DNA of 64,000 nt from the NCBI GenBank assembly GCA_025774805.1, contig JALGZR010000019.1, positions 3,387 through 67,386 on the forward strand. The letters are read 5' to 3'. Numbering within the stretch: position 1 is the first letter of the stretch; each line of letters starts with the position of its first letter. Shown here one piece after another: positions 1 through 64,000 of the stretch. The notes beneath the pieces are model-generated. The model worked only from the letters and a program-made list of their open reading frames with translations, had not been told where the DNA came from and ran no database searches. Made by a program: the position numbers and the translations under genes. Origin of the DNA: a bacterium. GTDB taxonomy: Bacteria > ARS69.

Positions 1-867
1 GATCTGCCGAATCTCCAACACGGCTTTCCGGATTCGCATTTCATCTGCTTCCCTTACGAAAGCCGACGCACCGGAATCTACGCCGCCGGATGCGTGCGCC
101 AGCCCATGGACGGCCTCGCAAGCAGAGAGGACGCGGCGGGGGCCGCGCTGAAGGCGATCCACTGTGTCGAGTTGACCTCCCGAGGAGAGGCGGTTCATCC
201 GCGCGCGGGCGACAAGTCCTACCCCGATTTCTTCCTGCAGAGATGCACGCAGTGCAAGCGATGCACCGAGGAGTGTCCCTTCGGGGTACTCAACGAGGAT
301 ATGAAGGGCACTCCGCTGCTGTGGGCAACGCGGTGTCGTCGCTGCGGGGTCTGCATGGGCGCCTGCCCCGAGCGAATCGTCTCCCTCAAGGATTATTCAG
401 TGGAAATCGTGGCGTCCATGATCAAGGCGGTCGAGGTCCCGGACGAGATCGAGGAGAAGCCGAGGATCCTGGCACTGCTTTGTGAGAACGATGCCTTCCC
501 GGCGTTGGACCTCGTGGGGCAGCACCGCCTGCGATGCAACCCTTACGTTCGCGTCATCCCCGTCAGATGTCTGGGTTCACTCAATCCCGTGTGGGTCTCG
601 GAAGCCCTCTCGGCCGGATACGACGCGGTCCTGTTGATCGGCTGCAAGTACGGCGACGATTATCAATGCCACTTCATCAAGGGGAGCGAGCTGGCTTACA
701 CGCGCAGCGACAACATCAGAGAAAAGCTGGAGAAGATGGCCATGGAGAGCGAGAGGGTCGAGCTCCACCAGCTGCAAATCTCCGACTACGACAAGCTCCC
801 CGAGATATTCGAAAACGCTGCCAGAGTGATCGAAGAGATCGGCATGAACCCGTTCAAGGGAATGTGA
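1..867 (+). CDS. qmoB: QmoB-type HdrA-like subunit, C-terminal part (ferredoxin + MvhD-like domains); 5' end lies outside the window
   Basis: Frame 1 is open from nt 1 (..GIYAAGCVRQPMD..). Two CxxCxxCxxxCP motifs (CTQCKRCTEECP, CRRCGVCMGACP) are followed by MvhD/FlpD-like LALLCENDAF..VIPVRCLGS..LLIGCKYGDDYQCHF. The next gene is QmoC-type. Confidence 0.8.
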   Translation, partial: DLPNLQHGFPDSHFICFPYESRRTGIYAAGCVRQPMDGLASREDAAGAALKAIHCVELTSRGEAVHPRAGDKSYPDFFLQRCTQCKRCTEECPFGVLNEDMKGTPLLWATRCRRCGVCMGACPERIVSLKDYSVEIVASMIKAVEVPDEIEEKPRILALLCENDAFPALDLVGQHRLRCNPYVRVIPVRCLGSLNPVWVSEALSAGYDAVLLIGCKYGDDYQCHFIKGSELAYTRSDNIREKLEKMAMESERVELHQLQISDYDKLPEIFENAARVIEEIGMNPFKGM

Positions 868-918
868 GGGACGTGTAGCGGTTTATGGCGGTTTGCTGTT
901 TGGGGGCGACTCACGAGA

Positions 919-2271
919 GTGGCCGGAGGATGGACGGGGGTGGAAGCCGCCGAGGAGATTCCACAAGTGACACCGAAGACCCGAGCGCAGGAGAGCCTGC
1001 GGACGGCTCCTGCCCCACCGGAAGAAAGCGGTCCGGTCCGCCTCGAGCCGGATCTGGACTTCATTCGCGCGCTGCGCAAGCACGGCGTAGATGACTACAA
1101 GAAGTGCATGCAGTGCGGCACCTGCTCGGCGACGTGCGACCTGTCGCCGGATCACGAGCCCTTCCCACGTAAGGAGCTGGCCTGGGCCGTCTGGGGGATG
1201 AGAGACCGTCTGCTGCGGGACCCGGACGTCTGGCTGTGTCACCAATGCAATGACTGCTCGACGCGGTGCCCCCGCAGCGTCCGGCCGGGAAACATATTGG
1301 CCGCGGTCCGCCAGGAGGGCGTGCTGCACTATGCGTTCCCCCGTTTCCTGGGCCGATGGGTCAACCAGCCCGAGTGGCTGCCACTCTTGCTGGGCATCCC
1401 GATTGCGCTGCTCACGCTCGCTCTCGTCTGGAAGGACCCGATCGAAAGTGCCCTGGGCATTTCGAGGCCAGCCGGCGACAGGATCCTGTACAATTACTCC
1501 AGTGTGTTCCCCCACTGGATGCTGAACGCCTTCTTCGGCTTCTTCAGTCTCCTGGCTCTCGTCGCGATCCTCGTCGGGGTGGTGTGCTTCTGGCGTGCCA
1601 TGAAGGTGGGTGTGCCGCCAGATCGAGTCGCCAACCTGGGCCGCGGCGTCGTCCCGAGCATCTTCACGACCATCAAGACGGTCTTCACCCACGACGACTT
1701 CGTCCAGTGCACGAGGGCCAGCCCGCGGTTCCTTTCCCACCTGTGCGTCTTCTTTGGCTTCCTGGCCCTGACGCTGGTCACGCTGTGGGTGATCACCGCC
1801 AGGTACAACCCCCTGATTCAAGGGGAGTTCATCTATCCCTTCGCCTTCTTGAACCCGTGGAAGATGCTGGCCAACGTGGGCGGTATCGCGCTCATCGCCG
1901 GCTTGCTCCTGATGATTCGAGATCGTTTCAGGGACAGAGAGGATCTCGGCACGGGCTCCTACTTCGACTGGGCTCTGATCTCGAAGCTCCTGTTGGTGGC
2001 GATCACGGGATTCATTACCGAGGTGTTGCACTACCTTCGCCTGGAGCCTCACCGACACATCGCTTACTTCGTACACCTGGCTTTCGTGTTCGCGATCTTG
2101 ATGTACCTGCCGTACTCGAAGCTCGCCCATCTGGCGTACCGTGCCACCGCTATGGTCTTCGCAGAGCACACCGGCCGACACGTGGCAGCGGCGTCTTCCG
2201 TGGCGAACAGCGGGCAGGCTCGTGGGGAAGAGGAAGGAGATGATGTCGGAAGAACCACTGCGGCGCCGTAG
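919..2271 (+). CDS. qmoC: QmoC: HdrC-like di-[4Fe-4S] domain fused to an HdrE/NarI-like heme-b membrane domain
   Basis: CMQCGTCSATC and CHQCNDCSTRCP motifs, then about six hydrophobic helices. The first in-frame start is GTG 919; GTG 940 or 967 are also possible. Confidence 0.8.
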   Translation: MAGGWTGVEAAEEIPQVTPKTRAQESLRTAPAPPEESGPVRLEPDLDFIRALRKHGVDDYKKCMQCGTCSATCDLSPDHEPFPRKELAWAVWGMRDRLLRDPDVWLCHQCNDCSTRCPRSVRPGNILAAVRQEGVLHYAFPRFLGRWVNQPEWLPLLLGIPIALLTLALVWKDPIESALGISRPAGDRILYNYSSVFPHWMLNAFFGFFSLLALVAILVGVVCFWRAMKVGVPPDRVANLGRGVVPSIFTTIKTVFTHDDFVQCTRASPRFLSHLCVFFGFLALTLVTLWVITARYNPLIQGEFIYPFAFLNPWKMLANVGGIALIAGLLLMIRDRFRDREDLGTGSYFDWALISKLLLVAITGFITEVLHYLRLEPHRHIAYFVHLAFVFAILMYLPYSKLAHLAYRATAMVFAEHTGRHVAAASSVANSGQARGEEEGDDVGRTTAAP

Positions 2272-2614
2272 AAGCGCTCTGATCGTGGCCGTTCCAGCGG
2301 TGATCCTGCTGGCTCCTCTCGGATACAGTGTCGTGTCCGCGCTGTTCGCCCGCGAGACCGTACCCTCTCCGACGTTTCTTGAGAGGCCTGACCCGATGTA
2401 CGAGAACTGCGTCAAAGAGACGACGTACATGCGCTACCACCACTGGGAGCTGCTGAGGGCGGTCCGAGAGGAGGTCGTCCGCTACGGAGAGCGGGGGGAG
2501 ATAGGCCTTCACAAGTGCATGGAATGCCACAAGAGTCGAGAACGCTTCTGCAATCAATGCCACGACGCCGTGAGTCTGTATCCGGACTGTTTCGGATGTC
2601 ATTACTATCCATGA
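2240..2614 (+). CDS. Membrane-anchored triheme cytochrome c, DsrJ paralog
   Basis: RBS AGGAAGGAG then ATGATG at 2240, overlapping the qmoC 3' end by 32 nt. N-terminal TM anchor. Three CxxCH motifs (CMECH, CNQCH, CFGCH). Aligns with DsrJ at 27795-28187, including ENCVKET vs EKCVEET. Confidence 0.8.
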   Translation: MMSEEPLRRRRSALIVAVPAVILLAPLGYSVVSALFARETVPSPTFLERPDPMYENCVKETTYMRYHHWELLRAVREEVVRYGERGEIGLHKCMECHKSRERFCNQCHDAVSLYPDCFGCHYYP

Positions 2615-2713
2615 GGACGCGAGTGTGTCTTGTTGCCTCGTTGCGACTGAACGAGAAGATCTTGGAGTCCAAGGGCCACAGAATGGAACAACCGTCCGGA
2701 GGGTAGGCGAAAG

Positions 2714-3454
2714 ATGGACAGAAGAGAGTTCCTGACAGCTACGGGTGGCGTGTTGGTGGCAGGAGGTTCCTCTGTCCATGCGGTCCGATTGCTGACCACG
2801 TCGAGCGTGAGCCGGACAGGCGCAAAAGGCCCGGCGACCAAACGCAAGTGGGGGATGGTCATCAATCTCAACAAGTGCCGGGAGGACTGTACAGCGTGCC
2901 TGGAAGCCTGCCGGGAAGAGAACAACGTGGCCTTCCACGGCGACAGCCGCTGGGACGTGCACTGGATCAGGAAAGTCACAGTCAGGAGCGAAAGCGCCGG
3001 CCAGATCACCGAGAAGCAGGTGCTGTTGCTGTGCAATCACTGCGACAGGCCGCCGTGCGCGCAAGTCTGTCCCGTGCAGGCCACCTACAAACGTGACGAT
3101 GGCATCGTCATCGTGGATCACCACCGATGCATCGGATGCCGGTATTGCATGATCGCGTGCCCGTACAACGCACGGTATTTCAACTTGAAAGAAAGCGAGG
3201 AGTGGCCCAACAAGGAGTTTCCCAAGCGATCGCACGGGGTGGCCGAAGCCTGCACCCTGTGCACGCATCGCCTGGAGAGGAATCAACAGCCGGCATGCGT
3301 CGAAACCTGCGCGCGCAGGGGCTTTGGAGCTTTGACCGTCGGTGATCTGAACGATCCCGAGAGCGATGTTTCGAAGTTGATCGCGAGTCATTCGACCAAG
3401 CGGATCAGAGAGGATCTCGGCACGGAGCCGAAGGTCCACTATATCGGCCTCTAG
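2714..3454 (+). CDS. Tat-exported 4Fe-4S ferredoxin-type subunit, DsrO/PsrB/HybA family (DsrO paralog)
   Basis: Twin-arginine signal MDRREFLTA. Cys clusters CNHCDRPPCAQVCP and CIGCRYCMIACP. Paralogous to the ORF at 28178-28951. Confidence 0.85.
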   Translation: MDRREFLTATGGVLVAGGSSVHAVRLLTTSSVSRTGAKGPATKRKWGMVINLNKCREDCTACLEACREENNVAFHGDSRWDVHWIRKVTVRSESAGQITEKQVLLLCNHCDRPPCAQVCPVQATYKRDDGIVIVDHHRCIGCRYCMIACPYNARYFNLKESEEWPNKEFPKRSHGVAEACTLCTHRLERNQQPACVETCARRGFGALTVGDLNDPESDVSKLIASHSTKRIREDLGTEPKVHYIGL

Positions 3455-3599
3455 CCCGGACTATTCATGAACGACCTGCTGCGATCGCGGATCCGCACCA
3501 CCGGACGGGCGTCCTCGCGTCTCGCACCCTGCGACGTATCGTTCAGATACGACTCGGGTTCGAGATCTCGCGACGGCCCTTCATGAATAATCCGGGCTA
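3452..3599. mobile_element. Family-1 palindromic miniature element (MITE/REP-like), copy 1
   Basis: Terminal inverted repeats TAGCCCGGACTATTCATGAA ... TTCATGAATAATCCGGGCTA. A second copy lies at 23803-23983. The first TAG is the stop codon of the upstream gene. Confidence 0.6.
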
Positions 3600-3611
3600 G
3601 GAGAGGGCGAC

Positions 3612-4814
3612 ATGCAGCTCGAGTTCGAGAGGATCGAGGGAGGGTCAGTTCAATACCACGCGACGTTGACGATCCTGGCGGCGCTGGCCGTCGCGGGCGT
3701 GGTCGCCACGTGGTGGGTCTCCGAACAGGGGATCTGGGTGACGGGGATGAACAACCGGGTTCCCTGGGGCCTCCAGATCGTGATGGCCGTGTATTACATC
3801 GGGTTGTCGGCCGGGTCGCTCGTCATCTCCGGCTTGTACGGAGTCTTCGGAAAGGTGGAGTACAAGCCGTTCGCGAGAATCGCAGTCTATCTGGCGATGC
3901 TCTTCCTGATTGCCGGTCTGCTGTCGATCCTCACGGACCAGGGAAGGATGGACCGGGTCTTCGTCGAACCATTCGTCTACTTCAATCTCCAGTCGATGTT
4001 CTCGATCAATCCGATCCTGTACATCGGACACATCCTGATCTGCGTGCTTTACCTTTGGGCGCTGTTCGAGGAGAGGAAAACGCTGACGAAGGTGGTGGCA
4101 ACCGTCGCCTTCGGGTGGGCCTTCTGCGTGCACAGCGGCACGGGGGCGATCTTCGGCTTCGGAGCGCGCGTGCTGTACGAATCGCCCCTGCTGCCGGCGA
4201 GTTTCGTGGCGGCGGCCATGGCATCGGGCACCGCGCTAATGATCTTGGTGATCGTCGCCCTGTTCAGAATCACGAGGCGGCCGTTGGACGACGAGCTGGT
4301 GCTATGGCTCGGACGGTTTCTGGCCGTGTGCATCATCGTGGTCGTGTACTTCCTGTTCATGGAGAACGCCTACCGAGTCTACGTCGTCGAGCTGCGCTAT
4401 GCGGCGCTGTACTATCTTTTCGATGGCCTTCACGGCTTCCTGTTCTGGGGTGGGCTCGTCATTGTCGGCCTGATCGTCCCCATGGCGATCCTCTTCATTC
4501 CCAGGACTGGCAAGTCGATTCGGTGGGTCGGCATCGCATCCGCCCTGGTGGTATTCGGTGTCCTGTGCGAGCGGTATGTGATCGTCATTCCCGGGCTGAC
4601 ACACCCGCCGGAGCTTTTTCCGGGCATGGAGGTCATCGGACTCCGAGAGGGAATCGTCGATTATTCGGTCAGTTTCGCCGAGATTGTCCAAGCTCTGGGT
4701 GTGCTGGGGGCCATCGGTTTCCTGTTCGTCTGGGGTTTGAAAACTTTCAAACTGCTACCGACGGAGGCGCGGGCTGTGGTGCAGCCCGCCGCCGCCAAGG
4801 CTCCGGTTAGCTGA
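3612..4814 (+). CDS. NrfD/PsrC-type integral membrane subunit (DsrP paralog)
   Basis: 400 aa and hydrophobic throughout (about 10 TM helices). RBS AGGAGAGG before ATG 3612. Same family and length as DsrP at 28959-30116. Confidence 0.85.
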   Translation: MQLEFERIEGGSVQYHATLTILAALAVAGVVATWWVSEQGIWVTGMNNRVPWGLQIVMAVYYIGLSAGSLVISGLYGVFGKVEYKPFARIAVYLAMLFLIAGLLSILTDQGRMDRVFVEPFVYFNLQSMFSINPILYIGHILICVLYLWALFEERKTLTKVVATVAFGWAFCVHSGTGAIFGFGARVLYESPLLPASFVAAAMASGTALMILVIVALFRITRRPLDDELVLWLGRFLAVCIIVVVYFLFMENAYRVYVVELRYAALYYLFDGLHGFLFWGGLVIVGLIVPMAILFIPRTGKSIRWVGIASALVVFGVLCERYVIVIPGLTHPPELFPGMEVIGLREGIVDYSVSFAEIVQALGVLGAIGFLFVWGLKTFKLLPTEARAVVQPAAAKAPVS

Positions 4815-4975
4815 CACGAGTGGGGATCTCGAAGCATGGAGCCCAATTCCCTCTTTAAGAACGATTGCGGATACAGCATAGGCAGTCGCTCCGGTTCGAG
4901 AGGCGTGCCCACTAGTAACTCTATGGAACGTCGCGTTATACTTCACAATCGCTTTCGGTACACGAGGAGTGAGTC

Positions 4976-5425
4976 ATGCCCGAGGACAAAGAAGTCCTGA
5001 TCATCGACGACAGCGAAGAGAACGTCGCCTTCATGCAGGAGATTCTCCAGGAGATGGGACTCCCGTCCCGGGTGGCCTGTAACGGGAAAGAGGGGATACA
5101 GGCGCTGCGGGAGAAGCGACCCGACCTTGTTCTGCTGGACGTCATGATGCCCCGCAAGAGCGGCTTGAAAGTCTTCCAGGAGATGAAGCGGGATCCCGAG
5201 CTCGAGAAGATCCCGATCATCATTGTCACCGGGCTCGGCGAGGTCACCGGCGTCGATATCGAGACGGGCCGGGAGGACGAGAAGGAGAGCTACCGGGACG
5301 ACGTCGTACGTCGTTTCGGAGCGAGTCTTCGCAAGCAGCTTGCCGGTCTCACGCCAGACGGTTTGGTCGAGAAGCCGATCGATCCCCCGGAGCTCATGGG
5401 CAAGATCAGAGAGCTCCTGTCCTAG
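4976..5425 (+). CDS. Single-domain CheY-like response regulator
   Basis: VLIIDDSEENV..PDLVLLDVMMPRKSG..IPIIIVTG..LVEKP. RBS GAGGAG. Paralog at 37634-38083. Confidence 0.9.
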   Translation: MPEDKEVLIIDDSEENVAFMQEILQEMGLPSRVACNGKEGIQALREKRPDLVLLDVMMPRKSGLKVFQEMKRDPELEKIPIIIVTGLGEVTGVDIETGREDEKESYRDDVVRRFGASLRKQLAGLTPDGLVEKPIDPPELMGKIRELLS

Positions 5426-5445
5426 CACCGAGGTTTCCGGCGGAC

Positions 5446-7458
5446 GTGGCAGACCGGCGCCGGAGCCTTAGACCCGGAGCCCAGCCGGTGGCGAGCCGAG
5501 GCCGGAGCATCCAGTGGCGGATCATGGCGCGGCTGTTGCCGCTGCTGGCACTCGTCTTCGCCGCCGTGATGATCTGGCTGAGCACGGTCCAGCGAGACGC
5601 GCTCTACGCGAACAACCTGGAAACCGTCCGGCGTGCGAGCCGCGCGACGGTCCGCGCCACCGACGTCTCGATGCTGAACGCGCAGGGAGATCATCCCTGG
5701 GACTGGCTGAGACCGAGGATCGAGACGCAAGAGGGTACCTGGATCCGGATTGTCGGCGCGCAGGGTCGGATGGCCTTCTCGAGCGACCCGACCGAGGTGG
5801 AAACACCTCCCGATCTCGATGATTTTTCCTGCGCGCCCTGCCACGCGGGGAGGCCCGATCCGGTTCCCGCGACGGCCATCGTGCCGGGACCAGGTGGAGA
5901 TCACTACCAGGTCCTGGCCACGCCCTTGCACAATCGCGATGAATGCCGTGTCTGTCACGAGGCGCAGGAACCGAACCTCGGAATCGTCCTGGTGGGTCAG
6001 AGCGTCGAACCGATTCGCCGGGTCGTGCGGACCGTTCGGATCGGCATCGCCGTTGCTGTCGGGATCGCTCTGTTGCTGACGATCTTGACGACACGGATGG
6101 TGCTTGGTCGGCTGCTGGGCCGGCCTCTGCAAAGGCTTGTGAAGGGGGCGCGGTCGATCGGGGCCGGCGATCTCGGACAGCCGATCTATCTGGGTGAAAC
6201 CACGGAGTTGACCGAGCTGGCCGACGCGCTGAACCTCTCGACATCGCGGCTGGCGGAAATGATCCACCGCGTGGAGCGGCAGCGCGACGAGTTCCGGACC
6301 CTGTATCACTTCACCGATCAGATCAATCGCGCCGTTCGACCGGAAGAGCGCCGGCGCCGTGCCGTGGAGCTGGCGACCCAGTTCCTGGGAGCCGAGTGCG
6401 TCCTCGTCCAGGCCGACTACCAACCGGAGTCACAGACCGGACAGGGAACGATCACGCTCCGCGAAGCCGGAGGTTTCGAGGATCATCCGTTCCGGTTCGG
6501 CCCCGACGCTCAGGAGGGTGTCCCACCGTTCCTGAGCCGGATCATCGAGCGCTGGCTGAAGGGCGAGTTCGACGACAAGGCCATGGTGAAGGAAGGCTGG
6601 ATCGAGGGCTACCCCGTGCAGCACGAGGGAGGGCAGCATCTGGGACTCCTTCTGCTACCGATTGACCGGTTCGGCGAAACGGAGCAGGTGCCGCCCGACC
6701 CCGACTTGGTTCGCGCGATGTGCCGTCACATCGCGATCGCGATCGAGTTCTCGGGGATGCAGACCGAGCTCGTCGGCCAGGAGCGCCTGGCGGCGATCGG
6801 AGAGACCATCGCCGGACTGGCGCACTGCCTGAAGAACGCTCTCAACGCGCTACGCGCGGGTCTGTTCATTACGGACCGCGCACTCGATGGAGACGACCCG
6901 GAGAAGCTCCGTCGCGGGTGGCGCATCACCAAGGTGGGGATCCGGCAGATCGAGGAGCTCAGCCTCGACATGCTCTACTACGTCAAGGAACGAAAGCCCG
7001 TGCGCAAACAGACGAATCCAAACGTAGTCGTCCGAAAAGTCATTGAATTGCTGAGCGAGACGGCATCCGAAAGAGACGTCCAGCTGCGCGTGGAGCTCGA
7101 CGAGCAAGTCGGTGGTGAGCTGCTGGATCGCACCACGATCTACCGGGCAATCCTGAATCTCGTGACCAATGCGATCGACGCGTGCACCGAGTCGGAGACC
7201 GGGGATCTCGTGGTGGTGCGGACCCTCTCTACGCCGGACGGGATCGTGCTGACCGTCGAGGACAACGGCATCGGGATGACGGACGACGTCCGTTCCCGGC
7301 TGTTTACCCGCCTCTTCTCGACCAAGGGCGGCAAGGGAACCGGTCTGGGTCTCGCCGTGGTCAAGAAGATCGTGGAGGAGCACGGTGGATCCGTCGAGGT
7401 CGAGTCGACGCCGGGGCGCGGCTCGTCGTTCCAGATACGCCTGCCACGATCAAGCTGA
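5446..7458 (+). CDS. Sensor histidine kinase with a periplasmic domain carrying two CxxCH motifs, HAMP, a GAF-like region, DHp and HATPase
   Basis: A TM helix, then CAPCH (5829-5843) and CRVCH (5944-5958), a second TM helix, HAMP, H-box GLAHCLKN, and N/G boxes (NLVTNAIDA, DNGIGM, GTGLGL). The GTG 5446 start is supported because IQWRI aligns with IQRRI of the paralog at 38119. Confidence 0.85.
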   Translation: MADRRRSLRPGAQPVASRGRSIQWRIMARLLPLLALVFAAVMIWLSTVQRDALYANNLETVRRASRATVRATDVSMLNAQGDHPWDWLRPRIETQEGTWIRIVGAQGRMAFSSDPTEVETPPDLDDFSCAPCHAGRPDPVPATAIVPGPGGDHYQVLATPLHNRDECRVCHEAQEPNLGIVLVGQSVEPIRRVVRTVRIGIAVAVGIALLLTILTTRMVLGRLLGRPLQRLVKGARSIGAGDLGQPIYLGETTELTELADALNLSTSRLAEMIHRVERQRDEFRTLYHFTDQINRAVRPEERRRRAVELATQFLGAECVLVQADYQPESQTGQGTITLREAGGFEDHPFRFGPDAQEGVPPFLSRIIERWLKGEFDDKAMVKEGWIEGYPVQHEGGQHLGLLLLPIDRFGETEQVPPDPDLVRAMCRHIAIAIEFSGMQTELVGQERLAAIGETIAGLAHCLKNALNALRAGLFITDRALDGDDPEKLRRGWRITKVGIRQIEELSLDMLYYVKERKPVRKQTNPNVVVRKVIELLSETASERDVQLRVELDEQVGGELLDRTTIYRAILNLVTNAIDACTESETGDLVVVRTLSTPDGIVLTVEDNGIGMTDDVRSRLFTRLFSTKGGKGTGLGLAVVKKIVEEHGGSVEVESTPGRGSSFQIRLPRSS

Positions 7459-7465
7459 CGCCGGG

Positions 7466-8290
7466 TCAAGACCTGACCAGCAGCGGAAGCTCGGTCTCCA
7501 AGTTGGCGGGACGAACGCGCACGAGCCACGTGTCGGCGCCGATGGAAGACGGGTGATCCAGCGCTCCCTGGTTGACTTCCAGCACTTGGCCGCTCAGGGG
7601 CACGAACACGTTGTGTGATTCGCCGGAGGCGGTCTTCAGTCTGAAGCCGACCAATCCCTGCTCGATGAGATCGCTCTCGCCGGGAGCGTCCAGTGAAGCG
7701 AGAGCGTCCACGGTGTCCAGAAACGATGCCTCGATGCCCATCCTGATCGTGCCGTCCTGCTGGTAGACGGCCCAAGAGTGCTCCCGCAGGTGAAAGCGAT
7801 CGCCGGGCTTGAGCTTCAGCACCGGGAACTCGGCGCTCTCCGTTGCGGCCAGTGCCTCCGCGGTGGACGGCCCGGGCGCCACGGCACGGCGCAGTGTGCG
7901 ATTGACTGGCCCCAACAGCTCCTGCCGCGTGAAGGGCTTGGACAGATAGTCCACCGCGCCGAGGCGCAGCGCGTGGAGCGCGGTGCGGATCGTCGGGTAG
8001 CCCGTGATCATCAGCACCGGCACCTCTTGGCCCTTGGCGCGCATCTTCTCCATCAGCTGGATGCCGTTGATGTCGGGCATCATCAGGTCCATGATCACCA
8101 GGTCGTACGTTCGTGATGCAAGCAGCTCCAGCGCTTCCGGGGCTCCGAACGCCGCGTCCACCTGATGCCCTTGTCGGCCCAGTATGCGTTGCAGGCTGTC
8201 GTGGATGATTTCCTCGTCGTCTATGACCAGGATGCGGGACCCGTCGCCGGTCTGGCGGTCCTGCCGCTGTTTGATCGGCGCCTTTCCCAT
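7466..8290 (-). CDS. Response regulator: REC domain fused to a glycine-cleavage-H-like (GcvH-like) domain
   Basis: REC: ILVIDDEE..DLVIMDLMMPDING..LMITGY..YLSKP. The C-terminal 120 aa align with GcvH (EHSW..DGTIRMGI..LKTASGES..VPLSGQVLEVN..P....W). Confidence 0.8.
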   Translation of the reverse strand: MGKAPIKQRQDRQTGDGSRILVIDDEEIIHDSLQRILGRQGHQVDAAFGAPEALELLASRTYDLVIMDLMMPDINGIQLMEKMRAKGQEVPVLMITGYPTIRTALHALRLGAVDYLSKPFTRQELLGPVNRTLRRAVAPGPSTAEALAATESAEFPVLKLKPGDRFHLREHSWAVYQQDGTIRMGIEASFLDTVDALASLDAPGESDLIEQGLVGFRLKTASGESHNVFVPLSGQVLEVNQGALDHPSSIGADTWLVRVRPANLETELPLLVRS

Positions 8291-8331
8291 TGCCGTGCTC
8301 CTTGCCAGTCCGTTCGGGTGCGGCGAACGGC

Positions 8332-10155
8332 CTACTCGGTCGAGACCGGTAGGACGATACGAAACTTGCTGCCGGTACCCTCTCGGCTCTGCACTTCCAC
8401 GCGACCTTCGTGCCGCTCTACGATCGTGCGCACCGCCGCCAGACCGAGGCCGTATCCCTCTTCTCCCTTACTCGAAACGAACGGTTCGAAGATGTCTCCG
8501 AGTCGGTCTTCCGGGATTCCGCAGCCCGTGTCGGACACGGTGATTTGCACCGTATCCTCGTCGTCGTCGGCGGCCGTCCGGATGGAGATCTCGCCGCGGG
8601 ATTTCATCGCGTCTCTGGCGTTGATCACGAGGTTCAGCAAAGCCTGGTGGATCTTGTGGGGATCGGCATGAATGTCCGGCAGGTCATCTTGGAGATCGAC
8701 GTCGAATTCGATGTTGTGAAACGAGGCCTGACGCTCCACCATGGTCAACATGTGCGAGATGACGTCGTTGATGTGGATCCACTGCCGGTCCAGCCTTTTT
8801 GGGCGCGAGAACTCCAGCAGATCCCCGACGATACGCCGACAGCGCAGTGTTTCGTTAACGATGACCTCGTAGTCCTTGCGAACGGGGTCGTCGGCGTCGG
8901 CCTCCAACAGCAGATCCTCGGCAAACGTGAGGACCCCGCTAAGAGGGTTGTTCAGCTGGTGGGCGACGCCGGCGGCGAGCCGGCCGACGGCCGCGAGCTG
9001 TTCGGTCCGCACGAGCTCGCGCTGAAGCTGCCGCCGCCGGGTTTGGTCCTGGCTGACGCAACAGATGCCCACGACGTCTCCCTTGTAGTCTCTGAGAGGA
9101 AGCCGCTCCGACGCCAAGATCCGCTCCTTCCCCCGGATCTTGAGCACCTCCTCGCTGACATGACGGCCGCCGGTGGCGAGCGTCTCTTGGTCTAGCTTTT
9201 GGATGAGGTCGGCCGTCTCCTTGTCGAACACGTCGGCGGCAGTCTTGCCGATCATTTCGTCGCGGCTCATGCCGACCACTTCCTCGGTCCAGGGATTGAC
9301 GACCAGGTAGCGGCCCTCAAGGTCCTTGATGGTGATGACGCCGTGCACCGCGTTGATGATTTGCTGGAAGCGCCGAGCGGACTCCTCGGTCTCTCGCTTC
9401 AGCGTGACCTGCTCGGTGATTTCGCGAGCGGTCTCGACGACCCGCGTGATCTTCCGATGCTCGTTGAACAGAGGGATCGCCGTGATCTGGAAGTGCCCTT
9501 CTTTGCCGGACGAGGCCAGCGCGCTCCGGATCACAGTGACCGGCTGTCCGAAGGTGGTGACCTCGTCGAGGAGTTCGGTGAGATTCGCCGACCAGTCCGC
9601 AGCGTCTTCCCGGGTGAAAACATCGCGGATCGACAGACCACGCACCTTGTCGCGCGTCTTCCCGGCAATGCGCACGAACCCCTCGTTGACACGAACGATG
9701 CGCATCTCCTGGTCGAGCACGACGACCACGTCCGGAATGGCGTCCAAGATGTCCTGGAGCAGGGCGCGATCGCGGTCGACCTTGGATTGCAGCTCGGTCT
9801 TCTCGTGGAGCTCCCCCAACAGGTTCTCTGCCACGTCCCCCAGATCCCAAAACACCCGGGCCACGAAGTGGTCCATAACCCTGACACCGGGCGGAACGTG
9901 CCGGTGAATCCGATCCAGCACCTCGTCCGAACCGGTCAGCTCGATGACCAGTTCGAGGCCGGGAAGAGCCAACGCATGCTTCACGGAGCCCAGCGTTTTC
10001 CAGCCACGATCTCGGGCGAAACGCATGCCAGGCGCGTCTGGATCGATGTCGACCACCGCGAGGATGTGAGGGTCGAGGAATCGCAGCTTCCCTTGCTCGA
10101 AAAGCTCGAGGAAAGCGCGGCAGCCTGGCCCGGCACCGATGACCGCGGTCTTCAT
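8332..10155 (-). CDS. Cytoplasmic sensor histidine kinase: Rossmann-like N-domain, two PAS domains, DHp, HATPase
   Basis: N-terminus MKTAVIGAGPGCRAF (GxGxxG-like). PAS-like segments. H-box AAGVAHQLNNPL. NLVINARDA, DTGCGI, GYGLGL. Confidence 0.85.
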   Translation of the reverse strand: MKTAVIGAGPGCRAFLELFEQGKLRFLDPHILAVVDIDPDAPGMRFARDRGWKTLGSVKHALALPGLELVIELTGSDEVLDRIHRHVPPGVRVMDHFVARVFWDLGDVAENLLGELHEKTELQSKVDRDRALLQDILDAIPDVVVVLDQEMRIVRVNEGFVRIAGKTRDKVRGLSIRDVFTREDAADWSANLTELLDEVTTFGQPVTVIRSALASSGKEGHFQITAIPLFNEHRKITRVVETAREITEQVTLKRETEESARRFQQIINAVHGVITIKDLEGRYLVVNPWTEEVVGMSRDEMIGKTAADVFDKETADLIQKLDQETLATGGRHVSEEVLKIRGKERILASERLPLRDYKGDVVGICCVSQDQTRRRQLQRELVRTEQLAAVGRLAAGVAHQLNNPLSGVLTFAEDLLLEADADDPVRKDYEVIVNETLRCRRIVGDLLEFSRPKRLDRQWIHINDVISHMLTMVERQASFHNIEFDVDLQDDLPDIHADPHKIHQALLNLVINARDAMKSRGEISIRTAADDDEDTVQITVSDTGCGIPEDRLGDIFEPFVSSKGEEGYGLGLAAVRTIVERHEGRVEVQSREGTGSKFRIVLPVSTE

Positions 10156-10538
10156 GACGGTGAGTTCCCCGTGGGCGAGTCCGCCGCTATTTTACGGCGC
10201 TCGACATCCAGTGGTCCAGCCAAAGCCCCGGTGACACGACCCTCTCCGCACGCTGACTCGCTTTTCTGTGAGGACACGACCACGAAGCGGGCCGAAGCGT
10301 TTCAGCAAAGGGCCGAGAGGATGGGTGTCAAGGTCATTGCAACGTACGCCCTGGGGTCGATTGTCCTCCTTTTCGGGAAGCGTCTGCGCGACGCCAGGGG
10401 AAGCACGTCCCCGAGCCCACGTGACCGGCGCGGGTCCTCCGATCGCACGGCTCCTGCCCGGGCGCCAAAGGCCTACGACCGCGCAGTCTTCTGGGTTATG
10501 CTGTCTGGAACCGCATGTGCCGCCACCGGAGGCCTCCC

Positions 10539-10883
10539 GTGACTGATCTCCGAGTCCTCACCCAGCGGATCGTCGCTTTCCGCGAGGCCCGCGACTGGGC
10601 TCAGTTCCATACCCCCCGCAACCTCGCCGCTTCCCTGTCCATCGAAGCCGCCGAACTCCTGGAGGTTTTCCAGTGGGACCTGGATGACGGCAGGACGCTC
10701 GATCCCGACCGGCGCGAGCGCATCGCCGAGGAGCTGGCCGACATTGGCATCTACGCCCTCCTACTCGCTCACGAGGCCGGTTTCGATCTGGTCCGTGCCA
10801 TGACAGACAAGATCGAAGAGAACGAACGGAAGTACCCGGTCGATAAGGCCAGGGGCCGCTCCACCAAATACACTGAGTTCTAG
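10539..10883 (+). CDS. MazG-like nucleotide pyrophosphohydrolase
   Basis: FREARDWAQFHTPRNLAASLSIEAAELLEVFQW..EELADIGIYALLLA..KIEENERKYP. GTG 10539 has RBS GGAGG; ATG 10515 is an alternative start. Confidence 0.8.
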   Translation: MTDLRVLTQRIVAFREARDWAQFHTPRNLAASLSIEAAELLEVFQWDLDDGRTLDPDRRERIAEELADIGIYALLLAHEAGFDLVRAMTDKIEENERKYPVDKARGRSTKYTEF

Positions 10884-11078
10884 CCTTGATCTTCCGGAAA
10901 ATCTCGGCGGAAACCGCTGACGCTCGCACGATAGCACGTCATCCGCGACCGTGCTCGCCCTCGCCAATCCTCACTTATCGTGAGATAAGCTCCGGTTGGC
11001 TCGGGCGGTTTGCTTTGCGGCCCCGGCTGACGCACTCTCGCGCGTTTCCACGCAAGGTTTTCTGGAAGATCAAGGCTA
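10881..11078. mobile_element. Family-3 palindromic miniature element (single copy in the window)
   Basis: 23-bp terminal inverted repeats TAGCCTTGATCTTCCGGAAAATC ... GGTTTTCTGGAAGATCAAGGCTA (2 mismatches). Its first TAG is the stop codon of the MazG-like gene. Confidence 0.55.
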
Positions 11079-11377
11079 GGACGCGGTGCAGCTCCGGGCT
11101 GGACCCGCCCGCCACTTCATCCAGGACGCGATCCATAATGCCATCACCGGCAAGTTGGCAGATGAGTCAGATTCTGCAGACCGCGGCTCCCCGCGAGATC
11201 GGTCATCGAGTCCGGGGTCCGGCGACTCCGCGAGGCGGTCACGACCCCGCGACTCGCGTCCGGGGCTGGGCGGGGAATCCGGATCCGGTACTATACTCCA
11301 AGGCGTCGACCAGGCGCGAGCTGTGGCCGCCCGGGTACGCGGCCATCGCCGGCAAGCTGCTCCACGGCGAGTTTGAC

Positions 11378-11503
11378 ATGACGACGCTCTACTGTCTGAC
11401 CGGTGCCGCGGTGCTCTTCGTCCTGCTCTCGCTGATCCCGGAATGGATCGAGAAGCGGTACGGCGACAGCGACGTTCTCGCCGGCAACAGGAGAGGCGCG
11501 TGA
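11378..11503 (+). CDS. Possible 41-aa single-TM micro-protein
   Basis: MTTLYCLTGAAVLFVLLSLIPEWIEKRYG... Its stop overlaps the next start (TGATG). No homology recognised. Confidence 0.3.
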   Translation: MTTLYCLTGAAVLFVLLSLIPEWIEKRYGDSDVLAGNRRGA

Positions 11504-12411
11504 TGGCAGAGACGGTGGTTTTTGCCATTCTGACGGCGTGGATCTGGGTGGCCCTGGGCGTGATGGTGGTCGGCTGTGCCTGGCGGGCGATGAGTTGGGC
11601 GCGGGCTCCCGAGCACCTGCGCTGGGACCTCTACCCGGTGGCCCATGAGCCGGGCCGGGCCCATGGAGGTTCCCACCTGGAGCACAAGGACTGGTGGACC
11701 CGGCCCCGACGAAAAAGCCACCTTGGCGAGATCTCCTTCATGGCACTGGAGATCCTGCTTCTCAAGGGTGTCTGGGAGAACAACCGGAAGATCTGGTGGG
11801 GCTCGCTTCCATTCCACTGGGGTCTCTACGCGCTGGTGCTCACCACCCTGGGCGTCTTTCTCGCGGCCACCGGTCTCGTGCCCGGTCCCTGGCCGACCGT
11901 GCTGGCGGTGGCCGGCACGCTGGGTGGCAGCGCCACCGCCGCCGGCGCGCTGATCCTGCTCATGCTCCGCTCGACGGACCCGCGTTTGCGCCCGTGCACC
12001 GCGCCGGTGGACCGGCTCAATCTCACCCTGCTCATCCTCGTCGGGGGACTGAGCGCCGCGGTGGCAGCGGGCCCCGGGGGCATGCAAACGGTCACCATGG
12101 CTGTGGCGCAGATCGCCCGGCTGGACCCGCCCCGGGTCTCCGCCCTGATCGGTCTGCAGATGGCCACGGCCGCGCTGTTCCTTCTCTATCTGCCGTTCAC
12201 GCGGATGGTTCACTTCTTCGCAAAATACTTCACCTATCACAAGGTGCGCTGGGATGACCGTGAAGTCCTGCCGGGAAGCTCCCTGGAGAGACGTCTCCGC
12301 GCCTCTCTGGACTTTGGCGTGACTTGGTCTGCGGAGCATGTCCGGACGGGGGAAACCTGGCTCGAGGTGGCAACGACGCTTCCCAAAGAGTCCGCGAAGA
12401 ACGGAGACTGA
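11503..12411 (+). CDS. NarI/HdrE/DsrM-like heme-b membrane subunit (second MK-type module)
   Basis: Hydrophobic helices. C-terminal LYLPFTRMVHFFAKYF resembles DsrM FIYFPFSKLVHMGGVF at 25187-26179. RBS GGAGAGG before ATG 11503. Confidence 0.75.
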   Translation: MAETVVFAILTAWIWVALGVMVVGCAWRAMSWARAPEHLRWDLYPVAHEPGRAHGGSHLEHKDWWTRPRRKSHLGEISFMALEILLLKGVWENNRKIWWGSLPFHWGLYALVLTTLGVFLAATGLVPGPWPTVLAVAGTLGGSATAAGALILLMLRSTDPRLRPCTAPVDRLNLTLLILVGGLSAAVAAGPGGMQTVTMAVAQIARLDPPRVSALIGLQMATAALFLLYLPFTRMVHFFAKYFTYHKVRWDDREVLPGSSLERRLRASLDFGVTWSAEHVRTGETWLEVATTLPKESAKNGD

Positions 12412-12413
12412 GC

Positions 12414-14024
12414 GTGCCTCTCCCGCACCTGAAGAGCCCCGAGGACGTCGAGCGCTTTCTCGACGAGAACGAGGGGCTGGACGTCAAGAATCTGGTCCCT
12501 TTGCCCCACCCTTACGAGGACTGGGAGGATGAGCCGATCCCTGCGCTGACCGAGGAGCAGCGCGGTCGCTACGAGGTGGGGCCGGACGGGATCAGTGCCA
12601 CGCGGACGCCCGTCCCGGAGACCGAGGAGGAACGGGAGGAGAAGGTCGCCGGGTTCCTCGAAGGGCTGGGCAAGCTCCTGACGAAGGAGAACAACTGGAC
12701 GTTTCTCCAGCCGTTGCTGCTCTCCCTCGACAACTGCGTCAAGTGTCAAACCTGCTCCGAATCTTGCCCCATCTACACGGCGTCGGGAAGGCCGGAGCAA
12801 TACCGGCCGACGTTCCGGGCGGAGGTGCTCCGGAAGATCATCAGTCGCTACCTCAAGCCAGGTGGGAACCTCTTCCCGAAGCTACGGGGCAACGATGTCG
12901 AGCTGAACTGGGAAGCGGTCATCCAACTTGCCGAGCTGTCCTACCGTTGCACCCTCTGCCGGCGCTGTGCCCAGGCTTGTCCCGTGGGCGTGGACAATGC
13001 CCTGATCACTCGGGAGATCCGAAAGCTCTTCAGCCAGGAGCTGGGCATCCACATGCCGGAGCTACACGACGTCGGGACGGTGAAGCAGCTCGCCACGGGC
13101 TCGTCCACCGGTCTCAACCCCGCCGGGGTCCGGGACATCGCCGAGTTCACCGAGGAGGACATCCGCGAGAAGACGGGGCTGGACATCAGAATCCCGTTCG
13201 ACGTCGAGGGGGCCGACTATTTGGTGATGCACAACGCGGGGGAGTTCCTCTCCTGGCCGGAGAATCTCCAGGCGTTCACCATCATCCTCACGGTCGCTGG
13301 CGTGAACTGGACCATGGCCTCCGACAAGATTGGTTACGACTCAGTCAATTACGGTCTGTTCTACGACGACGTCCAGCTCTCCAGAATTGCCCTCAGGCAC
13401 TACGAGGTGGCGAAGAAGCTGAAGGCCAAGAGGTTTCTGATGGGGGAGTGCGGGCACGCTCACAAGGCGACCATGCCCATCGCCGGCCGCGTCCTCCCGA
13501 AGGAGCTCCAGGTGCCGGGCGAGAGCGCTCTGGTCCTGCTGGAGGATCTAGTGATGAACGACCGGATCAGACTCGATCCGTCACGCAACGACTTTCCGGT
13601 GACGCTCCACGATCCCTGCAACATCACGCGCTCCATGGGCATCGTCCAGCCGCAGCGCAACATCCTGAAGAAGATCTGTCCCCAGTTTCGCGAGATGGAG
13701 CCGCACGGTGTCAATAACCTCTGCTGTGGCGGCGGCTCGGGCTTCGCGGTAGGCCAAGGCCTGAACTTCCCCGCGTGGCGAACGCGCGTTTCGGGCCGGC
13801 TCAAGTTCTGTCAGATTCTCGAGGCCTTCTCCGCCAGCATTGAACCGGAGACGAAGAAGTACGTCTGCGCTCCCTGTTCCAATTGCAAGGGACAGTTGCG
13901 GGACATCCTCACCTACTACCAGGGATGGGATCGGTGCGGCATCTTGTATGGGGGGTTGGTCGAGCTCATTGTCAATGCAATGGTCGATGTTCCGGAGGGT
14001 TTCCTGGAGTGGGAGTTCCATTGA
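12414..14024 (+). CDS. HdrD/DsrK-like iron-sulfur (CCG-domain) subunit
   Basis: CVKCQTCSESCP, CTLCRRCAQACP, HDPCN and NLCCGGGSGF motifs. GTG 12414 lies 3 nt after the upstream stop. Confidence 0.8.
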   Translation: MPLPHLKSPEDVERFLDENEGLDVKNLVPLPHPYEDWEDEPIPALTEEQRGRYEVGPDGISATRTPVPETEEEREEKVAGFLEGLGKLLTKENNWTFLQPLLLSLDNCVKCQTCSESCPIYTASGRPEQYRPTFRAEVLRKIISRYLKPGGNLFPKLRGNDVELNWEAVIQLAELSYRCTLCRRCAQACPVGVDNALITREIRKLFSQELGIHMPELHDVGTVKQLATGSSTGLNPAGVRDIAEFTEEDIREKTGLDIRIPFDVEGADYLVMHNAGEFLSWPENLQAFTIILTVAGVNWTMASDKIGYDSVNYGLFYDDVQLSRIALRHYEVAKKLKAKRFLMGECGHAHKATMPIAGRVLPKELQVPGESALVLLEDLVMNDRIRLDPSRNDFPVTLHDPCNITRSMGIVQPQRNILKKICPQFREMEPHGVNNLCCGGGSGFAVGQGLNFPAWRTRVSGRLKFCQILEAFSASIEPETKKYVCAPCSNCKGQLRDILTYYQGWDRCGILYGGLVELIVNAMVDVPEGFLEWEFH

Positions 14025-14092
14025 CGGACGGAGCCTCTCGCATGGCCTGCGGCTGATCGAGCCGCGCACGGCCGAAGACACAGCGGAAGAGG

Positions 14093-14110
14093 CGTTACGA
14101 GAAGGAAATG
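14093..14110 (+). promoter_or_regulatory. Candidate enhancer (UAS) half-palindrome CGTTAC-N6-GAAATG
   Basis: Shares GTTACG(A)GAAGG(G)AAA with the site at 16208-16225. Lies 108 nt upstream of the -24 element at 14201. Confidence 0.35.
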
Positions 14111-14200
14111 CCCGGCCTCCGGCGCGCTCCTGCCGTTTCCGACGAACCACGAATCGAGAGGGTCTGTGGCACATTTCGCCGGGTGAACGGCTTCCCTCTC

Positions 14201-14216
14201 TGGCACGAGCGCTGCA
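14201..14216 (+). promoter_or_regulatory. Sigma54-type promoter (-24/-12): TGGCAC-GAGCG-CTGCA
   Basis: Matches TGGCAC-N5-TTGCW at 10 of 11 specified positions. Correct orientation, about 80 nt upstream of ATG 14297. Confidence 0.65.
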
Positions 14217-14296
14217 ATTCCTGTAATCGGTTCAGTCTGTCGTCGTGCTGGATGTTGTCACGCCATGAAGCCTGCTGAGATGGCAAGGAGGAGGCA

Positions 14297-15973
14297 ATGG
14301 CCGGCCCCGAGAAGAAGCGCAGCCCGCTGATCGCGCTGGAGGACTGGTGGACCGTCTGGTTCGGTCTCGTCATCATCCTCGTCGCGACCGCACTGTCGCT
14401 CGCGACCTACTCCGGGAGCCTCACGCAGCTGAAGGTGCCCAAGCTGGGCGGTTGGGTTTCCAGCCCGATCGACGCCTTCTACGGAGCGAAGGAGACCAAG
14501 CTGACTCTGAAGGAGGACGTGACTCCGGCCACTCTCGCCGAGGCGATCAACGCCAAGAAGCCGAAGGCGACGGCCGAGGTCGTCCCCGCCGAGGGGGGCG
14601 TCCGGCTGAGGATCTCCTCCGATCGGGACAGGGCGGGCCAGGTGATCAAGGTCTCTCCCAACCTGATGGGAGGGGAGGAGCTCACGTTCACGAAAGAGGA
14701 CCCGGATCCGGACGGCATGGGGGCGAAGGCCTACGTCTCCCAGGTGTTCCCCTCCGACTCCGTCAATCTGGGCAGCGGCCTCTTCACCGTCAGCGCTCAG
14801 CGGACCGGCGTGCTGATCTTGCCCTGGATCGTGGCTTTCGCCCTGGTCGGGATCCTCACGGCCATCGGCGTGTCGGTGATGGGGCAGAGCCCCGGGAAGT
14901 ACTTCCTGGCCTTCGTCGTCATCCTGTTGCTGGCGGTGATCTCCTACACCGTCGCGAATCAGGTGCAGATCAAGGGTTGGGGGCTGAGCTACGCCATGTG
15001 GGCTCTGCTGATCGGTCTCCTGATCTCGAACACGATCGGCACCCCCGAGTGGCTCAAAGCCGGTGTTCGCACCGAGATGTACATCAAGACCGGGCTCGTG
15101 CTGCTGGGCGCCGAGATCCTGTTCGGCAAGATCCTGAGCCTCGGACCCCCGGGGTTGATGGTCGCTTGGATCGTCACGCCGACCGTGATCCTCTTCATGT
15201 GGCTCTTTGGCACCCGCATTCTCAAAATGAAGAGCAAGTGCCTCGTGATCATCATCGCCGCGGCGACCTCGGTCTGCGGCGTCTCGGCCGCCATCGCCGC
15301 GGCGGGGGCCTCACGGGCCAAGAAGGAGGAGCTGACGCTCGGCGTCGGGATGACGCTGTTCTTCACCGTGCTGATGATGATCTTCATGCCGATCGGCATC
15401 AAAGCGGCCGGCATGTCCGACGTGCTGGGGGCGGCCTGGATGGGCGGCACCATCGACGCCACCGGAGCGGTCGTGGCCGCCGGGTCCATGCTCGGTCCGC
15501 GGGCCGAGACGGTCGCCGCAGTGGTGAAGATGATCCAGAACGTGCTCATCGGCATCGTGGGGTTCTTCATCGCGGTCTACTGGGTCATCGTGGTCGACCG
15601 GGTTCCCTCGGGGCCCCGGCCCAACGCGATGGAGATCTGGCACCGGTTCCCGAAGTTCATCATCGGGTTCATCGGCGCCTCGCTCGTCTTCTCCTTCGTT
15701 CTCTCGCCGCTCTTCGGATCGCTGTTTTCGGGAGACGGCCTGAAGCTGGTGGAGAAGGGGGTGATCAAAGCCGTCACGAATCCCCTGCGGGGCTGGTTCT
15801 TCTGCCTCGCCTTCGTCAGCATCGGGCTCGAGTCGAACTTCCGGGAGCTGGCGAAACAGATGGAGGGCGGCAAGCCGATGGTCCTCTACGTCGTCGGGCA
15901 GAGCTTCAACCTGGTTCTGACCCTGTTCATGGCGTGGCTCGCCTTCCTCGTCCTGTTTCCGCACGCGATCTGA
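14297..15973 (+). CDS. YeiH/UPF0324-family membrane transporter (annotated elsewhere as putative sulfate exporter family) with an extra N-terminal soluble insert
   Basis: RBS AAGGAGGAGG. Family-typical ..TGLVLLGAEI..IIIAAATSVCGVSAAIAAAGA... About 120 non-hydrophobic residues lie between TM1 and TM2. Confidence 0.8.
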   Translation: MAGPEKKRSPLIALEDWWTVWFGLVIILVATALSLATYSGSLTQLKVPKLGGWVSSPIDAFYGAKETKLTLKEDVTPATLAEAINAKKPKATAEVVPAEGGVRLRISSDRDRAGQVIKVSPNLMGGEELTFTKEDPDPDGMGAKAYVSQVFPSDSVNLGSGLFTVSAQRTGVLILPWIVAFALVGILTAIGVSVMGQSPGKYFLAFVVILLLAVISYTVANQVQIKGWGLSYAMWALLIGLLISNTIGTPEWLKAGVRTEMYIKTGLVLLGAEILFGKILSLGPPGLMVAWIVTPTVILFMWLFGTRILKMKSKCLVIIIAAATSVCGVSAAIAAAGASRAKKEELTLGVGMTLFFTVLMMIFMPIGIKAAGMSDVLGAAWMGGTIDATGAVVAAGSMLGPRAETVAAVVKMIQNVLIGIVGFFIAVYWVIVVDRVPSGPRPNAMEIWHRFPKFIIGFIGASLVFSFVLSPLFGSLFSGDGLKLVEKGVIKAVTNPLRGWFFCLAFVSIGLESNFRELAKQMEGGKPMVLYVVGQSFNLVLTLFMAWLAFLVLFPHAI

Positions 15974-15986
15974 GGTGGGAACGCGG

Positions 15987-16181
15987 ATGAGGTGGCTCCG
16001 CTTCTGCGGCGGGCTCTTTCTCCTGGGAGGCCTCGTCACCTTGCTGGCGGCGGGTCCCCTCCCCGGGCCGGTGCTCCGCAACAACGCCGATCAGGACATC
16101 GAGGCCACGGCCCTGTTCTACATGGACCTGGACGAGATGCCGGAGCTGGAGTGGCGCCTGGGGGCGATGCGGCAGGAATAG
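15987..16181 (+). CDS. Possible small membrane-anchored protein (64 aa)
   Basis: MRWLRFCGGLFLLGGLVTLLAAG..., an anchor followed by an acidic tail. No recognisable family. Confidence 0.3.
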   Translation: MRWLRFCGGLFLLGGLVTLLAAGPLPGPVLRNNADQDIEATALFYMDLDEMPELEWRLGAMRQE

Positions 16182-16207
16182 GAACGTCGGGAGCGGCCGG
16201 ATCGCGA

Positions 16208-16225
16208 TGTTACGGAAGGGAAACA
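16208..16225 (+). promoter_or_regulatory. Candidate enhancer (UAS) TGTTAC-N6-GAAACA
   Basis: Imperfect inverted repeat, 111 nt upstream of the -24 element at 16319. Related to the sites at 24450 and 14093. Confidence 0.45.
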
Positions 16226-16318
16226 CCGTCCCCACGCGGGCTTTCCCGGACAGCGGCGTCCCCGGGATAAACTGCTGTCAATAGAGAGGTTAGCCTCGAG
16301 TTCCGACAACTCCGGCCG

Positions 16319-16334
16319 TGGCATGAGTGTTGCT
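16319..16334 (+). promoter_or_regulatory. Sigma54-type promoter (-24/-12): TGGCAT-GAGTG-TTGCT
   Basis: GG and GC have the canonical 10-nt separation. 10 of 11 consensus positions match. About 125 nt upstream of the dsrA ATG. Confidence 0.7.
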
Positions 16335-16459
16335 TTGCAACAGTTTACGGATGTCTCGTCCGTGGGTCGGTCCGGGGGCGGAAACCATCCCTCCGCTCCG
16401 GCACGGGGTCGACCGCTCGGCGGTCGGAACGCTGGTCTGGGTGTCGAGAAGGAGTCGTA

Positions 16460-17656
16460 ATGAGCGAACAGAAGAAGGGGACGCCGCTCCTGGACGAGCT
16501 GGAAAAGGGTGCATGGCCCAGCTTCGTCAAGGAGATCAAGAAGGAAGCGAAGAGGCCGATGGTGCGGGATCTCCTGGGCGTCCTGGAGCGCTCCTACGAG
16601 GAGAAGATCGGCCACTGGAAGCACGGCGGACTGGTCGGCGTGATGGGATACGGAGGCGGCGTCATCGGCCGCTACTGCAATCTCGGGGAGGAGTTTCCCG
16701 AGGTCGCCGAATTCCACACGTTGCGTGTCAACCAGCCCGCCGCGTGGTTCTACACCTCCGACGCACTGCGCAAGCTGTGCGACGTCTGGGACGAGCACGG
16801 GTCGGGCCTGACCAACATGCACGGCTCGACGGGCGACATCATCTTCCTCGGCGCCAAGACGGAGGAACTGGAGCCGACGTTCTCCGGGCTGACGGAAGCC
16901 GGGTTCGACCTGGGTGGCTCCGGGTCGGACATGCGCACGCCGAGCTGCTGCGTCGGGCCGGCCCGCTGTGAATGGGCATGCTACGACACCCTCAACGCGT
17001 GCTACGACCTCACCCAGCAGTTCCAGGACGAGCTGCACCGACCGATGTTCCCCTACAAGTACAAGTTCAAGTTCGCCGGCTGTCCGAACGACTGCGTGGC
17101 TTCGGTGGCCCGGGCGGACATGTCCATCATCGGGACCTGGAAGGACGAGATCCAGATCGACCAGAAGGAAGTCCAGGCCTACGCCAAGAACGGCACGGAC
17201 ATCCAGAAGGAGATCTGTGACCTGTGTCCGACGAGGTGCATGGACTGGGACGGCCAGAAGCTCGAGATCGACGACGCCGAGTGCGTCAAGTGCATGCACT
17301 GCATCAACGTGATGTCCAAGGCGTTGAAGCCGGGCCAGGAACGTGGTGCCGCCATCCTCATCGGCGCGAAGGCACCGATCATCGGTGGGGCCCTGCTGTC
17401 GTCGGTGCTCGTCCCGTTCATCGAGATGAAGCCGCCGTACGAGGACCTGAAGGAGCTCACCGAGGCCATCTGGGACTTCTGGGGTGAGCATGGCAAGAAC
17501 CGCGAGCGCGTTGGGGAATTCATCCAGCGTGTGGGACTCGGGGCGTTTCTCGACGAGATCGGTCTGGAACCCGTGCCCGAGATGATCGCGCACCCGCGCA
17601 GCAATCCCTACATCTTCTTCGAGGAAGATCTCGAGGAAGAGGATGAGGACGAGTAG
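16460..17656 (+). CDS. dsrA: Dissimilatory sulfite reductase alpha subunit
   Basis: [53 protein letters not shown], plus ferredoxin insert CPTRC..CVKCMHC. Confidence 0.95.
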
Positions 17657-17694
17657 CTCCGGGCATGCGAGTAGCTCCGGGCAAGGAGGCTTCC

Positions 17695-18771
17695 ATGACG
17701 ACAACCGAACGTAAGACCGATATCGGACCCCCTCACTACGAGCAATTCCTCCCGCCCGTCATCAAGGCGAACTACGGGAGGTGGGCCCACCACGAGATCG
17801 TCGAGCCGGGCGTGATGGTGCACGTAGGGGAATCGGGGGACAAGCTGTACACGGTTCGCGCGGCGACGCCACGCCTGCTCGCCATCGCCACGATTCGTCT
17901 CTTCGCGGATTTGGCGGACAAATACTGCGACGGTCACCTGCGCTTCACCAGCCGCAACAACGTGGAGTTCTTGCTCACGGACAAGTCGAAGATCCCGGCC
18001 CTGAAAAAGGATCTGGAGGGAGAGGGCTACCTGGTCGGGGGCATCGGCAACGCCATCTCCAATATCGTCCACACCCAGGGTTGGGTTCACTGCCACTCCG
18101 CCGCGTCCGACGCGTCCGGCGTGGTGAAGTGCATCATGGACGAGCTGCACCCGCACTTTACCGGCATGGAGCTTCCGGGCAAGCTGCGCATCGCGTTCGC
18201 GTGCTGCCTGAACATGTGCGGAGCGGTCCACTGCTCCGATATCGCCGTGCTGGGCGTGCACACGAAGGTCCCGGTCATCGACCACGAGGAGCTGCCACGG
18301 GTCTGCGAGGTGCCGACCCTGGTCGCATCGTGCCCCACCGGTGCCATCCGGCCGGCCACGGTCGACGGACACAAGTCGGTGGAGATCGAGGATCCGCAGT
18401 GCATGTTCTGCGGCAACTGCTACACGGTGTGCCCCTCGGTGAAGATCAACAACGCGGACCATGACGGGATCTCGATCTGGGTCGGCGGGAAAGTCTCCAA
18501 CGCCCGCCGGGAGCCGATGTTTTCCAAACTGGCGATTCCCTATCTCCCCAACAACCCGCCGCGGTGGCCCGAGGTCGTCGAGGCGGTGAAGGGCCTCGTC
18601 GACGTGTGGGCGAAACACGCCCGCAAGCACGAGCGCATGGGCGAATGGATTGATCGGATCGGCTGGAAGCGGTTCTTCAAAATCGCCGGCATCCCGTTCA
18701 CCAAGTACCACATCGACGACTTCACGCATGCCGGTGAGACCTACAAGCGCTCGGTCCAGCTGAAGCACTAG
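17695..18771 (+). CDS. dsrB: Dissimilatory sulfite reductase beta subunit
   Basis: [70 protein letters not shown]. Confidence 0.95.
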
Positions 18772-18780
18772 GAGGCATGC

Positions 18781-19032
18781 ATGAGCCAGCCGACCGTTGA
18801 TGACGTCGCCACCGCGATGTTCGACCTGATCAAGGCGACGCACGGCAAGAAGAACCTGAAGCCGATGGACGTCACGAAGGCCATGATCGACCAGTTCGGC
18901 GAGGACGCCTGCGACAAGAAGCTCTGCAAGAAGGCCATTCGCCAGCTCATCGATTCCGGCCGCTGCATCTACAGCTATGTCGGCGGGAGTTACATCACGT
19001 TGCCGGCCGAGGAGGAATCCTCGGAGGGCTGA
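18781..19032 (+). CDS. dsrD: DsrD (small winged-helix-like protein of reductive dsr operons)
   Basis: 83 aa directly after dsrB. ..THGKKNLKPMDVTKAM..KKLCKKAIRQLIDSGRCIYSYVGGSYITLP. Confidence 0.85.
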   Translation: MSQPTVDDVATAMFDLIKATHGKKNLKPMDVTKAMIDQFGEDACDKKLCKKAIRQLIDSGRCIYSYVGGSYITLPAEEESSEG

Positions 19033-19103
19033 GGCGGCAGTCGGGGGGGGCCGGCCCGCGCCGGCCTCGATGCTTGGGATCGCGACCGACAAGGGATGAG
19101 GTC

Positions 19104-19541
19104 ATGGCGCACGTCCATGTGCCGGAGCGCATCGAGAAACTGGTGAGCACGCTCCGCCAATGGCAGAAGATCGAGCGGGAGGTGGTCGAATCGTGCGCGT
19201 CGATCATGGAGAAGACCAAAAACGCCCGGATCAGGCAGTTCATGGAGACCATCCGCAATGACTCCGCCCAGCATCATCGGCTGCAGCAGTTCCTCGTCGA
19301 CAGCCTGACAAAGGAACAGATCAAGCTGACGCCGGAGGAGCTGGGCGAGGTCTGGGACGAGATCACGGCGCACGACGAAGTCGAGCGGAAGACCATCGAG
19401 CTGGCGGAAGAGTGCAAGGAGGAGTGCAGGTTCTTCGTACAGCGTGCGCTCCTTGACTACCTGATCACGGACGAGGAGAAGCACGATCAGCTCCTCCAGT
19501 CTCTCGAGGAATTCAAGAAGAACATCTACCCGTACGGTTAG
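19104..19541 (+). CDS. Hypothetical all-helical protein (145 aa) inside the dsr operon
   Basis: Charged heptad-like sequence with one ExxH (DEEKH) and a CKEEC motif. No family recognised. Lies between dsrD and dsrL. Confidence 0.6.
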   Translation: MAHVHVPERIEKLVSTLRQWQKIEREVVESCASIMEKTKNARIRQFMETIRNDSAQHHRLQQFLVDSLTKEQIKLTPEELGEVWDEITAHDEVERKTIELAEECKEECRFFVQRALLDYLITDEEKHDQLLQSLEEFKKNIYPYG

Positions 19542-19575
19542 ACATCGCCGCGAGGAAACAGGGGAAGGGGCGCCG

Positions 19576-21306
19576 ATGAGCCTGCTGAACAAGAAGAAGA
19601 AGAAAGGCGGGGCCCGTCGCGCCCTGCGCGGTGGTGGGTCCTCCGGAACGCAGATCTCGTCGCTGCGGCCCCAGGCCGTGGAAAAGCTGCCGCCCTGCAC
19701 CGGGCACTGCCCCAGCGACAACGACATCCGCGGCTGGCTCACCGTGATCGCTCACCACGGGAAGTACGGTCTCTCTCTGGAAGAGGCCCGTGATCGGGCG
19801 TGGCGAATCGAGGTGGAGACGAATCCGTTCCCGGCGGTGATGGGGCGGGTCTGCCCGCACCCGTGCGAGACGAGCTGCAACCGTGTGCACAAGGACGGGG
19901 CCGTCGCGATCAACTCCGTGGAACGGTTCATCGGCGACTGGGGTATCGAGAGAGGGCTGAAGCTATCCGCCCTCGACGGCGATGCGGCCGGCGAGAAGAT
20001 CGCCGTCATCGGGGCGGGCCCCTCGGGTCTTTCCTGCGCCTATCAGCTGGCCCGCCGCGGCTACAAGGTCACCGTCTTCGATGCCTTCGAGAAACCGGGC
20101 GGCATGCTCCGCTACGGCATCCCGTCCTACCGCCTCCCTCGCGAGGTGCTGGACGCCGAGATCCAACGCATCCTCGACATGGGCGTCGAGTTGCGCAGCA
20201 ACACCTCTGTGGGAGAGCCCATCACCCTGGACGAGATCCGCAAGGAGTACGACGCCGTTTTCGTCGGCATCGGCGCGCACCAGGGCAAGACCATGGGGAT
20301 TCCGGGTGAGGACGGCTCGGGGGTCTACACCGGCACGGAGTTCCTCAACCTTGTCAACTCGGGCCGGGGAGCCGAGATCGGCGATCGGGTCATCGTGGTC
20401 GGCGGCGGCGACACCGCGATCGACGCGGCGCGCGTCTCCCTGCGTCTGAGCCCCGACGCGGCGGCCGTCTCGCGCCGCCTGGGCGCCGAGGTGACGATTC
20501 TCTACCGCCGCACGCGGGCCGAGATGCCGGCCATCGAGCGCGAGATCGAGGAGGCCCTCGAAGAGGGCATCAAGATCGAGTTCCTCGCGTCGCCGGCGAA
20601 GGTGATCCGGAGTGCCGACGGCACCGTGGAGAAGCTGGCCGTGCAGCGCTTCGAGCTGGGCGAGCCCGACGACTCGGGCCGGCGCCGGCCGGTTCCCATC
20701 GAGGGGGATGTCTTCGAGCTGGAGGCGGACACCCTGATCATGGCGGTGAGCCAGGCCCCCGACTGGAGCACCCTGGGCGGCGGCATCGAAACCAAGGGCA
20801 ACTGGCTGGAAGTGGACGAGTGGGGCCGCACGGGAATGGAGGGGGTCTGGTCGGGGGGTGACACCCTGACCCTCGGGCTGGCCACCATCTCCATCGGTCA
20901 GGGCCGCAGGGCGGCCGAGTGCATCCACGCGAAGCTCCGCGGGCACGAGCCGAAGTCCCCTCCCGATCGCCCGGCGATCGGCAAGGATCGTCTCAAGCTC
21001 GACTGGTACAAGGAGGCCCCGCGAGCGGAGCGGAAGATCCTCGCCCCGGAGGAGCGGCTGGCGCGTCCCATGGATGAAATGGACCTCGGTGTCACCGAAA
21101 CACAGGCGCAGGCGGAGACGGAGCGCTGCTTCAGTTGCGGTCTCTGCTTCGGCTGCGAGAACTGCTGGATGTACTGCCAGGTGAACTGCTTCAAGAAAAC
21201 CAAGGAACTCGAACTGGGGCACTTCTACGACATCGACCTGGGCACGTGTGACGGCTGCAAGAAGTGCGCTGAGGAGTGTCCCTGCGGTTTCCTCGATCTG
21301 TACTGA
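19576..21306 (+). CDS. dsrL: DsrL-type NAD(P)H oxidoreductase (GltD/NfnB-like with a C-terminal ferredoxin domain)
   Basis: N-terminal Cys clusters (CTGHCPSDN, RVCPHPCETSCNR). GAGPSGLSCAYQLARRGYKVTVFD. A second dinucleotide fold. C-terminal CFSCGLCFGCENC and CDGCKKCAEECPC. Confidence 0.8.
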   Translation: MSLLNKKKKKGGARRALRGGGSSGTQISSLRPQAVEKLPPCTGHCPSDNDIRGWLTVIAHHGKYGLSLEEARDRAWRIEVETNPFPAVMGRVCPHPCETSCNRVHKDGAVAINSVERFIGDWGIERGLKLSALDGDAAGEKIAVIGAGPSGLSCAYQLARRGYKVTVFDAFEKPGGMLRYGIPSYRLPREVLDAEIQRILDMGVELRSNTSVGEPITLDEIRKEYDAVFVGIGAHQGKTMGIPGEDGSGVYTGTEFLNLVNSGRGAEIGDRVIVVGGGDTAIDAARVSLRLSPDAAAVSRRLGAEVTILYRRTRAEMPAIEREIEEALEEGIKIEFLASPAKVIRSADGTVEKLAVQRFELGEPDDSGRRRPVPIEGDVFELEADTLIMAVSQAPDWSTLGGGIETKGNWLEVDEWGRTGMEGVWSGGDTLTLGLATISIGQGRRAAECIHAKLRGHEPKSPPDRPAIGKDRLKLDWYKEAPRAERKILAPEERLARPMDEMDLGVTETQAQAETERCFSCGLCFGCENCWMYCQVNCFKKTKELELGHFYDIDLGTCDGCKKCAEECPCGFLDLY

Positions 21307-21311
21307 GTCGC

Positions 21312-22802
21312 ATGGAGCTTCTCACCCCACGCCTGGTGGTTGGCGGTCTGGCGGGCGACAGCGGAAAGACGCTCGTGGCGCTCGGCCTGTCCCGCGCGTT
21401 CGTCAGCCGGGGCCTTAGTGTCGGCCCCTACAAGAAGGGGCCGGACTACATCGACGCGGCGTGGCTCGGGGCGGCGGCAGGAGCGGCGGGGCGGAATCTC
21501 GACACTTTCCTCATGGAGCGCTCCGCCATCGGGTCCGGCCTGTCGCGGTCCGGATCGGCCGACCTGCTGATGCTGGAAGGCAATCGCGGGCTGTTCGACG
21601 GCCTCGACTCCGAGGGGAGCCACTCCACCGCCGAGCTGGCCAAGCTCATCGGCGCCCCCGTGCTTCTGGTGCTCGACGTGACGAAGATGACCCGCACGGC
21701 GGCGGCCCTGGTGGTCGGCTGCAAAGCTCTGGATCCGCAAGTTCCCTTGGCGGGGGTGGTGCTGAACCGGGTGGGCACGGCACGCCAAGAAGGCGTTCTC
21801 CGAGAGGCCATCGCGGCGGCAGGCGGGCCGCCGGTCCTGGGCGCGATTCCCCGCCTGGAAGAAGAGTGGCTGCCCGGGCGCCATCTTGGCCTGGTCACGG
21901 CGGTCGAGCACCCACGACGTGAGGAAGCTTTGCAGGCAGTGGCGTCGGCGGTGGATCGCCACGTGGATCTCGAAGCCGTCCTCGACGTGGCGCGGTCCGC
22001 GACTCCGGTCCGTTTCCCCGATCCCGACCCGATTCCGGCGGGAGCGACCGTGAGAATCGGCGTCCTGCGGGACGAGGCGCTGAGCTTTTACTACCCGGAG
22101 AATCTGGAGGCGCTGCAAGCCTGCGGCGCCGAGCTGGTGACGGTGTCTCCGCTTCGCGATGATCATCTGCCGGACCTGGACGGTCTCTACTTCGGCGGCG
22201 GGTTTCCGGAGACTCATGTGAAGCGACTGGCTGCCAATGACTCGCTGCGTGAATCGGTGCGGGAAGCGGCAACGGCCGGAATGCCGATCTACGCCGAGTG
22301 TGGCGGACTGATGTATCTTGCCCGCGAACTCGTGGTGGACGGGGTCTCCCACTCCATGGCGGGCGTGCTCGATCTGGTCGTCGAGCAGACAGCCCGGCCT
22401 GTGGGGCACGGATACGTGGAGGCGGAGGTCGATGGGTCGAATCCGTTCTTCGAGTGCTCGACGCGCCTGCGCGGACACGAGTTCCATTACTCCCGAATCC
22501 TGTCCGGACATGACGCCAGCGCCTCGTGCCTCCGCCTGCAACGCGGTCATGGGATCGGGGGCGGACGCGACGGCCTCGCCGTGGGGAACGTTTGGGCCTC
22601 TTACCTGCACGTGCATGCCTTGGGGACGCCCTCATGGGCCGGGACGTTCACGGCCCTCGCACGCGCCTGGCGAACGAAGAGGGATCGGGGTAAGGGGCGC
22701 CGTCGCCCGACCTCGTTGAACGGGCGAGGACACGGGAAGCCCGAGGAACATGAAGACACGACTGGGCCAGAAGATCATGAGTTTGCTCCGGCAAGGGCGT
22801 GA
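21312..22802 (+). CDS. dsrN: DsrN (cobyrinic acid a,c-diamide synthase-like siroheme amidase)
   Basis: P-loop-like GLAGDSGKT, GPDYID, and a C-terminal glutamine amidotransferase part (YAECGGLMYL). The low-complexity tail overlaps the next gene by 53 nt. Confidence 0.8.
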   Translation: MELLTPRLVVGGLAGDSGKTLVALGLSRAFVSRGLSVGPYKKGPDYIDAAWLGAAAGAAGRNLDTFLMERSAIGSGLSRSGSADLLMLEGNRGLFDGLDSEGSHSTAELAKLIGAPVLLVLDVTKMTRTAAALVVGCKALDPQVPLAGVVLNRVGTARQEGVLREAIAAAGGPPVLGAIPRLEEEWLPGRHLGLVTAVEHPRREEALQAVASAVDRHVDLEAVLDVARSATPVRFPDPDPIPAGATVRIGVLRDEALSFYYPENLEALQACGAELVTVSPLRDDHLPDLDGLYFGGGFPETHVKRLAANDSLRESVREAATAGMPIYAECGGLMYLARELVVDGVSHSMAGVLDLVVEQTARPVGHGYVEAEVDGSNPFFECSTRLRGHEFHYSRILSGHDASASCLRLQRGHGIGGGRDGLAVGNVWASYLHVHALGTPSWAGTFTALARAWRTKRDRGKGRRRPTSLNGRGHGKPEEHEDTTGPEDHEFAPARA

Positions 22803-23274
22803 AGAGACGGTGGCCGGATTGGCCATCTCTGACCGGCGGGCCCTGCGTCCTCTCATGGGGAGGCTGTGGGATCCCGATCCGCGGATCCGGCGTCACGCGG
22901 CCGGCGCCATGGGTCGATCCGCGGAGGCACATCCGACGCTCGGGCTGGAAATGGTGCGCCGTCTGATGTGGGCCCTCAATGATGAGGCCGCGACCAACGG
23001 GGTGTTCGGCATCGCGGCCCTCGGGGAGATTGGCCATCGATGTCCGGAGATTCTGGAGCCGTTCATTTCCCCGTTGGTCTCCATGGCCTGGGACGAGGGG
23101 ATCCGGCTGGAGCTACTGAAGGCCCTCGGCCGCGTTGCGGAAGCGGATCCGCGACTGGTGAGGCGCGACCTCGCGCGTCTGGAGGCCTTCGTGGACGAGT
23201 CGCAAGAGGAAGAACGCGACGCGTTCCAGCGTCTGGTCGCGCTGGCCGGGGAGAGCAACCGTGAACGCAACTGA
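22750..23274 (+). CDS. HEAT/armadillo-like repeat protein
   Basis: Repeats of the type DPDPRIRRHAAGAMGR and ..GIAALGEIG..LLKALGRVA. Function unknown. Confidence 0.6.
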   Translation: MKTRLGQKIMSLLRQGREETVAGLAISDRRALRPLMGRLWDPDPRIRRHAAGAMGRSAEAHPTLGLEMVRRLMWALNDEAATNGVFGIAALGEIGHRCPEILEPFISPLVSMAWDEGIRLELLKALGRVAEADPRLVRRDLARLEAFVDESQEEERDAFQRLVALAGESNRERN

Positions 23275-23821
23275 AGGAGCGACCCACGGGATGGAACGCT
23301 ACCTGGAGCGGGTCCGGGAGAATCCGGAGTCCGCCGCCGCTCACTATAACCTCGGTCTGGCCTACACCCAGCGCGGACGGCCCGACCGCGCCGAGAAGCA
23401 CTACCGCAAGGCTCTCGAGCTCGAGCCCGACCTGGTGGAGGCCTGGGTCAACCTCGGTGGCGTGCTGTTGTTCAAGTGGGACTTCCCGGGCTGCGTCGCG
23501 GCCAACGAGGAGGCCCTGAAGCGCCAGGACGACTTGCTTCTGGCTCACTACAACATCGGCCAGGCCTGTCTCTACCTGGCCGACACGGAAGGAGTGCTGC
23601 GCAGCTTCCGCCGCGTCGTGGACCTGGACCCGGGGCACGCGGCGGGGCACTACTTTCTCGCCGTCGGGCTGCTGGCCGCCGGCCGCGTGCCCGAGGCCGT
23701 GGAGGAGATGGCTCGCGCCAAGGCCCTGGGCCACTCACCAGCCCCCGAGTTCCTGCGGGCCCTGAAGACCGCCGCCAAGGAACTGATTCGATCCACCGAC
23801 CCTAGCCCGGACTATTCATGA
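23261..23821 (+). CDS. Tetratricopeptide (TPR) repeat protein
   Basis: AHYNLGLAYTQRGRPDRAEKHYRKALELEPD and further TPR units. The start is GTG 23261 or ATG 23291. The last 19 nt lie inside the family-1 element. Confidence 0.75.
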   Translation: MNATEGATHGMERYLERVRENPESAAAHYNLGLAYTQRGRPDRAEKHYRKALELEPDLVEAWVNLGGVLLFKWDFPGCVAANEEALKRQDDLLLAHYNIGQACLYLADTEGVLRSFRRVVDLDPGHAAGHYFLAVGLLAAGRVPEAVEEMARAKALGHSPAPEFLRALKTAAKELIRSTDPSPDYS

Positions 23822-23983
23822 AGGATCTGCTGCGATCGCGGATACGCGCCACCGGACGGGCGTCCTCGGGGTTCGTACCCTGCGACGTATCGTTGAGATA
23901 CGCCTCGGGTCCAAACCCCTGCGGGTGCCCGTCCGGTGGGCGTCTCCGCAATCTCGCGACGATCTTCATGAATAGTCCGGGCT
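23803..23983. mobile_element. Family-1 palindromic miniature element, copy 2
   Basis: TAGCCCGGACTATTCATGAA ... TTCATGAATAGTCCGGGCT. The interior is collinear with copy 1 and has an extra internal inverted repeat (CCACCGGACGGGC / GCCCGTCCGGTGG). Confidence 0.6.
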
Positions 23984-24038
23984 GGCAATTCGACCGATCT
24001 CGGGGCGGAAGCTCCGGATAACAAAGAGGAGAGATGAG

Positions 24039-24356
24039 ATGCCGGAGTTCACACACGGAACGATCACGCTCACCGTCGACGAAGATGGATTCATGCAGGA
24101 GCCCGACAAGTGGAACGAAGAGGTTGCGGCTGCTCTTGCGACCACCGAGGCGGTCGAGGATCTCACCGATGACCACTGGAAGGTGGTCAACTACCTGCGC
24201 CAGTACTATCTCCAGTTCGGCGTCGCTCCGATGATCCGGAAGCTGACCAAGGAGACCGGGCTCAACCTGAAGAAGATCTACGAGCTGTTCCCGTCCGGGC
24301 CGGCCAAGGGCGCGTGCAAGGTGGCGGGGCTGCCCAAGCCGACCGGTTGTGTCTGA
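24039..24356 (+). CDS. dsrC: DsrC
   Basis: 105 aa. RBS AAGAGGAGAG. C-terminus ..GPAKGACKVAGLPKPTGCV carries both conserved cysteines. Confidence 0.95.
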   Translation: MPEFTHGTITLTVDEDGFMQEPDKWNEEVAAALATTEAVEDLTDDHWKVVNYLRQYYLQFGVAPMIRKLTKETGLNLKKIYELFPSGPAKGACKVAGLPKPTGCV

Positions 24357-24449
24357 GAAGCATCGCCCGCGAGCGACTTCGGGGGGGCGAACAGCCTGCC
24401 TGGCGGAATCGGAGCCGGGCAGGGGGCTCGCCCCCTCGCCGTATCCGGC

Positions 24450-24467
24450 TGTTACCGGGTCGTAACA
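24450..24467 (+). promoter_or_regulatory. Candidate enhancer (UAS): perfect palindrome TGTTAC-N6-GTAACA
   Basis: Perfect 6+6 inverted repeat, 119 nt upstream of the -24 element at 24569. Confidence 0.55.
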
Positions 24468-24568
24468 CTCGGAGGCTCCCGCGCCTCGAGCGTCCGGCAC
24501 TCGCCCACATCCGTCCGTGCAAGCCGTTGAATTTCAATAAATTGGATGTGCGCCACCGAGCCTGTGAT

Positions 24569-24584
24569 TGGCACGCCGGTTGCA
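24569..24584 (+). promoter_or_regulatory. Sigma54-type promoter (-24/-12): TGGCAC-GCCGG-TTGCA
   Basis: Exact match to TGGCAC-N5-TTGCA, 40 nt upstream of the dsrT ATG at 24624. Confidence 0.8.
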
Positions 24585-24623
24585 AAAACTGAACTCCGCG
24601 AAGGACCATCGGAGGAGCCAGTG

Positions 24624-25190
24624 ATGAACCGGCTCGACGGTCTGCAGGAGAGGCGGGCGGCGGTCATCGACCGCTGGAAGGCGCTGACGCTCGCGGTCTA
24701 TCCGGAGCGTGCCGCGGAGTTCATCGTCCGGGAGCCCGACCGCTTCCGGAATCCGGTGGGCCACCTGGTGGGCGAGAACCTGGAGATTCTCTACGACGGC
24801 CTCCTCGCAGATGCGCCGGCGGAGACGATGCGGGCAGCGTTGGACGGCATCGTGCGCATCCGTGCGGTGCAGGACCTCTCCCCCTCAGCCGCGGTCGGGT
24901 TCGTCTTCCTGCTGAAGCAGGCCGTTTGCGAAGAACTGAGCGGGGGTGACGGCGATCCGGCCGCCGAGATCGAGCCCGCCGGGCTCTTCGATCGCATCGA
25001 CCGGCTCGCGCTGCAGGCCTTCGACCTGTTCATGCGGTGCCGGGAGCAAATCTACGACCTTCGCGTGCGCGAAATTCGCGGCCGGGCGCCGAGGCCGCAC
25101 ACGTCACTCCGGGCGCGCGAGATCGAGGGGACGGAACGGTCCGGAAGCGAGTGGGCCGGTTCCGAGACCAAAGGAGAGGGAGCGGGATGA
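24624..25190 (+). CDS. dsrT: DsrT-like protein (RsbRD N-terminal-domain type)
   Basis: RBS GGAGGAG. ..DRFRNPVGH..IVRIRAVQDLSPSAAVGFVFLLKQ.., as I remember it from proteins preceding dsrM. Its stop overlaps the dsrM start (ATGA). Confidence 0.65.
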   Translation: MNRLDGLQERRAAVIDRWKALTLAVYPERAAEFIVREPDRFRNPVGHLVGENLEILYDGLLADAPAETMRAALDGIVRIRAVQDLSPSAAVGFVFLLKQAVCEELSGGDGDPAAEIEPAGLFDRIDRLALQAFDLFMRCREQIYDLRVREIRGRAPRPHTSLRAREIEGTERSGSEWAGSETKGEGAG

Positions 25191-26179
25191 GGGCCATGAT
25201 CGCCTTGCTCGCCTTGGCCGTGCTGCTCGGTGTGGTCTGGGCGGGAGTCGGCCTGGCTGGCCAGCGGACCTTGTTCGGAATCGTCATTCCCTACGTGGCC
25301 ATTGCCGTGTTCCTGGTCGGCATGGTCTACCGGGTCCTGCTCTGGGCCGGGGCGCCCGTACCGTTCCGCATTCCGACGGTGTGCGGCCAGCAGCGCTCGC
25401 TGCCCTGGATGCGGCGGGACCCGCTGGAGAGCCCGAGCGGGACACTCGAGGCCGTCGGGCGGATGGCCGGCGAGATCCTGCTGTTCCGCTCGCTGTTCCG
25501 GAATACCCGCGTGGGGCTGAAGGGATCGGACCGCGTCGTCTACCACTCGGAGAAGCTCCTCTGGCTCGCCGCCCTGGCCTTCCACTGGTCCTTCCTCATC
25601 ATCTTCGTGCGGCACCTGCGTCTCTTCCTCGATCCCACGCCGAGTTTCGTCCATCTCATCGAGGTCGTGGACGGCTTCTTCCAGCTCAGTGTGCCGGTCT
25701 TCTTCCTCTCCGGCGGCCTGATCCTGGTCGCTCTGCTCTACTTGCTCGGGCGGCGCCTCCTGGATGCGCAGGTGCGCTACATCTCACTGCCGACGGACTA
25801 CTTCGCGCTGTTCCTCCTGATCGGTGTCGTGGTCTCGGGCATCTTCATGCGCTACATCACCAAGGTCGATCTGCTCAAGGTGAAGGAGCTCTCCGTCGGC
25901 TTGACGACCTTCCGGCCGGCCCTGCCGGAGGGCATCGGCCTGCCGTTCTACATTCACCTCTTCCTCGTCAGTCTCCTCTTCATCTACTTCCCCTTCAGCA
26001 AGCTCGTCCACATGGGGGGAGTGTTTCTGAGCCCGACGAGGAATCTGGCGAACAACAACCGCAATCGGCGCCACATCAACCCCTGGAACCCCGAAGTGGA
26101 GGTACACACGTACGCCCAGTGGGAAGAGGAGTTCCGAGACAAGCTCGAGGCCTCCGGCATACCGTTGGATGGGAAGTGA
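25187..26179 (+). CDS. dsrM: DsrM (heme-b membrane subunit)
   Basis: NarI/HdrE-like helices. Position directly before dsrK. Confidence 0.9.
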   Translation: MRAMIALLALAVLLGVVWAGVGLAGQRTLFGIVIPYVAIAVFLVGMVYRVLLWAGAPVPFRIPTVCGQQRSLPWMRRDPLESPSGTLEAVGRMAGEILLFRSLFRNTRVGLKGSDRVVYHSEKLLWLAALAFHWSFLIIFVRHLRLFLDPTPSFVHLIEVVDGFFQLSVPVFFLSGGLILVALLYLLGRRLLDAQVRYISLPTDYFALFLLIGVVVSGIFMRYITKVDLLKVKELSVGLTTFRPALPEGIGLPFYIHLFLVSLLFIYFPFSKLVHMGGVFLSPTRNLANNNRNRRHINPWNPEVEVHTYAQWEEEFRDKLEASGIPLDGK

Positions 26180-26185
26180 TCGGTC

Positions 26186-27802
26186 ATGGAGAAGTCGCCG
26201 CAGGAACTGCTTCAGCTTGACTACCACCCACCCCGGCGGGATTGGATGGATCCCGCCGTCGACTTCGAGGCCCGACGCGGGAGCTGGAGCTATCCCGGCG
26301 TCGGGAAGAACCTCAAGTACATGGGGTACGCCAACCCCCGGGAGTGGTCTCCCACCGATGACGATTGGAAGCTGCCCGACGGATGGCAGAAGATCCTCCA
26401 CGAAGGTCTGAAGGAACGCCTCGGCAAGTACCGTTCCCTGCGGGTCTTCCTCGATTCCTGCGTGCGATGCGGCGCCTGCGCCGACAAGTGCCACTTCTAC
26501 ATCGGATCGGGGGATCCGAAGAACATGCCCGTCCTGCGGGCCGAGCTGCTGCGCTCCGTCTACCGCAACGACTTCACGCTGGCGGGACGCATCCTCGGCC
26601 GGATCGCCGGCGTCCGCAAGCTCACCCCCGACATTCTCAAGGAGTGGTACTACTACTTTTTCCAGTGCACGGAGTGCCGCCGTTGCTCGGTGTTCTGCCC
26701 CTACGGCATCGACACGGCGGAGATCACCATGTTCGCCCGGGAGCTTCTCAACCTCGTGGGACTGAACATCAACTGGGTCGTCGAGCCCGTGGCCAACTGC
26801 CATCGCACGGGCAATCACCTGAACATTCCGCCGCACACCTTCAAGGACAACATCGAGTTTATCTGCGAGGAGTTGGAGGACGCCACCGGGATCAAACTGA
26901 CGCCCCCCATTAATCGCAAGGGCGCGGAGATTCTGTTCGTCGTCCCCTCGGCCGACTACTTCGCCGACCCCGGCATCTTCACCTTCATGGGCTACCTGCT
27001 GCTGTTCGAGCACATCGGACTGGACTACACGTTGAGCGCCTACGCCTCCGAGGGCGGCAATTTCGGCCTGTTCACCTCCCACGATACCATCAAGCGGCTC
27101 AACTACAAGATCTACGCCGAGGCTAAACGGCTCGGAGTGAAGTGGATCCTGGGCGGCGAGTGCGGTCACATGTGGAGGGTCCTCCACCAGTACATGGACA
27201 CCATGAACGGTCCGGCGGACTTCCTGGAGCGTCCGGTCTCGCCGATCACCGGCACGCGTTTCGAGAATGCGGCCTCGACGCGGATGGTCCACATCTGCGA
27301 GTTCACGTCCGACCTGATTCACCAGGGCAAGCTCAAGCTCGATCCCTCGCGCAACGACCGCTGGCGGGTGACGTTCCACGACTCCTGCAACCCGTCCCGG
27401 GCGATGGGCCTCCTGGAAGAGCCGCGCTACGTGCTGCGGAACGTCTGCAACTACTTCCACGAAATGCCCGACAACACCATCCGGGAGCAGACCTTTTGCT
27501 GTGGTGGGGGCGCAGGGCTGGGAAACGACGAGAACATGGAGATGCGCATGCGTGGCGGGCTGCCGCGAGCCAACGCGGTCAAGTTCGTGCAGGAGAAGCA
27601 CGGCGTGAACCTGCTCACGTGTGTCTGCGCCATCGACCGGGCGACCCTACCGCCCCTGATGGAGTACTGGGTCCCCGGGGTCGACGTGTCGGGCGTCCAC
27701 GAGCTGGTGGGCAACGCCCTGGTGATGGAGGGGGAGAACGACCGCAAGACGGACCTGCGTGGAAACGGCGCGAACGACGAGGAAGGAGGTCCCGATGCGT
27801 GA
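26186..27802 (+). CDS. dsrK: DsrK (HdrD-like catalytic iron-sulfur subunit)
   Basis: CVRCGACADKCH, CTECRRCSVFCP, HDSCN and FCCGGGAGLG motifs. Confidence 0.92.
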   Translation: MEKSPQELLQLDYHPPRRDWMDPAVDFEARRGSWSYPGVGKNLKYMGYANPREWSPTDDDWKLPDGWQKILHEGLKERLGKYRSLRVFLDSCVRCGACADKCHFYIGSGDPKNMPVLRAELLRSVYRNDFTLAGRILGRIAGVRKLTPDILKEWYYYFFQCTECRRCSVFCPYGIDTAEITMFARELLNLVGLNINWVVEPVANCHRTGNHLNIPPHTFKDNIEFICEELEDATGIKLTPPINRKGAEILFVVPSADYFADPGIFTFMGYLLLFEHIGLDYTLSAYASEGGNFGLFTSHDTIKRLNYKIYAEAKRLGVKWILGGECGHMWRVLHQYMDTMNGPADFLERPVSPITGTRFENAASTRMVHICEFTSDLIHQGKLKLDPSRNDRWRVTFHDSCNPSRAMGLLEEPRYVLRNVCNYFHEMPDNTIREQTFCCGGGAGLGNDENMEMRMRGGLPRANAVKFVQEKHGVNLLTCVCAIDRATLPPLMEYWVPGVDVSGVHELVGNALVMEGENDRKTDLRGNGANDEEGGPDA

Positions 27803-28187
27803 TCGAGGCGCGATCTTCGCGGGGCTCGTCTTCTTCCTCGCTCTGGTCACCTATCCCATCTGGTCGGGCCTGGCGGCCGGCGAGGGCGGGGGGCCGCCGG
27901 AGCTGGTCCTCCCCCCCGAAGGGGAGAAGTGCGTGGAGGAAACGTCCGCCATGCGCACCGACCACATGCAGCTCTTGATGGAGTGGCGGGACGAGGTCGT
28001 ACGCGACAACGACCGGATCTACACCACCGCGGACGGACGCCGTTTCTACAAGAGCCTCTCCGGGACCTGCATGAGCTGCCACGCCGACAAGGAGCAGTTC
28101 TGCGACCGGTGCCACAACTACGTCGCGGTGACCCCCTACTGCTGGGACTGCCACGTCGAGCCCCCGGGAGGGCAGCGATGGGATTGA
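27795..28187 (+). CDS. dsrJ: DsrJ (triheme cytochrome c)
   Basis: RBS GGAAGGAGG. Signal anchor. CMSCH, CDRCH and CWDCH. Conserved EKCVEET cysteine. Confidence 0.9.
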   Translation: MRDRGAIFAGLVFFLALVTYPIWSGLAAGEGGGPPELVLPPEGEKCVEETSAMRTDHMQLLMEWRDEVVRDNDRIYTTADGRRFYKSLSGTCMSCHADKEQFCDRCHNYVAVTPYCWDCHVEPPGGQRWD

Positions 28188-28951
28188 AGAGGAGAGCGTT
28201 CTGCAGGCTCGCCGGACTCGGCACGCTGGGGATGGCCGGAGTTCCGGCCGGCCGCGCACTCGGGGAGAAACCGCGGTCCTCGCCGGAGGACGTGAGAGAG
28301 CCGATCCTGGGCAAGCGGTGGGCCATGGTCGTCGATCTGCAGGCGTGCCGCAAGAAGGAGGGCTGCCGGGACTGCATCGCCGCGTGCCACGAGGCCCACA
28401 ACGTTCCCGACCTCGGCCATGAGAAGCACGAGGTGAAGTGGATCTGGAAGGAGCCGTACGCGGAGGCGTTCCCCAACCAGCACCACGACCACATGCCGCA
28501 CCACATGCAGCACGAGGCGACGCTGGTCTTCTGCAACCACTGCGACGAGCCGCCCTGCACGAGGGTCTGCCCCACGCAGGCCACCTGGAAGCGCGAGGAC
28601 GGCATCGTGATGATGGACTGGCACCGGTGCATCGGTTGCCGCTACTGCATCGTGGCCTGCCCATACGGTTCGCGCAGCTTCAACTGGCGGGATCCCCGAC
28701 CCTACATCGAGGAGATCCGCCCCGATTTCCCCACCCGGAGCCGCGGCGTCGTGGAGAAGTGCACGTTCTGCGACGAACGCCTGTCCAAGGGGCGACTTCC
28801 GGCGTGCGTGGAGGCCTGTACGACCCGCTGCCTCGTCTTCGGCGACCTGGAGAACCCGGACTCGGAAGTCCGAAAGCTCTTGGCCACGCGTCACGCCATT
28901 CGTCGGAAGCCCGGCCTGGGCACCGGGCCCGAAGTCTACTACCTGGTATGA
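28178..28951 (+). CDS. dsrO: DsrO (Tat-exported ferredoxin-like subunit)
   Basis: MGLKRRAFCRLAG twin-arginine signal. CNHCDEPPCTRVCP and CIGCRYCIVACP. Confidence 0.9.
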   Translation: MGLKRRAFCRLAGLGTLGMAGVPAGRALGEKPRSSPEDVREPILGKRWAMVVDLQACRKKEGCRDCIAACHEAHNVPDLGHEKHEVKWIWKEPYAEAFPNQHHDHMPHHMQHEATLVFCNHCDEPPCTRVCPTQATWKREDGIVMMDWHRCIGCRYCIVACPYGSRSFNWRDPRPYIEEIRPDFPTRSRGVVEKCTFCDERLSKGRLPACVEACTTRCLVFGDLENPDSEVRKLLATRHAIRRKPGLGTGPEVYYLV

Positions 28952-28958
28952 GGTGACT

Positions 28959-30116
28959 ATGCTGGAGAAGGCGTTCTCGGGAGGTCGCAGATACTGGGGC
29001 TGGATCGGCTTCCTGCTGCTGGTGGTGGCCGCCGGCGGCTACTCCTACCTGCACCAGCTCGGTCACGGCCTGGGGATCACCGGCTTGAGCCGGGATGTGA
29101 CCTGGGGCTTCTACATCGCACAATTCACCTTTCTCGTCGGCGTGGCGGCCTCCGCGGTGATGGTGGTCTTGCCCTACTACCTGCATGACTTCAAGGCCTT
29201 CGGACGGGTCGCGATCCTCGGAGAGCAACTGGCCATCGGGTCGGTGATCATGTGCGTGCTGTTCATCACCGTCGATCTCGGGCAGCCGGGCCGCATGGTC
29301 AACATGCTGCGCCACCCGTCGCCGCGCTCGATCCTGTTCTGGGACATGATCGTTCTCAACGGCTACCTGCTGCTCAACGTGATCATCTCGCGCGTGAGCA
29401 TGAACGCGGAGCGCAACCGCACGCCGCCCCCCGGGTGGATCAGGCCGGTGATCCTGCTCTCGATCCCCTGGGCGCTCAGCATCCACACCGTCACGGCGTT
29501 CATCTACTCCGGACTCGCCGCACGGCCCTTCTGGATGACGGCGATCCTCGCCCCGCGATTCCTGGCCTCGGCCTTCTCGTCCGGCCCGGCACTGCTGATT
29601 CTCCTCTGCCTGGTGCTCAGGCGATTCACGCGCTTCGACGCCGGCTGGGACGCGATCCAACAGCTGGCGGTGATCGTGACCTACGCCGTCCTGACCAACG
29701 TCTTCTTCGTTCTGACGGAGTTCTTCACGGCCTTCTACAGCGCCATTCCCGAGCACGTGGAGCACTTCCGCTACCTCTACCTGGGATTGGATGGGCACCA
29801 CGAGCTGGTGGCCTGGATGTGGCTTTCGGCCGCTCTGATCATGGTCGCCGCGGTGATCCTGGTGAACCCGGGAACGCGGCGGGCGAAGACGCCGTTGACG
29901 TTCGCCTGCATTGCAGTGGTCGCCTCGATCTGGATCGAGAAGGGCCTCGGCATGATCGTGACCGGTTTCGTGCCGTCTCCCCTGGGCAAGGTGACGAGCT
30001 ACGCTCCGACGATCCCCGAGGTGTTGATCACGCTGGGCATCTACGCGGGCGGTGCGCTGGTCGTCACCATGCTCTACAGAATCACCCTATCCCTCCGGGG
30101 TGAGTTGCGAACCTGA
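28959..30116 (+). CDS. dsrP: DsrP (NrfD-type membrane subunit)
   Basis: RBS GAGGTGA before ATG 28959 (GTG 28953 is an alternative). About 10 TM helices. Confidence 0.9.
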   Translation: MLEKAFSGGRRYWGWIGFLLLVVAAGGYSYLHQLGHGLGITGLSRDVTWGFYIAQFTFLVGVAASAVMVVLPYYLHDFKAFGRVAILGEQLAIGSVIMCVLFITVDLGQPGRMVNMLRHPSPRSILFWDMIVLNGYLLLNVIISRVSMNAERNRTPPPGWIRPVILLSIPWALSIHTVTAFIYSGLAARPFWMTAILAPRFLASAFSSGPALLILLCLVLRRFTRFDAGWDAIQQLAVIVTYAVLTNVFFVLTEFFTAFYSAIPEHVEHFRYLYLGLDGHHELVAWMWLSAALIMVAAVILVNPGTRRAKTPLTFACIAVVASIWIEKGLGMIVTGFVPSPLGKVTSYAPTIPEVLITLGIYAGGALVVTMLYRITLSLRGELRT

Positions 30117-30127
30117 CCGAGGTGCCC

Positions 30128-31801
30128 ATGACCGAGCGTCGCCACACAGTCCTGATCGTGGGCGCCTCTGCCGCCGGACTGCGCTGCGCCTGCCGCCTGG
30201 CACGCTTGCGGCCGGACTGGCGGATCCGGGTCCTGGAGGCGCGGGCGACCTTCTCCTACGCGGCCTGCGGCCTGCCCTACGTGCTCTCCGGCGACATCGC
30301 CGACCCCCAGGCCCTGCGGCGCACCGTCTACGGAGTGATCCGGGACACCGCGTACTTCGCGGGACACAAGGGCGTGGAGGTCCTCGCCGGCCACCGCGTC
30401 CTTGCCATCGACACGCAGCGGCGTGCCTTACGAGCCGAGGGACCGGATGGCGAGTGCGAGCTGGGCTGGGACGAGCTGGTGCTGGCCACCGGCGCCCGGC
30501 CCCGCCGCCTGCAGGAGCAGCCGGATCATCCACGGGTCGTCTCGTTTCACCGCTGGGATGATCTCGAACCGCTGCGCCGGGGGCTCGCAGAGGGCCGGAT
30601 CGACCGCGTCGCGATCGTGGGCGCCGGCCCGGTGGGCTGCGAGCTGGCCGAAGCGTTTCACAGTCTGTGGGGAGCGGAGGTGGTTCTGCTCGAGGAAGCG
30701 AGTGCCCCGCTCCCCGGAATCCTCGACCCGGACGTGGCAACGTGTGTCGCGGGACACCTTCGAGCGAACGGCGTGGAGCTAGGGCTCGAATCCCCGGCTC
30801 GGCGCATTGAGGTCGTCGGCGAGCGAGTGGCTCTCACCGTGGCAGACGGAACGGTCGAGGCCGACGTGGCCGTCGTGGCCGTGGGTGTGCAGCCCGCCGT
30901 CGAGCTGGCCCGCGAGGCCGGGATCAAGCTGGGGACCGGCGGAGCCATCGCCGTCGACGAGCGTCTGGCCACATCGGCGCCCCACGTGTGGGCCGCCGGT
31001 GACTGCGCCGAGGTGCACCACGCTGTTCTCGGTGAGCCCGTGTCTCTCCCGCTGGGCTCGCTGGCGAACCGGCAGGGCCGCACCCTGGCCGAAATCCTCG
31101 CGGGCCGCCCGGACCGCTTCCCCCCGGTGGCCGGAGCCGTTGCTGTCAAGGTCTTCGACTGCAACGTGGCGGCGACGGGTTGCACCCTGTCCCGGGCGCG
31201 GGAACGCGGGCTGCAAGGGCGTGCCGCCTGGATCACCGTCGAGGATCGGGCGCACTACTGGCCCGAGGCCGAGCTGATGCACCTCAAACTGGTCTACGAG
31301 ACCGGCTCGCGCAGGGTGCTGGGAGTCCAGGCCGTGGGGAAGGGTGACGCCGTCAAGCGCGTGGACGTGGCCACCCAGCACATCGCGGCCGGGGGTACCC
31401 TCGACGATCTCGCTCACGTGGAGCACTCCTACGCCCCGCCTTACGCTCCCGCCATGGATCCGCTGGCCGTCGCCGCACAGGTGGCCCAGAACCAGGAGGA
31501 CGGCATCGAGGCCGCGGCGCCCGACGAGGCTCTCGACGACGGCACGCGCATTCTCGACGTGCGGCTGGCGGAGGAGTCGGCGGCCCGCCCCGCCTTCCCA
31601 GACCGGGCGATGCACGTCGCTCTGGGCGAGCTGTCGAGCCGGCTCGACGAGATTGACCCTGCGACGGGGCTCGTCGTCTGCGAGCGGGGGACACGATCGG
31701 CCGAGGCGGTCCGCCTGCTGCGGCGGCAGGGCATTCGCGCGCGCTATCTCGGCGGCGGACTTCGCTGGCGCGCTCTGGTGGAAGAGAGTGGGGCCTCATG
31801 A
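30128..31801 (+). CDS. CoA-disulfide reductase-family flavoprotein fused to a C-terminal rhodanese domain (Npsr-like NAD(P)H persulfide/polysulfide reductase)
   Basis: VLIVGASAAGLRCA. Redox Cys in SYAACGLPY. A second dinucleotide fold, VAIVGAGPVGCELA. WAAGDCAE. Rhodanese loop VVCERGTRS. Confidence 0.8.
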   Translation: MTERRHTVLIVGASAAGLRCACRLARLRPDWRIRVLEARATFSYAACGLPYVLSGDIADPQALRRTVYGVIRDTAYFAGHKGVEVLAGHRVLAIDTQRRALRAEGPDGECELGWDELVLATGARPRRLQEQPDHPRVVSFHRWDDLEPLRRGLAEGRIDRVAIVGAGPVGCELAEAFHSLWGAEVVLLEEASAPLPGILDPDVATCVAGHLRANGVELGLESPARRIEVVGERVALTVADGTVEADVAVVAVGVQPAVELAREAGIKLGTGGAIAVDERLATSAPHVWAAGDCAEVHHAVLGEPVSLPLGSLANRQGRTLAEILAGRPDRFPPVAGAVAVKVFDCNVAATGCTLSRARERGLQGRAAWITVEDRAHYWPEAELMHLKLVYETGSRRVLGVQAVGKGDAVKRVDVATQHIAAGGTLDDLAHVEHSYAPPYAPAMDPLAVAAQVAQNQEDGIEAAAPDEALDDGTRILDVRLAEESAARPAFPDRAMHVALGELSSRLDEIDPATGLVVCERGTRSAEAVRLLRRQGIRARYLGGGLRWRALVEESGAS

Positions 31802-31859
31802 ACCGAAATGTCACGCGAAGAGGATGGACGTTGCGCGAGGAATGCGGGGAGGCGAACTG

Positions 31860-33662
31860 ATGTTTCCGGCCATGCTGCACCTTACGGGCAAGTGCTGCCT
31901 CGTCGTCGGTGCCGGCGGCGTGGCGTTACGCAAGGTCCAGGGCCTGATGGCGGAGGGCGCGCGTGTCCACGTGGTGGCCCCGGAAGTCGTCCCTCAGCTC
32001 GAGACGCTGGCCGAGTGCGGGCAGATCACCCTCGCGAGACGGGCGTATCGCTCAAGCGAGGCCGCGGACTACGTCCTGGTCTTCGCGGCGACGAACCGGA
32101 GAGAGGTGAACCGGAAGGTGTTTGAGGACGCGAGCCGCGCCGGGGTCTGGGTCAACTCGGCGGACGACCCCGAGCACTGCAGCTTCCACCTCCCGGCCCG
32201 CGTTCAGCGGAACCCACTCCAGATTGCCATCGCGTCCGGCGGGGAAGTTCCCTTCGCCGTCCGGCGGCTCCGACAGCTCCTGGAGCAGCGCTTTGGCCCG
32301 GAGTGGGGCGAGTGGATCGAGGCGGCCTCCCGCTTTCGCTCGCGCGTTCTCGGGATGGGTGTTGATGCGGTGGAGCGGGAAGCGTGCTTCAGCCGCTTCT
32401 TTGACGCCACCGTGGACCGTGAACGCCTCTCGGCAAGGGTCCCGACGGAGTCGGAGCAGGCGGAGTGGACCGGGGTGAAGACCGCGGGTGAAGGGCGTGC
32501 CGAGGAGCCATCGCGCCAGCGATCGGCCGCCGGCCAGAGGGAGCGGACGGGAGAACGGGTTGCCCCGGTCTCCCTGGTAGGGGCCGGGCCGGGGTGCGCG
32601 GGGCTCCTGACCCTCCGCGGCCGGGAGCGGCTGATGGAGGCGGATGCGGTTGTCTACGACCGGCTCGCGGCTAGCGCGCTGCCGTGCGACCTTCCGCCGC
32701 AGACGGAGCTGCATTGCGTGGGAAAGACCCCGGGACGCCACCCGGTGCCGCAGGAGGAGATCACCGCATTGCTCGTCCGCTTGGCGCGCGAGGGCAAGAG
32801 AACCGTCCGCCTGAAGGGCGGTGACCCTTACGTCTTCGGACGTGGAGGAGAAGAGGCCGAGACGCTGCACGCCGAGGGTATCCCGTTCGAGGTGGTTCCC
32901 GGCGTCAGCTCAGGCTTCGGTGCCACGGCCTGGGCGGGAATCCCCGTCACGCACCGGGGAGAGGCCGTGCGGGTCACCCTGCTCACCGCCCACGAGTGTA
33001 TTAAGAGGAAGGGCCCTCAGGTCCGCTGGGACCTGCTCGCACAAGATCCTCATTCCACCCTCGTCGGCTACATGGGCGTGGCCACGCTGCCGCAGGTGGC
33101 GAAATCGCTCATCGCCGGCGGCATGGATCCGGCCACGCCGGCGGCGATGATCGAGCGGGGAACCGTGGCCACCCAGCGGACCGTGATCTCGACGCTGGAC
33201 GATCTTCCCGAGGCAGTCATTCGCGAGGGGCTGCAGGCGCCGGCGTTGTTCGTCATCGGACCCACCGTCGGGCACGCCGACGTACTGAACTGGTTCGATG
33301 CGCTCCCGCTGGCCGGGGAACGACTGGTCGTCCCCGGGGGCGCCTCCGAGTTGACGCGGGACCTGGAGGCAGCCGGCGCGGAGATCGTGGCGGTGCATCC
33401 TCCCGTGTCACCGGCGGCGCGAGTAGTCATTGCCGCAGCACCGCTCACGGGCTGTGTGCTGCGGAGCCCGGCAGAGGTCGAAATGCTGGACGAGGAGCGC
33501 CAGGCATCGGGTTGGGAGAGGGATCCCGTGACCTGGTGTCTCGGTGGCGAGACCGCCGAGCGCGCGCGGAAGCTCGGCTGGCAACAGGTCCGGCAGGTCG
33601 ACGAGGGCATCGGCGGTCCGGAATTGGCCGACGTGATACGGGGACGGGAGTATGCGGCATAG
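31860..33662 (+). CDS. cysG: Multifunctional siroheme synthase: SirC-like dehydrogenase/ferrochelatase + CobA (SUMT) + a short HemD-like C-terminal segment
   Basis: LVVGAGGVALRKV (SirC/Met8-like). VSLVGAGPGCAGLLTLRG..LKGGDPYVFGRGGEE (SUMT). The last 120 aa or so resemble half of a uroporphyrinogen-III synthase. ATG 31824 and 31842 are alternative starts. Confidence 0.8.
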   Translation: MFPAMLHLTGKCCLVVGAGGVALRKVQGLMAEGARVHVVAPEVVPQLETLAECGQITLARRAYRSSEAADYVLVFAATNRREVNRKVFEDASRAGVWVNSADDPEHCSFHLPARVQRNPLQIAIASGGEVPFAVRRLRQLLEQRFGPEWGEWIEAASRFRSRVLGMGVDAVEREACFSRFFDATVDRERLSARVPTESEQAEWTGVKTAGEGRAEEPSRQRSAAGQRERTGERVAPVSLVGAGPGCAGLLTLRGRERLMEADAVVYDRLAASALPCDLPPQTELHCVGKTPGRHPVPQEEITALLVRLAREGKRTVRLKGGDPYVFGRGGEEAETLHAEGIPFEVVPGVSSGFGATAWAGIPVTHRGEAVRVTLLTAHECIKRKGPQVRWDLLAQDPHSTLVGYMGVATLPQVAKSLIAGGMDPATPAAMIERGTVATQRTVISTLDDLPEAVIREGLQAPALFVIGPTVGHADVLNWFDALPLAGERLVVPGGASELTRDLEAAGAEIVAVHPPVSPAARVVIAAAPLTGCVLRSPAEVEMLDEERQASGWERDPVTWCLGGETAERARKLGWQQVRQVDEGIGGPELADVIRGREYAA

Positions 33663-34566
33663 TGCCCCGGCGGTCGCCGCGCTGCTCCTCCTGCTGGCCT
33701 GCCCCTCGCTGGCACAGCGAGAGACGGAGCCGAAGACCAAAGAGGATCCGCTGCTATTCGGGGTTGTGAGCTTCTACCATCCGCGGCTCATGTTTCTCAA
33801 GTACGGGCCGCTGGTTGACCACCTGAGCGAACACACGGGACGGCACTGGGAGCTGAGACTCAGCGCCACCTATGAGCAGACGGTCAGCGAGCTGTGCTCC
33901 GGCCGCCTGACTGCAGCCCACCTCGACCCCCTGACCTATGTCCGAGCCCACGCCGCGTGCGGCGCCGAGCCGGTGGCGCGCTTGAATACCGGTGGACGGG
34001 AGACCCATCTCAGCTACATACTGGTTCGCGAGGAAAGCCCGATTCGGAAGCCGGCCGACCTGAGAGGCAAGCGGATCGCTTTCGGCTCGGCGCTGTCCAC
34101 GTCCTCCCACCTGGTGCCCCGCGCCATCCTAGTGCAGGCCGGGCTGGCACCTGGAAGAGACGTGTCCTGCTCCTATCTCGAGCACCATGAGGAGGCGGCG
34201 CGTGCGGTGGAGCAGGGAGAAGCGGACGCCTGCGGCGTGCGCGACATCGTCGGTGACCGCTTCCTGAAAAGAGGTCTTCGCCTGCTGGTGAAATCCGACC
34301 CGATCCCGAACTCCCCCGTCGTCGTCGCCCCCGGTGCGGCGGCCGGCGTGCGGCGGTCGCTGGCGCGCGCTCTCGTCGACCTCCCTCGGGAGGATCCGGC
34401 CATGGCGAAGATCATGGCCACCTGGGACCGGGAACTAGCCGACGGGTTTGCACCCGCAACCGATGCCGATTACGACGACATCCGCGACCTGGCCAGAGAG
34501 GTCCTGGGAGCGAGGGCGCTGACGCTTCCCGAGGAAACCCTGCGATGCGCGGGGTCCCGTTCCTGA
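33652..34566 (+). CDS. PhnD-like periplasmic solute-binding protein (sensor accessory type)
   Basis: Signal peptide. LLFGVVSFYHP..YGPLVDHL..GKRIAFGSALSTSSHLVPR. Confidence 0.7.
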   Translation: MRHSAPAVAALLLLLACPSLAQRETEPKTKEDPLLFGVVSFYHPRLMFLKYGPLVDHLSEHTGRHWELRLSATYEQTVSELCSGRLTAAHLDPLTYVRAHAACGAEPVARLNTGGRETHLSYILVREESPIRKPADLRGKRIAFGSALSTSSHLVPRAILVQAGLAPGRDVSCSYLEHHEEAARAVEQGEADACGVRDIVGDRFLKRGLRLLVKSDPIPNSPVVVAPGAAAGVRRSLARALVDLPREDPAMAKIMATWDRELADGFAPATDADYDDIRDLAREVLGARALTLPEETLRCAGSRS

Positions 34567-34567
34567 G

Positions 34568-36046
34568 ATGTCGAGACTCGGCCTCAGAACCAGGTTCTTC
34601 CTCTATTCCAACACGCTGATCGTCGTCACGATGACCATCGTGGCGATTATCGCCATCGCCCACGAGCGGCGCTCACGCTACGAGGCTGTCGAGCGCCGGG
34701 GACGGAGCATCTGCGAGGCGATGGCCATCCACATCACCGACGCGCTGATGTACGAGGACCTCGAGCTGCTGATGAATCGCGGGCTAATCGACAGTTTCAT
34801 CTCCGAGATCCAGATGCTCAACCAGGATTTCATGCGATACGTGATCGTGGCGGATCCCGACGGTCAGGTGACGCACTCCGACGAGTGGCAGCTGCTGGGC
34901 AAGAGCCTCGACCGGGCGCTGGGCCAGAGCGCCGTGGGCCAGGCGCCCCTGGCGGAGATCCGCGAGAGAGAGGGGGACGAGCGGGTCCTCGAGGTCAGCA
35001 GCCCACTGAGCATCTCGACCAAGTTCTGGGGCTCCTTGATCGTGGGGTTCTCCTTGCAGCAAGTTGAGGACCGGGTCCAGCAAGTTGCCTCGCGGGTCGT
35101 TCAAGTGGCCATCTTGCTGCTGGTTGGCAACTCGGCCATGACGGCCATCTACGTCGAGACCCTGATCCGGCCGATCCTCGATCTTCACCGGATGATGAAG
35201 CGTGCCGCGCGCGGGGACCTTGCAGCCCGCGCCCAGACACGGTCCAGCGCGGCGGAGGTGGGAGAGCTGGCGAAGCAGTTCAACCGCATGATGGACGATC
35301 TGGAGGAAGCCAACGAGCGGGAGAAGGTCCGACAGGCGCAGCTCGCGCACACGGAGAAGATGGCTGCCGTCGGCACACTCGCGGCCGGTGTGGCCCACGA
35401 GGTGAACAATCCCCTGGGCGGTGTCCTCGCGTGTATCGAGAACATGAGATCCAACCCCGACGATAGCGAGCTGCAGAGTCGCTATCTGGGATTGATCCGG
35501 GACGGACTCGAGCGAATCGAGCAGACAGTGGCCAACCTGCTGGATTTCTCGCGGCACGGGACCATGGAGCTGGCGCCGACCTCCGTCAACCACACGTTGC
35601 GGCACGTCACGGAGCTGGTCCAGTACCAGCTCCGCAAAGGCGGAATCGCGGTCCGCTGGGCTCTCGACCCGAAAGACCCGTACGTGATGGCCGATCACTT
35701 CCGGTTGGAGCAGCTCTTTCTCAACCTTGTGCTCAACGCGCTTCAGGCCATGCCGGAAGGAGGCGATCTGACGTTACACACGCGCCACAAGGATGGAACG
35801 GTCATCGCCGAGGTTCGCGACACGGGCGTCGGTATCCCCGATGACGTGCGGGATCGGATCTTCGATCCATTCTTCACGACCCGGGAGGTTGGCGAGGGGA
35901 CTGGGCTCGGGCTGACCGTCAGCGACACCATCGTGACCTCGCACAACGGCACGCTGGAGATGGAGAGCGTGGTCGGCGAGGGGTCGGTCTTTCGCATCAT
36001 GGTCCCGTTGCTGGGCCTGGGAGCGGAGGGAGAAGACGTAGGGTGA
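34568..36046 (+). CDS. Membrane sensor histidine kinase (periplasmic domain, HAMP, DHp, HATPase)
   Basis: Two TM helices. H-box AAGVAHEVNNPL. NLVLNALQA, DTGVGI, GTGLGL. Confidence 0.85.
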   Translation: MSRLGLRTRFFLYSNTLIVVTMTIVAIIAIAHERRSRYEAVERRGRSICEAMAIHITDALMYEDLELLMNRGLIDSFISEIQMLNQDFMRYVIVADPDGQVTHSDEWQLLGKSLDRALGQSAVGQAPLAEIREREGDERVLEVSSPLSISTKFWGSLIVGFSLQQVEDRVQQVASRVVQVAILLLVGNSAMTAIYVETLIRPILDLHRMMKRAARGDLAARAQTRSSAAEVGELAKQFNRMMDDLEEANEREKVRQAQLAHTEKMAAVGTLAAGVAHEVNNPLGGVLACIENMRSNPDDSELQSRYLGLIRDGLERIEQTVANLLDFSRHGTMELAPTSVNHTLRHVTELVQYQLRKGGIAVRWALDPKDPYVMADHFRLEQLFLNLVLNALQAMPEGGDLTLHTRHKDGTVIAEVRDTGVGIPDDVRDRIFDPFFTTREVGEGTGLGLTVSDTIVTSHNGTLEMESVVGEGSVFRIMVPLLGLGAEGEDVG

Positions 36047-37425
36047 GGAACCAAAGGCGCCGACTGCTGATCGTGGAGGACGAGCCGCTGCTCGGGGTGG
36101 CCATCGCGGATGCGCTGCGCCAGGAGGGGTGGCTCGTAGATGTTGCCGAGGACGGAATCATGGGAGAGGCGCTGTTCAAGAAACATGCCCCCGAGCTGGT
36201 CCTCGTCGACCTGGTCATGCCACAAATGGACGGGATGGAGCTGCTGCGTCGAATCAAGGCCTCGGATCCCCAGTGCACCGTCGTGATGATCACGGCTCAC
36301 GGATCCGTGGAACGGGCGGTGGAGGCCATGAGACACGGGGCGGCCGACTTCATCACCAAGCCGTTCCGGATGAACCAGCTCATCGTCCGCCTGGAGAATG
36401 TCTGCTCCATCCGCTCGCTTCGCGAGCAGAACGTGCGCCTGCAGGAGCAGCTGGAGCGCCGCTACTCCTTCTCCAAGATCGTGGGCAAGAGCAAGGAGAT
36501 GCAGCGGGTCTTCGAGCTGATCCGGGTGGTGGCCGACTCGGAAGCCAGCGTGCTGATCCACGGAGAGAGCGGGACCGGCAAGGAGATGGTGGCCAACGCC
36601 ATCCACTACAACTCGTCTCGCCGTGCGAAGCCGTATGTACGCGTGAGCTGCGCCTCGCTTCCCGAAACGCTCATCGAATCGGAGCTGTTCGGTTACGAGA
36701 AGGGGGCCTTTACCGGGGCCAGTCAGCGTCGCATCGGGCGGTTCGAGGCGGCCAGCGGGGGAAGCCTGTTCCTCGACGAGATCGGCGATCTGCCCATGAC
36801 CTTTCAGATGAAGCTGTTGCGTGTGCTCCAGGAGCGGCAGATCGAGCGGCTGGGCTCCCATCACCCCATCGATGTCGACGTGCGGGTCATCTCGGCTTCG
36901 CTGCGTCCCCTGGAGACCGAGATCGTAGAGGGTCGCTTCCGGGAGGATCTGTTGTTCCGGATCAACACCGTCACGATTCACGTTCCTCCCTTGCGGGACA
37001 GGCGCGAGGACATCCCGCTGCTGGCCCGGACCTTCCTGGAGGAGTTCGAGCGCGAGCGGGACAAGCAGATCGAGGGGTTCACCGACGAGGTCCTCGATCT
37101 CTTCGACGCCTATGGCTGGCCGGGCAACGTGCGTGAGTTGCAGAATGTCGTCGAGCGTGCGGTGCTGTTCTGCGGAGGCCCGCGCATCACCATCGAGGAG
37201 CTTCCGGCCTCCTTGCGAGGAACCGTCGCAGAGCCTCCTGACGTCCCCGAGCAGGGGGGGGTCGTCTCCCTGGTGGAGGCGGCCGCGCGGGCGGAGATCG
37301 ATGCAATCCGAGCGGCGCTGACGGCCTCCGAGGGGCGCCGGATGGAAGCGGCTCAGCTCCTGGGAATCAGCCGCAAGACCCTCTGGGAGAAGATGAAGCA
37401 CTACGCCATCTCCGTGGACAGCTGA
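36043..37425 (+). CDS. NtrC-family sigma54-dependent response regulator (REC + AAA+ + Fis-type HTH)
   Basis: LLIVEDEP..LVLVDLVMPQMDG. Walker A GESGTGKE. GAFTGA motif (ELFGYEKGAFTGA). C-terminal HTH AAQLLGISRKTLWEKMK. The GTG start overlaps the kinase stop (GTGA). Confidence 0.9.
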   Translation: MRNQRRRLLIVEDEPLLGVAIADALRQEGWLVDVAEDGIMGEALFKKHAPELVLVDLVMPQMDGMELLRRIKASDPQCTVVMITAHGSVERAVEAMRHGAADFITKPFRMNQLIVRLENVCSIRSLREQNVRLQEQLERRYSFSKIVGKSKEMQRVFELIRVVADSEASVLIHGESGTGKEMVANAIHYNSSRRAKPYVRVSCASLPETLIESELFGYEKGAFTGASQRRIGRFEAASGGSLFLDEIGDLPMTFQMKLLRVLQERQIERLGSHHPIDVDVRVISASLRPLETEIVEGRFREDLLFRINTVTIHVPPLRDRREDIPLLARTFLEEFERERDKQIEGFTDEVLDLFDAYGWPGNVRELQNVVERAVLFCGGPRITIEELPASLRGTVAEPPDVPEQGGVVSLVEAAARAEIDAIRAALTASEGRRMEAAQLLGISRKTLWEKMKHYAISVDS

Positions 37426-37520
37426 GTGCCCTCGCCCGGCGCGCGGACGGACGGAGTTGGCGGGCATTCCGTGGTCGAGGAATCAGGGGAAGGATTTGAA
37501 ACCGAAATGGGCAATCACCC

Positions 37521-37583
37521 TAGCCTGCATTTCTCACCAGGCTCGCCGCTGCCGTAGCGGAGACTGGTGAGAAATGCAGGCTA
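37521..37583. mobile_element. Family-2 palindromic miniature element, short complete copy
   Basis: TAGCCTGCATTTCTCACCAGGCTCG ... CTGGTGAGAAATGCAGGCTA. Confidence 0.6.
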
Positions 37584-37633
37584 GCCCATGGGGCGGCCGC
37601 AGGAAACAGAAGGGAAACGAGAGGAGGTGAGTC

Positions 37634-38083
37634 ATGGCCGGGGAGAAAGACATACTGATCGTGGACGACACCGAGGAAACCGTGGTCTTCATGGCACAGA
37701 TCCTCGAAGACCACGGCTTTCAGTTCCGGATCGCCAAGAACGGCAATGAAGCGATGGCGGCCATGGGCGAGAAACGGCCAGATCTGGTCCTGCTGGACGT
37801 CATGATGCCCCGCAAGAGCGGAATCAACGTATTCAACGACATGAAGAGAGATCCCCAGTTGGCCGACATTCCGATCATCATCATCACGGGAGCGGCAACG
37901 GTGACCGGAGTGAGTCTCAGGAACGGCACCCAGGAACCCAAGAAATCCTACGGAGATGATTTCGTTCGCAGCCTGGGCTCCGTGCTGTACGAGAAGCTGA
38001 AGGATCTCGAGGTGGACGATCTCCTGGAAAAGCCGATCGAACCGCAACTGCTGATCGAGAAGATCAACAGGTTGCTCGCCTAG
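37634..38083 (+). CDS. Single-domain CheY-like response regulator (paralog of 4976-5425)
   Basis: ILIVDDTEETV..PDLVLLDVMMPRKSG..IPIIIITG..LLEKP. The leader GAGGAGGTGAGTCATG matches GAGGAGTGAGTCATG at 4976. Confidence 0.9.
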   Translation: MAGEKDILIVDDTEETVVFMAQILEDHGFQFRIAKNGNEAMAAMGEKRPDLVLLDVMMPRKSGINVFNDMKRDPQLADIPIIIITGAATVTGVSLRNGTQEPKKSYGDDFVRSLGSVLYEKLKDLEVDDLLEKPIEPQLLIEKINRLLA

Positions 38084-38118
38084 AACAACTCCGCAGCTTC
38101 AGGGGGCAATCACTCCTC

Positions 38119-39642
38119 ATGACCGAGATGCCCGACAGCCGCGCACCATCGAACGAACCGGTCCCCGGTCGCGCTCCGACCATTCAGCGCCGGATTCTGG
38201 TCCGGTTGGTACCGCTGCTGATCGTGATCTTTGCCATCGTTCTGTACTGGCTCGGCACGAACCTCCAACGGACCCTGTATGCCGCAAACCTCGAGATCGC
38301 CCGGAACTCCAATCTCATGGCGGTCTACGCGGTCGAAACCTCGATGAACACGGTCGACGTCCATCAACCCTGGGATCTCATCACGCAGAGGATTCCGCGG
38401 TCCGAAGGGACGGATATCGAGATCATCGGCACGAACGGCGTCGTTTTGTTCTCGACCGTTCCGACAAAACGCGGAACCGTCTACGATCTCCGAGATCCTT
38501 CGTGCTCGGAGTGCCACCCCGGGGGATCATCACGCGCGACTTCCGAGACGACCTTCATCAGCACTCCGAGGAGCGTCCGGGAGCTCGTTTTTGCCGCACC
38601 CTTGCGAAACGCGGAAGACTGTCAGAGCTGTCATGCGGCCCAGGGAAACAAGCTCGGCATGGTCATGGTTCGGCAATCTCTGGATCCGATCGACGACCAG
38701 ATCCGCATCATCCTTGCCGGCATCGCCGTCGCCGGCGGGATCGCCCTCCTGATGACCATTCTGACGACTCGCGTTCTTCTCGGACGCTACCTGGGCCGCC
38801 CGCTCCACAGACTGTTGGCGGGCGCGGAGGCGATCGGGGCAGGCGATCTCCAGCACAGGGTCGAGTTACCCGACCGCACCGAGCTCACGTTGCTGGCCGA
38901 CACGCTCAACGAGTCCACAGAACGGTTCGCACGTCTGCACAAGGAGCTTCTGCAGCAAGAACGTCTGGCGGCCGTCGGCGAAACCGTCGCGGGGCTGGCT
39001 CACTGCCTGAAGAACCTGCTCAACGGTCTGCGCGCGGGGCAATATGTCATCGATCGAGCCGTGGAACTGGACGACGCCAAGAAACTACGTACGGGCTGGC
39101 GTGTCATGAAGAAGGGCGTCGGGCAGGTCGAGCAGCTTACCTTCGACATGCTCTACTACATCAAGGAGCGCGAACCCGAACTCAAGCCCACCAACCCCAA
39201 CCAGATTGCCATGGAGATCATCGACCTGCTGAGCGAGTCGGCCGGCGCGCAAGACGTTCATCTCCAGGCGGATCTGGACCCGGTCATCGGTTCGGTGGCG
39301 CTGGATCGGACGCTGATCTACCGGGCCCTGCTCAACCTGGTGACCAACGCCATCGACGCGTGCACGGAATCGGAGACCGGAGACCGAGTCATCTTCAGGA
39401 GCCGGATTGCCGCTCCGGACAAGATCGTCCTGACGGTCGAAGACAACGGCATCGGCATGTCCAAGGAAATCCAGTCCATGCTGTTTACACGTTTCTTCTC
39501 CACCAAGTCGGCCCGCGGAACGGGCCTGGGACTGTCGGTGGTCAAGAAGATCGCCGAGGAACACGGCGGCAGCCTGGATTTCGAATCAGAGCCGGGCAAA
39601 GGCTCAGCCTTCCACATCCACCTTCCGCTATCAGGCGGTTAG
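38119..39642 (+). CDS. Sensor histidine kinase with a two-CxxCH periplasmic domain (paralog of 5446-7458, lacking the GAF-like insert)
   Basis: CSECH (38503-38517) and CQSCH (38619-38633) between two TM helices. HAMP. H-box GLAHCLKN. HATPase boxes. Confidence 0.85.
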   Translation: MTEMPDSRAPSNEPVPGRAPTIQRRILVRLVPLLIVIFAIVLYWLGTNLQRTLYAANLEIARNSNLMAVYAVETSMNTVDVHQPWDLITQRIPRSEGTDIEIIGTNGVVLFSTVPTKRGTVYDLRDPSCSECHPGGSSRATSETTFISTPRSVRELVFAAPLRNAEDCQSCHAAQGNKLGMVMVRQSLDPIDDQIRIILAGIAVAGGIALLMTILTTRVLLGRYLGRPLHRLLAGAEAIGAGDLQHRVELPDRTELTLLADTLNESTERFARLHKELLQQERLAAVGETVAGLAHCLKNLLNGLRAGQYVIDRAVELDDAKKLRTGWRVMKKGVGQVEQLTFDMLYYIKEREPELKPTNPNQIAMEIIDLLSESAGAQDVHLQADLDPVIGSVALDRTLIYRALLNLVTNAIDACTESETGDRVIFRSRIAAPDKIVLTVEDNGIGMSKEIQSMLFTRFFSTKSARGTGLGLSVVKKIAEEHGGSLDFESEPGKGSAFHIHLPLSGG

Positions 39643-39816
39643 GGCTACTTCACCCTCTCCTTCACTCCCGCGAGTCGCATTCCCGGATCCCACGCGCTCG
39701 CGATGGCTCTGGTCTACCTGTTCGTCGAGCGCATGGGAGCCAAGGCCGATCTATCGGACGTGTCCGGGTCCGTGTTCTGGTTCCTGACCGGTGGCGATCC
39801 TCATTGCCATGATCGG

Positions 39817-41046
39817 TTACGCGATCGGGAACCCCGCCGCGTTCGGGGCGGCCCTGCTCTGCCGCTGGGTGGGGGGGTGAAGGCTCTGCCGCTTCCCATG
39901 GGCCGACGGCGGTCTCAGGTCGACTGCGGCCGATGCCAGCGACCGCCGGAGCGCCTCGTCGTCGCGAAGCCGGCGCAGCCAGTCGGCCAGCTCGCGGACC
40001 GTGCCGGCCGGGTCGTCGACGGCGATCCTGACCCCGGAGCGCTCGTCCACCATCTCCGCCGGTCCGCCCCAATCGAAGCAGACGACGGGCACGCCGCTGA
40101 GCATTGCCTCCAAGAGTCCCGACCCGCCGCTGTCCCGGAGCGCCGGGAAGACGAAAACGTCGGCACCGGAGTAGTGGGCGTCGAGCTCGTGACGGGGCAG
40201 ACGTCCCGTGAAGCGAACGTGGTCGGCAACCCCGAGACGCGCCGCTTCGCGCTTCCAGAACCCGAGGGCCGCGCCTCCTCCGACGACCGTGAACAGGTAA
40301 TCGCCGAGGTCTGCCTCGCGGAGCGCCTCGAAGACGAGCGGCATGACCCGGGTGGCGAAGCAGTTCCCGACGAAGAGCAGCCGGAATGTGCCGTCATGGT
40401 CACGCACGCGGACGACCGGTGGCCTCGCCTCGACATCGTCGGGCAGCGCGTTGGCCGGAACCACGCGACACCGGGCATGGCACCAGGCCGGAAGGAACGC
40501 GAGGGTGGTGTGGTTCGAGACGAAGACGACGTCGGCGCGCCGCAGGGATCTCTGAATGACCGGGGCCTCGAGCCACGGCCGGTTCAGGAGATGGCGCAGG
40601 CGCTCCGAATGGCGGGCCCGGCCGAGATACCGGTCGAAACCGGCGGGAACACACTCGCCGCCGGCGATCGGCCCCCACACCGAGGGAATCCCGAGCCGGT
40701 CGAGAAGGAAAGGCACGCGGAAGGTGTGGAACGTCGTGTGGTGAACCAGGGCGAAGCCCCGCTCCCGGTGGAGGCGCTCGCCGAGGCGGGCCGCCCGCAC
40801 TTGCCAGAGGACCTGCCGCAGCCACGTGCCCAGCTGGCCCCCGGGTCCGGTGATCCGCCGGTACCAGCGCGGCACGTCGACATAGTGAGCCCGGATGCCG
40901 TGCCGCGACGCGTGCCGCTCGATCTCGGCGCGGTGGATCGGGGTCGTCACCAGGTGCACCTCGAACTCGCGCGACGCCTCGCGGGCCCAGCCCCAACCCA
41001 GCCGGTACTCGCCGGTCCCTTCGGGATTGCAGGCGTAGGCGCTCAT
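39817..41046 (-). CDS. Glycosyltransferase, GT4/group-1 type
   Basis: MSAYACNPEGTGE.. N-terminus and ..GGSGLLEAMLSGVPVVCFDWGGPAEMV.. The ORF-track start at 41064 lies inside the family-2 element, so ATG 41046 is preferred. Confidence 0.75.
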   Translation of the reverse strand: MSAYACNPEGTGEYRLGWGWAREASREFEVHLVTTPIHRAEIERHASRHGIRAHYVDVPRWYRRITGPGGQLGTWLRQVLWQVRAARLGERLHRERGFALVHHTTFHTFRVPFLLDRLGIPSVWGPIAGGECVPAGFDRYLGRARHSERLRHLLNRPWLEAPVIQRSLRRADVVFVSNHTTLAFLPAWCHARCRVVPANALPDDVEARPPVVRVRDHDGTFRLLFVGNCFATRVMPLVFEALREADLGDYLFTVVGGGAALGFWKREAARLGVADHVRFTGRLPRHELDAHYSGADVFVFPALRDSGGSGLLEAMLSGVPVVCFDWGGPAEMVDERSGVRIAVDDPAGTVRELADWLRRLRDDEALRRSLASAAVDLRPPSAHGKRQSLHPPTQRQSRAAPNAAGFPIA

Positions 41047-41054
41047 CAGGATTC

Positions 41055-41234
41055 TAGCCTGCATATCTCACCAGCCTCTGCTGCGGCAGCGGCTCGCCGC
41101 GCCTGGCTTCGTCGCTGGCGCGCTTCCGCCCTGCGACGGGGCTACAGTCCCGCCTCGGGCGAAAGCACCCCATCTCCTCGCCAGACACGACGATCCTTGA
41201 GCCTCGCGACGAGCCTGGTGAGAAATGCAGGCTA
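41055..41234. mobile_element. Family-2 palindromic miniature element, long complete copy
   Basis: TAGCCTGCATATCTCACCAG ... GCCTCGCGACGAGCCTGGTGAGAAATGCAGGCTA. The interior shares CCGCTGCCGCAGCAG with the copy at 53172. Confidence 0.6.
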
Positions 41235-41250
41235 GGCTTCATGTCCGCAA

Positions 41251-42576
41251 TCACGCCCGAGCGCGGATCGTGTCGGCGGCGTCCTTTCCGTCGAGCATGG
41301 CGTCTTCCATGCCCCCGTATCCCCAGCCTCCCCACCGTCCGCCGCAGAGAATCGAGTGGTCGCGCAGGCAGCCGAGCACGTGCGCACGGGCGCGCTCGTA
41401 GTTCTGGTCGAAGATGACGTAGGCGTGGGGAATCGTGGCGAGCTCGGCGAACAGCAGTTCGTCGTCGGAGGCGAGAATGCCGATCGTCGTCATCCCGTCG
41501 AGCACGCGGCGCTTCAGACCCTCGACGTCGGCGAGCTCCGCCTCACTCAGCCCGGACATCTCGACGTAGTAGCTGCGGCACCCCTCGGGCGCGGAGCTCC
41601 GGTGCACCGCCGAGTAGGAGCCGACCCGATAGAAGATGAACTCCCTCTCCGGGACGTACAGCCAGTGGTAGTGACCGGCGTCGCTTCCCTCACCACGGAC
41701 CCCGATATCGAAGTAGTGAACCGTCGTGGCCCGCAGCTCGGAGGCGGCGTGGGTCAGGTGATCGGGCGCCGACTTCAGGATCGACACGAACGGCTTCAGC
41801 GGCATCGTGTTGACGAGCCAGTCGTAGCGCACGGTGCGGCCGTCGCCGAGGAAGGCGACACGGGCGGCCGGATCGACACCGGTCACCTCGACCCCGTAGA
41901 CGGGCCGCTCCCCGAGCGCGCCGGCGAGCGCGCGGGGAAGCGAGCCTATTCCGCCGGTGCGCGGGTAGAGAAAGCGTGCGCTGTAGCCGAGCTGCTCACG
42001 GGAGAACCCGAGCGCGCCGCGGATCACGCTCTCCGTCCCGGGACGGGGGATGAACCGCTCGGCGTACTCGGGCATCAGCTCCTCGAGACCCACTCCCAGC
42101 AACTTCTGGTTGTAAGGGATCATGAAGTGACGGGCGATGCCCTCGCCGAATTGGCGCATCACCCACTCCCGGAAGTTCTCCGGAGGGTTCGGGTCGCGTC
42201 CCAGTCCGAAATCCTCCGGGTGCCGGGCCCGGAGGAACCCCAGAACGCAGTCGAGGATGATCTCGCGCGGCAGCCCGTACGTGTTGGCCTGAAAGGGATA
42301 CCGGGTGAAGACCCGGTGGGAGAAGATCGCGGCCCGTCGCTCGTGCTCGACCATGTCGTCGCCCATGAGACGACCCACCAGCCTCTGGGTGTAGGGATTT
42401 CGAAGGTGCAACCAGTGTCCGGTTCCGTCGCACAGAAAACCGCCGGCTCGGGTCCGGGTCCGGGCCACGCCGCCCGGCTCGTCCTCGCGCTCGACCACGA
42501 GGTATTCGGAGCCGAGATGATGCGCGCAGGACAATCCGGTCAGACCGGCGCCGATGATGAGGACGGGTACCTGCAT
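41251..42576 (-). CDS. FAD-dependent oxidoreductase (amine-oxidase / UDP-galactopyranose-mutase-like fold)
   Basis: VLIIGAGLTGLSCAHHL..VVEREDEPGG dinucleotide motif. Polysaccharide gene context. Confidence 0.7.
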   Translation of the reverse strand: MQVPVLIIGAGLTGLSCAHHLGSEYLVVEREDEPGGVARTRTRAGGFLCDGTGHWLHLRNPYTQRLVGRLMGDDMVEHERRAAIFSHRVFTRYPFQANTYGLPREIILDCVLGFLRARHPEDFGLGRDPNPPENFREWVMRQFGEGIARHFMIPYNQKLLGVGLEELMPEYAERFIPRPGTESVIRGALGFSREQLGYSARFLYPRTGGIGSLPRALAGALGERPVYGVEVTGVDPAARVAFLGDGRTVRYDWLVNTMPLKPFVSILKSAPDHLTHAASELRATTVHYFDIGVRGEGSDAGHYHWLYVPEREFIFYRVGSYSAVHRSSAPEGCRSYYVEMSGLSEAELADVEGLKRRVLDGMTTIGILASDDELLFAELATIPHAYVIFDQNYERARAHVLGCLRDHSILCGGRWGGWGYGGMEDAMLDGKDAADTIRARA

Positions 42577-42599
42577 GCCCCTCGCCGTTCGGATCTCGA

Positions 42600-43373
42600 T
42601 TATCGCTTTCTGAGATTATCGGCAGCGCCCCGGAGCGCTTCATAGGCTCCTGTCGGCAGGATCGATTTCAGAGCCTCCTTGCCCGAGTATATGGAGCCGA
42701 GGAGGCCCGCGTGTCGCCCGCCGATCAGGTTCGAGAGCCTCCTCTCGTCCACGTGCCGGTTGATCGGCAGGCACTCCAGGCGGCTCGGGTTCCAGATGCG
42801 GTTGTGACCCCAGCGCATCGTCCGGACGGCGCGGAATCCGATCTCGCCCGCGATATCCGGGACCTTTCCTCCGCAGTAGCCGCCGGGGGGCGCGAACGCG
42901 ACCGGTCGCTCGCCGGTCAGCGCGGCCAGGATCTCCTGGCTCGTGAGAAGCTGATCTCGGATTTCCGCCGGCGGCAGCCGATCGAGCCGGACGTGACGGT
43001 GACTGTGATTGGCCATCAGGTGTCCGGCCCCGGCCATCTCCGTGACCTGGGCGCGGGTGAGAGACGCCGGACGATCGAGCTTCTCGGTGGGGACGAAGAA
43101 CGTCGCCCGGACCTCGTGCCGGGCCAGCATCGGGAAGACGGTCTCGTGGTGATCGGCGGTGGCGTCATCGAAGGTCAGGATGCAGGCATCGTCCGGGGGG
43201 GCGGCATCGACGGCCTCGCCGAGCGTGAGGAAGCGGTACCCCCGACTCCTCAGCAACCGGAGGTGCTCGTCCAGGCGACGCGGCGACACCGTGTAGAAGT
43301 CGGGTCTCTCGCCGGGGCAGGGGTCGAGGACCTTGTGATAGGTGAGAATCACCACCATGGGACCATATCGCAT
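42600..43373 (-). CDS. Polysaccharide deacetylase (NodB-homology) family protein
   Basis: ILTFDDATADHH..ATFFVPT..NHSHRHVRL. Confidence 0.8.
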   Translation of the reverse strand: MRYGPMVVILTYHKVLDPCPGERPDFYTVSPRRLDEHLRLLRSRGYRFLTLGEAVDAAPPDDACILTFDDATADHHETVFPMLARHEVRATFFVPTEKLDRPASLTRAQVTEMAGAGHLMANHSHRHVRLDRLPPAEIRDQLLTSQEILAALTGERPVAFAPPGGYCGGKVPDIAGEIGFRAVRTMRWGHNRIWNPSRLECLPINRHVDERRLSNLIGGRHAGLLGSIYSGKEALKSILPTGAYEALRGAADNLRKR

Positions 43374-43556
43374 GACCGGTCGTGTTCCGGCAACCTTCCA
43401 GACCGACCTCCCTCATCCCGTCTCGAGTCGGAGGAACCGGCCTCGGCTCTCCGCGGCTCGATTCCCCGGGCCGTCCGATTGCGGACAGGATCCGTCCGGA
43501 ACCGGCCGTTCACCGGTGATCCGTCGATGGGGCTGCTCGAGGCCGATCCTCTCGCG

Positions 43557-44342
43557 TTACTCGGCGACCCCGTTCAGGCTCCAGTCGTAGTCGAGGAACC
43601 GGATCTCGACGTCCTCCGCCGAGTCCAGAGCCGCCAGCGCGGGCACGTAGGGACGCACCCAGTCCTGAAGCGAGCCGTCGGACTCGAAGTCCGTCCGGTA
43701 CCAGTCGAAGATCCTCGAGAGGCGGAGCCTCCCGTCCCCGTCGGGGAAGAGGGCTCCGGCGCCGGCGAGAAAGGATGTCGTCTGCTCCTGGAGCTGAGCC
43801 TCGAGCTTTGCGCCGACAAAGGCCTCGGCGCGCAGGGGAGGACAGCTCACCGCCGCGCAGTTCAGGGCGAAGTGGATACGGGGCTCCTGGAAACGGGGCC
43901 GGATGATCTCGTTCTCGATCTCGTCGAGCGATCGCTTCTCCCCGTCGATCGTGATGAGTTCCTTCTTCCAGGGGGTCCGGATCACTCCCCCGAGATCCTT
44001 GATGCTCTTCACCGGATACCCGTCCAGGATGAGATCCAACGTCACCGCGTTGTACACGTTGATCCAGTACGCGAGCCGATCCTCCCGCGGAAGCTCGGAC
44101 GGCGCGACGTCCGCCATGCGATCGAGGTACTCCTGGAGGGCTTCGCGGTCGCTGGCGCTCGCGTGCCATGCCGTGTAGCGGACTCCCCCCGGCGTCACGT
44201 AGCGACCCAGAAGGTCATCGTAGGCGGAGTGGTCGGGCGCGGGCGCGGCGGCCCCCGCCGACACCGCCCCGTACGGTGCGAGCCCGAGCGAGGCGATCAC
44301 GAGCGAAGCAGCGATCCGCCGGCCCCGAATCCGGTCGGTCAT
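43557..44342 (-). CDS. DUF547-family protein with signal peptide
   Basis: RBS GGAGGG. ..AYWINVYNA..HFALNCAAVSCPPL... Confidence 0.75.
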   Translation of the reverse strand: MTDRIRGRRIAASLVIASLGLAPYGAVSAGAAAPAPDHSAYDDLLGRYVTPGGVRYTAWHASASDREALQEYLDRMADVAPSELPREDRLAYWINVYNAVTLDLILDGYPVKSIKDLGGVIRTPWKKELITIDGEKRSLDEIENEIIRPRFQEPRIHFALNCAAVSCPPLRAEAFVGAKLEAQLQEQTTSFLAGAGALFPDGDGRLRLSRIFDWYRTDFESDGSLQDWVRPYVPALAALDSAEDVEIRFLDYDWSLNGVAE

Positions 44343-44508
44343 CGAGGAACCCTCCCGCGGAGACCCGCGGCGTTCGGTCACGTACGTGAGATGCGCTCAC
44401 CGGCCGAGGGATTCGGCGCGAAACGCCTCGGATCCGGCATCCGTGATATCATGGGCGACGGTTGCGCGCTCCTCCCGATCCCCGCATTCGACCCGTGAGG
44501 CACCCTCC

Positions 44509-45522
44509 ATGGACGAGAGCTACCCTGTCTTCGTCGTCGGGGCCCCTCGCACGGGGACCACCCTCGTCCGGGAGATCCTCAACCGCCATCCCCGCATCTA
44601 TCTGTTCGACGAGGTCCACTTCTTCGAGCGGGTCTGGGACGATCGCCAGCACCTCGGCGATCTCAAAGCGCCTCTCTCGCAGACCCAGGCCATCCTCCGG
44701 CTCCGCGAAATCGTCCGGGATTTCGGCCCGGACTCGCAGGTGGCCCAGGTGCTCACGATCGAGGAGTACCGGCGCCGTCTCCTCGGGGAGGGGCGCCGCT
44801 ACGCGACCTTGCTCAGGATCCTGCTTCGAGCCGGGGCCGAGCTGAGAGGCGCCGAGATCTGGGGCGACTCGAGTCCCCAGGACGTTCTCTATCTGCCGAC
44901 GATCCTCGAGTGGTATCCGAACGCCCGGATCGTCGCCCTGGTTCGGGATCCCCGCGGATTCCTCAGCTCCTACAAGAACTATTATCGACGCAGGGAGCCC
45001 ACCTATCGGGAGCGCTACAATCCGCTCACGAACTCGATCCTCTGGAGAAGCTACATGCGGGCCGTTCTCGAAGCGGAGCGATCGCCGGCGAGCTCGTCCG
45101 TTCTCCGGTTGCGTTACGAGGACCTCACCGCCGATCCGGAGGCCGAGGTGCGGCGGCTCTGCGATCACGTCGGGGTCGAGTTCGACCCGGCCATGATCGA
45201 TGTCGACCGGTCGAACTCCTCGTTCGCCCTCGAGAGCGGGTGGCCCGCGGGGCGAGGGATCTACTCGTCGTCGACGGATCGGTGGCGGACCGAGCTCGGC
45301 CCGACGGAGATCTGGCTGGGCGAGCGCATCTTCGCCCCCGTGATGACGGAGCTCGGGTACCGGCCCGTCGCCCGATCCGAGGGACTCCGGCCGTCTCCGG
45401 TCGAGCTCCTCCGAATTCTGGCGATTCTCCCCGGGCGCCTCTACAACATGCTCTTCCGCTCCCACAAGCCCTTCCGGCTGTCCAAGGTCCGGCGCGTGCT
45501 CTCGCACTTCCGTTCCTCCTGA
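44509..45522 (+). CDS. Sulfotransferase-family protein
   Basis: PAPS-binding-loop-like VVGAPRTGTTLV, with RDPR and YEDL elements further on. Confidence 0.75.
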   Translation: MDESYPVFVVGAPRTGTTLVREILNRHPRIYLFDEVHFFERVWDDRQHLGDLKAPLSQTQAILRLREIVRDFGPDSQVAQVLTIEEYRRRLLGEGRRYATLLRILLRAGAELRGAEIWGDSSPQDVLYLPTILEWYPNARIVALVRDPRGFLSSYKNYYRRREPTYRERYNPLTNSILWRSYMRAVLEAERSPASSSVLRLRYEDLTADPEAEVRRLCDHVGVEFDPAMIDVDRSNSSFALESGWPAGRGIYSSSTDRWRTELGPTEIWLGERIFAPVMTELGYRPVARSEGLRPSPVELLRILAILPGRLYNMLFRSHKPFRLSKVRRVLSHFRSS

Positions 45523-45603
45523 GGCCGCCGAGCTCTCGCTTCAAGGACACACCCCCGCGTGCCGATGCAAGATTGACCCTGTTCCGGGTCGGGAGGGGCC
45601 GTT

Positions 45604-46353
45604 GTGCGTGTCTTGATCGCTGACGACAATCCCGTCTCTCGGCGCCTCCTGGTGTCCTCCCTCGAGAAATGGGGCTTCGATCCCGTGCCGGCGAACGACG
45701 GGCGGGAAGCGTGGGGAATCCTCGAGGGGGAAGACCCTCCCCGGATGGTCATCCTCGACTGGATGATGCCCGAGATCGAGGGCCCCGAGGTGGTCCGGCG
45801 CCTCCGCCGGCGCGAGGAGGGGAACGAGCCCGGGAAGACCTCGTACGTGATTCTCCTGACCTCGAAGGAGACGGCGGACGACATCGTCGAGGGCTTCTCC
45901 GCCGGCAGCGACGACTACGTCACGAAGCCGTTCAACCGGGAAGAGCTGAAGGTGCGCGTCTTCGTGGGGGCCCGAATGCTCGATCTGCGGCGGAGACTGG
46001 CCGACCGCGTCCGTGAGCTCGAGATCGCGCTCGAACGGGTGGAGACTCTCCAGGGGCTGCTTCCGATCTGCTCGTACTGCAAGAAGATCCGGGAAGATCG
46101 CGGCTACTGGACCGACGTCGAGTCCTACTTCGAGCGGTACTCCGCCGCCGAGTTCAGCCACGGCGTCTGTCCCGACTGCTACGAGACGCACCTCCGGCCC
46201 GGGCTCGAGGAGATGCGCAACCCCGGTAAGGCTCCGGAGATCACGGAGAGATCCGAGATCGTACGGCGCCGGGATCCCGACGGCGACGACTCGGATTCGG
46301 CGATCCTCCGCGCGGTCCGTCCCGGAGGAGATCCCCCGTCTCCGTCTTCCTAG
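45604..46353 (+). CDS. Response regulator: REC + coiled coil + C-terminal Cys4 motif (LPICSYCKKIRED...HGVCPDC)
   Basis: VLIADDNP..MVILDWMMPEIEG..YVTKP, then CxxC-N24-CxxC. Its stop TAG is the first triplet of a family-2 arm. Confidence 0.85.
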   Translation: MRVLIADDNPVSRRLLVSSLEKWGFDPVPANDGREAWGILEGEDPPRMVILDWMMPEIEGPEVVRRLRRREEGNEPGKTSYVILLTSKETADDIVEGFSAGSDDYVTKPFNREELKVRVFVGARMLDLRRRLADRVRELEIALERVETLQGLLPICSYCKKIREDRGYWTDVESYFERYSAAEFSHGVCPDCYETHLRPGLEEMRNPGKAPEITERSEIVRRRDPDGDDSDSAILRAVRPGGDPPSPSS

Positions 46354-46372
46354 CCTGCGTTTCTCACCAGGC
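46351..46372. repeat. Family-2 element, solo left arm
   Basis: TAGCCTGCGTTTCTCACCAGGC (1 mismatch to the canonical arm). No right arm nearby. Confidence 0.4.
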
Positions 46373-46612
46373 CCGGAAGAACCGGTGCGTCGTTCCCTCA
46401 CGGCCGATCCGGACGCGGATCGATCGCAGACACCGGGGGCAACGTCCCTCGTACGCGGTCTGGTCCCGGTTGCGGTAGAGACGCGCATAGGCGCCGCAGC
46501 AGTCGAAGCGCACTCCGAGGAAGGGGCGGGCCGCTCCGCCCCGGGCCGGCTCCCCACGGCCTCTCCCGTAGATCGCGGCCCGGGCGCGCCGACGCTTCTC
46601 CGATCGGGTCAC
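46364..46612 (-). CDS. Possible small Cys-rich protein (82 aa, zinc-ribbon-like CC...CPRC)
   Basis: ..[35 protein letters not shown].. The start (GTG 46612) is uncertain and the RBS is weak. The stop is formed by the family-2 arm. Confidence 0.3.
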
Positions 46613-46626
46613 GGGGGGGGCTCGGC

Positions 46627-47199
46627 TCAGAACGGGGTGAGGGAGCGGGGCATCTCGGCGGCGAGCTCTCGGAAGATCCGGCCGAGCCCGACGCTCAGGG
46701 GATCGCCACCGGGGGTCGGCAGGACGCGGTTGACGCTCCAGATCACCGAGCCGCTTCTCAGGTCGACGAGGCGAGCCTGAAACCCGATCCGGCCCTTCTT
46801 GCCGAGGAGCCAGAACCCGGGCCTTCCCGGCTCCCACGAGTAGACCTCGGCGAGCAGCGCGCCGTCGATGCCGAGCTCTTCGATGAGCTTCCCGCCCGAG
46901 CCGTCGAAGAGGACGTTCTCGATCGTCAGCTCACGAAGCTCGAGCATTCGCTCGAACCGCTCGTAGTCGAGCACCTCGTACGACTTGAGGAGCTCGGTCG
47001 CGTAGAGCGCCGCAATCGATCGGCCCTCGTTCTCGGACGGCTTGATCTCCTCGGGAAGGGAGATCGGAAGGACGACGATCCTCGCCTCGCCGCCGGGCGA
47101 GTGCCGGTGACTGACGGCCAGGTGGCCGGAGTGGGAACAGCCCGTTCCCGCCAGCACCGCGAGGACCGGCCCCAGAGAGCGGATTCGGATTCCGAGCAC
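46627..47199 (-). CDS. Lipoprotein of unknown function
   Basis: RBS GGAGAGGAG + GTG 47199. Lipobox LAVLAGTGC. The upstream 196 codons of the ORF are low-complexity and were excluded. Confidence 0.6.
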
Positions 47200-47465
47200 G
47201 GGACTCCTCTCCCGGATGATTGGGATTCCTTGGTCAGGATCGGCGGGATTCTGGGAGATCTTGAGCCCGGAACCGGAGGGAGCGGGCCGGGGGGAGGGCC
47301 GCAGGAGACCAGCGGGTGGCGGAGAACCGGGGGGCGGGCTCGCGAAGCTCCCGGAGCCGGGCGGCGAGTTCCTCGCGGTCTCCGCGGCCACGTCTTCGAG
47401 GCTCCCCGAGGGGTCTCGCTCCAGCTTGTCCCCGAGAAGCCGGTTCAAGCGCCTCGCGGAGTCGG

Positions 47466-48395
47466 TCATCCGCTCTCCCGATGGAAGTCGAAGAGGTGCT
47501 GGTTCGCCTCGATCTCGGCGTCGAGGTCCTCGGCGAGGATCTTGAGGTCCGGTCGGCTCAGCTCGAGGGCGTCGAGCGACTCCGGAACCAGCCGCACGAG
47601 ATTCACCCCGACCGACGTGATGTCTTTGACCGAGCAGATGAGATTCGCGATCGAGACGCAGTGGACCAGGGCCTCGTCCGGCCCCCGGTAGCGTGTCGGC
47701 TCGTGGTGGTGGCGGATCGCCGAGAGCACGGTCTCCGGCAGCTTCCACTTCGCCCCGACGTCCGCCCCGAGCTCCGTGTGATCCCATCCGACACTCTTCC
47801 GCTCCACCTCGCAGAGAGTCCGGGAGGTGTTCAGCTGGGTGATCACGTGGCGGAAGTCCTCGTGCCGGTTCTGATCGAAGAGGATGATTCCGATGTCATG
47901 GAGAAGTCCCGCCAGAAAGGCGTTCTCGAATCCGGGGAGACGCGAGCGCGCGGCGATCATCCGGGAGCAGATCCCGACGGACAGCATGTGCCGCCAGAGC
48001 TCGGTTCTCTGGTAGGTGTGGATCGGCTTCCCCGATCGAAAGAGCCCGCTCACCGTGGCGGTGATCGCGAGATCCCGAATCTGTTGGAATCCGAGATAGG
48101 CGACGGCCTGGCCGAGGTCTTCGACTCCGCGGCGAAGGCCGTAGGAGGCGGAGTTCACGCACCGGAGGACCCGCGAGCAGAGGGAGGGATCGGCCTCCAC
48201 CACCGCCTTGAGGTGCGCTGCGCTGGCCTCCGGATCCCCGGCGACCTCCATGACCCGCAGGGCCACCAGGGGAAGGGAAGAGATTCCGTCGATGGTCGAG
48301 ACGGTATCGGTCAGGGTGGGCCGGGAGTCTCCCGTGCCGGGCGCCGCCGGCGCCTCCCCCCCCGGGCGGACGGAATTGGAGCTGAACGGACCCAT
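47466..48395 (-). CDS. HDOD-domain signalling protein
   Basis: ..LPLVALRVMEVAGDP..AVAYLGFQQIRDLA..GLLHDIGIILF... Confidence 0.8.
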   Translation of the reverse strand: MGPFSSNSVRPGGEAPAAPGTGDSRPTLTDTVSTIDGISSLPLVALRVMEVAGDPEASAAHLKAVVEADPSLCSRVLRCVNSASYGLRRGVEDLGQAVAYLGFQQIRDLAITATVSGLFRSGKPIHTYQRTELWRHMLSVGICSRMIAARSRLPGFENAFLAGLLHDIGIILFDQNRHEDFRHVITQLNTSRTLCEVERKSVGWDHTELGADVGAKWKLPETVLSAIRHHHEPTRYRGPDEALVHCVSIANLICSVKDITSVGVNLVRLVPESLDALELSRPDLKILAEDLDAEIEANQHLFDFHRESG

Positions 48396-48545
48396 TGACC
48401 CTCCTCGGTCGAAGAGAGAGTCTCCGTCCGGAATATCGTCCGCGCGAGATGGGGTCTTGATGGCTCCCTGAACCGGCCCGTCGGGGGTGTCGGGCCTCGC
48501 GCCGTCTCGTCGCGCCGTCTCGACTCGGCCCCGATCGGGGCCGGG

Positions 48546-49022
48546 TCAGATGGCCCGAACGACCTCCTTGAGGGTCCCGAGCGGAATCGAAGCCTGGACC
48601 ACTTCGTCGGGGGTATCCACGTACACCCGCAGCTTTCCGTCCCGCTTCTCGATCGCGACCAGCTCGGTCCGGGTCCTCACGTCGATGAGCACTCCGTCCG
48701 GCGCGCGGGAGAGCTCCTCGAGCACCGCCCGGGCGATCTCCAGCCCCATGATCGCCTCTTCGTCGAGCTCTCCCCGGATCTCGTCCAGGACATGACCCGG
48801 CGCGAGTCGAAGAGCGAGCGGGACGACGACGGCGGGAACGTGCGCTCCCACGCAGCAGCCCTCGCCGGTCTTGTCCACGACCCGGACCTCGATCGTCCCG
48901 GAGTGATAGACGCTCGATCCGACGAGGACGAGCGGCGTGATCAGGAGCAGCGGGAGGCCGAACAGTATGACGAACAGGGTCCGCGGTTTCCTCCGCGGCT
49001 TCCTCTGCGGCTCTTTCCGCAT
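48546..49022 (-). CDS. Membrane-anchored protein of unknown function (related to 49036-49611)
   Basis: RBS GAGGAGG + ATG 49022. Basic N-terminus, then a TM helix. Shares the V.V.VP..V...L pattern with the upstream gene product. Confidence 0.55.
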   Translation of the reverse strand: MRKEPQRKPRRKPRTLFVILFGLPLLLITPLVLVGSSVYHSGTIEVRVVDKTGEGCCVGAHVPAVVVPLALRLAPGHVLDEIRGELDEEAIMGLEIARAVLEELSRAPDGVLIDVRTRTELVAIEKRDGKLRVYVDTPDEVVQASIPLGTLKEVVRAI

Positions 49023-49035
49023 GGGGGCCTCCTCC

Positions 49036-49611
49036 TCAGTCCGAGGTGTTTTCGCGGTCGATCCAGATCCGCACGGTGTTCTCGTCGTCGTTGACGGTGA
49101 CGAGATCCCCTTGGTTGCCGTGCTCGCCCAGCGCCTCCACCGCCGCGGCGAGATCGAGCTCGTTCTCCTCACCCGACGTCAGGGCGTCGATCACGGCGAG
49201 GGGAACCCGAACGTCCACCCGATTCTCGACCTCGTCCGTGCGCGGGTGTCGCTCCTCCACATGGATCAGGAGGTAGCCGCCCTCCTTGGCCACGCGGACA
49301 AAGTCGCGCCGATCCTGCACCGTCACGTACTCACCGTCCTCCGCCTCGCGGAGGGCGTCGAGGATCGCGACCAGATCCGCCCGGTCGAACTCCTCCCCGT
49401 CCAGAACGATCCGGCCGCGGTGGAAGTCGTCGTCTTCGATGAGGGGAAGGATCGCGGAGACCAGAGAGAGAGGGACGTTGATCCGTACCCGCTCGGAGTC
49501 CTCGTCCAGACCGTCGACGGACACGTGGAGCCACTGGTCGTTGTCCCGGGCGCCGGCGATGGTCGCGGACAGAACGAGACCGATGAGGCCGAATCCCAGC
49601 TTCTTCCACAT
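49036..49611 (-). CDS. Secreted acidic protein with an internal duplication, unknown function
   Basis: Signal peptide [21 protein letters not shown]. Two related halves ([15 protein letters not shown].. / [15 protein letters not shown]..). Confidence 0.6.
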
Positions 49612-49850
49612 GTCGGTCCTCCCGTTCCAAGGGTGGGGGTCGAACGATCACTGCCGATGGATGGGAATACGGGAGAGGCGGGGGAAGGGTTGCCCTCGGG
49701 CGGTGAGAGGGCCCCTTTTGCCTGGTCTCTCGGGTCCCCGCCCGACCCCCGGCGGGGAGGGGCTCTCCAACCGATTGAAACGAGGAAGGTTGTGTTCAAG
49801 GTCGCGCTCAAGACCGCCTCGAGCGAGGCCGATTCTAGGGCGAGGCAACT

Positions 49851-49918
49851 TGGCCTGCGTTTCTCAACTGGCGCGGCGATCCGCGGCCGCAGCAGAGCAC
49901 GGTGAGAACCGCAAGCCA
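49851..49918. repeat. Family-2 element, degenerate copy
   Basis: TGGCCTGCGTTTCTCAACTGG ... CACGGTGAGAACCGCAAGCCA. Confidence 0.4.
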
Positions 49919-49954
49919 GCCCTCGATCCCGAGAGACCCTCTCGAAGGGACGAG

Positions 49955-51789
49955 ATGAACGAACGGCATCCCCTCCTCGCCCGACAGCTCGAGGAGGTGG
50001 GCTGGACCGACCCGGGGGTCCGGCCGACCGCGGAGCAGCTCCGCGCTCTTCTGGAGCGCGTGGAGGGGACCTACGCCGAGGCGGACCGGTACCGGCGCAA
50101 GGCGAATCGCTCCCGCAACCGGTCCTCCCGCGTGATGGAGCAGGCGCGCAGCGACTTCGTCGCGAACATGGGCCACGAGATCCGGACACCCTTGAACGGC
50201 GTGATCGGGATGTCGGAGCTCCTGCTCGAGACGGAGCTGGTGTTGGAGCAGAGGGAGTACGCGAGCACGATTCGGGACTCCGCCCGTCACCTGCTCTCGA
50301 TCATCAACGATCTCCTGGACTACTCACGGATCGAGGCGAACCGGCTGCTCCTCGAGTCGATCCCGTTCGATCTCGGGCGCACCACCGAGGACGTCGTCAA
50401 GCTCATGTCCGCGGAGGCGGGGCGCAAGAAGATCGAGCTGATCCACCGTTTCGATTCGAAGACCCCGCGCCGGGTCATCGGCGACCCCAGTCGTATCCGA
50501 CAGGTCGTGTTGAACCTCGTGGGGAACGCGGTGAAGTTCACGCGCAAGGGGCACGTGATCGTGGATGTGCGAGTGGTCGAGGCGAACCCGACGGTGGCGA
50601 TGGTCCGGATCGAGGTCAAGGACACCGGGATCGGCATTCCCGCGGAGCGTCTCGATGCGATCTTCGAGCAGTTCATGCAGGCGGACGAGAGCAAGCCCCG
50701 GCACTTCGGAGGCACCGGTCTCGGCCTCGCGATCTCCCGTCGTCTCGCGGAGCTGATGGGCGGGTCTCTGGCGGCCCGGAGCGAGCCGGGACGGGGCTCG
50801 ACGTTCCGGTTCGATGTCCCGCTGCGCATTGAGACGAACGTTGCGCCGACGCTCTACGCGGGGGAGCTCGTCGGAGTGCGCGTCCTCGTCGTGGACTCGG
50901 CCAACGTGACGCGGTCGGCCCTCGTGGATCAACTCGCCTCGTGGGGATTGCGCTGTGACGGCGTCGAGTCCGAAGCCATCGCATCCCGTCAGCTCAACGC
51001 GGCCGTGGAGAAGGACGACCCCTATCAGGTCGTGATTCTCAGCTCGAACCTCGAGAACCTGGATGCGGAGGCCTTCGGAGCCCTGGTGAAGGGGCAGGCA
51101 AACCTCGCGGCCACGGAGCTCATCTACCTGGCGTCCGTCGGGGAGCAGGGTCAGTCGAAGCGGTTGCAGGAGATCGGATTCTCCGGCTACCTCGTGAAGC
51201 CCGTCCGGGAAACGGCGCTCAAGGACATGCTCTCGGTCGTGGTGGGAGGGCGCGCGACCGGAAAGAAGCGCGTTCTCGTCACGCAGCACACATTGAAGGA
51301 CTCGACGATTCTCCCCTGTCCTCCCGAGCTGCGTGCCGGGAAGGAGACCTCCGGTCCCCCGCCCGCCGATCCCGCCTCGGCTCACACCAAGCGCGTACTT
51401 CTCGTGGACGACAACCGATAAACCTCCGCGTCGGGCGATCCATGCTCGAGAAGCTCGGGTGCGAGGTGGACACCGCGGAGAACGGGGCCGAGGCGATCGA
51501 CCGGCACGCGAGCGGAGCCTACGCGATGGTCCTCATGGACCGCCGCATGCCCGTTCTCGACGGTTATCAGGCGGCGGCCCGCCTCCCCGAGCGCGAGCGA
51601 GCATCGGGGCGCCACACCCCGATCATCGCCATGACGGCCAACGACGAGACCCGAGATCGGGATCGCTGTCTGGCGGCGGGCATGGACGGCTTCCTGGCCA
51701 AGCCGATTCTGACCGACGACCTTCGCAGCACTGTGGAGAGGTGGCCGTCCGCGCCTCGCCGGGCCCCCTCGACCCCCCGTTCGTCCTGA
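49955..51789 (+). pseudogene. Hybrid histidine kinase (DHp-HATPase-pseudoreceiver-receiver) interrupted by a 1-nt frameshift at about 51415
   Basis: Frame A ends ..[10 protein letters not shown] (TAA 51419-51421). Frame B read from 51415 gives [41 protein letters not shown]. Joined, the two frames give a canonical receiver beginning VDDNPINL. Confidence 0.8.
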
Positions 51790-51932
51790 TCCCCCCGGAG
51801 GCACCCGCCTCCCGTTGGCGCTCTCGTCGAATGCACTTATAGTCTCGCTCGGTGGCATCGGAAGTGGACCGTCCGGCCCGCCCGCGGAAGACGGGATTCC
51901 GACCGGAGGGGAAGGCTCTTGGATAAACGCCC

Positions 51933-53150
51933 ATGAACGCTCGCATCCGGTGCGCGTTGGCCCCGTCCGTTCGCGTCGTCCTCCTGTCCGCGCCGCTTGC
52001 GGCGATCGCCGCCGGCTGCGCGTCGACGGGACCCGACGGCGCGTTTCGGCCTCTGGTCCGGGGGGCGTGTCTCGCGAGTCCCGGCGAGATGCCGGCCGTG
52101 CTGGGATCGGTCGTGGTGGTCGCCCCGGCCGGTGACGGACCGGCCGCGACCGGCCCGCCCGCTCCGGAGGGGAAGGAGCTCGGGGCGCGGCTCACCGCGA
52201 TGACCCGCGAGCTCCTGGAACACCGCGGATACCGCTTCGACCCCGAGCGCTCCTCCGTTCGCCTGACGGTTCGGGTGGAGACCGAGGACGCCGGGCCTCA
52301 CGCCGCGCGGAAGCTGCCCGAGGTCGGGCTGGAGAGCGGTCTGAATCGTGCCGACGCCGACACCTGGGCCCCTGTCGGGGTCGCCGTCGCCACCCGGGTC
52401 CACCGCCGGAAGGTCCTGCCGGATCGGGCTGGGGAAGGACCGGTGTCGGGGGACCTCACGACTCGCCGCGTGACTCTCGAAGTCCGTCTGCACGAGATCC
52501 AGGCCTGGAAGGGAGAGGCGCGCTGGACCGGGGGATCCGAGGGTCCGGAGGGCCAGCTCGCCTCCGCGATCCGTCTCCTCGTCTGGCATCTTCCCCGCGT
52601 GAAAGAGGGGGCAAGGGCCTTTCATCCCCTGGAGATCTCCGAGGTCGTCGGTTTCTACCGGGCGCGGTGCGCACAGGGACCGGTGATCTGCCCCGCTCTT
52701 CCGTTCGAGATCCGCTTTCCCGACCTCGAAACCGCGTACCATCAGGGATCCGGCTCCGGAGAGATCGACTGGAGCGAGACGGTCAACTCCCACTCGATCT
52801 CGCGTCCCGAGCTGCTTCCCGCGTACCTGCGTGTCCTCGAGACCGCGGATCGGGCGCTGCCCCGGGGGCGGCTGAGCCCTGAGGATCCGCTCGACGCGGA
52901 ACTCTGGCGCTCGGTCACCCTCTTCGAGCGGGTGCGGGACGCGGCCACGGGCGACGAGGTCCACGTCCGGATCGAGGCGGTCCTCAAGAGCGCAACGAAT
53001 GCCTACGAGGTCCGGAGCTGCGAGGTGGTCCCGCCGCTGGAGGTCCGTCACGTCGAAGCGGAGCTCGCAGAGTGGGACGCGGCCCTGCGCGGATGGGAAG
53101 AGGAAGAGCGGTCGGAGGAAGAAGAGGCCGGGGAGGCCGACGGAGAGTAG
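51933..53150 (+). CDS. Lipoprotein of unknown function
   Basis: Lipobox LAAIAAGCAS. Acidic C-terminal tail. No family recognised. Confidence 0.6.
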   Translation: MNARIRCALAPSVRVVLLSAPLAAIAAGCASTGPDGAFRPLVRGACLASPGEMPAVLGSVVVVAPAGDGPAATGPPAPEGKELGARLTAMTRELLEHRGYRFDPERSSVRLTVRVETEDAGPHAARKLPEVGLESGLNRADADTWAPVGVAVATRVHRRKVLPDRAGEGPVSGDLTTRRVTLEVRLHEIQAWKGEARWTGGSEGPEGQLASAIRLLVWHLPRVKEGARAFHPLEISEVVGFYRARCAQGPVICPALPFEIRFPDLETAYHQGSGSGEIDWSETVNSHSISRPELLPAYLRVLETADRALPRGRLSPEDPLDAELWRSVTLFERVRDAATGDEVHVRIEAVLKSATNAYEVRSCEVVPPLEVRHVEAELAEWDAALRGWEEEERSEEEEAGEADGE

Positions 53151-53171
53151 ACTGATTGCGGGTGCCCCCGT

Positions 53172-53250
53172 CCTTCGCCTCTCACCAGGCTCGTCGCGAG
53201 GCCGCGGCGAACCGCTGCCGCAGCAGGGCATGGTGAGAAGCGCAGGCCAA
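53172..53250. repeat. Family-2 element, degenerate copy
   Basis: ..CTCTCACCAGGCTCGTCGCGAGGC ... CATGGTGAGAAGCGCAGGCCA. The interior carries CCGCTGCCGCAGCAG, shared with the copy at 41055. Confidence 0.4.
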
Positions 53251-53331
53251 GGTCGCCCTCGTCCCTTCCCGTGATCTATCATCGCCCGACTCTCCACTTT
53301 CTGGCCGTCCCGCTTCCGACGGAGTTTTCCC

Positions 53332-56300
53332 ATGACGATGGTCCGATCCGCTCTCGTACCGATCCTCCCGCTCTTCGCAATGGTCCTGACCCTTCCCGCT
53401 CCGGCTCCCTCCACCGAGCCCTCGTTTCCGGCGACGGCGCTTCTGCCGAAGGCCGAGACCGGCGTCGATCGGTTCCTCGCGGAGCACCCGGAGTACGACG
53501 GCCGCGGCGTGATCGTCGTCATCTTCGACAGCGGGGTGGATCCCGGTGCCCCGGGACTGCAGGTCACGACCGACGGCAAGCCGAAGATCATCGACGTGAT
53601 CGACGGCTCGGGCAGCGGGGACGTCGACACCTCGACGCGCCGGCAGCTCGAGGAGGGGACGCTCGACGGCCTCTCCGGACGGCGGCTGAGACCGCATCCC
53701 GACTGGAGCTGTCCCACGGGGGAGTACCACCTGGGGCTCAAGCCGGCGTACGAGCTGTTCCCGCGCGGTCTGGTGACCCGCCTGAAGGAGAAGCGGAGAG
53801 AGGACTGGGACGAGAGCCACCGGATCGCGGTGGAGACGGCGAACCGGGAGCTCGCCGATTGGAAAGACGCTCACCCCGAGCCGGCGGGTGAGGACCGGAA
53901 GTGGCGAGAGGAGCTGGAGGCGCGTCTCGAGAGGCTGAACGCGCTCGCAGAGGACTGGGACGATCCGGGTCCCGTGTACGACTGCGTCGTGTTCCACGAC
54001 GGGGAGCGTTGGCAGGCCGCGATCGACACCGACGAGGACGGCGACTTCGAGGACGAGACCTCGCTCACGAGTTTCCGCGATGAGCGGCGCTGGGCCACGT
54101 TCGGAGAAGAGGATCTCCTGAACTACGTGATCAACGTATACAAAGAGGGCGACCTGCTCTCGATCGTCGCGGACGCCGGCGCCCACGGAACTCACGTGGC
54201 CGGAATCGTGGCCGCGCACGACCCCGACCGTCCGGAGATGAACGGCATCGCCCCCGGGGCGCAGCTCGTGACGGTGAAGATCGGCGACACGCGTCTCGGA
54301 TCGACCTCGGTCGGGACCGGAGACGTTCGGGGACTCGTCGTGACCCGGCAGCACGACGCCGATCTCATCAACATGTCGTACGGCGGTCCGACCGCCATGC
54401 CCGACTACGGCCGGATCGACGATCTGCGCGGCGAGATCGTCAACGACGACGGGGTGATCTTCGTCTCGACGGCCGGGAATTCGGGGCCGGCGCTCTCCTC
54501 CGTCGGCGGTCCGGGGGGCACGTCCTCGGCCACACTGGGTATCGGAGCCGCGATCTCTCCTCCGATGATGGCGGCACAGTACTCGGTCCGGGATCCCTAC
54601 GACGAACTGCAATACCCCTGGTCGAGCCGGGGTCCCGTGCCGGACGGCTTCCTCGGCGTCGACTTCAGCGCTCCCGGCGCCGCGATCTCTCCGGTTCCGA
54701 ACTGGACGTTGCGCGGAAACGCGCTCATGAACGGCACGTCCATGGCGGCGCCCAGCGTCTGCGGGGGCATCGCGCTCCTCCTCTCCGGGATGAAGGCCGA
54801 AGGGGTCCCCTACACGCCGCACACGGTCCGGCGCGCCCTCGCGAACACGGCGCGTCCTCTTCCCGGCATGACGCCGTGGGACGAGGGCGCCGGCACGGTG
54901 CAGATCGACCGGGCCTGGGAGCATCTCCTCGAGCACGCCGGCCGATCGGACGGGGACGTGCGCTTCGAGATCTCCGTCGCCGCGAAGGCGGGAGGTCGAG
55001 GTATCTACCTGCGCGAGCCCTTCGAGAACGACCGTCCCTTCCTCTCCTCCGTGACCGTCGATCCGGTCTTTCCGGAGGAGGCCGACAATCGCGACAAGGT
55101 CGAGTACGAGACGCGCGTGCTCCTCGAGCCGTCCGAGCCCTGGGTGGAGGTCGCCGACGCCGTCCTCCTCATGCACGGAGGGCGGAGCTTCGACGTGCGG
55201 GTGGATCCGACCGGGCTTCCGCCGGGCGCCCACTGGGCCGAGATCCGGGGCCTGGACGCCCGCGATCCCCGTCTCGGTCCTCTCTTCCGGGTGCCGATCA
55301 CGGTCATCCGCACGCTCCCCTTGGAGGTCGGGTCGGAGTGGATCTACCGGGACACTCTCCGTTTCGTCCCGGGCCAGGTCGAGCGGCGCTTCCTCGCCGT
55401 TCCGTTCGGCGCCACGTGGGCCGACCTCACGCTTCGCCGTCTCGACGACGACACCTCGCGCCGCCTCATCCTCCACACGGTCCAGCTCGTCGAGGGGGAG
55501 GCATATTCTTCCCACAGCTTCCGCCGCTGGATCGGCTTCCGGGAGGACGCGGAGGTCGTCCGCACGATCCCGGTCGTCGGTGAGCGGACGCTCGAGCTTG
55601 CCGTCGCTCAGGACTGGCGAAGTCTCGGGGAGTCGGAGTTCGAACTCGAGGTCGAGTTTCACGGAATCGTGCCGGCCGACGAGCGCATCGCGCTCGACGG
55701 GGCCGGGATCGCCGTGCCGCTCGACGTGACGGCTCCTCTGCGGAGCGAGTCGCTCTCCCCGTCCGGCTCGCTGAAGACACTGCGGCGCCCGCTCCGGCCG
55801 TCCGAGACCGAGATCCGGGCGCTCGGCCCGGAGCGGGACCGTCTCTCGAAGGAGCGCCAGGTCTACGAGATGATCGCGACGTACGACGTGGCCGTCGCGG
55901 AGAAAGGGGAGTTCTCGGTCGTGCCCGCGATGAGCGCGCTTCCGCACATCGAGGACACGTACGAGTCGCAGCTCTGGATGATCCACGACGCGAACGGCCG
56001 GCGCGTCGCCGTGGGCGCGGGGGGAATCGACGAGACGGTGTCGCTCGACGAAGGCGACTACACGCTGCGGTACCACGTGCGACACGACGATCCGGCGGCG
56101 CTCGAGGCGATCGAGAGCGTGGCCGTGCTTCTCGACCGGAAGCTGGACCCGCCGATCTCGCTCTCCTTTCACCGTGACGCCGCCGCCGCGATGGAGGACC
56201 GGGACCCGTTCGGCACGCGCCGGCTCGCGGCAGGGGAGACGGCCCGTCTCGTGATCGCGGTGCCCGGTCCCGATGCGCTTCCCGAGGAGGCGAAGGAGGG

Positions 56301-57180
56301 GGACATCCTCCTGGGATCGGTGACGTTTGGCGAGAGCGACACCTCGCTGTCCGGATCCGGCCGGAGGCCCGGGGGGTACCCGGTGACGATGGCGGTGCCT
56401 CCCTCCCCGGCCACCCCGGAGGATTCCGACGCCGCCGAGGACGAGGCGGCGGACGAGAGGAGCGAGCTGGAGAAGCTCGCGGAGGAGGTACGCGACCTGA
56501 AGGTGGAGCGGCTCGAGACGCTCACCGGCGAGGAGAACGTCGAGGCCTTCGACGCGCTCGCAGACGAGATCCTGGACGAGTGGCCGCACCACCTTCCCGT
56601 ACTCGTGGCCAAGCTCCGTCGCCTCGATTCCGACGAGGAAGGAGAGAAGAAGGACGCGGGGGCGGTCGTGAAGGCGGCCGACCGGGTGATCGACCGCGTC
56701 GACACGGAGGAGCTCGCGGCGCACTTCGGCGTCACGGTGGACGAGGAGGATCCCGCGGCCCGGGCGAAGCACAAGGAGATGAAGGCGAGGCGGAGTGCTC
56801 TGCGCGAGGCGCTTCGCCGCAAAGCCGGCGCAATCCACGAGGTAGCGCGGGATAGGGCGGCACGATCGGCCGACGGCGCGATCGATCCCGAGGACGATCA
56901 CGTCCGTGCGTTCGAAATCGCCTTCGACGAGTACGACCGGTGGGTCGATCCCGACGACGAGGAGCGACTCGAGCTCGCACTGGATCGGGAGCGATTGCAC
57001 GGACGTCTCGGCAGCGCTCTCGCGATGCTCGACCGGCATATCGCCGACGCCGAGAAGCCGGAGCGGGATCTCTACGAGCGGCGGATCGCCCTCCTCGAAG
57101 GGCTCGGCTGGAATCACGCGGCGGAAAGCGGGCGGCGGGACCGTCTCGTGCGGTTCCCACCGGGGATGCCGCCGTTCTAG
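53332..57180 (+). CDS. Tripeptidyl-peptidase II-like S8 subtilase (1282 aa) with signal peptide
   Basis: EYDGRGVIVVIFDSGVDPGAPGLQVTTDGKPKIIDVIDGSGSGDVDT, DPGPVYDCVVFHDGERW, GAHGTHVAGI, IKIGDTRLGS and LMNGTSMAAPSVCGGIALLLSG align with eukaryotic TPP2 as I remember it, including the long Asp-His insert. Confidence 0.9.
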   Translation: MTMVRSALVPILPLFAMVLTLPAPAPSTEPSFPATALLPKAETGVDRFLAEHPEYDGRGVIVVIFDSGVDPGAPGLQVTTDGKPKIIDVIDGSGSGDVDTSTRRQLEEGTLDGLSGRRLRPHPDWSCPTGEYHLGLKPAYELFPRGLVTRLKEKRREDWDESHRIAVETANRELADWKDAHPEPAGEDRKWREELEARLERLNALAEDWDDPGPVYDCVVFHDGERWQAAIDTDEDGDFEDETSLTSFRDERRWATFGEEDLLNYVINVYKEGDLLSIVADAGAHGTHVAGIVAAHDPDRPEMNGIAPGAQLVTVKIGDTRLGSTSVGTGDVRGLVVTRQHDADLINMSYGGPTAMPDYGRIDDLRGEIVNDDGVIFVSTAGNSGPALSSVGGPGGTSSATLGIGAAISPPMMAAQYSVRDPYDELQYPWSSRGPVPDGFLGVDFSAPGAAISPVPNWTLRGNALMNGTSMAAPSVCGGIALLLSGMKAEGVPYTPHTVRRALANTARPLPGMTPWDEGAGTVQIDRAWEHLLEHAGRSDGDVRFEISVAAKAGGRGIYLREPFENDRPFLSSVTVDPVFPEEADNRDKVEYETRVLLEPSEPWVEVADAVLLMHGGRSFDVRVDPTGLPPGAHWAEIRGLDARDPRLGPLFRVPITVIRTLPLEVGSEWIYRDTLRFVPGQVERRFLAVPFGATWADLTLRRLDDDTSRRLILHTVQLVEGEAYSSHSFRRWIGFREDAEVVRTIPVVGERTLELAVAQDWRSLGESEFELEVEFHGIVPADERIALDGAGIAVPLDVTAPLRSESLSPSGSLKTLRRPLRPSETEIRALGPERDRLSKERQVYEMIATYDVAVAEKGEFSVVPAMSALPHIEDTYESQLWMIHDANGRRVAVGAGGIDETVSLDEGDYTLRYHVRHDDPAALEAIESVAVLLDRKLDPPISLSFHRDAAAAMEDRDPFGTRRLAAGETARLVIAVPGPDALPEEAKEGDILLGSVTFGESDTSLSGSGRRPGGYPVTMAVPPSPATPEDSDAAEDEAADERSELEKLAEEVRDLKVERLETLTGEENVEAFDALADEILDEWPHHLPVLVAKLRRLDSDEEGEKKDAGAVVKAADRVIDRVDTEELAAHFGVTVDEEDPAARAKHKEMKARRSALREALRRKAGAIHEVARDRAARSADGAIDPEDDHVRAFEIAFDEYDRWVDPDDEERLELALDRERLHGRLGSALAMLDRHIADAEKPERDLYERRIALLEGLGWNHAAESGRRDRLVRFPPGMPPF

Positions 57181-57221
57181 CCCGGGCTATCCTGCATTTC
57201 TCGCCAGGCTCGTTGCGAGGC
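57178..57221. repeat. Composite repeat: TAGCCCGGGCTA mini-palindrome followed by a family-2 left arm
   Basis: TAGCCCGGGCTA (57178-57189), then TCCTGCATTTCTCGCCAGGCTCGTTGCGAGGC. The first TAG is the stop of the peptidase gene. Confidence 0.4.
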
Positions 57222-57313
57222 TGCGGATAGTCTGCCGCTCGCGGCTTGCTTTCGATCCCCCCGAGGGTCCATCATCCCAACGGCTGCTCTCAGCCGGAAG
57301 GGAGGTCTCTGTC

Positions 57314-58012
57314 ATGCGCATTGCTTCTGTCTTCGCACTCCTGATTCTCGCCTTCGGACCGGCGCACGCCAGCGGGTTCGACCGCGACGGGAATCCCTTG
57401 TTCGGCGACGGCACCATCCGGGATCCGTCGGATCCCGTTGCTCCGCACCCCGGCGTCATGATCTTCGACAACCAGGCCGACTTCCTCGCCGCCGCCGGCA
57501 GCGTGACCACCGAGGATTTCGAGGACGAGCCGCTCGTGGGCGACTGCAGCAGCGGCGCACAGACGTTTCTGTCGTTCGACCACTTCGACGCCACGGCGAC
57601 CCCCGCCGCGCTTAAGGTGCTCGGTGTCGATTGCGGCAACGGCAACCACAACACGACCCCGGGCGGCTTCAAGTACCTGTCCGCGGACACGGATCTCGGG
57701 GGCGTCTCCGCCTTCGTGACGCTGTCTTTCAACACGTTCCTCCACGCGTTCGGGCTCTATCTCATCGACATCGAGGCCGGCGGAGGAAGCGTGGAGCTCA
57801 CCATCAACGGAGTCCCTTACCTGGTACCAGGGGGCCCGAACGGTGGAGAGAGCTACTTCGGGATCGTGAGCCCGGTCTCTTTCACCGACATCGAAATCGC
57901 GATCGTCTCGGGCTCCGACAGCCACTACTCGCTCGACGACATCGCGTACGGCGCGGGGCCGGTCGCGGTCGAGGCCGACTCCTGGGGCAAGGTCAAGGCG
58001 ATCTATCGCTAG
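57314..58012 (+). CDS. Secreted protein of unknown function ending in SWGKVKAIYR
   Basis: RBS GGGAGG. Signal peptide MRIASVFALLILAFGPAHA. The C-terminal motif is shared with the next gene. Confidence 0.6.
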   Translation: MRIASVFALLILAFGPAHASGFDRDGNPLFGDGTIRDPSDPVAPHPGVMIFDNQADFLAAAGSVTTEDFEDEPLVGDCSSGAQTFLSFDHFDATATPAALKVLGVDCGNGNHNTTPGGFKYLSADTDLGGVSAFVTLSFNTFLHAFGLYLIDIEAGGGSVELTINGVPYLVPGGPNGGESYFGIVSPVSFTDIEIAIVSGSDSHYSLDDIAYGAGPVAVEADSWGKVKAIYR

Positions 58013-58261
58013 ACGCCTCGGCCGACCGACGGTCGAGAGTCACCATGCCGGGAAGTGGGCGCGGGGCGGTTCTCCGTGACCGCCTCGTGCCGCCCGGCAA
58101 GCGCTCGGGGAGACGTGTCGGAGGAGCTTGGCCCGCCTTCTGCGCACGGTCCGGAGCTCTCCGGGGAGACCTGCCGGCCGGCCGGCGCGCACCGGAAGCG
58201 GTCGGGTTGTGATGCGGGACCGTACCGTGCGAGAATCGCAGGGTACGGAGGTCGATCGTCC

Positions 58262-59683
58262 ATGCGCTTTCCCGACGGCGCGCTCCCGCGCGGGTCCCGC
58301 CTCTCCACTCCGGTCGTCGCGGCCCTTCTCGCGGCGGTCGCCCCCCTCGGGGCCGCGGAGCACTCCGTCCGCGCCGACGGTCTCGGGGACTTCCCGACGA
58401 TTCAGGCCGCCGTCGACTCCGCGGACGCCGGAGACGTGATCGTTCTCGAGGACGGGGTCTTCACCGGGAACGGGAACCGCGACGTCCGCTTCTTCGGAAA
58501 GGACCTCGTCGTTCGCTCGCGCAACGGGCCCGGCGCCTGCACGATCGACTGCGAGGGGTCCAGTGGGGACCCCCATCGCGCCTTTCGACTCGATGCCGGG
58601 GAGACACCGGCCTCGCGGATCGAGGGGATCACGATCGTCGGGGGCTTCGTCGAGGGTCCGTTCCCCGAGAGCGGCGGCGGCGGCATTCTCATCGCGTACG
58701 GAAGCCATCCCGTCGTGACGGACTGCGTGTTCGACGGGAACCGAACCGGCTTCCAGGGATTCGGCGCGGGACTCCTCGCCTGGGAAGACTGTGACATCAC
58801 GCTGACGGACTGCGTGTTCGTCCACGGGGAGTCGGGCTGGTACGGAGGAGGATTCGTCCTCCGCCGGTTCTGCGACGCGACGGTCGAGAGGTGCATCGTT
58901 CTGGACAACGAGGCGTTGCACGCCGGGGGAGGCGCCTCGATCACGCGCTCGAACGCCATCGTGAACGACTGCGTCTTCGCGGACAATCGGGTCACGGAGG
59001 CGGGCGGGGGAGGGGTCCTCGTCAAGGCGGAAGCGGAGCCCGTCTTCACGCGGTGCGTGTTCGTCGGCAATCGGGCGTGGGCCGGCGGCGGGATCGGTCT
59101 CGGCAACGATCCGCGCGTCACGCTGGTCGACTGTCTCTTCGACGGCAACGTGTCGCAGGTCGGAGGCGGCGGAGCCATCGAGCTCGACGCGAACCGCTGC
59201 GGGGCCTTACTTACGGGCTGCACGCTCGTGAACAACGCGGCGCCCGGGTGGGGACAGCATCTCTACGTCGGTCCGACGTCCGACGCGACCGTCCGCAACT
59301 CGATCCTCAGTGGGGGGTGCACGGCGATGAACCCCGCTCGCGTGGAGTACGGCGGAACGCTCGACATCGACTGCTCCCTGGTCGAGGGAGGTGAGGAGGC
59401 CGTCTCGGGAGGAGGAACCCTGATCTACGGGCCGGACAACTTCGACGGGGATCCGATGTTCTGCGACCCGGACACCTGCGGCGCCTCTTCCTGGCCCACC
59501 GGGGACTACACTCTCGACTCCCAGTCGCCCGCGACCGCGGGCCAGAGCGGCTGCGGTCTCGTCGGCGCCTTCCCCGTCGGGTGCGGAGCGACTCCCGTCG
59601 AAGGCGGCATCGGGGGAAGATCCTGGGGGCGGGTCAAGGTTCTCTACCGGGGCACGCGGAACCCGCCGTCCGGCGGGGGCTGA
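58262..59683 (+). CDS. Secreted right-handed parallel beta-helix repeat protein
   Basis: Signal-like N-terminus. Repeated ..C.F..N.A..GGG.. units typical of pectate-lyase-fold repeats. SWGRVKVLYR near the C-terminus. Confidence 0.7.
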   Translation: MRFPDGALPRGSRLSTPVVAALLAAVAPLGAAEHSVRADGLGDFPTIQAAVDSADAGDVIVLEDGVFTGNGNRDVRFFGKDLVVRSRNGPGACTIDCEGSSGDPHRAFRLDAGETPASRIEGITIVGGFVEGPFPESGGGGILIAYGSHPVVTDCVFDGNRTGFQGFGAGLLAWEDCDITLTDCVFVHGESGWYGGGFVLRRFCDATVERCIVLDNEALHAGGGASITRSNAIVNDCVFADNRVTEAGGGGVLVKAEAEPVFTRCVFVGNRAWAGGGIGLGNDPRVTLVDCLFDGNVSQVGGGGAIELDANRCGALLTGCTLVNNAAPGWGQHLYVGPTSDATVRNSILSGGCTAMNPARVEYGGTLDIDCSLVEGGEEAVSGGGTLIYGPDNFDGDPMFCDPDTCGASSWPTGDYTLDSQSPATAGQSGCGLVGAFPVGCGATPVEGGIGGRSWGRVKVLYRGTRNPPSGGG

Positions 59684-59701
59684 GCCCTGATGTGAGACTT
59701 C

Positions 59702-59735
59702 GAAGCCCCCGGGACCAAGGGGTCTCGGGGGCTTC
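59702..59735. terminator. GC-rich hairpin between convergent genes (possible bidirectional terminator)
   Basis: GAAGCCCCCGGGAC-CAAGGG-GTCTCGGGGGCTTC (14-bp stem, 1 mismatch), followed by TTCC. Located 19 nt after the stop at 59683. Confidence 0.5.
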
Positions 59736-59758
59736 TTCCCCAACGACGATCTCGTGCC

Positions 59759-61414
59759 TTACTCGTTCGAGCGATCGACCGCCACCAGGCGCCCGCCGCC
59801 GCTCACGTAGGCGACGACCGACGGGCCGAACCCGTCCCCCCGGTCGACCTGGAACTTGATGGCCGAGAACTCGCCGCCGCCCGAGGGCACGGCGACTTCG
59901 AGGGCGCGGATCTCTTGCCATTCCGACCAGCCGCCCACGGGATCGCGATCTTCGTCGACCGTAGCGGTCTTCACGCGATAGCGCGACTCGGCGGCCGTCC
60001 AGAGGCCACGGTCGATCCCGAGATCCACGGCCCTCACCGATCCTCCTTCCACCCGGAAGTAGTCGATGGGACAGACCTTCTGGAACCACTCCCGACCGAT
60101 CATGTCGCGCCGTTCGGCGAGCACCCTCGCCACGTAGCTGGCGGCGCTCGGGTTCTGGTACTTCGCTGTCTGGCAGACCGCCTCGAGATGCTCGTCGCGG
60201 AACGCGGTGATGATCTTCGCGGCCCAGTAGCCGTCTTGCTGGGTCATCTTCGCGAAAGCGGTGTTCGGTGTGAGCGGCTTGAATCCGCCCGGGTTGTAGT
60301 ACTCGGCGCTCCAGTACCCGACTTCGTCGAGGCCCGCCGGCCGTTCGAGCCGGCGCCAGTCGTCCTCTTTCAGACCGACGGTGAAGAGCCGCCCCATTGT
60401 CTGCCAGAAGTCGAACCCGTACTCCATCCCGTTCTTGGGGACGGGGCCGTGAGCCCCGTTGCCGAGCGAGCTCGCGAAATCGATCAGATAGTGGCGTACG
60501 AAACGCTTGCCGTCTTCCTCGACGTAGAGGTCGAGGGTGTTGTGCTGCTTCGTGTCGAAGTGGTTGACCCAGCCCGCGAGCAGTCGCAGGCCGCGCAGAT
60601 CGCGCCGATCCTCGTGCTTGATCTTGTCGTTGGGATCGTCGCTTCGCCTGCCCTTGTAGTCGAAAGGTCCGACCGGCGTTCCCGATATGAACTTGCTCGA
60701 GATGGCGAGATACTCTCCCGAGGGGGCCTGCTCGACCTCCGCCAGGATGTCGTCGAGATCGGAGCTGGTCATGGTCCGCTCGGTACTTCGATCGATCTTG
60801 ATCTTCACGTTGTCGCCGATCTCGAGGTCGCTTCGTCGGAACGTGACGACGTTGTCGTCCGGAACGTTGTAGCCCGCGGCGTGAAGAATCCGGCAGACGA
60901 TCGCACCGGATCCGCTGGTGAGGCCGGGATACCCCGGAGGATCGAACTTGACCAAGTACACGTCGCCCTTGGCATCACGAATGTTGAAGCCCGGCGTGAC
61001 GCCCTCGGTCTTGGCGCTCACGATCGTCCACGGTCCGCTCCGATCGGGACCGGTTCCCTCCCCCGGTCCTTGGGCCACTTCCGCCGGTGTCATGGGGAAG
61101 AGCCCGATCCGGTTGGTGAACCACGTCGAGTTCGGCACTTCGCCGAGCGCGTTGCAGTTCTGCGCCGGGCGCCACCTGTCACCGCCGAGATCGCGAATCC
61201 AGGTAGAGAAGCGAAAGTTCCGTCGGGTCGGGCGCGTGAGAGTCGAATGAACTTGATCGGCCCGGAGATCCGGATCCCGTTTTCGGGGTTTCGCGATGTC
61301 GCTCTGGTCGTCGGCGTACCACACGATGGGTTCGTCGGTGAGCTCGTCGGCCGCAACGGCCGTCCCGGCAAAGGAGCCGCAAAGAAGGGCGGCGGCGAAA
61401 AATGCGCGTTTCAT
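59759..61414 (-). CDS. Secreted protein of unknown function (551 aa)
   Basis: RBS AAGGAGG + ATG 61414. Signal peptide MKRAFFAAALLCGSFAGTAVA. No family recognised. Confidence 0.65.
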   Translation of the reverse strand: MKRAFFAAALLCGSFAGTAVAADELTDEPIVWYADDQSDIAKPRKRDPDLRADQVHSTLTRPTRRNFRFSTWIRDLGGDRWRPAQNCNALGEVPNSTWFTNRIGLFPMTPAEVAQGPGEGTGPDRSGPWTIVSAKTEGVTPGFNIRDAKGDVYLVKFDPPGYPGLTSGSGAIVCRILHAAGYNVPDDNVVTFRRSDLEIGDNVKIKIDRSTERTMTSSDLDDILAEVEQAPSGEYLAISSKFISGTPVGPFDYKGRRSDDPNDKIKHEDRRDLRGLRLLAGWVNHFDTKQHNTLDLYVEEDGKRFVRHYLIDFASSLGNGAHGPVPKNGMEYGFDFWQTMGRLFTVGLKEDDWRRLERPAGLDEVGYWSAEYYNPGGFKPLTPNTAFAKMTQQDGYWAAKIITAFRDEHLEAVCQTAKYQNPSAASYVARVLAERRDMIGREWFQKVCPIDYFRVEGGSVRAVDLGIDRGLWTAAESRYRVKTATVDEDRDPVGGWSEWQEIRALEVAVPSGGGEFSAIKFQVDRGDGFGPSVVAYVSGGGRLVAVDRSNE

Positions 61415-61426
61415 CGTCACGCCTCC

Positions 61427-62947
61427 TTATCGCTCGGGAACGGGGTTGCGGCCGTGGAAGAGACCACCCTTGCCGAACTGGAAGAGCTGATCGGCCCGCA
61501 GGCGGAAGATGGTCTCCTGGTTGCTGTGACCGACTTCGAGTCGCCCGATGAAGTTGCCCATTCCGGCAATACGAAGACCACCTCCGTACGACGTGGTGAT
61601 GTCGTCGCCGGCCACGTCGAGCTCGGGGAAGACCTGACCGAAGTCGGCGAAGGCGTAGGCGTCGAGACCGAAGCCGTTCACATGGTTGAGCGCCCAGAGC
61701 GGCCAGCGGTACTCGGCCGTCACTGCCCAGATCCCCGTGTCGCGGAACCGGTAGTCGTGGTACCCGCGGAAGACGTCGGGATCGTCGTTCGTGAGCAGGC
61801 GCTGGAACGGGATCGGGTCGTTGCCCCGGTCCTCGAGCTTTTCGATATAGCCGCGAAGTGCGAGTGTCCGCCTCGAGAACCAGAGCGGGACGAACTGCTG
61901 AGCTTCCCCACGGTATATGAGGAACTGCACGTCGTCATCGCCGCTGGCGGAGAAGTAGCCGATCTTGCCTCGGAGTACGGTGCCGCTCTCGGGGCGCCCT
62001 GCTTCGGCCGTATTGTCGAACGAGAGCTCGGCCGTGTAGGTCATGCCGTCGGAGCGGTCACGGTAGCCGACGAACGGCCGGCCGTTGCTCACTTCCGCGG
62101 CGAGCTCATCGGCGAACCCGCCCTCGCCTCCGGGCTCGGTGGCGTTGGGGTCTGAGAGGCGGGGGTCGTCGGAATCCTCAGTGCCGTTCGCGGACACGCC
62201 GCTGAAGATCCCCGAGAACTTCAACGCGAAACCGCTCGCGCCCAGATGGCGCTCGACGCTCAACCCTCCCCAGGCCTGCTCTTCGCGATAGAACGACTTG
62301 CGATCTCGGGTGAGCCGGTCCTGGGGACCGATCCCGTAGAAGCGTGAGTTGATGTCGGACCGGTATCCGCCTCCGGCCTCGATCATCACTCGCTCACCGC
62401 GGGGATGCCGTACACCGAGGATCGCTTTGCCCTGGCCCTTCGTGCTCCCGGCAAGCTTGATCTTGAGCTTGCCGTCCTCGTTGAGGAAGTTCGGCGTATC
62501 GAAAGAGATGTTCCCGCCGAATCCGTCCTGGCTCCCGAGGCCGATCCCGCCGGAGAGATATGTGGGACCGATCTTGATCGGGAAGAGGTGGACGAGCTCC
62601 TGCACGATCGTCGAGTTGTACGCGTGAGCGCCCCCTTCGGCGAGCATGTTGAGAGCCTCGATCGGAATGCTCGCGACGTAGACGGGAAGGTCGACGACGT
62701 ACTCCCATGCGGGGCGGCCAACCGGCTCCTGAGCGACCGTGTTCGCGCTCGACGATTCGGGGATCTCTCCCCAATAGCTGTCACCGGAGCCTCCTCCGCC
62801 GGAGACGGAAGCGCCGGCCCGTGCCCCCGTCTCCTTCGCGGGGGCGCTGGGGACAATCCCTTCCTCTTCCGCCCCGGCCCCGGCCGGCGCCAGCAGCCAC
62901 GCCGACGCGACAAAGAGAACGCACGTGAAACGAGGTTTCGAGTTCAT
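61427..62947 (-). CDS. Putative outer-membrane beta-barrel protein (Omp85/surface-antigen-like barrel)
   Basis: Signal peptide. Alternating-hydrophobic strands. ..FRGYHDYRFRD..AEYRWPLW..FADFGQVF..YGGGLRI.. resembles the C-terminal barrel of Omp85-family proteins. Confidence 0.5.
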   Translation of the reverse strand: MNSKPRFTCVLFVASAWLLAPAGAGAEEEGIVPSAPAKETGARAGASVSGGGGSGDSYWGEIPESSSANTVAQEPVGRPAWEYVVDLPVYVASIPIEALNMLAEGGAHAYNSTIVQELVHLFPIKIGPTYLSGGIGLGSQDGFGGNISFDTPNFLNEDGKLKIKLAGSTKGQGKAILGVRHPRGERVMIEAGGGYRSDINSRFYGIGPQDRLTRDRKSFYREEQAWGGLSVERHLGASGFALKFSGIFSGVSANGTEDSDDPRLSDPNATEPGGEGGFADELAAEVSNGRPFVGYRDRSDGMTYTAELSFDNTAEAGRPESGTVLRGKIGYFSASGDDDVQFLIYRGEAQQFVPLWFSRRTLALRGYIEKLEDRGNDPIPFQRLLTNDDPDVFRGYHDYRFRDTGIWAVTAEYRWPLWALNHVNGFGLDAYAFADFGQVFPELDVAGDDITTSYGGGLRIAGMGNFIGRLEVGHSNQETIFRLRADQLFQFGKGGLFHGRNPVPER

Positions 62948-63042
62948 GTTACGGCCCTACCTTGATTCAGCGTGAGACTGGCTGGTGAGCGTCCGTAGTC
63001 TCGCGGAAAGCCCGAGGGCAGTCAATCCCGGTGAGGGGAGTC

Positions 63043-63438
63043 TCAGCTCCGGTTGAAGCGGTCCTTGATGCGCTTCATCGTGAGGTGGCGGTGCTTCGCG
63101 GTCGCGAACTTCTCGCCCTGCCCCTGTCCCCGCAGGGAATCGACTTCGGCCGAGGCTCCGCTGACGTCGATGTCCTGAAGCTGACAGGCGCCGTCGGTGA
63201 GCACGGTGACCTTGTCGTCGGCGACCTGTACGAATCCGCCCTCGATGAAGAGGACCTCGGTCCGATCGCCCCGGGACATGCGCAGCTCGCCGAGACCGAG
63301 CTTGGCGAGGAGACGCGCGTGACCGGGGAGGATCCCCACCTCCCCGTCCCAGGCCGGAACGGTCACGGCGTCGAACTCCTCGTCGAGAAGGGACTTCTCC
63401 GGAGTCACCACCGTGCAGCGGAGCTTCTTGGCCGCCAT
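63043..63438 (-). CDS. atpC: F-type ATP synthase epsilon subunit
   Basis: LRCTVVTPEKSLLDEEFDAVTVPAWDGEVGILPGHARLLAKL. Directly downstream of atpD. Confidence 0.9.
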   Translation of the reverse strand: MAAKKLRCTVVTPEKSLLDEEFDAVTVPAWDGEVGILPGHARLLAKLGLGELRMSRGDRTEVLFIEGGFVQVADDKVTVLTDGACQLQDIDVSGASAEVDSLRGQGQGEKFATAKHRHLTMKRIKDRFNRS

Positions 63439-63478
63439 CGCGCTCGTCTCTCCTTCGTCTCTCGGTCCGCGGAGCTCC

Positions 63479-64000
<522 letters not shown>

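Follow-up and report, generated by a model that had tools for sequence, protein, structure and literature searches.

The Qmo complex has been given as three subunits in the literature up to 2026 (including PMC10861901, PMC6303296 and PMC3333476). Does it also occur in a larger form, joined to a module of the DsrJOP type? This question was raised by a 64,000-nucleotide stretch of bacterial DNA (here called the window), in which qmoC is followed by genes for a triheme cytochrome c, a ferredoxin and an NrfD-type protein, designated J2, O2 and P2, respectively. A sequence-only reading had suggested that this operon recreates the DsrMKJOP architecture, Qmo standing in for DsrMK, and that no description of such an arrangement was known. 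We found none in the text of the literature either; the arrangement is present, unremarked, in one paper's supplementary table.

Gene organization of the cassette

Features of the window are listed in Table 1. The 3' part of qmoB encodes the C-terminus of an HdrA-like flavoprotein, in which two 4Fe-4S motifs and one MvhD/FlpD domain were recognized (Pfam FlpD 4e-36, Fer4); it showed 71-87% identity to the QmoB C-termini encoded upstream of QmoC in related loci. In these relatives, full-length qmoA and qmoB products had 403-420 and 756-757 amino acids, respectively. QmoC consists of a cytoplasmic HdrC-like domain with two [4Fe-4S] clusters (HdrC match at residues 61-134) and a haem-b membrane domain, and 8 Cys and 6 His were invariant across 46 cassette QmoCs. 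Since six hydrophobic helices were predicted in the membrane domain, the C-terminus of QmoC should be located in the cytoplasm.

Table 1. Positions of the cassette genes and other features in the window.
Feature	Position	Strand	Remarks
qmoB, 3' part	1..867	+	gene begins before window start; frame open from base 1
qmoC	919..2271	+	NCBIfam qmoC equivalog 377 bits, cut-off 300
J2, triheme cytochrome c, DsrJ paralogue	2240..2614	+	124 aa; three CxxCH
O2, Tat-exported periplasmic ferredoxin, DsrO paralogue	2714..3454	+	DsrO model 284 bits, cut-off 200
Palindromic MITE/REP-like repeat, O2-P2 spacer	3451..3600		26-nt terminal inverted repeats
P2, NrfD-type membrane subunit, distant DsrP paralogue	3612..4814	+	Pfam NrfD E 4e-48
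Single-domain response-regulator receiver, DVU0259/DivK-like	4976..5425	+	Pfam Response_reg 2e-20
Sensor histidine kinase	5446..7458	+	HAMP and HATPase_c domains
Second DsrM-like/DsrK-like pair, upstream of dsrAB	11443..14024	+	Pfam, DsrK model
Canonical dsrMKJOP	25037..30116	+	all five curated cut-offs passed
Canonical dsrJ-dsrO-dsrP	27795-30116	+	paralogues of J2, O2, P2

The qmoC stop codon (TAG) is at 2269-2271 and J2 starts with ATGATG at 2240-2245, directly 3' of GAGGAAGGAG; the two genes therefore overlap by 32 nt, exactly as had been noted. J2 is a periplasmic protein anchored in the membrane by one N-terminal transmembrane helix, which is preceded by RRRR. Its reported similarity to the window DsrJ (27795-28187) was confirmed at 35% identity (E 7e-22), and the single extra Cys of J2, in ENCVKET, was aligned with that in EKCVEET of DsrJ. 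Three CxxCH motifs were found in 51 of 51 J2 family members; the extra Cys and an MR..HW motif, both shared with the window DsrJ, were conserved in at least 95%. The DsrJ model scored 64 bits on J2, under its cut-off of 100.

The suggested paralogy of O2 and P2 to DsrO and DsrP also held. O2 begins with a twin-arginine motif (MDRREFL), contains 16 cysteines in four cluster-binding motifs and is 41% identical to the window DsrO; all 16 Cys were invariant in the family, 40 of whose 46 members had the RR.F[LIVM] motif. Among proteins of solved structure, ArrB and PsrB/NrfC come closest to O2. P2 was more distant, with 25% identity to the window DsrP. DsrP was its best named family (88 bits versus a cut-off of 350), followed by QrcD (46 bits). 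We detected more than 1000 P2 homologues, the best 120 of which, from several phyla, were 75-91% identical. A low-confidence AlphaFold model of P2 (pLDDT 64.5) had approximately 10 transmembrane helices, and its best structural matches were ActC/ActF of alternative complex III (ACIII), with a TM-score of about 0.5-0.6. P2 is a cofactor-less subunit and is presumed to interact with quinone. Among NCBIfam models, the top-scoring or sole named families for J2, O2 and P2 were DsrJ, DsrO and DsrP, whereas Ttr, Nrf, Qrc and Hmc models had far lower scores or none. By these model scores, none of the three proteins was assigned to a named complex of an unrelated kind. The genome also contains a complete canonical dsrMKJOP (DsrM 494, DsrK 727, DsrJ 156, DsrO 293 and DsrP 458 bits); J2-O2-P2 is therefore an additional set.

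Two regulatory genes follow P2. The receiver adjoined the cassette in 34 loci (80% identity in L056) and the kinase in 35, the kinase sensor domain being variable. In the window, the periplasmic loop of the kinase, between transmembrane helices 30-48 and 196-214, contains two haem-c motifs (CAPCH, residue 129; CRVCH, residue 167).

Occurrence of the cassette in other genomes

A neighbourhood search for J/O/P-like genes beside qmoC, proposed along with the original reading, was positive. Using P2 as the query, we retrieved 54 genome loci, 49 of which reached far enough upstream, and the order qmoA-qmoB-qmoC-J2-O2-P2 was present in 48 of these 49. Because retrieval was based on P2, this count means that Qmo can be expected wherever P2 occurs, but not P2 wherever Qmo occurs; ordinary QmoCs (L062, L063) were followed by sat and dsrC-dsrTMKJOP. 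The carriers, all metagenome-assembled or single-cell genomes, belonged to about a dozen phylum-level groups, mostly uncultured; their records name Zixibacteria, Planctomycetota, Acidobacteriota, KSB1, LCP-89, Calditrichaeota, Latescibacterota, Gemmatimonadaceae, Fibrobacteraceae, Ignavibacteria and Electryonea. Flanking genes were otherwise unrelated between loci. The gene order is beyond chance or local accident. In the two closest relatives, all eight genes were found again and apr was absent. Pairwise-distance correlations among four cassette proteins were only moderate (0.44-0.62).

Junctions were tight. With start codons in related loci picked by a heuristic, qmoC and J2 overlapped in 27 of 48 loci and were at most 30 nt apart in 45 of 48; the median gap was 27.5 nt between J2 and O2 and 22 nt between O2 and P2, compared to an O2-P2 spacer of 157 nt in the window. 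This long gap is explained by insertion of the palindromic repeat at 3451-3600 (RNA fold -76 kcal/mol, z -4.1), a second copy of which is present at 23802-23985. The repeat is not part of the complex. A separate promoter region was considered as the cause of the gap and rejected, since the inserted repeat accounts for its length. No promoter or terminator consensus was detected in the cassette junctions of the window.

Possible link to APS reductase

The sequence-only reading had linked the module to APS reduction, a claim that stood for a sister architecture and did not extend directly to the window-type cassette. In the sister QmoC clade, overlapping genes were arranged as dsrO-dsrP-aprB-aprA-qmoA-qmoB-qmoC-J (L057, L065, L066 and the P0131 contig; L066 had a neighbouring dsrMKJ without dsrOP). 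In contrast, apr and sat were found neither beside the window-type cassette in any of the 48 loci nor within the annotated portion of the window. A role in APS reduction is directly supported for the sister architecture only, and by extension is most likely for the window cassette.

These observations leave some room, although we rate the probability as rather low, for a six-subunit complex that is real but belongs to a paralogous Qmo-like system, with a partner other than APS reductase and with apr-linked Qmo serving APS reduction. The HdrA-like flavins of such a system might link ferredoxin, NAD(P)H, DsrL or a different redox protein with the quinone pool or the periplasm. Besides the absence of neighbouring apr and sat, the genomes with two kinds of Qmo point in this direction: according to published synteny strings, LCP-89 B3_LCP (L013) contains the cassette and a separate AprA-AprB-Sat-QmoB-QmoA-QmoC cluster, and the fragmentary published Zixibacteria genomes B5_G4 and B22_G1 similarly have cassette genes and a separate apr-linked qmoC or extra qmoB genes. 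The protein served by the cassette may therefore not be APS reductase. Its association with a two-component system of its own is also consistent with a distinct function, as is the QmoC phylogeny. All 47 cassette QmoCs and the representatives P0121 and P0122 formed one clade, reached by a short branch, in a neighbour-joining tree calculated without support values; HMMER scores stepped down (557, 538, then 392, then at most 320 bits), and the median identity of cassette QmoCs to other QmoCs was 35%. However, cassette QmoC still scored above the curated QmoC cut-off, and the sister clade, which has the same QmoC-J adjacency, shares its operon with aprBA. Moreover, the cassette lacks a CCG/HdrB- or HdrD-type catalytic subunit and so must pass electrons to a separate protein, and for Qmo no partner besides AprAB is documented (PMC3333476).

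QmoC-J fusions

In at least four different sequences, which belong to two clades, a single polypeptide comprised QmoC and the J cytochrome. In P0122 (545 aa), identical in three assemblies, the J2 helix and three CxxCH motifs come after QmoC; this protein is encoded in the context qmoA-qmoB-fusion-O2-P2. P0452 was a second fusion of this type, and two additional fusions belonged to the sister clade (P0132, present on six contigs, and P0454).

The fusions bear on whether the six genes encode two complexes that are merely co-transcribed, i.e., an ordinary QmoABC and a free J2-O2-P2 quinone:cytochrome c module acting in the same pathway and linked only by the menaquinone pool. NrfCD-type modules are known to work alone or with various partners (PMC6303296), and cable bacteria and other Desulfobulbales possess a dsrOhPh-tetrahaem locus, distant from dsrMK, that encodes DsrOP paralogues together with a c-type cytochrome of its own, DsrPh falling in a clade apart from canonical DsrP (PMC13047784). 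This locus is a precedent for the detached DsrOP paralogues of the cassette and their own cytochrome, but its cytochrome is tetrahaem and no Qmo adjacency was reported (PMC13047784). Two separate complexes nevertheless appear unlikely, given that QmoC-J fusions were repeated in independent assemblies, that qmoC and J2 overlapped in most loci, and that J was always immediately 3' of qmoC, even in the sister (class-2) operons where O and P are six genes away.

It is highly improbable that J2-O2-P2 is the JOP half of a split second DsrMKJOP and its adjacency to qmoC incidental: a DsrM-like gene (11443-12411, Pfam Nitrate_red_gam) and a DsrK-like gene (12324-14024, scoring 329 bits on the DsrK model against a cut-off of 400) without JOP do lie 6.6 kb downstream on the same strand, and extra dsrMK copies are common (PMC10861901), but two oppositely oriented regulator genes separate this pair from the cassette, no DsrM/DsrK-like gene accompanied the cassette elsewhere (the sole nearby match was a 29%-identical HdrD-like gene in L018), and both the conserved neighbour and the fusion partner were Qmo proteins.

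Comparison with known respiratory complexes

As in DsrMKJOP (Hme), which acts in dissimilatory sulfite reduction and in sulfur oxidation, a JOP-type set in the cassette is combined with a membrane subunit of the dihaem-b type and an Hdr-related part in the cytoplasm. Here, however, the cytoplasmic part is QmoABC (HdrA-like flavoproteins and an HdrC-like domain) without the CCG catalytic cluster, and reduction of DsrC trisulfide is not expected because this part is not DsrK. J2 and P2 also fell under the curated DsrJ and DsrP cut-offs, and the full canonical dsrMKJOP coexists in the window. Similarity to QmoABC, the quinone-interacting membrane-bound oxidoreductase of sulfate respiration that supplies APS reductase with electrons, is seen in QmoC, which meets the equivalog model and has all iron-sulfur Cys and conserved His, and in the normal-size QmoA and QmoB that precede it in relatives. 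Differences include three more subunit genes after the cassette qmoC, J being fused to it in some cases, the separate QmoC clade, a two-component system of its own, and the absence of neighbouring sat-aprBA.

Hmc, Tmc, Nhc and Ohc are redox complexes that span the membrane of sulfate reducers; in these, a c-type cytochrome in the periplasm, in some cases together with a ferredoxin and NrfD pair, is wired via a haem-b subunit to a cytoplasmic Hdr-related protein. The cassette has the same transmembrane wiring logic, but its cytochrome is a DsrJ-type triheme protein outside the cytochrome c3 family, and QmoAB replaces the HdrD-like protein. The HmcB model scored only 79 bits on O2, and Hmc/Tmc models did not match J2 or P2. 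QrcABCD and ActABCDEF resemble the cassette in having an NrfCD-type quinone module and c-type cytochromes on the periplasmic side. In contrast to Qrc and ACIII, the cassette lacks both a molybdopterin-like QrcB or ActB N-terminal subunit and the multihaem QrcA/ActA, and contains a cytoplasmic flavoprotein module which these complexes do not have.

Proposed complex

Synteny, tight junctions, family scores, predicted topology, the distinct QmoC clade, the conserved cofactor sites and the QmoC-J fusions are all in line with the original idea of an MKJOP architecture in which Qmo takes the place of MK. Those of the proposed checks that were run did not refute it, and we consider it fairly probable that qmoA-qmoB-qmoC-J2-O2-P2 encodes one membrane-spanning, DsrMKJOP-like respiratory complex with Qmo replacing DsrMK. 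Against it count the scores of J2 and P2 under the curated cut-offs, the modest distance correlations, the short branch of the QmoC clade and the low confidence of the P2 model. In this complex, QmoC would contribute the haem-b membrane domain and the cytoplasmic iron-sulfur domain, linked to the HdrA-like flavoproteins QmoA and QmoB. The single helix of J2 would anchor it immediately behind the cytoplasmic C-terminus of QmoC, to which J2 is fused in some proteins, an arrangement that would place its three haems c on the periplasmic face; one of them is probably His/Cys-ligated, as in DsrJ. Through O2, J2 and the haems b of QmoC, the cytoplasmic flavoproteins may exchange electrons with the menaquinone pool at P2 or with periplasmic donors. 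If so, Qmo would acquire an additional quinone site along with an electron connection to the periplasm. The haem-c sensor kinase and the receiver probably tune expression to the periplasmic redox state.

To judge by the sister operons, APS reductase would be the most likely cytoplasmic partner. Qmo has been proposed to need a third partner, and none was co-localized with sat-aprBA-qmoABC (Ramos et al. 2012, PMC3333476). If APS reductase is the partner, the JOP module would be a co-localized candidate for this role. The function of DsrJOP itself has been called an enigma (Barbosa et al. 2024, PMC10861901). The recurring six-gene block points to an undescribed membrane-spanning respiratory complex.

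Organization of the cassette in the window

The window opens within qmoB, which is followed by qmoC and by genes for a second DsrJ-, DsrO- and DsrP-like protein (designated J2, O2 and P2), a receiver and a sensor kinase (see the table of features). The window's own qmoA and upstream DNA lie outside it, and full-length qmoA and qmoB were found in relatives. QmoC has six helices, 8 invariant Cys and 6 invariant His, which correspond to the two-cluster HdrC domain and the haem-b membrane domain that define this protein, and it is directly preceded by the gene for QmoB, an HdrA-like flavoprotein with an MvhD-like domain, as in QmoABC. The 32-nt overlap between qmoC and J2 claimed in a sequence-only reading of this DNA is indeed present: the qmoC stop is TAG at 2269-2271, and J2 starts with ATGATG at 2240, preceded by GAGGAAGGAG. 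The gene positions were also borne out, as was the claim that J2, O2 and P2 are paralogues of the window's canonical DsrJ, DsrO and DsrP (35%, 41% and 25% identity, respectively); the extra Cys of J2 (ENCVKET) aligned with that of DsrJ. A promoter consensus scan of positions 1-8400 found none, and a terminator scan of the same region gave four terminator-like matches, a chance-level number, all outside the gene junctions.

The unusually long gap between O2 and P2 in the window is due to a palindromic repeat, a second copy of which is located next to dsrC. The 16-nt core of this repeat occurred 4 times in the window (0.01 expected), and its RNA fold had an energy of -76 kcal/mol (z -4.1). The repeat resembles MITE or REP-type elements; Rfam had no match anywhere in the window, repeats included.

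Features of the window discussed in the text
Feature	Position	Description
qmoB, 3' part	1-867	frame open from base 1; 4Fe-4S motifs and FlpD/MvhD domain (Pfam)
qmoC	919-2271	377 bits with NCBIfam qmoC equivalog (NF038018, cut-off 300); HdrC-like domain at residues 61-134
J2	2240-2614	124 residues; RRRR, one hydrophobic helix, three CxxCH, single extra Cys
O2	2714-3454	N-terminus MDRREFL, 16 Cys
Palindromic repeat	3451-3600	~150 nt, between O2 and P2; 26-nt terminal inverted repeats (CTAGCCCGGACTATTCATGAA...)
P2	3612-4814	NrfD protein, Pfam E 4e-48
Receiver, single-domain	4976-5425	downstream of P2; DVU0259/DivK-like
Sensor kinase	5446-7458	3' of receiver gene; two CxxCH
Receiver-lipoyl protein	7466-8290 (-)	receiver fused to glycine-cleavage-H-like (lipoyl/biotinyl-type) domain
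PAS sensor kinase	8332-10155	beside the receiver-lipoyl gene
DsrM-like and DsrK-like pair	11443-14024	DsrM-like of NarI family; DsrK-like 329 bits (cut-off 400); no JOP genes alongside
YeiH-family transporter	14297-15973	between DsrM/K-like pair and dsrAB
dsrA	16460-17656
dsrB	17665-18771
Small ORF	18781-19032	83 aa, no family match; directly after dsrB
DsrL-like protein	19576-21306	NAD(P)-binding iron-sulfur flavoprotein
dsrN		before dsrC
Palindromic repeat, second copy	23802-23985	~185 nt, between TPR gene and dsrC
dsrC	24039-24356
dsrT-like gene		between dsrC and dsrMKJOP
dsrMKJOP	25037-30116	canonical; all five proteins above curated cut-offs
Flavoprotein	30122-31801	CoA-disulfide-reductase family; 322 bits, under its cut-off
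Receiver, single-domain	37634-38083	DVU0259/DivK-like
Sensor kinase	38119-39642	paralogue of 5446-7458; two CxxCH

Occurrence of the cassette in other genomes

More than 1000 homologues of P2 were present in the protein collection, and the best 120 (75-91% identity) came from Zixibacteria, Planctomycetota, KSB1 and Acidobacteriota. A scan with P2, one genome per species, yielded 54 loci, nearly all from metagenome-assembled genomes, whose titles added LCP-89, Calditrichaeota, Latescibacterota, Gemmatimonadaceae, Fibrobacteraceae, Ignavibacteria and Candidatus Electryonea. Four loci were too short upstream of P2 and one reached only J2, leaving 49 informative loci. The order QmoB-QmoC-J2-O2-P2 on one strand was found in 48 of these; the co-occurrence of qmo and JOP-like genes, which the sequence-only reading had proposed to look for, is thus seen among loci with P2. 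In the only exception (L048), P2 lacked its 5' part. When the flanking ORFs were clustered all against all, only seven families were common to many loci: P2, O2, QmoC, J2, QmoA/B, a histidine kinase (35 loci) and a receiver (34 loci). Outside these families, flanks were unrelated between loci. Both closest relatives (P2 identity 89% and 86%) had qmoA-qmoB-qmoC-J2-O2-P2-receiver-kinase with unrelated genes upstream, and the same eight genes, qmoA through kinase, were found in a complete Zixibacteria chromosome. Chance adjacency of qmoC and the JOP-like genes was rejected.

The junctions were tight. Genes qmoC and J2 overlapped in 27/48 loci and were separated by no more than 30 nt in 45/48 (median -4 nt), and the median gaps were 27.5 nt for J2-O2 and 22 nt for O2-P2; because start codons were picked by a simple heuristic, individual junction values are approximate. 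Two loci had irregular structures, signs of decay or insertion. At 8001-8822 of L048 (Zixibacteria bin119), only residues 126-397 of P2 are encoded, with unrelated genes before them, and at 3627-5149 of L045, qmoB and qmoC are separated by two ORFs (237 and 202 aa).

Family assignment and conserved sites of J2, O2 and P2

DsrJ was the sole NCBIfam family matching J2 (64.4 bits, below the cut-off of 100 of NF038038; the window's DsrJ scored 156). J2 nevertheless has the structural features of DsrJ, namely an N-terminal anchor, three CxxCH motifs and an extra conserved Cys, the latter being the proposed His/Cys haem ligand of DsrJ. For O2, DsrO was by far the best family (284 bits, cut-off 200, NF045797; next TtrB, 173), and the protein has, like DsrO, a Tat signal and, with its 16 invariant Cys, [4Fe-4S] binding motifs (three to four in DsrO). 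DsrP was also the best family for P2 (87.8 bits; next QrcD, 46), which did not reach the cut-off of 350 (NF045798; 458 bits for the window's DsrP) and has the general structure of DsrP, i.e., a cofactor-less NrfD-family protein of about ten helices (low confidence, AlphaFold). Curated thresholds would thus name only O2 a Dsr protein. Since DsrJ, DsrO and DsrP were the best or only families, with J2 and P2 scoring below cut-off, we consider J2-O2-P2 a second, more divergent JOP-type module.

Judging by these profile scores, in which Dsr models ranked first, the paralogues do not appear to group with an unrelated complex, an outcome that would have spoken against the sequence-only reading. Membership in Hmc, Tmc or Qrc, which combine a cytochrome c3-family multihaem subunit with their own HmcB/C, TmcB/C or QrcB/C/D proteins, was rejected, as no Hmc, Tmc or QrcA/B model matched, and the QrcC score of O2 (144 bits) and QrcD score of P2 were far under their cut-offs and under those of the Dsr models; Ttr, Nrf and Psr were rejected as well. 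A sequence search against solved structures gave no match for J2 or P2, matched QmoC in its HdrC domain only, and matched O2 with generic PsrB/NrfC-type proteins. The AlphaFold model of P2 (pLDDT 64.5, moderate; about ten transmembrane helices) best matched the ten-helix ActC and ActF of alternative complex III, and the eight-helix PsrC fitted less well.

Cofactor sites were conserved. All 51 J2-type sequences contained the three CxxCH motifs, and at least 95% of them retained the extra Cys and an MR..HW motif, both common to the window's DsrJ. In O2, all 16 Cys were kept, and the twin-arginine motif was present in 40 of 46 members; in P2, some thirty charged, His or Tyr positions were kept. 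Median pairwise identity within the cassette was 74% for P2, 65% for O2, 53% for QmoC and 50% for J2, and the correlations of distances between these proteins were moderate (0.44-0.62).

Fusions of QmoC with a J-type cytochrome

We searched the window's QmoC against representatives of 1.8 billion protein clusters. Two full-length matches scored 557 and 538 bits, after which scores dropped to 392 and then to 320 or less. In one representative protein (P0122, 545 aa), the C-terminal tail of QmoC continues as a helix of the J2 type and three CxxCH motifs. The same protein, without any difference, was encoded on three contigs from separate assemblies, with the gene order qmoA-qmoB-fusion-O2-P2. 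P0452 (556 aa) is a second window-type QmoC-J fusion. P0132 (561 aa, on six contigs) and P0454 (506 aa), also fusions, belong to another QmoC lineage that is related to this one but separate from it. The predicted topology fits such a fusion: the C-terminus of the six-helix QmoC would be cytoplasmic, and one added helix would place the haem domain in the periplasm. Apparent QmoC-J2 fusions at five loci (L014, L022, L031, L039 and L044) were rejected, as translation revealed a stop codon between the genes.

A sister architecture containing aprBA

Neighbour-joining of 130 QmoC sequences (no support values; the branch leading to the cassette clade is short) placed all 47 cassette QmoCs in one clade with P0121 and P0122. 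Its sister group contained P0131, P0132, P0133 and P0139. Members of this group are encoded in operons with the order dsrO-like, dsrP-like, aprB, aprA, qmoA, qmoB, qmoC and J, with overlapping gene ends. Carriers included a Polyangiaceae metagenome-assembled genome (L065), the environmental contigs L066 and that of P0131, and L057-L059, in which J is fused to QmoC within an operon of this type. The O and P proteins of these operons were 50-54% and 43-45% identical to the window's canonical DsrO and DsrP, respectively, and more distant from O2 and P2. Both architectures have in common that a J-type cytochrome follows QmoC directly or is fused to it. The setting was different for P0123 (49% identity), the next-best ordinary QmoC, which is encoded in qmoABC-sat-dsrC-dsrTMKJOP, without a JOP of its own.

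L066 (1092-16466) contained dsrL-dsrN-dsrC-dsrM-dsrK-dsrJ with no dsrOP thereafter, convergent with a dsrO-dsrP-aprB-aprA-qmoA-qmoB-qmoC-J operon. Genes for J-type cytochromes thus follow both dsrK and qmoC, alongside a single OP pair, and as dsrMKJ lacks dsrOP here, the sole local OP pair is the one heading the apr-qmo operon. This hints that a single OP pair might be shared by two J-tethered modules.

The sister operon of L057 is preceded (1-2144) by HdrC-like, HdrB-like (CCG domain) and short HdrA-like genes, and, since the gene ends overlap, one transcription unit may hold Hdr-like, DsrOP-like, AprBA and fused Qmo-J components. Genes for a QrcA-like cytochrome, a 975-aa iron-sulfur protein and another NrfD protein are located 6 kb downstream.

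Proposed function and cytoplasmic partner

From the order and overlaps of the genes, the fusions, the conserved cofactor motifs and the predicted topology, we infer that the six proteins probably form one Qmo-JOP complex, for which AprAB is the most likely partner. It would be built on the DsrMKJOP plan, with QmoC (haem b and iron-sulfur) and QmoAB replacing DsrM and DsrK. O2, the J2 haems and the haems b of QmoC would carry electrons between the cytoplasmic flavins and either menaquinone at P2 or periplasmic donors. Qmo would thereby acquire another quinone site and a link to the periplasm, in line with the sequence-only reading. Electrons could flow in either direction; the window also has a dsrL-like gene.

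Menaquinol (-75 mV) alone was argued to be insufficient for APS reduction (-60 mV) against the membrane potential, and a third partner of Qmo was proposed, with the remark that no partner gene is co-localised with sat-aprBA-qmoABC (Ramos et al., PMC3333476). Direct interaction and electron transfer with AprAB are known only for the Desulfovibrio Qmo (PMC3333476). The role of DsrJOP was called "an enigma", with quinone cycling or proton pumping suggested (Barbosa et al., PMC10861901).

It is less probable, though quite possible, that the complex is real but works with a cytoplasmic partner different from AprAB. Neither apr nor sat, to which qmoABC is typically linked, adjoined the cassette in the window or in the flanks of any cassette locus. 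In addition, a supplementary synteny table lists LCP-89 B3_LCP (our L013) with DsrP-DsrO-QmoC-QmoB-QmoA and a second, separate AprA-AprB-Sat-QmoB-QmoA-QmoC cluster (Neukirchen et al. 2023, PMC10504309), so that in this organism the cassette comes on top of another Qmo set. Apparently this is also true of Zixibacteria: the same table gives QmoC-DsrO-DsrP for B5_G4 and, for several Zixibacteria, sat-aprBA with its own qmoC, and qmoAB beside dsrAB. On the other hand, linkage of Qmo to apr is found in the sister clade, where QmoC-J is encoded in the same operon as aprBA.

That QmoABC and J2-O2-P2 are two separate complexes is improbable. Fusion in some lineages is standard evidence for joint action where the proteins are separate. 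Pairing of J2-O2-P2 with the window's second DsrMK-like pair was among the rejected ideas and is very improbable: JOP of DsrMKJOP is encoded with dsrM and dsrK, whereas J2-O2-P2 followed qmoABC in all but one informative locus, no DsrM or DsrK homologue adjoined the cassette in the loci examined, and in the window two regulator genes on the other strand lie between the cassette kinase and that pair.

Other genes of the window

Pfam and NCBIfam scans found no sat or aprBA in the annotated part of the window. If the 83-aa ORF were dsrD, whose usual place is directly after dsrB, the genome would combine dsrD and dsrL, a combination reported for some Acidobacteria and Thermonerobacter. The gene for the CoA-disulfide-reductase-family flavoprotein starts 5 nt after dsrP, and a comparable NAD(P)H sulfur oxidoreductase is reported within a dsr operon of Tariuqbacter (PMC10439189). 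The receiver-lipoyl and PAS-kinase pair was also found 3' of the cassette on the closest related contig.

The cassette kinase and its paralogue are each paired with a single-domain receiver. In both kinases, the two CxxCH motifs (approximately residues 129 and 167) are located in a periplasmic loop between two transmembrane helices; for the cassette kinase, this predicted arrangement suggests control by the periplasmic redox state. The cassette kinases of two other loci (L021 and L056) share both motifs, and Zixibacteria-type cassette kinases have none or one.

Relation to previous work and implications

The component parts of the cassette are all of known kinds, and only their combination is new. 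No published account of a Qmo carrying JOP-type subunits, or of QmoC fused to a cytochrome, was found in the full-text literature searched, which covered few subscription journals and included a large synteny study, the DiSCo classifier paper, a 2023 review of sulfate reducers, DsrMKJOP biochemistry and a 2026 paper on Qrc. QmoABC is still given as a three-subunit complex in papers up to 2026. The view that the arrangement was undescribed holds for the texts searched but not for published data, as it is visible, undiscussed, in the supplementary table of PMC10504309. The same study reported clades of DsrO "homologous sequences" beside NrfD genes whose "function is not clear" (Neukirchen et al. 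2023), and cable bacteria have a detached locus of another kind, in which homologues of dsrOP accompany a tetrahaem cytochrome (2026 paper, PMC13047784). The cassette is widespread, and database labels (J2, "hypothetical protein" almost everywhere; P2, "polysulfide reductase NrfD") hide it, so that what is probably a major respiratory complex is overlooked when the metabolism of these lineages is reconstructed.

Two questions have been open for more than 10 years, namely how APS reduction via Qmo is coupled to energy conservation and what DsrJOP is for. A JOP-type module on Qmo instead of DsrMK, sometimes attached covalently through a QmoC-cytochrome fusion, bears on both. For the Qmo coupling problem the cassette provides a candidate solution, and for the role of DsrJOP a new handle. 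It argues that JOP is a generic device for quinone/periplasm coupling rather than a DsrC-specific one, and with its six subunits it is a defined target for studies by heterologous expression, proteoliposome assays and cryo-EM.

More tentatively, DsrJ-type cytochromes may be general adaptors that dock a DsrOP-type quinone module onto haem-b/Hdr-like modules, either DsrMK or QmoABC, and the organization of L066, with dsrMKJ lacking OP and OP heading the aprBA-qmoABC-J operon, fits this idea. If it is true, JOP would be the long-sought third partner coupling APS reduction to the membrane potential, and both reductive steps of sulfate respiration, or their reversal, would proceed via the same periplasm-facing machine with two quinone sites in many uncultured phyla.

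Follow-up and report, generated by a model that had tools for sequence, protein, structure and literature searches.

Predicted sigma-54 promoters with AioR-type activator sites in acidobacterial dsr clusters

Introduction

The AioXSR system of aioBA has been described in Rhizobium sp. NT-26, Agrobacterium tumefaciens, and Herminiimonas arsenicoxydans. Its components are a binding protein of the PF12974 family, a histidine kinase, and an activator with receiver, AAA+, and Fis-type HTH domains, and they are encoded together. The binding site of AioR has the form GT[TC][AC][CG]...[GTA]AAC, and DNase I footprinting gave GTTCGGATTTCCGAAC (PMC5335332). Both aioBA and the arx genes have RpoN (sigma-54) promoters (PMC5335332; PMC5908839). 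AioX and its orthologues (AioX, ArxX, and ArrX) are stated to be the only signalling members of their family of binding proteins (PMC5908839).

Rex is predicted to target dsrABD and dsrMKJOP in Desulfovibrio alaskensis, and the two are absent from the listed RpoN targets (PMC4045070). We searched the literature on sigma-54 together with dsrAB or dissimilatory sulfite reductase, including the main paper on marine dsr-carrying Acidobacteriota, and found no such regulation described. (A sequence-only reading of the DNA that we analyze here was likewise unaware of any sigma-54 dependence of dsrAB.) To our knowledge, the switching of dsr genes is poorly understood except in a small number of Desulfovibrio and purple sulfur bacteria. 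Among the uncultured Acidobacteriota that carry dsr genes, which are abundant, even the substrate and the direction of the pathway are, as far as we know, unclear.

Here we analyze a 64-kb stretch of bacterial DNA (the window) with a dsr gene cluster that ends in an AioXSR-like operon. As in AioXSR, a PF12974 protein, a kinase, and a receiver-AAA+-Fis-HTH activator are encoded together (33652-37425), and the layout matches that of two AioXSR loci (L297 and L309). The two systems also share RpoN-type -24/-12 elements preceded by a 16-bp palindrome (GTT-N10-AAC) at a distance of about 110 nt, and the recognition helix of the activator is identical in both (LGISRKTLWEKM). Unlike in AioXSR, the window's targets would be dsr genes instead of aioBA, with three promoters in one cluster, and the host phylum is Acidobacteriota. 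The window's activator is just 35-37% or so identical to AioR over its full length, and we do not classify the two as orthologues. The window's binding protein, unlike AioX, is nearer to PtxB and lacks the arsenite-binding cysteine, and its gene is missing in many relatives.

The window can also be compared with promoters of the NtrC/DctD/NifA type. These have the same -24 GG and -12 GC, a palindrome 100-150 nt upstream, an A/T-rich block, and an activator with a GAFTGA motif, but the sequence of the binding site and the pathway are different, and in the window IHF may have a role, as suggested by TCAA-N4-TTG at the dsrT promoter. As for Desulfovibrio, the targets (dsrABD and dsrMKJOP) are the same as in the window. 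However, Rex is a redox-sensing repressor that acts at predicted sites there, whereas for the window we found no Rex operator and propose positive activation of sigma-54 promoters.

Results

The dsr cluster and its regulatory genes

The window has a G+C content of 65.7%, and the best relatives of its DsrA are from uncultured Acidobacteriota. According to Pfam scans, the cluster begins with dsrMK-like genes, a PF03601 transporter, a small ORF, dsrA, dsrB, and a dsrD-like gene. These are followed on the same strand by one ORF, dsrL, dsrN, HEAT and TPR genes, and dsrC (to 24356), and then by dsrT, dsrMKJOP (to 30116), a pyridine-nucleotide disulfide oxidoreductase, and siroheme synthase. The operon that closes the cluster encodes the PF12974 binding protein, the histidine kinase, and a response regulator that is a sigma-54 enhancer-binding protein (EBP). 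The features are listed in Table 1. Pfam scans of the 64-kb window identified no Rieske/molybdopterin arsenite oxidase and no aio, arx, or arr genes. A search for the RpoN-box peptide gave 0 matches in the window (which is only part of the genome) and in the loci that we fetched.

Table 1. Genes and predicted regulatory features of the dsr cluster in the window.
Feature	Position	Strand	Basis or remark
Weaker putative activator site of the PF03601 transporter promoter, CGTTAC-GAGAAG-GAAATG (CGTTACGAGAAGGAAATG)	14093-14110	.	108 nt before the -24 element
Predicted sigma-54 type promoter, TGGCACGAGCGCTGCA	14201-14216	+	10 of 11 positions; 96 nt before the PF03601 gene
PF03601 (YeiH-like) transporter gene	14297-15973	+	Pfam
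Predicted dsrA activator site, TGTTAC-GGAAGG-GAAACA, an imperfect 18-bp palindrome of AioR type (GTT-N10-AAC core)	16208-16225	.	Predicted; sequence and relatives
A/T-richer block between activator site and dsrA promoter, ATAAACTGCTGTCAATAGAGAGGTTAG	16267-16293	+	Partly conserved in an alignment of five close relatives
Predicted sigma-54 type -24/-12 element of dsrA, TGGCAT-GAGTG-TTGCT	16319-16334	+	Pattern scan and relatives
Predicted 5' untranslated leader of dsrA	16345-16459	+	Start placed at about 16345, about 12 nt 3' of the -12 GC as is usual
dsrA (16460-17656), dsrB (17665-18771), and dsrD-like gene (18781-19032)	16460-19032	+	Pfam; gene order kept in relatives
Predicted activator site of the dsrT-dsrMKJOP promoter, perfect palindrome TGTTAC-CGGGTC-GTAACA	24450-24467	.	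119 nt before the -24 element
IHF-like site, TTTCAA-TAAA-TTG, with a putative function	24532-24544	+	About 37 nt 5' of the dsrT -24 element
Predicted sigma-54 promoter of dsrT, TGGCACGCCGGTTGCA	24569-24584	+	11 of 11 positions; 40 nt before the dsrT start (24621/24624)
Periplasmic binding protein of the PhnD/PtxB/AioX family (PF12974), "X" component	33652-34566	+	Pfam
Sensor histidine kinase, "S" component (sCache_3_2, HAMP, HisKA, HATPase_c)	34568-36046	+	Pfam
Sigma-54 enhancer-binding response regulator (receiver, AAA+, Fis-type HTH)	36043-37425	+	Pfam; Sigma54_activat 1.2e-69

A sigma-54 type element and a distant palindrome before dsrA

The sequence-only reading had proposed that dsrABD is transcribed from a sigma-54 promoter with an enhancer-like repeat upstream. 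We re-read the motifs, and their letters and positions are as it had given them. The -24/-12 element (TGGCATGAGTGTTGCT) matches 10 of the 11 consensus positions of TGGCAC-N5-TTGCW. Its GG (16320-16321) and GC (16332-16333) have ten bases between them, so the claim of an invariant GG and GC with canonical spacing was correct. Both motifs are within the 278-nt gap between the stop of the small ORF (16181) and dsrA, and the start codon of dsrA (an ATG at 16460) is 126 nt past the end of the element. (The same gap, and about 125 nt, had been reported.) The palindrome (TGTTACGGAAGGGAAACA) is exactly 111 nt 5' of the -24 element, which was also the reported distance. Neither motif is perfect: the element has a T (TGGCAT) where the consensus has a C, and the right half-site of the palindrome is degenerate (GAAACA). 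The A/T-richer block between them is a candidate DNA-bending or IHF-type site, judging from its sequence. The strict IHF consensus has no match in this block or elsewhere at the dsrA promoter, and TCAA-N4-TTG is present at the dsrT promoter only.

A convincing -35/-10 pair of the sigma-70 type had not been seen in this spacer. Our scan for the sigma-70 consensus was also empty, both at 15900-16600 and across 13900-25000. Nor did we find the Rex operator (TTGTGA-N6-TCACAA) near dsrA; the matches in the window were 3 sites with 3 mismatches each, versus 7.8 expected. Since both were absent in these scans, we rejected a sigma-70 promoter and a Rex operator as the control of dsrA.

We also considered a structured leader. 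The predicted leader of dsrA (115 nt) has no match in Rfam, and its fold is of ordinary stability (z = -0.45). It does contain CCCTCC (16389-16394), which is complementary to the ribosome-binding GGAG (16451-16454), and CUCC pairs with GGAG in the consensus fold. But the paired positions are invariant among the sequences that we compared, so this anti-Shine-Dalgarno pairing has no support from covariation. Given the lack of an Rfam match, the ordinary folding energy, and the lack of covariation, we rejected a structured leader or riboswitch before dsrA.

Two predicted sister promoters in the same cluster

Both motifs are rare in the window. TGGCAY-N5-TTGCW has 2 matches in the 64 kb, versus 0.01 expected, and none of 100 shuffles reached 2 matches. 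TGTTAC-N6-GWAACA, with at most 1 mismatch, has just two sites, versus 0.05 expected. Each motif occurs twice, and they are always paired, in the same order, 111 or 119 nt apart, and aimed into dsr operons. The second pair is between dsrC and dsrT. A promoter of the dsrT type is also present 7.5-8.5 kb 3' of the dsrA start in L001, L002, L005, L006, L009, L012, L013, and L059. The IHF-like TCAA-N4-TTG of the dsrT promoter recurs at the matching relative position in L011, L163, L165, L167, and L183.

With a relaxed scan, we found a third and weaker pair of motifs before the PF03601 gene. In close relatives, the activator site of this promoter is TGTTACGGGGAGGGAACG, which is 108-109 nt from the -24 element, and the -24/-12 element is TGGCACGAGCGTTGCA. 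The window's sites GTTACGGAAGGGAAAC and GTTACCGGGTCGTAAC fit the form of the AioR site, GT[TC][AC][CG]-N6-[GTA]AAC. From these comparisons, dsrA very likely has a functional sigma-54 promoter with its predicted activator site at 16208-16225, and the dsr cluster is likely to have three promoters on a single plan (before the PF03601 gene, before dsrABD, and before dsrT-dsrMKJOP). The sequence-only reading went further and suggested that the core enzyme would be under the strict control of an enhancer-binding protein. Strict control of dsrAB would be a stronger claim, and the promoter at 14201, which is 2.1 kb upstream, may read through.

Conservation in related dsr loci

The arrangement of YGTTAC-N6-GWAACR, about 111 nt, and then TGGCAC-N5-TTGCW is common to 37 promoters in acidobacterial dsr clusters. 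(These promoters are from the window, from the acidobacterial loci among 80 DsrA-related loci, and from six extra loci of Thermoanaerobaculia or Sulfomarinibacteraceae.) The spacing is mostly 110-112 nt, and the sequence of roughly 85 nt between the motifs is not conserved. Among the 80 DsrA loci, strong -24/-12 matches appear in the acidobacterial ones, and nearly all of the sigma-54 promoters in those have YGTTAC-N6-GWAACR upstream. If we allow up to 1 mismatch in the ten core positions, then the 80 loci contain 52 sigma-54 motifs and 22 palindromes that are 107-112 nt 5' of them. As a control, we used 80 unrelated EBP loci, where 48 sigma-54 motifs have 0 palindromes at 107-112 nt.

The acidobacterial loci are of two types. 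In one type, the -24/-12 element is directly before dsrA, 133-410 nt upstream. In the other, it is about 1.65-1.75 kb upstream of dsrA and precedes the PF03601 gene. Seven loci of the second type (L001, L002, L004, L005, L007, L009, and L012) have this as the sole strong sigma-54 match near dsrA, and the PF03601 ORF ends at most 20 nt from the annotated ATG of dsrA in six of the seven (39 nt in L004).

The close relatives of the window that we identified by protein search (DsrA 89-90% identical) have the same layout of PF03601 gene, small ORF, and dsrA. When these are aligned, TGTTAC..AAC and TGGCA.G.GTGTTGCT are invariant amid a spacer with a mean identity of 60%, and the central A/T-richer block also stands out as a footprint. 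At the aligned position, the dsrA element of four close relatives is TGGCACGAGTGTTGCT or TGGCACGCGTGTTGCT, and all four have the consensus C where the window has T. The palindrome is 111-113 nt from the -24 element in three of the four. In each of the three close relatives that have the PF03601 gene, the transporter promoter is present alongside that of dsrA.

The sequence-only reading had suggested checking related genomes for conservation upstream of dsrA, and both the element and the repeat are indeed kept there, with fixed spacing. Its central proposal, of a sigma-54 promoter and an upstream enhancer-like repeat for dsrABD, is supported at the sequence level by rarity, fixed spacing, conservation, the AioR-type site, and an EBP that is encoded in the window.

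A genome-wide scan and the predicted regulon

We ran the composite pattern GTTAC-N6-GTAAC-N85-105-TGGCAC-N5-TTGC against the genomes of 185,579 species, with one genome per species. At least 119 loci match, versus about 20 by chance (from our own arithmetic, which assumes equal base frequencies). Among the matches listed, at least 61 are directly before dsr-cluster genes in Acidobacteriota, and at least 15 precede aioBA. Divergent from aioBA, these last loci encode AioXSR, with a binding protein (PF12974), a kinase, and an activator of receiver-AAA+-HTH type according to Pfam. The matches listed also include two operons of Sulfomarinibacter with a transporter of the sodium/sulfate-symporter family and two loci of Desulfobulbia with nrfHA. 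In relatives of the window, this type of promoter is also found before a rhodanese and a VTT-domain protein, before dsrMK-like genes, and before a set of HdrD, NrfC, NrfD, and cytochrome c. Because of these target genes (dsr, the transporter, the rhodanese, and the Hdr/Nrf sets), we consider this to be a sulfur-respiration regulon.

The probable activator and its kinase

The response regulator at 36043-37425 is the only EBP encoded in the 64-kb window. Its GAFTGA motif is intact (residue 221), the receiver aspartate is present, and the recognition helix is LGISRKTLWEKMK. This helix is identical in the AioR proteins of L297, L284, and L255, at an overall identity to AioR of about 35-37%. Most of the other EBPs in 160 control loci carry other helices, with those of L082-L084 as exceptions. 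L081-L084 have EBP homologues that are 46-47% identical, with the same helix and with GTTAC-N6-GTAAC sites nearby, and in L083 and L084 a sigma-54 motif is 91 nt downstream of one such site. Since helix and site co-occur in L082-L084 as well, the helix goes with the site in three independent lineages.

Protein searches identified many orthologues of the EBP that are 71-89% identical, and the best 120 homologues mostly keep SRKTLWEK. We examined the genes around six orthologues. In all six contexts, the kinase-EBP pair is directly after the siroheme synthase gene, with the kinase immediately upstream of the EBP gene. In five of the six, the pair directly follows dsrMKJOP and the pyridine-nucleotide oxidoreductase. 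Two of the EBP contexts (L360 and L362) are contiguous with dsrA loci (L002 and L009). The helix and these gene neighborhoods suggest that the window's own response regulator is probably the activator of the dsr promoters. A caveat is that, in the Thermoanaerobaculia, the gene for a different EBP, with a PAS domain (PAS-EBP), adjoins the same palindrome, so the assignment is not unique by position alone. (At one PAS-EBP locus, L192, the downstream ORFs resemble DUF89-type and NifU-type proteins, as judged by eye.)

The binding protein

The best relatives of the PF12974 protein among solved structures are PtxB (7.7e-30), ArrX (2e-19), and AioX (1e-9). In the alignment, the STSSH oxyanion motif is kept, as are the His and Asp positions of the pocket. 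For AioX, we took the pocket residues from the literature (PMC5908839). The position of AioX's arsenite-binding Cys106 is Asp in the window's protein and Gly in L360 and L362, where the mapping is approximate, as the numbering was carried over via an Azoarcus AioX. With Asp in place of the arsenite-binding cysteine, the protein is probably not an arsenite sensor of the AioX kind.

The window, L360, and L362 have the gene for the binding protein, which is missing from the loci of the other four of the six relatives. In general, the system can therefore do without it. Because AioX and its orthologues are stated to be the family's only signalling members (PMC5908839), a member that is linked to dsr is a new context. 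Our tentative suggestion, from the nature of the regulon, is that the ligand could be a sulfur oxyanion (sulfite, thiosulfate, or sulfate).

Alternative explanations

Could both motifs be chance occurrences in G+C-rich DNA, with dsrA transcribed from an unrecognised housekeeping promoter of the sigma-70 type? Acidobacterial sigma-70 promoters are poorly defined, and a simple consensus scan could miss one. However, chance would have to overcome the shuffle expectations of just 0.01 and 0.05, a spacing that is fixed across 37 promoters, blocks that are invariant in relatives, and a genome-wide pattern scan that recovers dsr loci, and we consider it extremely improbable. Another possibility is that dsrABD is transcribed mainly by read-through from the promoter at 14201, and that the element at 16319 is a weak, secondary, or decaying internal promoter. 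This would fit the seven loci whose only strong sigma-54 match precedes the transporter gene, where the transporter ORF nearly reaches dsrA, and it would fit the window's off-consensus element (CAT for CAC). Also, the only terminator-like site in the gap, at 15997-16013, is within the small ORF and is weak. But a perfect TGGCACG.GTGTTGCT is kept at the aligned position in the four close relatives, three of which have the palindrome at 111-113 nt, and this points to an independent promoter that is under selection. In many other lineages, dsrA is immediately preceded by the promoter. We think that read-through is unlikely to be the main route, and dsrAB would still depend on sigma-54 if it were.

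The remaining alternatives accept the sigma-54 promoters and concern the proteins that act on them. The activator might be another EBP, such as an orthologue of the cysteine-rich PAS-EBP that is encoded elsewhere in the genome. In Thermoanaerobaculia, the PAS-EBP gene is directly upstream of dsrA; in at least 14 dsr loci, the distance from its end to the palindrome is 100-350 nt, and in 7 of the 8 such loci that we checked, it has neither another sigma-54 promoter nor a TGCA-type site next to it. In other phyla, though, the family, which is widespread, is tied to a different site, TGCA-N3-TGCA (57 of 73 loci), and the PAS-EBPs at TGCA sites carry essentially the same recognition helix, STL[YF]RKI[KR]. 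In L166, the PAS-EBP retains a TGCA site, before a small ORF (133 aa) and upstream of the GTTAC promoter. Because the family pairs with TGCA-N3-TGCA using the same helix, we rejected the PAS-EBP as a likely binder of the GTTAC palindrome. Furthermore, we found no PAS-EBP gene in the window, nor one up to 10 kb from dsrA in loci of its clade, and the Thermoanaerobaculia also have a kinase-EBP pair with an AioR-type helix after the dsr cluster. We thus doubt that another EBP is the activator and put its chances at the low end. As to the signal, a true AioX-type arsenite sensor would make dsr respond to arsenic instead of a sulfur compound. The three-component layout and the DNA site are the same as those of AioXSR, and AioX, ArxX, and ArrX are described as the only signalling members of the family (PMC5908839). 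Yet Cys106 is replaced in all three proteins (Asp in the window; Gly in L360 and L362), and the pocket motif is STSSH, as in the phosphite-binding PtxB, not SNSGW as in AioX. PtxB is also the best solved relative, by 20 orders of magnitude over AioX. Since aio, arx, and arr genes are absent from the window and the regulon is one of sulfur genes, arsenite sensing seems very unlikely.

Discussion

Overall, we favor the view that dsrA has a genuine sigma-54 promoter and a distant activator site, and we give this explanation as a whole a probability of roughly 80%. The motifs, their spacing and conservation, the synteny, and the common recognition helix come from sequence comparison. From these we infer the site of transcription initiation and the events that would lead to it. 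Sigma-54 holoenzyme would bind at TGGCAY-N5-TTGCW and stay closed. The NtrC-type regulator (36043-37425), as a dimer or hexamer, would bind at YGTTAC-N6-GWAACR, about 111 nt upstream. The DNA between them would loop, possibly with help from an IHF-like bend, and the AAA+ domain, with its GAFTGA motif, would hydrolyse ATP to open the promoter. The adjoining histidine kinase (34568-36046) would phosphorylate the regulator, and in this organism it is probably the PtxB/AioX-like binding protein (33652-34566) that signals to the kinase.

A sigma-54 promoter with a two- or three-component EBP is a known mechanism; the target and the variant of the sensor are new. The AioXSR-like sensor system at the end of the cluster is likely to be the switch for the dsr genes. 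A bolder idea, which we hold only tentatively, is that the PtxB/AioX-like protein, the kinase, and the activator would form the first three-component sensor of sulfur oxyanions and would be the master switch of the dsr regulon in oxygen-respiring, facultatively sulfur-metabolising Acidobacteriota.

This DNA signature allows the regulated genes to be predicted for any metagenome-assembled genome. To date, the predicted regulon includes dsrABD, dsrT-MKJOP, the PF03601 transporter, dsrMK-like genes, the rhodanese, the HdrD-NrfCD-cytochrome complex, and the transporter of the sodium/sulfate-symporter family. The physiological inducer could be found without cultivation, by studying ligand binding to one soluble protein. 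Together, the regulon and the sensor make it possible to search by experiment for the signal that switches sulfur respiration on in these acidobacteria. The DNA-binding module of an arsenite regulator has apparently been recruited to another respiratory pathway, in a different phylum. If our tentative view of the sensor is true, then AioXSR and the dsr system would be sister branches of one oxyanion-sensing module, in which the DNA site was kept while the ligand and the target pathway changed.

Regulatory genes around the dsr supercluster

We found that in Thermoanaerobaculia and Sulfomarinibacteraceae, the gene directly 5' of dsrA encodes a PAS-AAA+-HTH enhancer-binding protein (EBP). The PAS domain of this protein is rich in cysteines (CC-x7-C-x3-C), and its GAFTGA motif is altered to GAFTDA. 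Orthologues that are about 60% identical, from Planctomycetota, Desulfobacterota, and other phyla, adjoin sigma-54 promoters with TGCA-N3-TGCA sites. Such promoters are followed in comparison locus L192 by ORFs that, judged by eye, resemble DUF89-type and NifU-type proteins, and in L166 by a 133-amino-acid ORF.

The window has signalling genes on both sides of its dsr supercluster (see table). In both of the flanking pairs, the receiver is a stand-alone protein of 149 residues, and similar receiver genes recur by the dsr clusters of the relatives L005, L006, L007, L013, and L014. In the fusion protein, the glycine-cleavage H-protein domain is an unusual output domain.

Features in the window and in comparison loci (L-numbers) from other genomes
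Feature	Location	Remarks
PAS-AAA+-HTH EBP	L006 8281-9714	Also in L013, L014, L011, and at least 14 motif-scan loci
Receiver protein and HAMP histidine kinase, two similar pairs	Window 4976-7458 and 37634-39642	Either side of dsr supercluster
Receiver domain (response regulator) fused to glycine-cleavage H-protein (lipoyl-carrier-like) domain	Window 7466-8290	Minus strand
Double-PAS histidine kinase	Window 8332-10155	Adjoins the fusion gene
Putative inverted-repeat element, ~200 bp	Window 10881-11081	22-nt inverted repeats at both ends
Small hydrophobic ORF	Window 15992-16181	Between PF03601 transporter gene and dsrA activator site
CCCTCC; ribosome-binding GGAG	Window 16389-16394; 16451-16454	dsrA leader
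G+C-rich inverted repeat, GGGGGGCGA...TCGCCCCC	Window 24365-24437	Directly 3' of dsrC, ahead of dsrT activator site
nrfHA with upstream composite	L241 1313-3541; L351 343-2509	Desulfobulbia
Conserved gene, ~390 residues	L360 15416-16858; L362 13853-15224; L365 13334-14690	Near kinase-EBP pair

Intergenic elements

In relatives, a sigma-54 promoter precedes the dsrMK-like genes; the window has none at the equivalent position. The gap there, from a MazG-like gene to the dsrM-like gene, holds a stretch that may be a miniature inverted-repeat element, whose terminal repeats (CTAGCCTTGATCTTCCGGAAAA and TTTTCTGGAAGATCAAGGCTAG) differ by one mismatch. Gene calls in the close relatives L366, L367, and L369 place a 70-residue gene where the window has the small ORF upstream of dsrA. 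In the dsrA leader, CCCTCC is conserved and can pair with the ribosome-binding GGAG in a consensus fold of five relatives, in which all of these pairs are invariant and show no covariation. This pairing could possibly exert translational control. The inverted repeat after dsrC lacks a T tail and is consistent with a boundary of transcription units.

Probable regulon members in other genomes

The composite of a GTTAC-type palindrome and a sigma-54 promoter, as found before dsrA, also occurs in Desulfobulbia upstream of nrfHA (cytochrome c nitrite reductase). An EBP with a related recognition helix (LGISRKNLWQKMK) is encoded in the Desulfurivibrionaceae locus L357. Three loci of relatives share a gene near the kinase-EBP pair whose product, some 390 residues long, matches no Pfam family. 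Because a GTTAC-type palindrome and a sigma-54 motif of its own accompany this gene, it probably belongs to the regulon as well.

Follow-up and report, generated by a model that had tools for sequence, protein, structure and literature searches.

To our knowledge, the activation of dissimilatory sulfite reductase (dsr) genes is very poorly understood except in a few model Desulfovibrio, and we know of nothing on this subject for uncultured lineages of soil and sediment, Acidobacteriota for example, whose dsr clusters carry DsrL and DsrD. The window analysed here, the whole stretch of 64,000 nucleotides of an uncultured, sulfur-respiring bacterium, contains several dsr operons, and we can ask: What controls the operon that begins with dsrT, and does the same control extend to the other operons around it? 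The initial annotation had described a sigma-54 promoter, a palindrome of enhancer type and an AT-rich tract between them in the dsrC-dsrT spacer. The coordinates and sequences that it gave for these three elements were each exact (Table 1). From sequence comparison we consider it likely that positions 24450-24584 form an enhancer-dependent sigma-54 promoter, PdsrT, which belongs to a regulon with an activator encoded in the cluster itself.

Table 1. Predicted regulatory elements and regulator genes of the window, with the evidence for each
Feature	Position	Strand	Evidence or remark
yeiH UAS, CGTTAC-N6-GAAATG, right half degenerate	14093-14110		aligned site in L174
Sigma-54 -24/-12 element TGGCACGAGCGCTGCA before the YeiH-family transporter gene (14297-15973)	14201-14216	+	sequence match
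dsrA UAS, TGTTAC-N6-GAAACA, right half imperfect	16208-16225		left half invariant in relatives
Sigma-54 -24/-12 element TGGCATGAGTGTTGCT before dsrA-B-D...dsrC	16319-16334	+	predicted leader about 115 nt
dsrT UAS, perfect palindrome TGTTACCGGGTCGTAACA = TGTTAC-CGGGTC-GTAACA	24450-24467		centre at about -136 from the predicted start
AT-rich tract ATTTCAATAAATTGG between UAS and promoter	24531-24545		possible bend or IHF/HU-type site (tentative)
Sigma-54 -24/-12 element TGGCACGCCGGTTGCA = TGGCAC-GCCGG-TTGCA of the dsrT operon	24569-24584	+	exact consensus match
Presumed dsrT operon: dsrT-M-K-J-O-P, CoA-disulfide-reductase-like flavoprotein, sirohaem-synthase-like protein, binding protein, kinase, activator	24624-37425	+	Pfam/NCBIfam
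Periplasmic (lipobox-like) oxyanion-binding protein of PhnD/PtxB/AioX fold, candidate signal receptor	33652-34566	+	PF12974, E = 4e-55
Membrane sensor histidine kinase (TM, sCache_3_2, TM, HAMP, HisKA, HATPase)	34568-36046	+	Pfam, translation
NtrC/AtoC-type sigma-54 response regulator (REC, AAA+ with GAFTGA, Fis-type HTH)	36043-37425	+	Pfam Sigma54_activat, 1e-69

The region before dsrT has the layout of a sigma-54 promoter. The -24 GG and the -12 GC lie exactly 10 nt apart in TGGCAC-N5-TTGCW, and the palindrome begins 119 nt before the -24 element; activator sites for AAA+ enhancer-binding proteins are typically found 80-150 nt upstream. Transcription from sigma-54 promoters usually starts about 12 nt after the -12 GC, and from this distance the start is predicted near 24595, which would leave a leader of about 30 nt. 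The ATG of dsrT at 24624 stands 40 nt past the -24/-12 motif, with the ribosome-binding sequence GGAGGA at 24611. Scans of 24300-24700 and 37380-37700 for sigma-70 promoters and terminators returned no match, and neither did an Rfam search of the window. The gene rpoN is absent from the 64-kb window; we infer from the activator gene that the genome carries it.

The identities of DsrA, DsrB, DsrC, DsrT (RsbRD_N), DsrM, DsrK, DsrJ, DsrO and DsrP in the window were confirmed, and a DsrL-like protein, a CobB/CobQ-type amidase (DsrN) and a YeiH-family transporter were also identified. The genes of the presumed dsrT operon abut or overlap on one strand, and their order is kept in L161-L165 and L170-L172. 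We infer that the genes from dsrT to the activator are read as a single transcript.

How often would such motifs be met by chance? At up to one mismatch, the 64 kb contain three TGGCAC-N5-TTGCW matches where 0.78 would be expected, and each of them lies on the plus strand in an intergenic position before a gene. The palindrome with at most two mismatches occurs twice (0.16 expected), its second copy being placed 111 nt before the sigma-54 site at 16319. Pairs of palindrome and -24/-12 element 40-220 nt apart number three in the window, while 200 dinucleotide shuffles gave a mean of 0.14 and none of them reached three. Across 2.0 Mb of related loci, the high-quality pairs were distributed very unequally, 45 on the dsr-sense strand versus 2 on the antisense strand, and both antisense pairs precede real divergent genes in L171. 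Among the pairs in these 2.0 Mb the most frequent spacing between palindrome and promoter was 105-112 nt, and the 41 distinct sites gave the consensus YGTTAC-N6-GTAACR.

The dsrC-dsrT spacer was then compared among relatives, the closest of which were gathered by exact-protein look-ups (9 aligned sequences, 7 of them distinct). DsrT identity is 62-74%, hence these are not near-identical strains. The spacer itself has diverged, with a mean column identity of 61%, and within it four islands are invariant: GTTAC and GTAAC, forming GTTAC-N6-GTAAC, and GGCA and TTGC, forming GGCA-N7-TTGC. The 6 nt inside the palindrome vary freely and the half-sites have no compensatory changes, a pattern which argues for the binding site of a dimeric protein. 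In the relatives the palindrome starts 105-107 nt before the -24 element. The invariance of GGCA-N7-TTGC in the seven distinct relatives, together with a GAFTGA activator gene in the same cluster, supports the sigma-54 promoter of the initial annotation. Its proposal that the palindrome is an enhancer also gains from the invariant half-sites, as well as from a geometry and a recognition helix shared with AioR (see below). On these comparisons, the sigma-54 and activator elements are very probably functional.

The dsrT promoter is not universal. Among 80 species-representative loci, a -24/-12 element before dsrT was found only in L001, L002 and L016, which have a different system, in L005, with a perfect site at -267, and in L051, with a weak match bearing two mismatches. 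The scarcity of the element in this set indicates a lineage-restricted promoter. The pair of palindrome and promoter was also detected among loci with the labels Acidobacteriota, Thermoanaerobaculia and NC10/Methylomirabilales, where it stands before dsrA, dsrL-dsrA or yeiH.

The regulon proposed earlier comprised three operons, and its two other promoters have received similar support: the same pair is conserved before dsrA and yeiH and recurs before both in several distant lineages of phylum level, which is consistent with common control. The -24/-12 element of dsrA is kept in four lineages and additionally in L015, L132, L066 and L081. In L174, the orthologous yeiH locus, TGTTAC-N6-GGAACG stands at the position aligned with the UAS and a perfect TGGCACGACCGTTGCA at the position aligned with the -24/-12 element, and a similar pair precedes yeiH-like genes in L009, L019, L026, L038, L056 and L162. 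The right half-sites are imperfect at both dsrA and yeiH, which counts against the model; at dsrA the right half reads (G/T)(A/T)AAC in the window, L163, L165 and L169. A conserved structure in the dsrA leader was also considered and is unsupported, the covariation term being positive.

Which protein could bind the palindrome? The only sigma-54 activator in the window according to Pfam annotation is the 36043-37425 protein, and its GAFTGA loop is intact. The presence of this gene, with those of the kinase and the binding protein, at the 3′ end of the dsrT operon is a point absent from the initial annotation. The kinase gene starts 1 nt past the binding-protein stop, the two being translationally coupled, and at its other end it overlaps the start of the activator gene. 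A signal peptide with LLAC is present in the binding protein, whose nearest relatives in PDB are PtxB (8e-30), ArrX (2e-19) and AioX (2.5e-9); no ABC transporter genes were found near it. Clusters L170 and L172 have no gene for it, and so it is not indispensable to the system. For none of the three regulator proteins does NCBIfam have a specific model: the best scores of the activator were with AtoC, NtrC and ZraR, all below the equivalog cut-offs (AtoC 477 versus 714).

Activator orthologs of 72-89% identity occupy the same cluster position in six sampled clusters. In three of the three distant contigs sampled, orthologs 72-77% identical stand at the end of the order dsrTMKJOP, flavoprotein, sirohaem synthase, binding protein (not always present), kinase and activator; the closer orthologs apparently belong to L162, L163 and L165. 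The GISRKTLWEK helix is invariant in 36 activator orthologs. On the comparisons made here, the activator encoded in the cluster is probably the protein that binds the palindrome.

The most similar known system controls arsenite oxidation genes. AioX-AioS-AioR acts on the sigma-54 promoter of aioBA in Rhizobium/Pseudorhizobium sp. NT-26 and in Agrobacterium tumefaciens, and the documented AioR site is GTT-N10-AAC, with the footprint GTTCGGATTTCCGAAC (PMC5908839, PMC5335332, PMC7533571). For comparison we took the AioXSR sequences from NZ_FO082821 (locus L175). When plasmids were searched by tblastn with the binding protein, PtxB/PhnD transporters were the sole matches, and tblastn with only the HTH returned none. 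The NT-26 aioB promoter carries GTTCG-N6-CGAAC, an A-rich tract and TGGCAC-N5-TTGCA, and both systems thus share TGGCAC-N5-TTGCA targets, a 16-bp GTT-N10-AAC palindrome upstream and an A-rich tract between them. The gene order is also the same, with a PhnD-fold binding protein, a HAMP kinase and a REC-AAA+-HTH activator in overlapping or abutting genes. The recognition helix is LGISRKTLWEKM here and LGISRTTLWEKM in AioR, with 11 of 12 residues matching. In the binding protein, the pocket positions matching AioX Tyr88, Ser161, Ser163 and His192 are kept. Finally, both systems would control a respiratory oxyanion pathway.

The differences are equally clear. Identities to the Aio proteins are 37% for the activator, 28% for the binding protein and 26% for the kinase. 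The inner half-site bases are GTTAC here and GTTCG in NT-26, and the distance from the UAS to the -24 element is 105-118 nt here versus 67 nt there. The arsenite-binding Cys106 of AioX is replaced by Asp or Gly in dsr-linked proteins, Asp210 by Arg in all six of them (the clade-specific Arg197 of the window protein), and Tyr131 by His in the window. The regulator genes stand at the 3′ end of the target operon, in contrast to their position upstream of the target in aio; the predicted targets are dsr genes, not aio genes; and the binding protein is missing from some dsr clusters. An identity of 37% is ordinary for the sigma-54 activator family. This family-level value and the absence of the arsenite-binding cysteine point to a different sensor, and for the same value the shared helix could reflect common ancestry without shared specificity. 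The three proteins are not orthologs of AioX, AioS and AioR, and the binding protein is closer to PtxB than to AioX in PDB. By its sequences the trio is not an Aio system and would only work like one.

In Rokubacteria-type loci (L001, L002, L016) the dsrT promoter has another version of this arrangement. There dsrT is preceded at about 45 nt by a -24/-12 element, TGGTATGTTTCTTGCT, and this in turn at about 106 nt by a conserved palindrome, CTGAC-N5-GTCAG. As in the window, a sigma-54 element and a conserved upstream palindrome are accompanied by an adjoining activator gene. However, this activator has 310 aa, lacks a receiver domain and carries the helix LQISERNLYRKL, and a separate gene, which encodes a receiver alone and has a sigma-54 promoter to itself, is found in between. 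Since a different activator helix accompanies a different palindrome, these clusters may be treated as a natural control.

Several other explanations of the spacer should be considered. The motifs might be chance matches in a GC-rich spacer, with dsrT co-transcribed with dsrC from an upstream promoter. About 0.8 sigma-54-like matches with at most one mismatch are expected per window, so that a single one means little, and no terminator is predicted between dsrC and dsrT, for which reason transcripts from the dsrA promoter may indeed also extend into dsrT. The three pairs, the strand asymmetry and the islands invariant amid diverged sequence are hardly reconcilable with chance, and conservation effectively refutes this explanation, to which we give almost no credence. 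Alternatively, the GC-rich inverted repeats that follow dsrC might act as RNA together with the palindrome, namely as a terminator, processing site or stabilising hairpin of the dsrA...dsrC transcript. A very stable fold is predicted for 24357-24449 (-58 kcal/mol, z = -3.9), and one of -11.6 kcal/mol (z = -2.25) for the palindrome together with its flanking sequence. Yet both halves of the palindrome stem are invariant, without compensatory changes, conservation does not extend to the pairing of its flanks, a search for a U-tract terminator gave nothing, and for the upstream hairpins the covariation term of the alignment fold is positive, that is unfavourable. Furthermore, yeiH and dsrA are preceded by the palindrome too, and a -24/-12 element always follows it at about 105-135 nt. 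An RNA role is very improbable, and the hairpin reading of the palindrome was rejected for want of covariation; a hairpin after dsrC may exist alongside the UAS.

More serious is the suggestion that the promoter is of sigma-54 type and that its palindrome serves another enhancer-binding protein, or a repressor, whose gene lies elsewhere, the adjoining two-component system controlling something else. NC10/Methylomirabilales-type loci provide some support for it: they have the motif pair, with tandem GTTAC-N6-GTAAC sites before dsrL-dsrA and yeiH, and no activator ortholog within 10 kb of dsrT. The likeness to AioR, being family-level in identity, leaves room for it too. It is opposed by the activator orthologs, which close the dsr cluster on its 3′ side in all contexts sampled, by the recognition helix, invariant in parallel with the half-sites, by the match of both site geometry and helix to AioR, and by the Rokubacteria-type clusters, where another activator goes with another palindrome. 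Moreover, a site at about -125 to -136 suits an enhancer and not a repressor operator. We regard such a binder as unlikely and keep the cluster-encoded activator as the preferred one. A further question concerns the tract between the two elements. That it is AT-rich was correctly noticed: the lowest GC content of the spacer, 33%, is reached at 24520-24549, and the window as a whole has 65.7%. The accompanying claim of an IHF site stood in part, as the match with one mismatch is real and such matches are near chance frequency (9 in the window versus 4.6 expected). A genuine IHF site, with IHF bending required for activation, would agree with two adjacent WATCAANNNNTTR matches of one mismatch each at 24520-24544, with the location of the tract midway between UAS and promoter, with a loose TTT-C-A-N4-TTG pattern which persists in relatives, and with the A-rich tract at the same position in the AioR-dependent NT-26 promoter. 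On the other side, the dsrA and yeiH promoters contain no match at up to one mismatch, most relatives have at least two mismatches in an only partly conserved tract, and at about 105-118 nt between sites looping may need no bending protein. No nucleoid-protein gene was found among the main ORFs of the window by Pfam annotation. An obligatory role for IHF seems rather doubtful to us.

A circuit with the cluster-encoded activator can be proposed from what was observed directly, namely the sequences and how well they are conserved, the shared location of the genes, and the protein families to which they were assigned. RNA polymerase with sigma-54 would occupy TGGCAC-N5-TTGCA (24569-24584) as a closed complex, and a dimer or oligomer of the 36043-37425 activator would sit on GTTAC-N6-GTAAC about 105-118 nt upstream. 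DNA looping over the AT-rich tract would bring the two together, and ATP hydrolysis by the activator would open the promoter near 24595. The same activator and promoter type would serve yeiH (14093/14201) and dsrA (16208/16319), so that a transporter, the DsrMKJOP membrane complex and sulfite reductase with the proteins accessory to it would all belong to the regulon. The activator is probably phosphorylated by the neighbouring kinase in the membrane (34568-36046), which would respond to an oxyanion captured in the periplasm by the 33652-34566 binding protein. Since the dsrT operon ends with the three regulator genes, the circuit would be self-reinforcing through autoregulation.

What could the signal be? 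Our best guess is sulfite or a closely related sulfur oxyanion, a tentative choice founded on the regulated genes, the fold family and the pocket substitutions. The invariant Arg197 in place of AioX Asp210 would suit a fully ionised sulfur oxyanion. It is conceivable, and at present speculative, that the trio (33652-37425) is a dedicated periplasmic sulfite/thiosulfate sensor and, by way of the GTTAC-N6-GTAAC enhancers and sigma-54, the master on-switch of yeiH, dsrABD-L-N-C and dsrT-MKJOP in a widely distributed group of uncultured Acidobacteriota-like and related bacteria, with Arg197 as the determinant of specificity.

The proposed mechanism is that of NtrB-NtrC at glnAp2, AtoS-AtoC and ZraS-ZraR. 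In NtrC-type systems, a REC-AAA+-HTH activator in its phosphorylated form occupies palindromes some 100-140 nt upstream and acts on the sigma-54 holoenzyme by remodelling it, sometimes with IHF-assisted looping. The system of the window differs from NtrC, AtoC and ZraR in its DNA site, in having an sCache kinase and a separate binding protein, and in its dissimilatory sulfur regulon. In Desulfovibrio, the regulon of Rex, a redox-sensing repressor, has been predicted to include dsrABD and dsrMKJOP, and none of the RpoN-dependent promoters newly listed for D. alaskensis G20 is described as belonging to a dsr gene (PMC4045070). Both are predicted transcription-factor regulons over dsr genes; in contrast to Rex, the window would use an activator with sigma-54, in another lineage and at another site. 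The Rex site, TTGTGAA-N4-TTCACAA, looks unrelated to GTTAC-N6-GTAAC, and Rex was set aside as a binder of the palindrome. Our literature search found no relevant report of sigma-54, enhancer-binding protein or two-component control of dsr genes, no sulfite-sensing AioX-like system and no published description of the dsrT promoter and regulator circuit.

The circuit is thus defined by a DNA site, YGTTAC-N6-GTAACR, by a candidate regulator, kinase and periplasmic receptor, and by three to five predicted target operons. The site may be used for regulon prediction in metagenome-assembled genomes, and the promoters could be used as reporters for the signal which triggers sulfite respiration. The window, AioR and Rokubacteria-type systems together offer a natural example of a recognition helix and a palindrome changing together across three systems. 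The AioXSR-type design, made of a binding protein, a kinase and a sigma-54 activator, would be extended from arsenic to sulfur respiration, and if the trio is indeed a sulfite/thiosulfate sensor, it would do for sulfur what the sensor AioXSR does for arsenite.

Comparison with related loci points to a sigma-54 promoter with an upstream activator site ahead of dsrT. The palindrome, AT-rich tract and -24/-12 element of the initial annotation were all confirmed on re-reading, in sequence and in position (table). The window has a G+C content of 65.7%, and its 64 kb hold three matches to TGGCAC-N5-TTGCW with one mismatch or none, where 0.78 are expected, all of them intergenic and on the + strand (14201, 16319 and 24569). 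The palindrome (at most two mismatches) has two copies against 0.16 expected, the second lying 111 nt upstream of the 16319 site. When both elements were sought jointly at a spacing of 40-220 nt, three pairs were found; 200 shuffles that preserve dinucleotides averaged 0.14, and none reached three.

Features of the window and related loci carrying the palindrome/sigma-54 pair (window genes assigned from Pfam and NCBIfam)
Feature	Position or loci	Strand	Basis
DsrM/DsrK-like pair	11443-14024	+	Pfam/NCBIfam
YeiH-family transporter	14297-15973	+	Pfam/NCBIfam
DsrA, DsrB, DsrD-sized ORF, 155-aa protein, DsrL-like flavoprotein, CobB/CobQ-type amidase (DsrN), HEAT and TPR proteins, DsrC	16460-24356	+	
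Palindrome TGTTACCGGGTCGTAACA	24450-24467		read from sequence
AT-rich tract ATTTCAATAAATTGG	24531-24545		read from sequence
Sigma-54 -24/-12 element TGGCACGCCGGTTGCA	24569-24584	+	read from sequence
GGAGGA	24611		
dsrT ATG	24624		
DsrT, M, K, J, O, P, CoA-disulfide-reductase-like flavoprotein, sirohaem-synthase-like protein	24624-33662	+	
PF12974 periplasmic binding protein	33652-34566	+	Pfam/NCBIfam
sCache-HAMP histidine kinase	34568-36046	+	Pfam/NCBIfam
REC-AAA+-HTH sigma-54 activator	36043-37425	+	Pfam/NCBIfam
Repeat CTAGCCTGCATTTCTCACCAG, two copies	37520-37584		
Repeat CTAGCCTGCATTTCTCACCAG	41054-41074		
Repeat CTAGCCTGCATTTCTCACCAG	41215-41235	-	
Repeat CTAGCCTGCATTTCTCACCAG	46350-46370		
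Repeat CTAGCCTGCATTTCTCACCAG	57187-57207		
Pair before dsrT	L081, L082, L084, L087, L088, L161-L169		
Pair before dsrA	L015 (labelled Acidobacteriota), L066 (Thermoanaerobaculia), L132 (metagenomic)		
Pair before dsrL-dsrA/yeiH-like genes	L009, L019, L037, L038, L056, L125 (NC10/Methylomirabilales-type)		

DsrT has many metagenomic relatives, the nearest 74-76% identical, while in the nearest species-representative genomes (labelled Rokubacteria, Acidobacteriota and others) it is only ~50% identical. Nine close-relative loci (L161-L169) were recovered as DNA, and their gene order matches the window as far as the binding protein and kinase. The aligned dsrC-dsrT spacers (9 sequences, of which 7 are distinct, with 61% mean column identity) hold two invariant islands amid diverged sequence, GTTAC-N6-GTAAC, whose 6-nt spacer varies freely, and GGCA(C/T)-N5-(T)TTGC. 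A DNA site for a dimeric protein together with a sigma-54 promoter is expected to leave this footprint, and both predicted elements are conserved in all 7 distinct sequences. The palindrome read as an RNA stem is a poor alternative, because compensatory changes are absent and the flanking pairing of the window is not kept in relatives. Most of the 80 species-level loci lack a sigma-54 -24/-12 element before dsrT, and the dsrT promoter is confined to the clade of the window. In L005 (labelled Acidobacteriota), where the pair at dsrT is otherwise absent, a perfect TGGCACAAGTGTTGCT lies at ~9734, 267 nt 5′ of dsrT.

The AT-rich tract is only loosely conserved in the aligned spacers. As first described, it is the sole marked dip within the dsrC-dsrT spacer (33% GC at 24520-24549). 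The IHF site proposed there stands as a motif, with two adjacent one-mismatch matches to WATCAANNNNTTR at 24520-24544, but not by significance (9 matches in the window where 4.6 are expected), and neither the dsrA nor the yeiH promoter has a match with one mismatch or fewer. An intrinsic or protein-assisted bend is plausible; IHF specifically is not established.

Terminator prediction gave nothing between dsrC and dsrT, so the dsrT promoter may supplement read-through from the predicted dsrA promoter. Directly 3′ of dsrC lies a GC-rich hairpin region (24357-24449, MFE -58 kcal/mol, z = -3.9; main stem ~24381-24437) without a U-tract. GC-rich inverted repeats follow dsrC in relatives too, and covariation gives a common structure no support; the hairpin may mark the transcript end or stabilise the dsrC mRNA.

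Does the pair recur before other genes? Upstream of dsrA, TGTTAC-N6-(G/T)(A/T)AAC and TGGCAY-N5-TTGCT are kept in four lineages, and in L174, an orthologous locus, the aligned positions upstream of yeiH read TGTTAC-N6-GGAAC and TGGCAC-N5-TTGCA, the latter a perfect match. All fetched loci were scanned for pairs, with genes placed by tblastn. Over 2.0 Mb, 45 high-quality pairs lie on the dsr-sense strand versus 2 on the opposite strand, both of these in L171 before real divergent genes. The consensus of 41 distinct sites is YGTTAC-N6-GTAACR, mostly 105-112 nt before the -24 element. NC10/Methylomirabilales-type clusters have two GTTAC-N6-GTAAC sites in tandem, exactly 31 nt apart (e.g., L037 2968-3094), preceding TGGCAA-N5-TTGCT upstream of dsrL-dsrA; in L009, L019, L038 and L056 this arrangement is repeated upstream of a yeiH-like gene. 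With pairs recurring before dsrT, dsrA and yeiH in relatives, the three-operon regulon that the initial annotation had put forward is, as a prediction, well supported by comparison. Possible further members are an HdrD-like/Fer4/NrfD-cytochrome c operon (L174 4747-9773) and genes for 387-392-aa proteins without a Pfam family (L170 13334-14690; L171 13918-16858, - strand).

In L162 (421-2100) a different YeiH-family gene (32% identity) takes the place of the yeiH ortholog, a 70-aa ORF and the spacer with the dsrA promoter; this gene abuts dsrA and has its own perfect CGTTAC-N6-GTAACA and TGGCAC-N5-TTGCA pair. The transporter was swapped and the regulatory module retained. The predicted dsrA leader (16335-16459) is long, ~115 nt; blocks kept in five lineages are CCCTCCGCTCCG, GGAAC and GGTGTC ahead of the RBS, and its consensus fold has no covariation support.

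Which protein could bind the palindrome? The window encodes one sigma-54 activator, absent from the initial annotation, and no rpoN. Its orthologs are abundant (71-89% identity). Three distant ones were looked up (77%, 74% and 72%, the last labelled Thermoanaerobaculales), and all end clusters ordered dsrTMKJOP-flavoprotein-sirohaem synthase-(binding protein)-kinase-activator; closer ones were reported on contigs equal in length to those of L162, L163 and L165. All 36 orthologs compared share one Fis-type recognition helix, GISRKTLWEK, in parallel with the invariant half-sites. Within 10 kb of dsrT, NC10-type loci encode no ortholog of the activator. Rokubacteria-type loci (L001, L002, L016) differ in having another activator beside dsrT, receiver-less, of 310 aa and with helix LQISERNLYRKL, and another conserved palindrome, CTGAC-N5-GTCAG, ~106 nt before the sigma-54 element ahead of dsrT. 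They form a natural control: other activator, other palindrome.

This Rokubacteria-type circuit before dsrT (L001 9160-10010, L002 9140-10010, L016 9180-10010) includes, besides the activator, three conserved palindromes and two sigma-54 promoters, one ahead of a small receiver-only gene and the other, TGGTATGTTTCTTGCT, ahead of dsrT. In the window, signalling genes are dense around the sulfur cluster (4976-10155 and 37634-39642). In two similar pairs, at 4976-7458 and 37634-39642, a stand-alone receiver precedes a HAMP histidine kinase whose sensor is Mcp40H-20-like, and a fusion of a receiver with a glycine-cleavage-H-like domain (7466-8290, - strand) adjoins a PAS kinase. The 21-nt dispersed repeat CTAGCCTGCATTTCTCACCAG has six copies (at most three mismatches) against 0 expected. 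Two form a 25-nt hairpin, 96% complementary, directly 3′ of the activator gene; 41054/41215 is a second inverted pair with ~160 nt between, and single copies lie at gene 3′ ends. The repeat resembles an intergenic element of REP or MITE type, or else a terminator hairpin.

Among solved structures, the binding protein is closest to PtxB (phosphite), ArrX and AioX. AioX senses arsenite in the periplasm and belongs to the three-component system AioX-AioS-AioR, in which AioR binds a conserved sequence 5′ of an RpoN promoter (PMC5908839, PMC7533571). The documented AioR consensus, GTT-N10-AAC, with footprint GTTCGGATTTCCGAAC (PMC5335332), has the same 16-bp geometry as GTTAC-N6-GTAAC, and the aioB promoter of the NT-26 plasmid (L175) consists of GTTCGAGAATGCGAAC, an A-rich tract and then TGGCACAACGATTGCA. 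The recognition helices are alike (LGISRKTLWEKM in the window activator, LGISRTTLWEKM in AioR), and overall identity is 37% to AioR, 28% to AioX for the binding protein and 26% to AioS for the kinase, so by analogy the system probably works like AioXSR without being an Aio ortholog.

The binding protein carries a signal peptide that includes a lipobox-like LLAC, its gene abuts the kinase gene and no ABC transporter genes lie near it; these features suit a sensor better than part of a transporter. The AioX pocket consists of Tyr88, Cys106 (bonded to arsenite), Tyr131, Ser161, Ser163, His192 and Asp210, and its side of Tyr88, Tyr131, Ser161, Ser163 and His192 is identical in PhnD (PMC5908839). 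We aligned six dsr-linked binding proteins with AioX, PhnD and PtxB sequences. The six retain the Tyr88, Ser161, Ser163 and His192 positions, whereas Cys106 is replaced by Asp or Gly and Asp210 by an invariant Arg absent from aligned AioX, PhnD and PtxB. These substitutions suggest an oxyanion other than arsenite as ligand; from the genes regulated, our best guess, a tentative one, is sulfite or a related sulfur oxyanion. Two clusters (L170, L172) lack the binding protein, so the sCache domain of the kinase may sense too. The dsr-linked proteins also share C82, C103, C173, C194 (adjoining pocket Arg197) and C298, missing at aligned positions of AioX, PhnD and PtxB; these cysteines might form disulfides, or a site that is redox-active or reacts with sulfite.

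Our full-text searches turned up no paper that connects these dsr clusters with sigma-54, with enhancer-binding proteins or with a two-component system, and the main papers on such clusters make no mention of regulators like these. Rex is a predicted regulator of dsr genes in Desulfovibrio, and no dsr gene figures in the list of RpoN-dependent promoters newly identified in D. alaskensis G20 (PMC4045070). The mechanism itself is a textbook one and the architecture is that of AioXSR; the interest lies in making the control of sulfite respiration directly testable in uncultured lineages.
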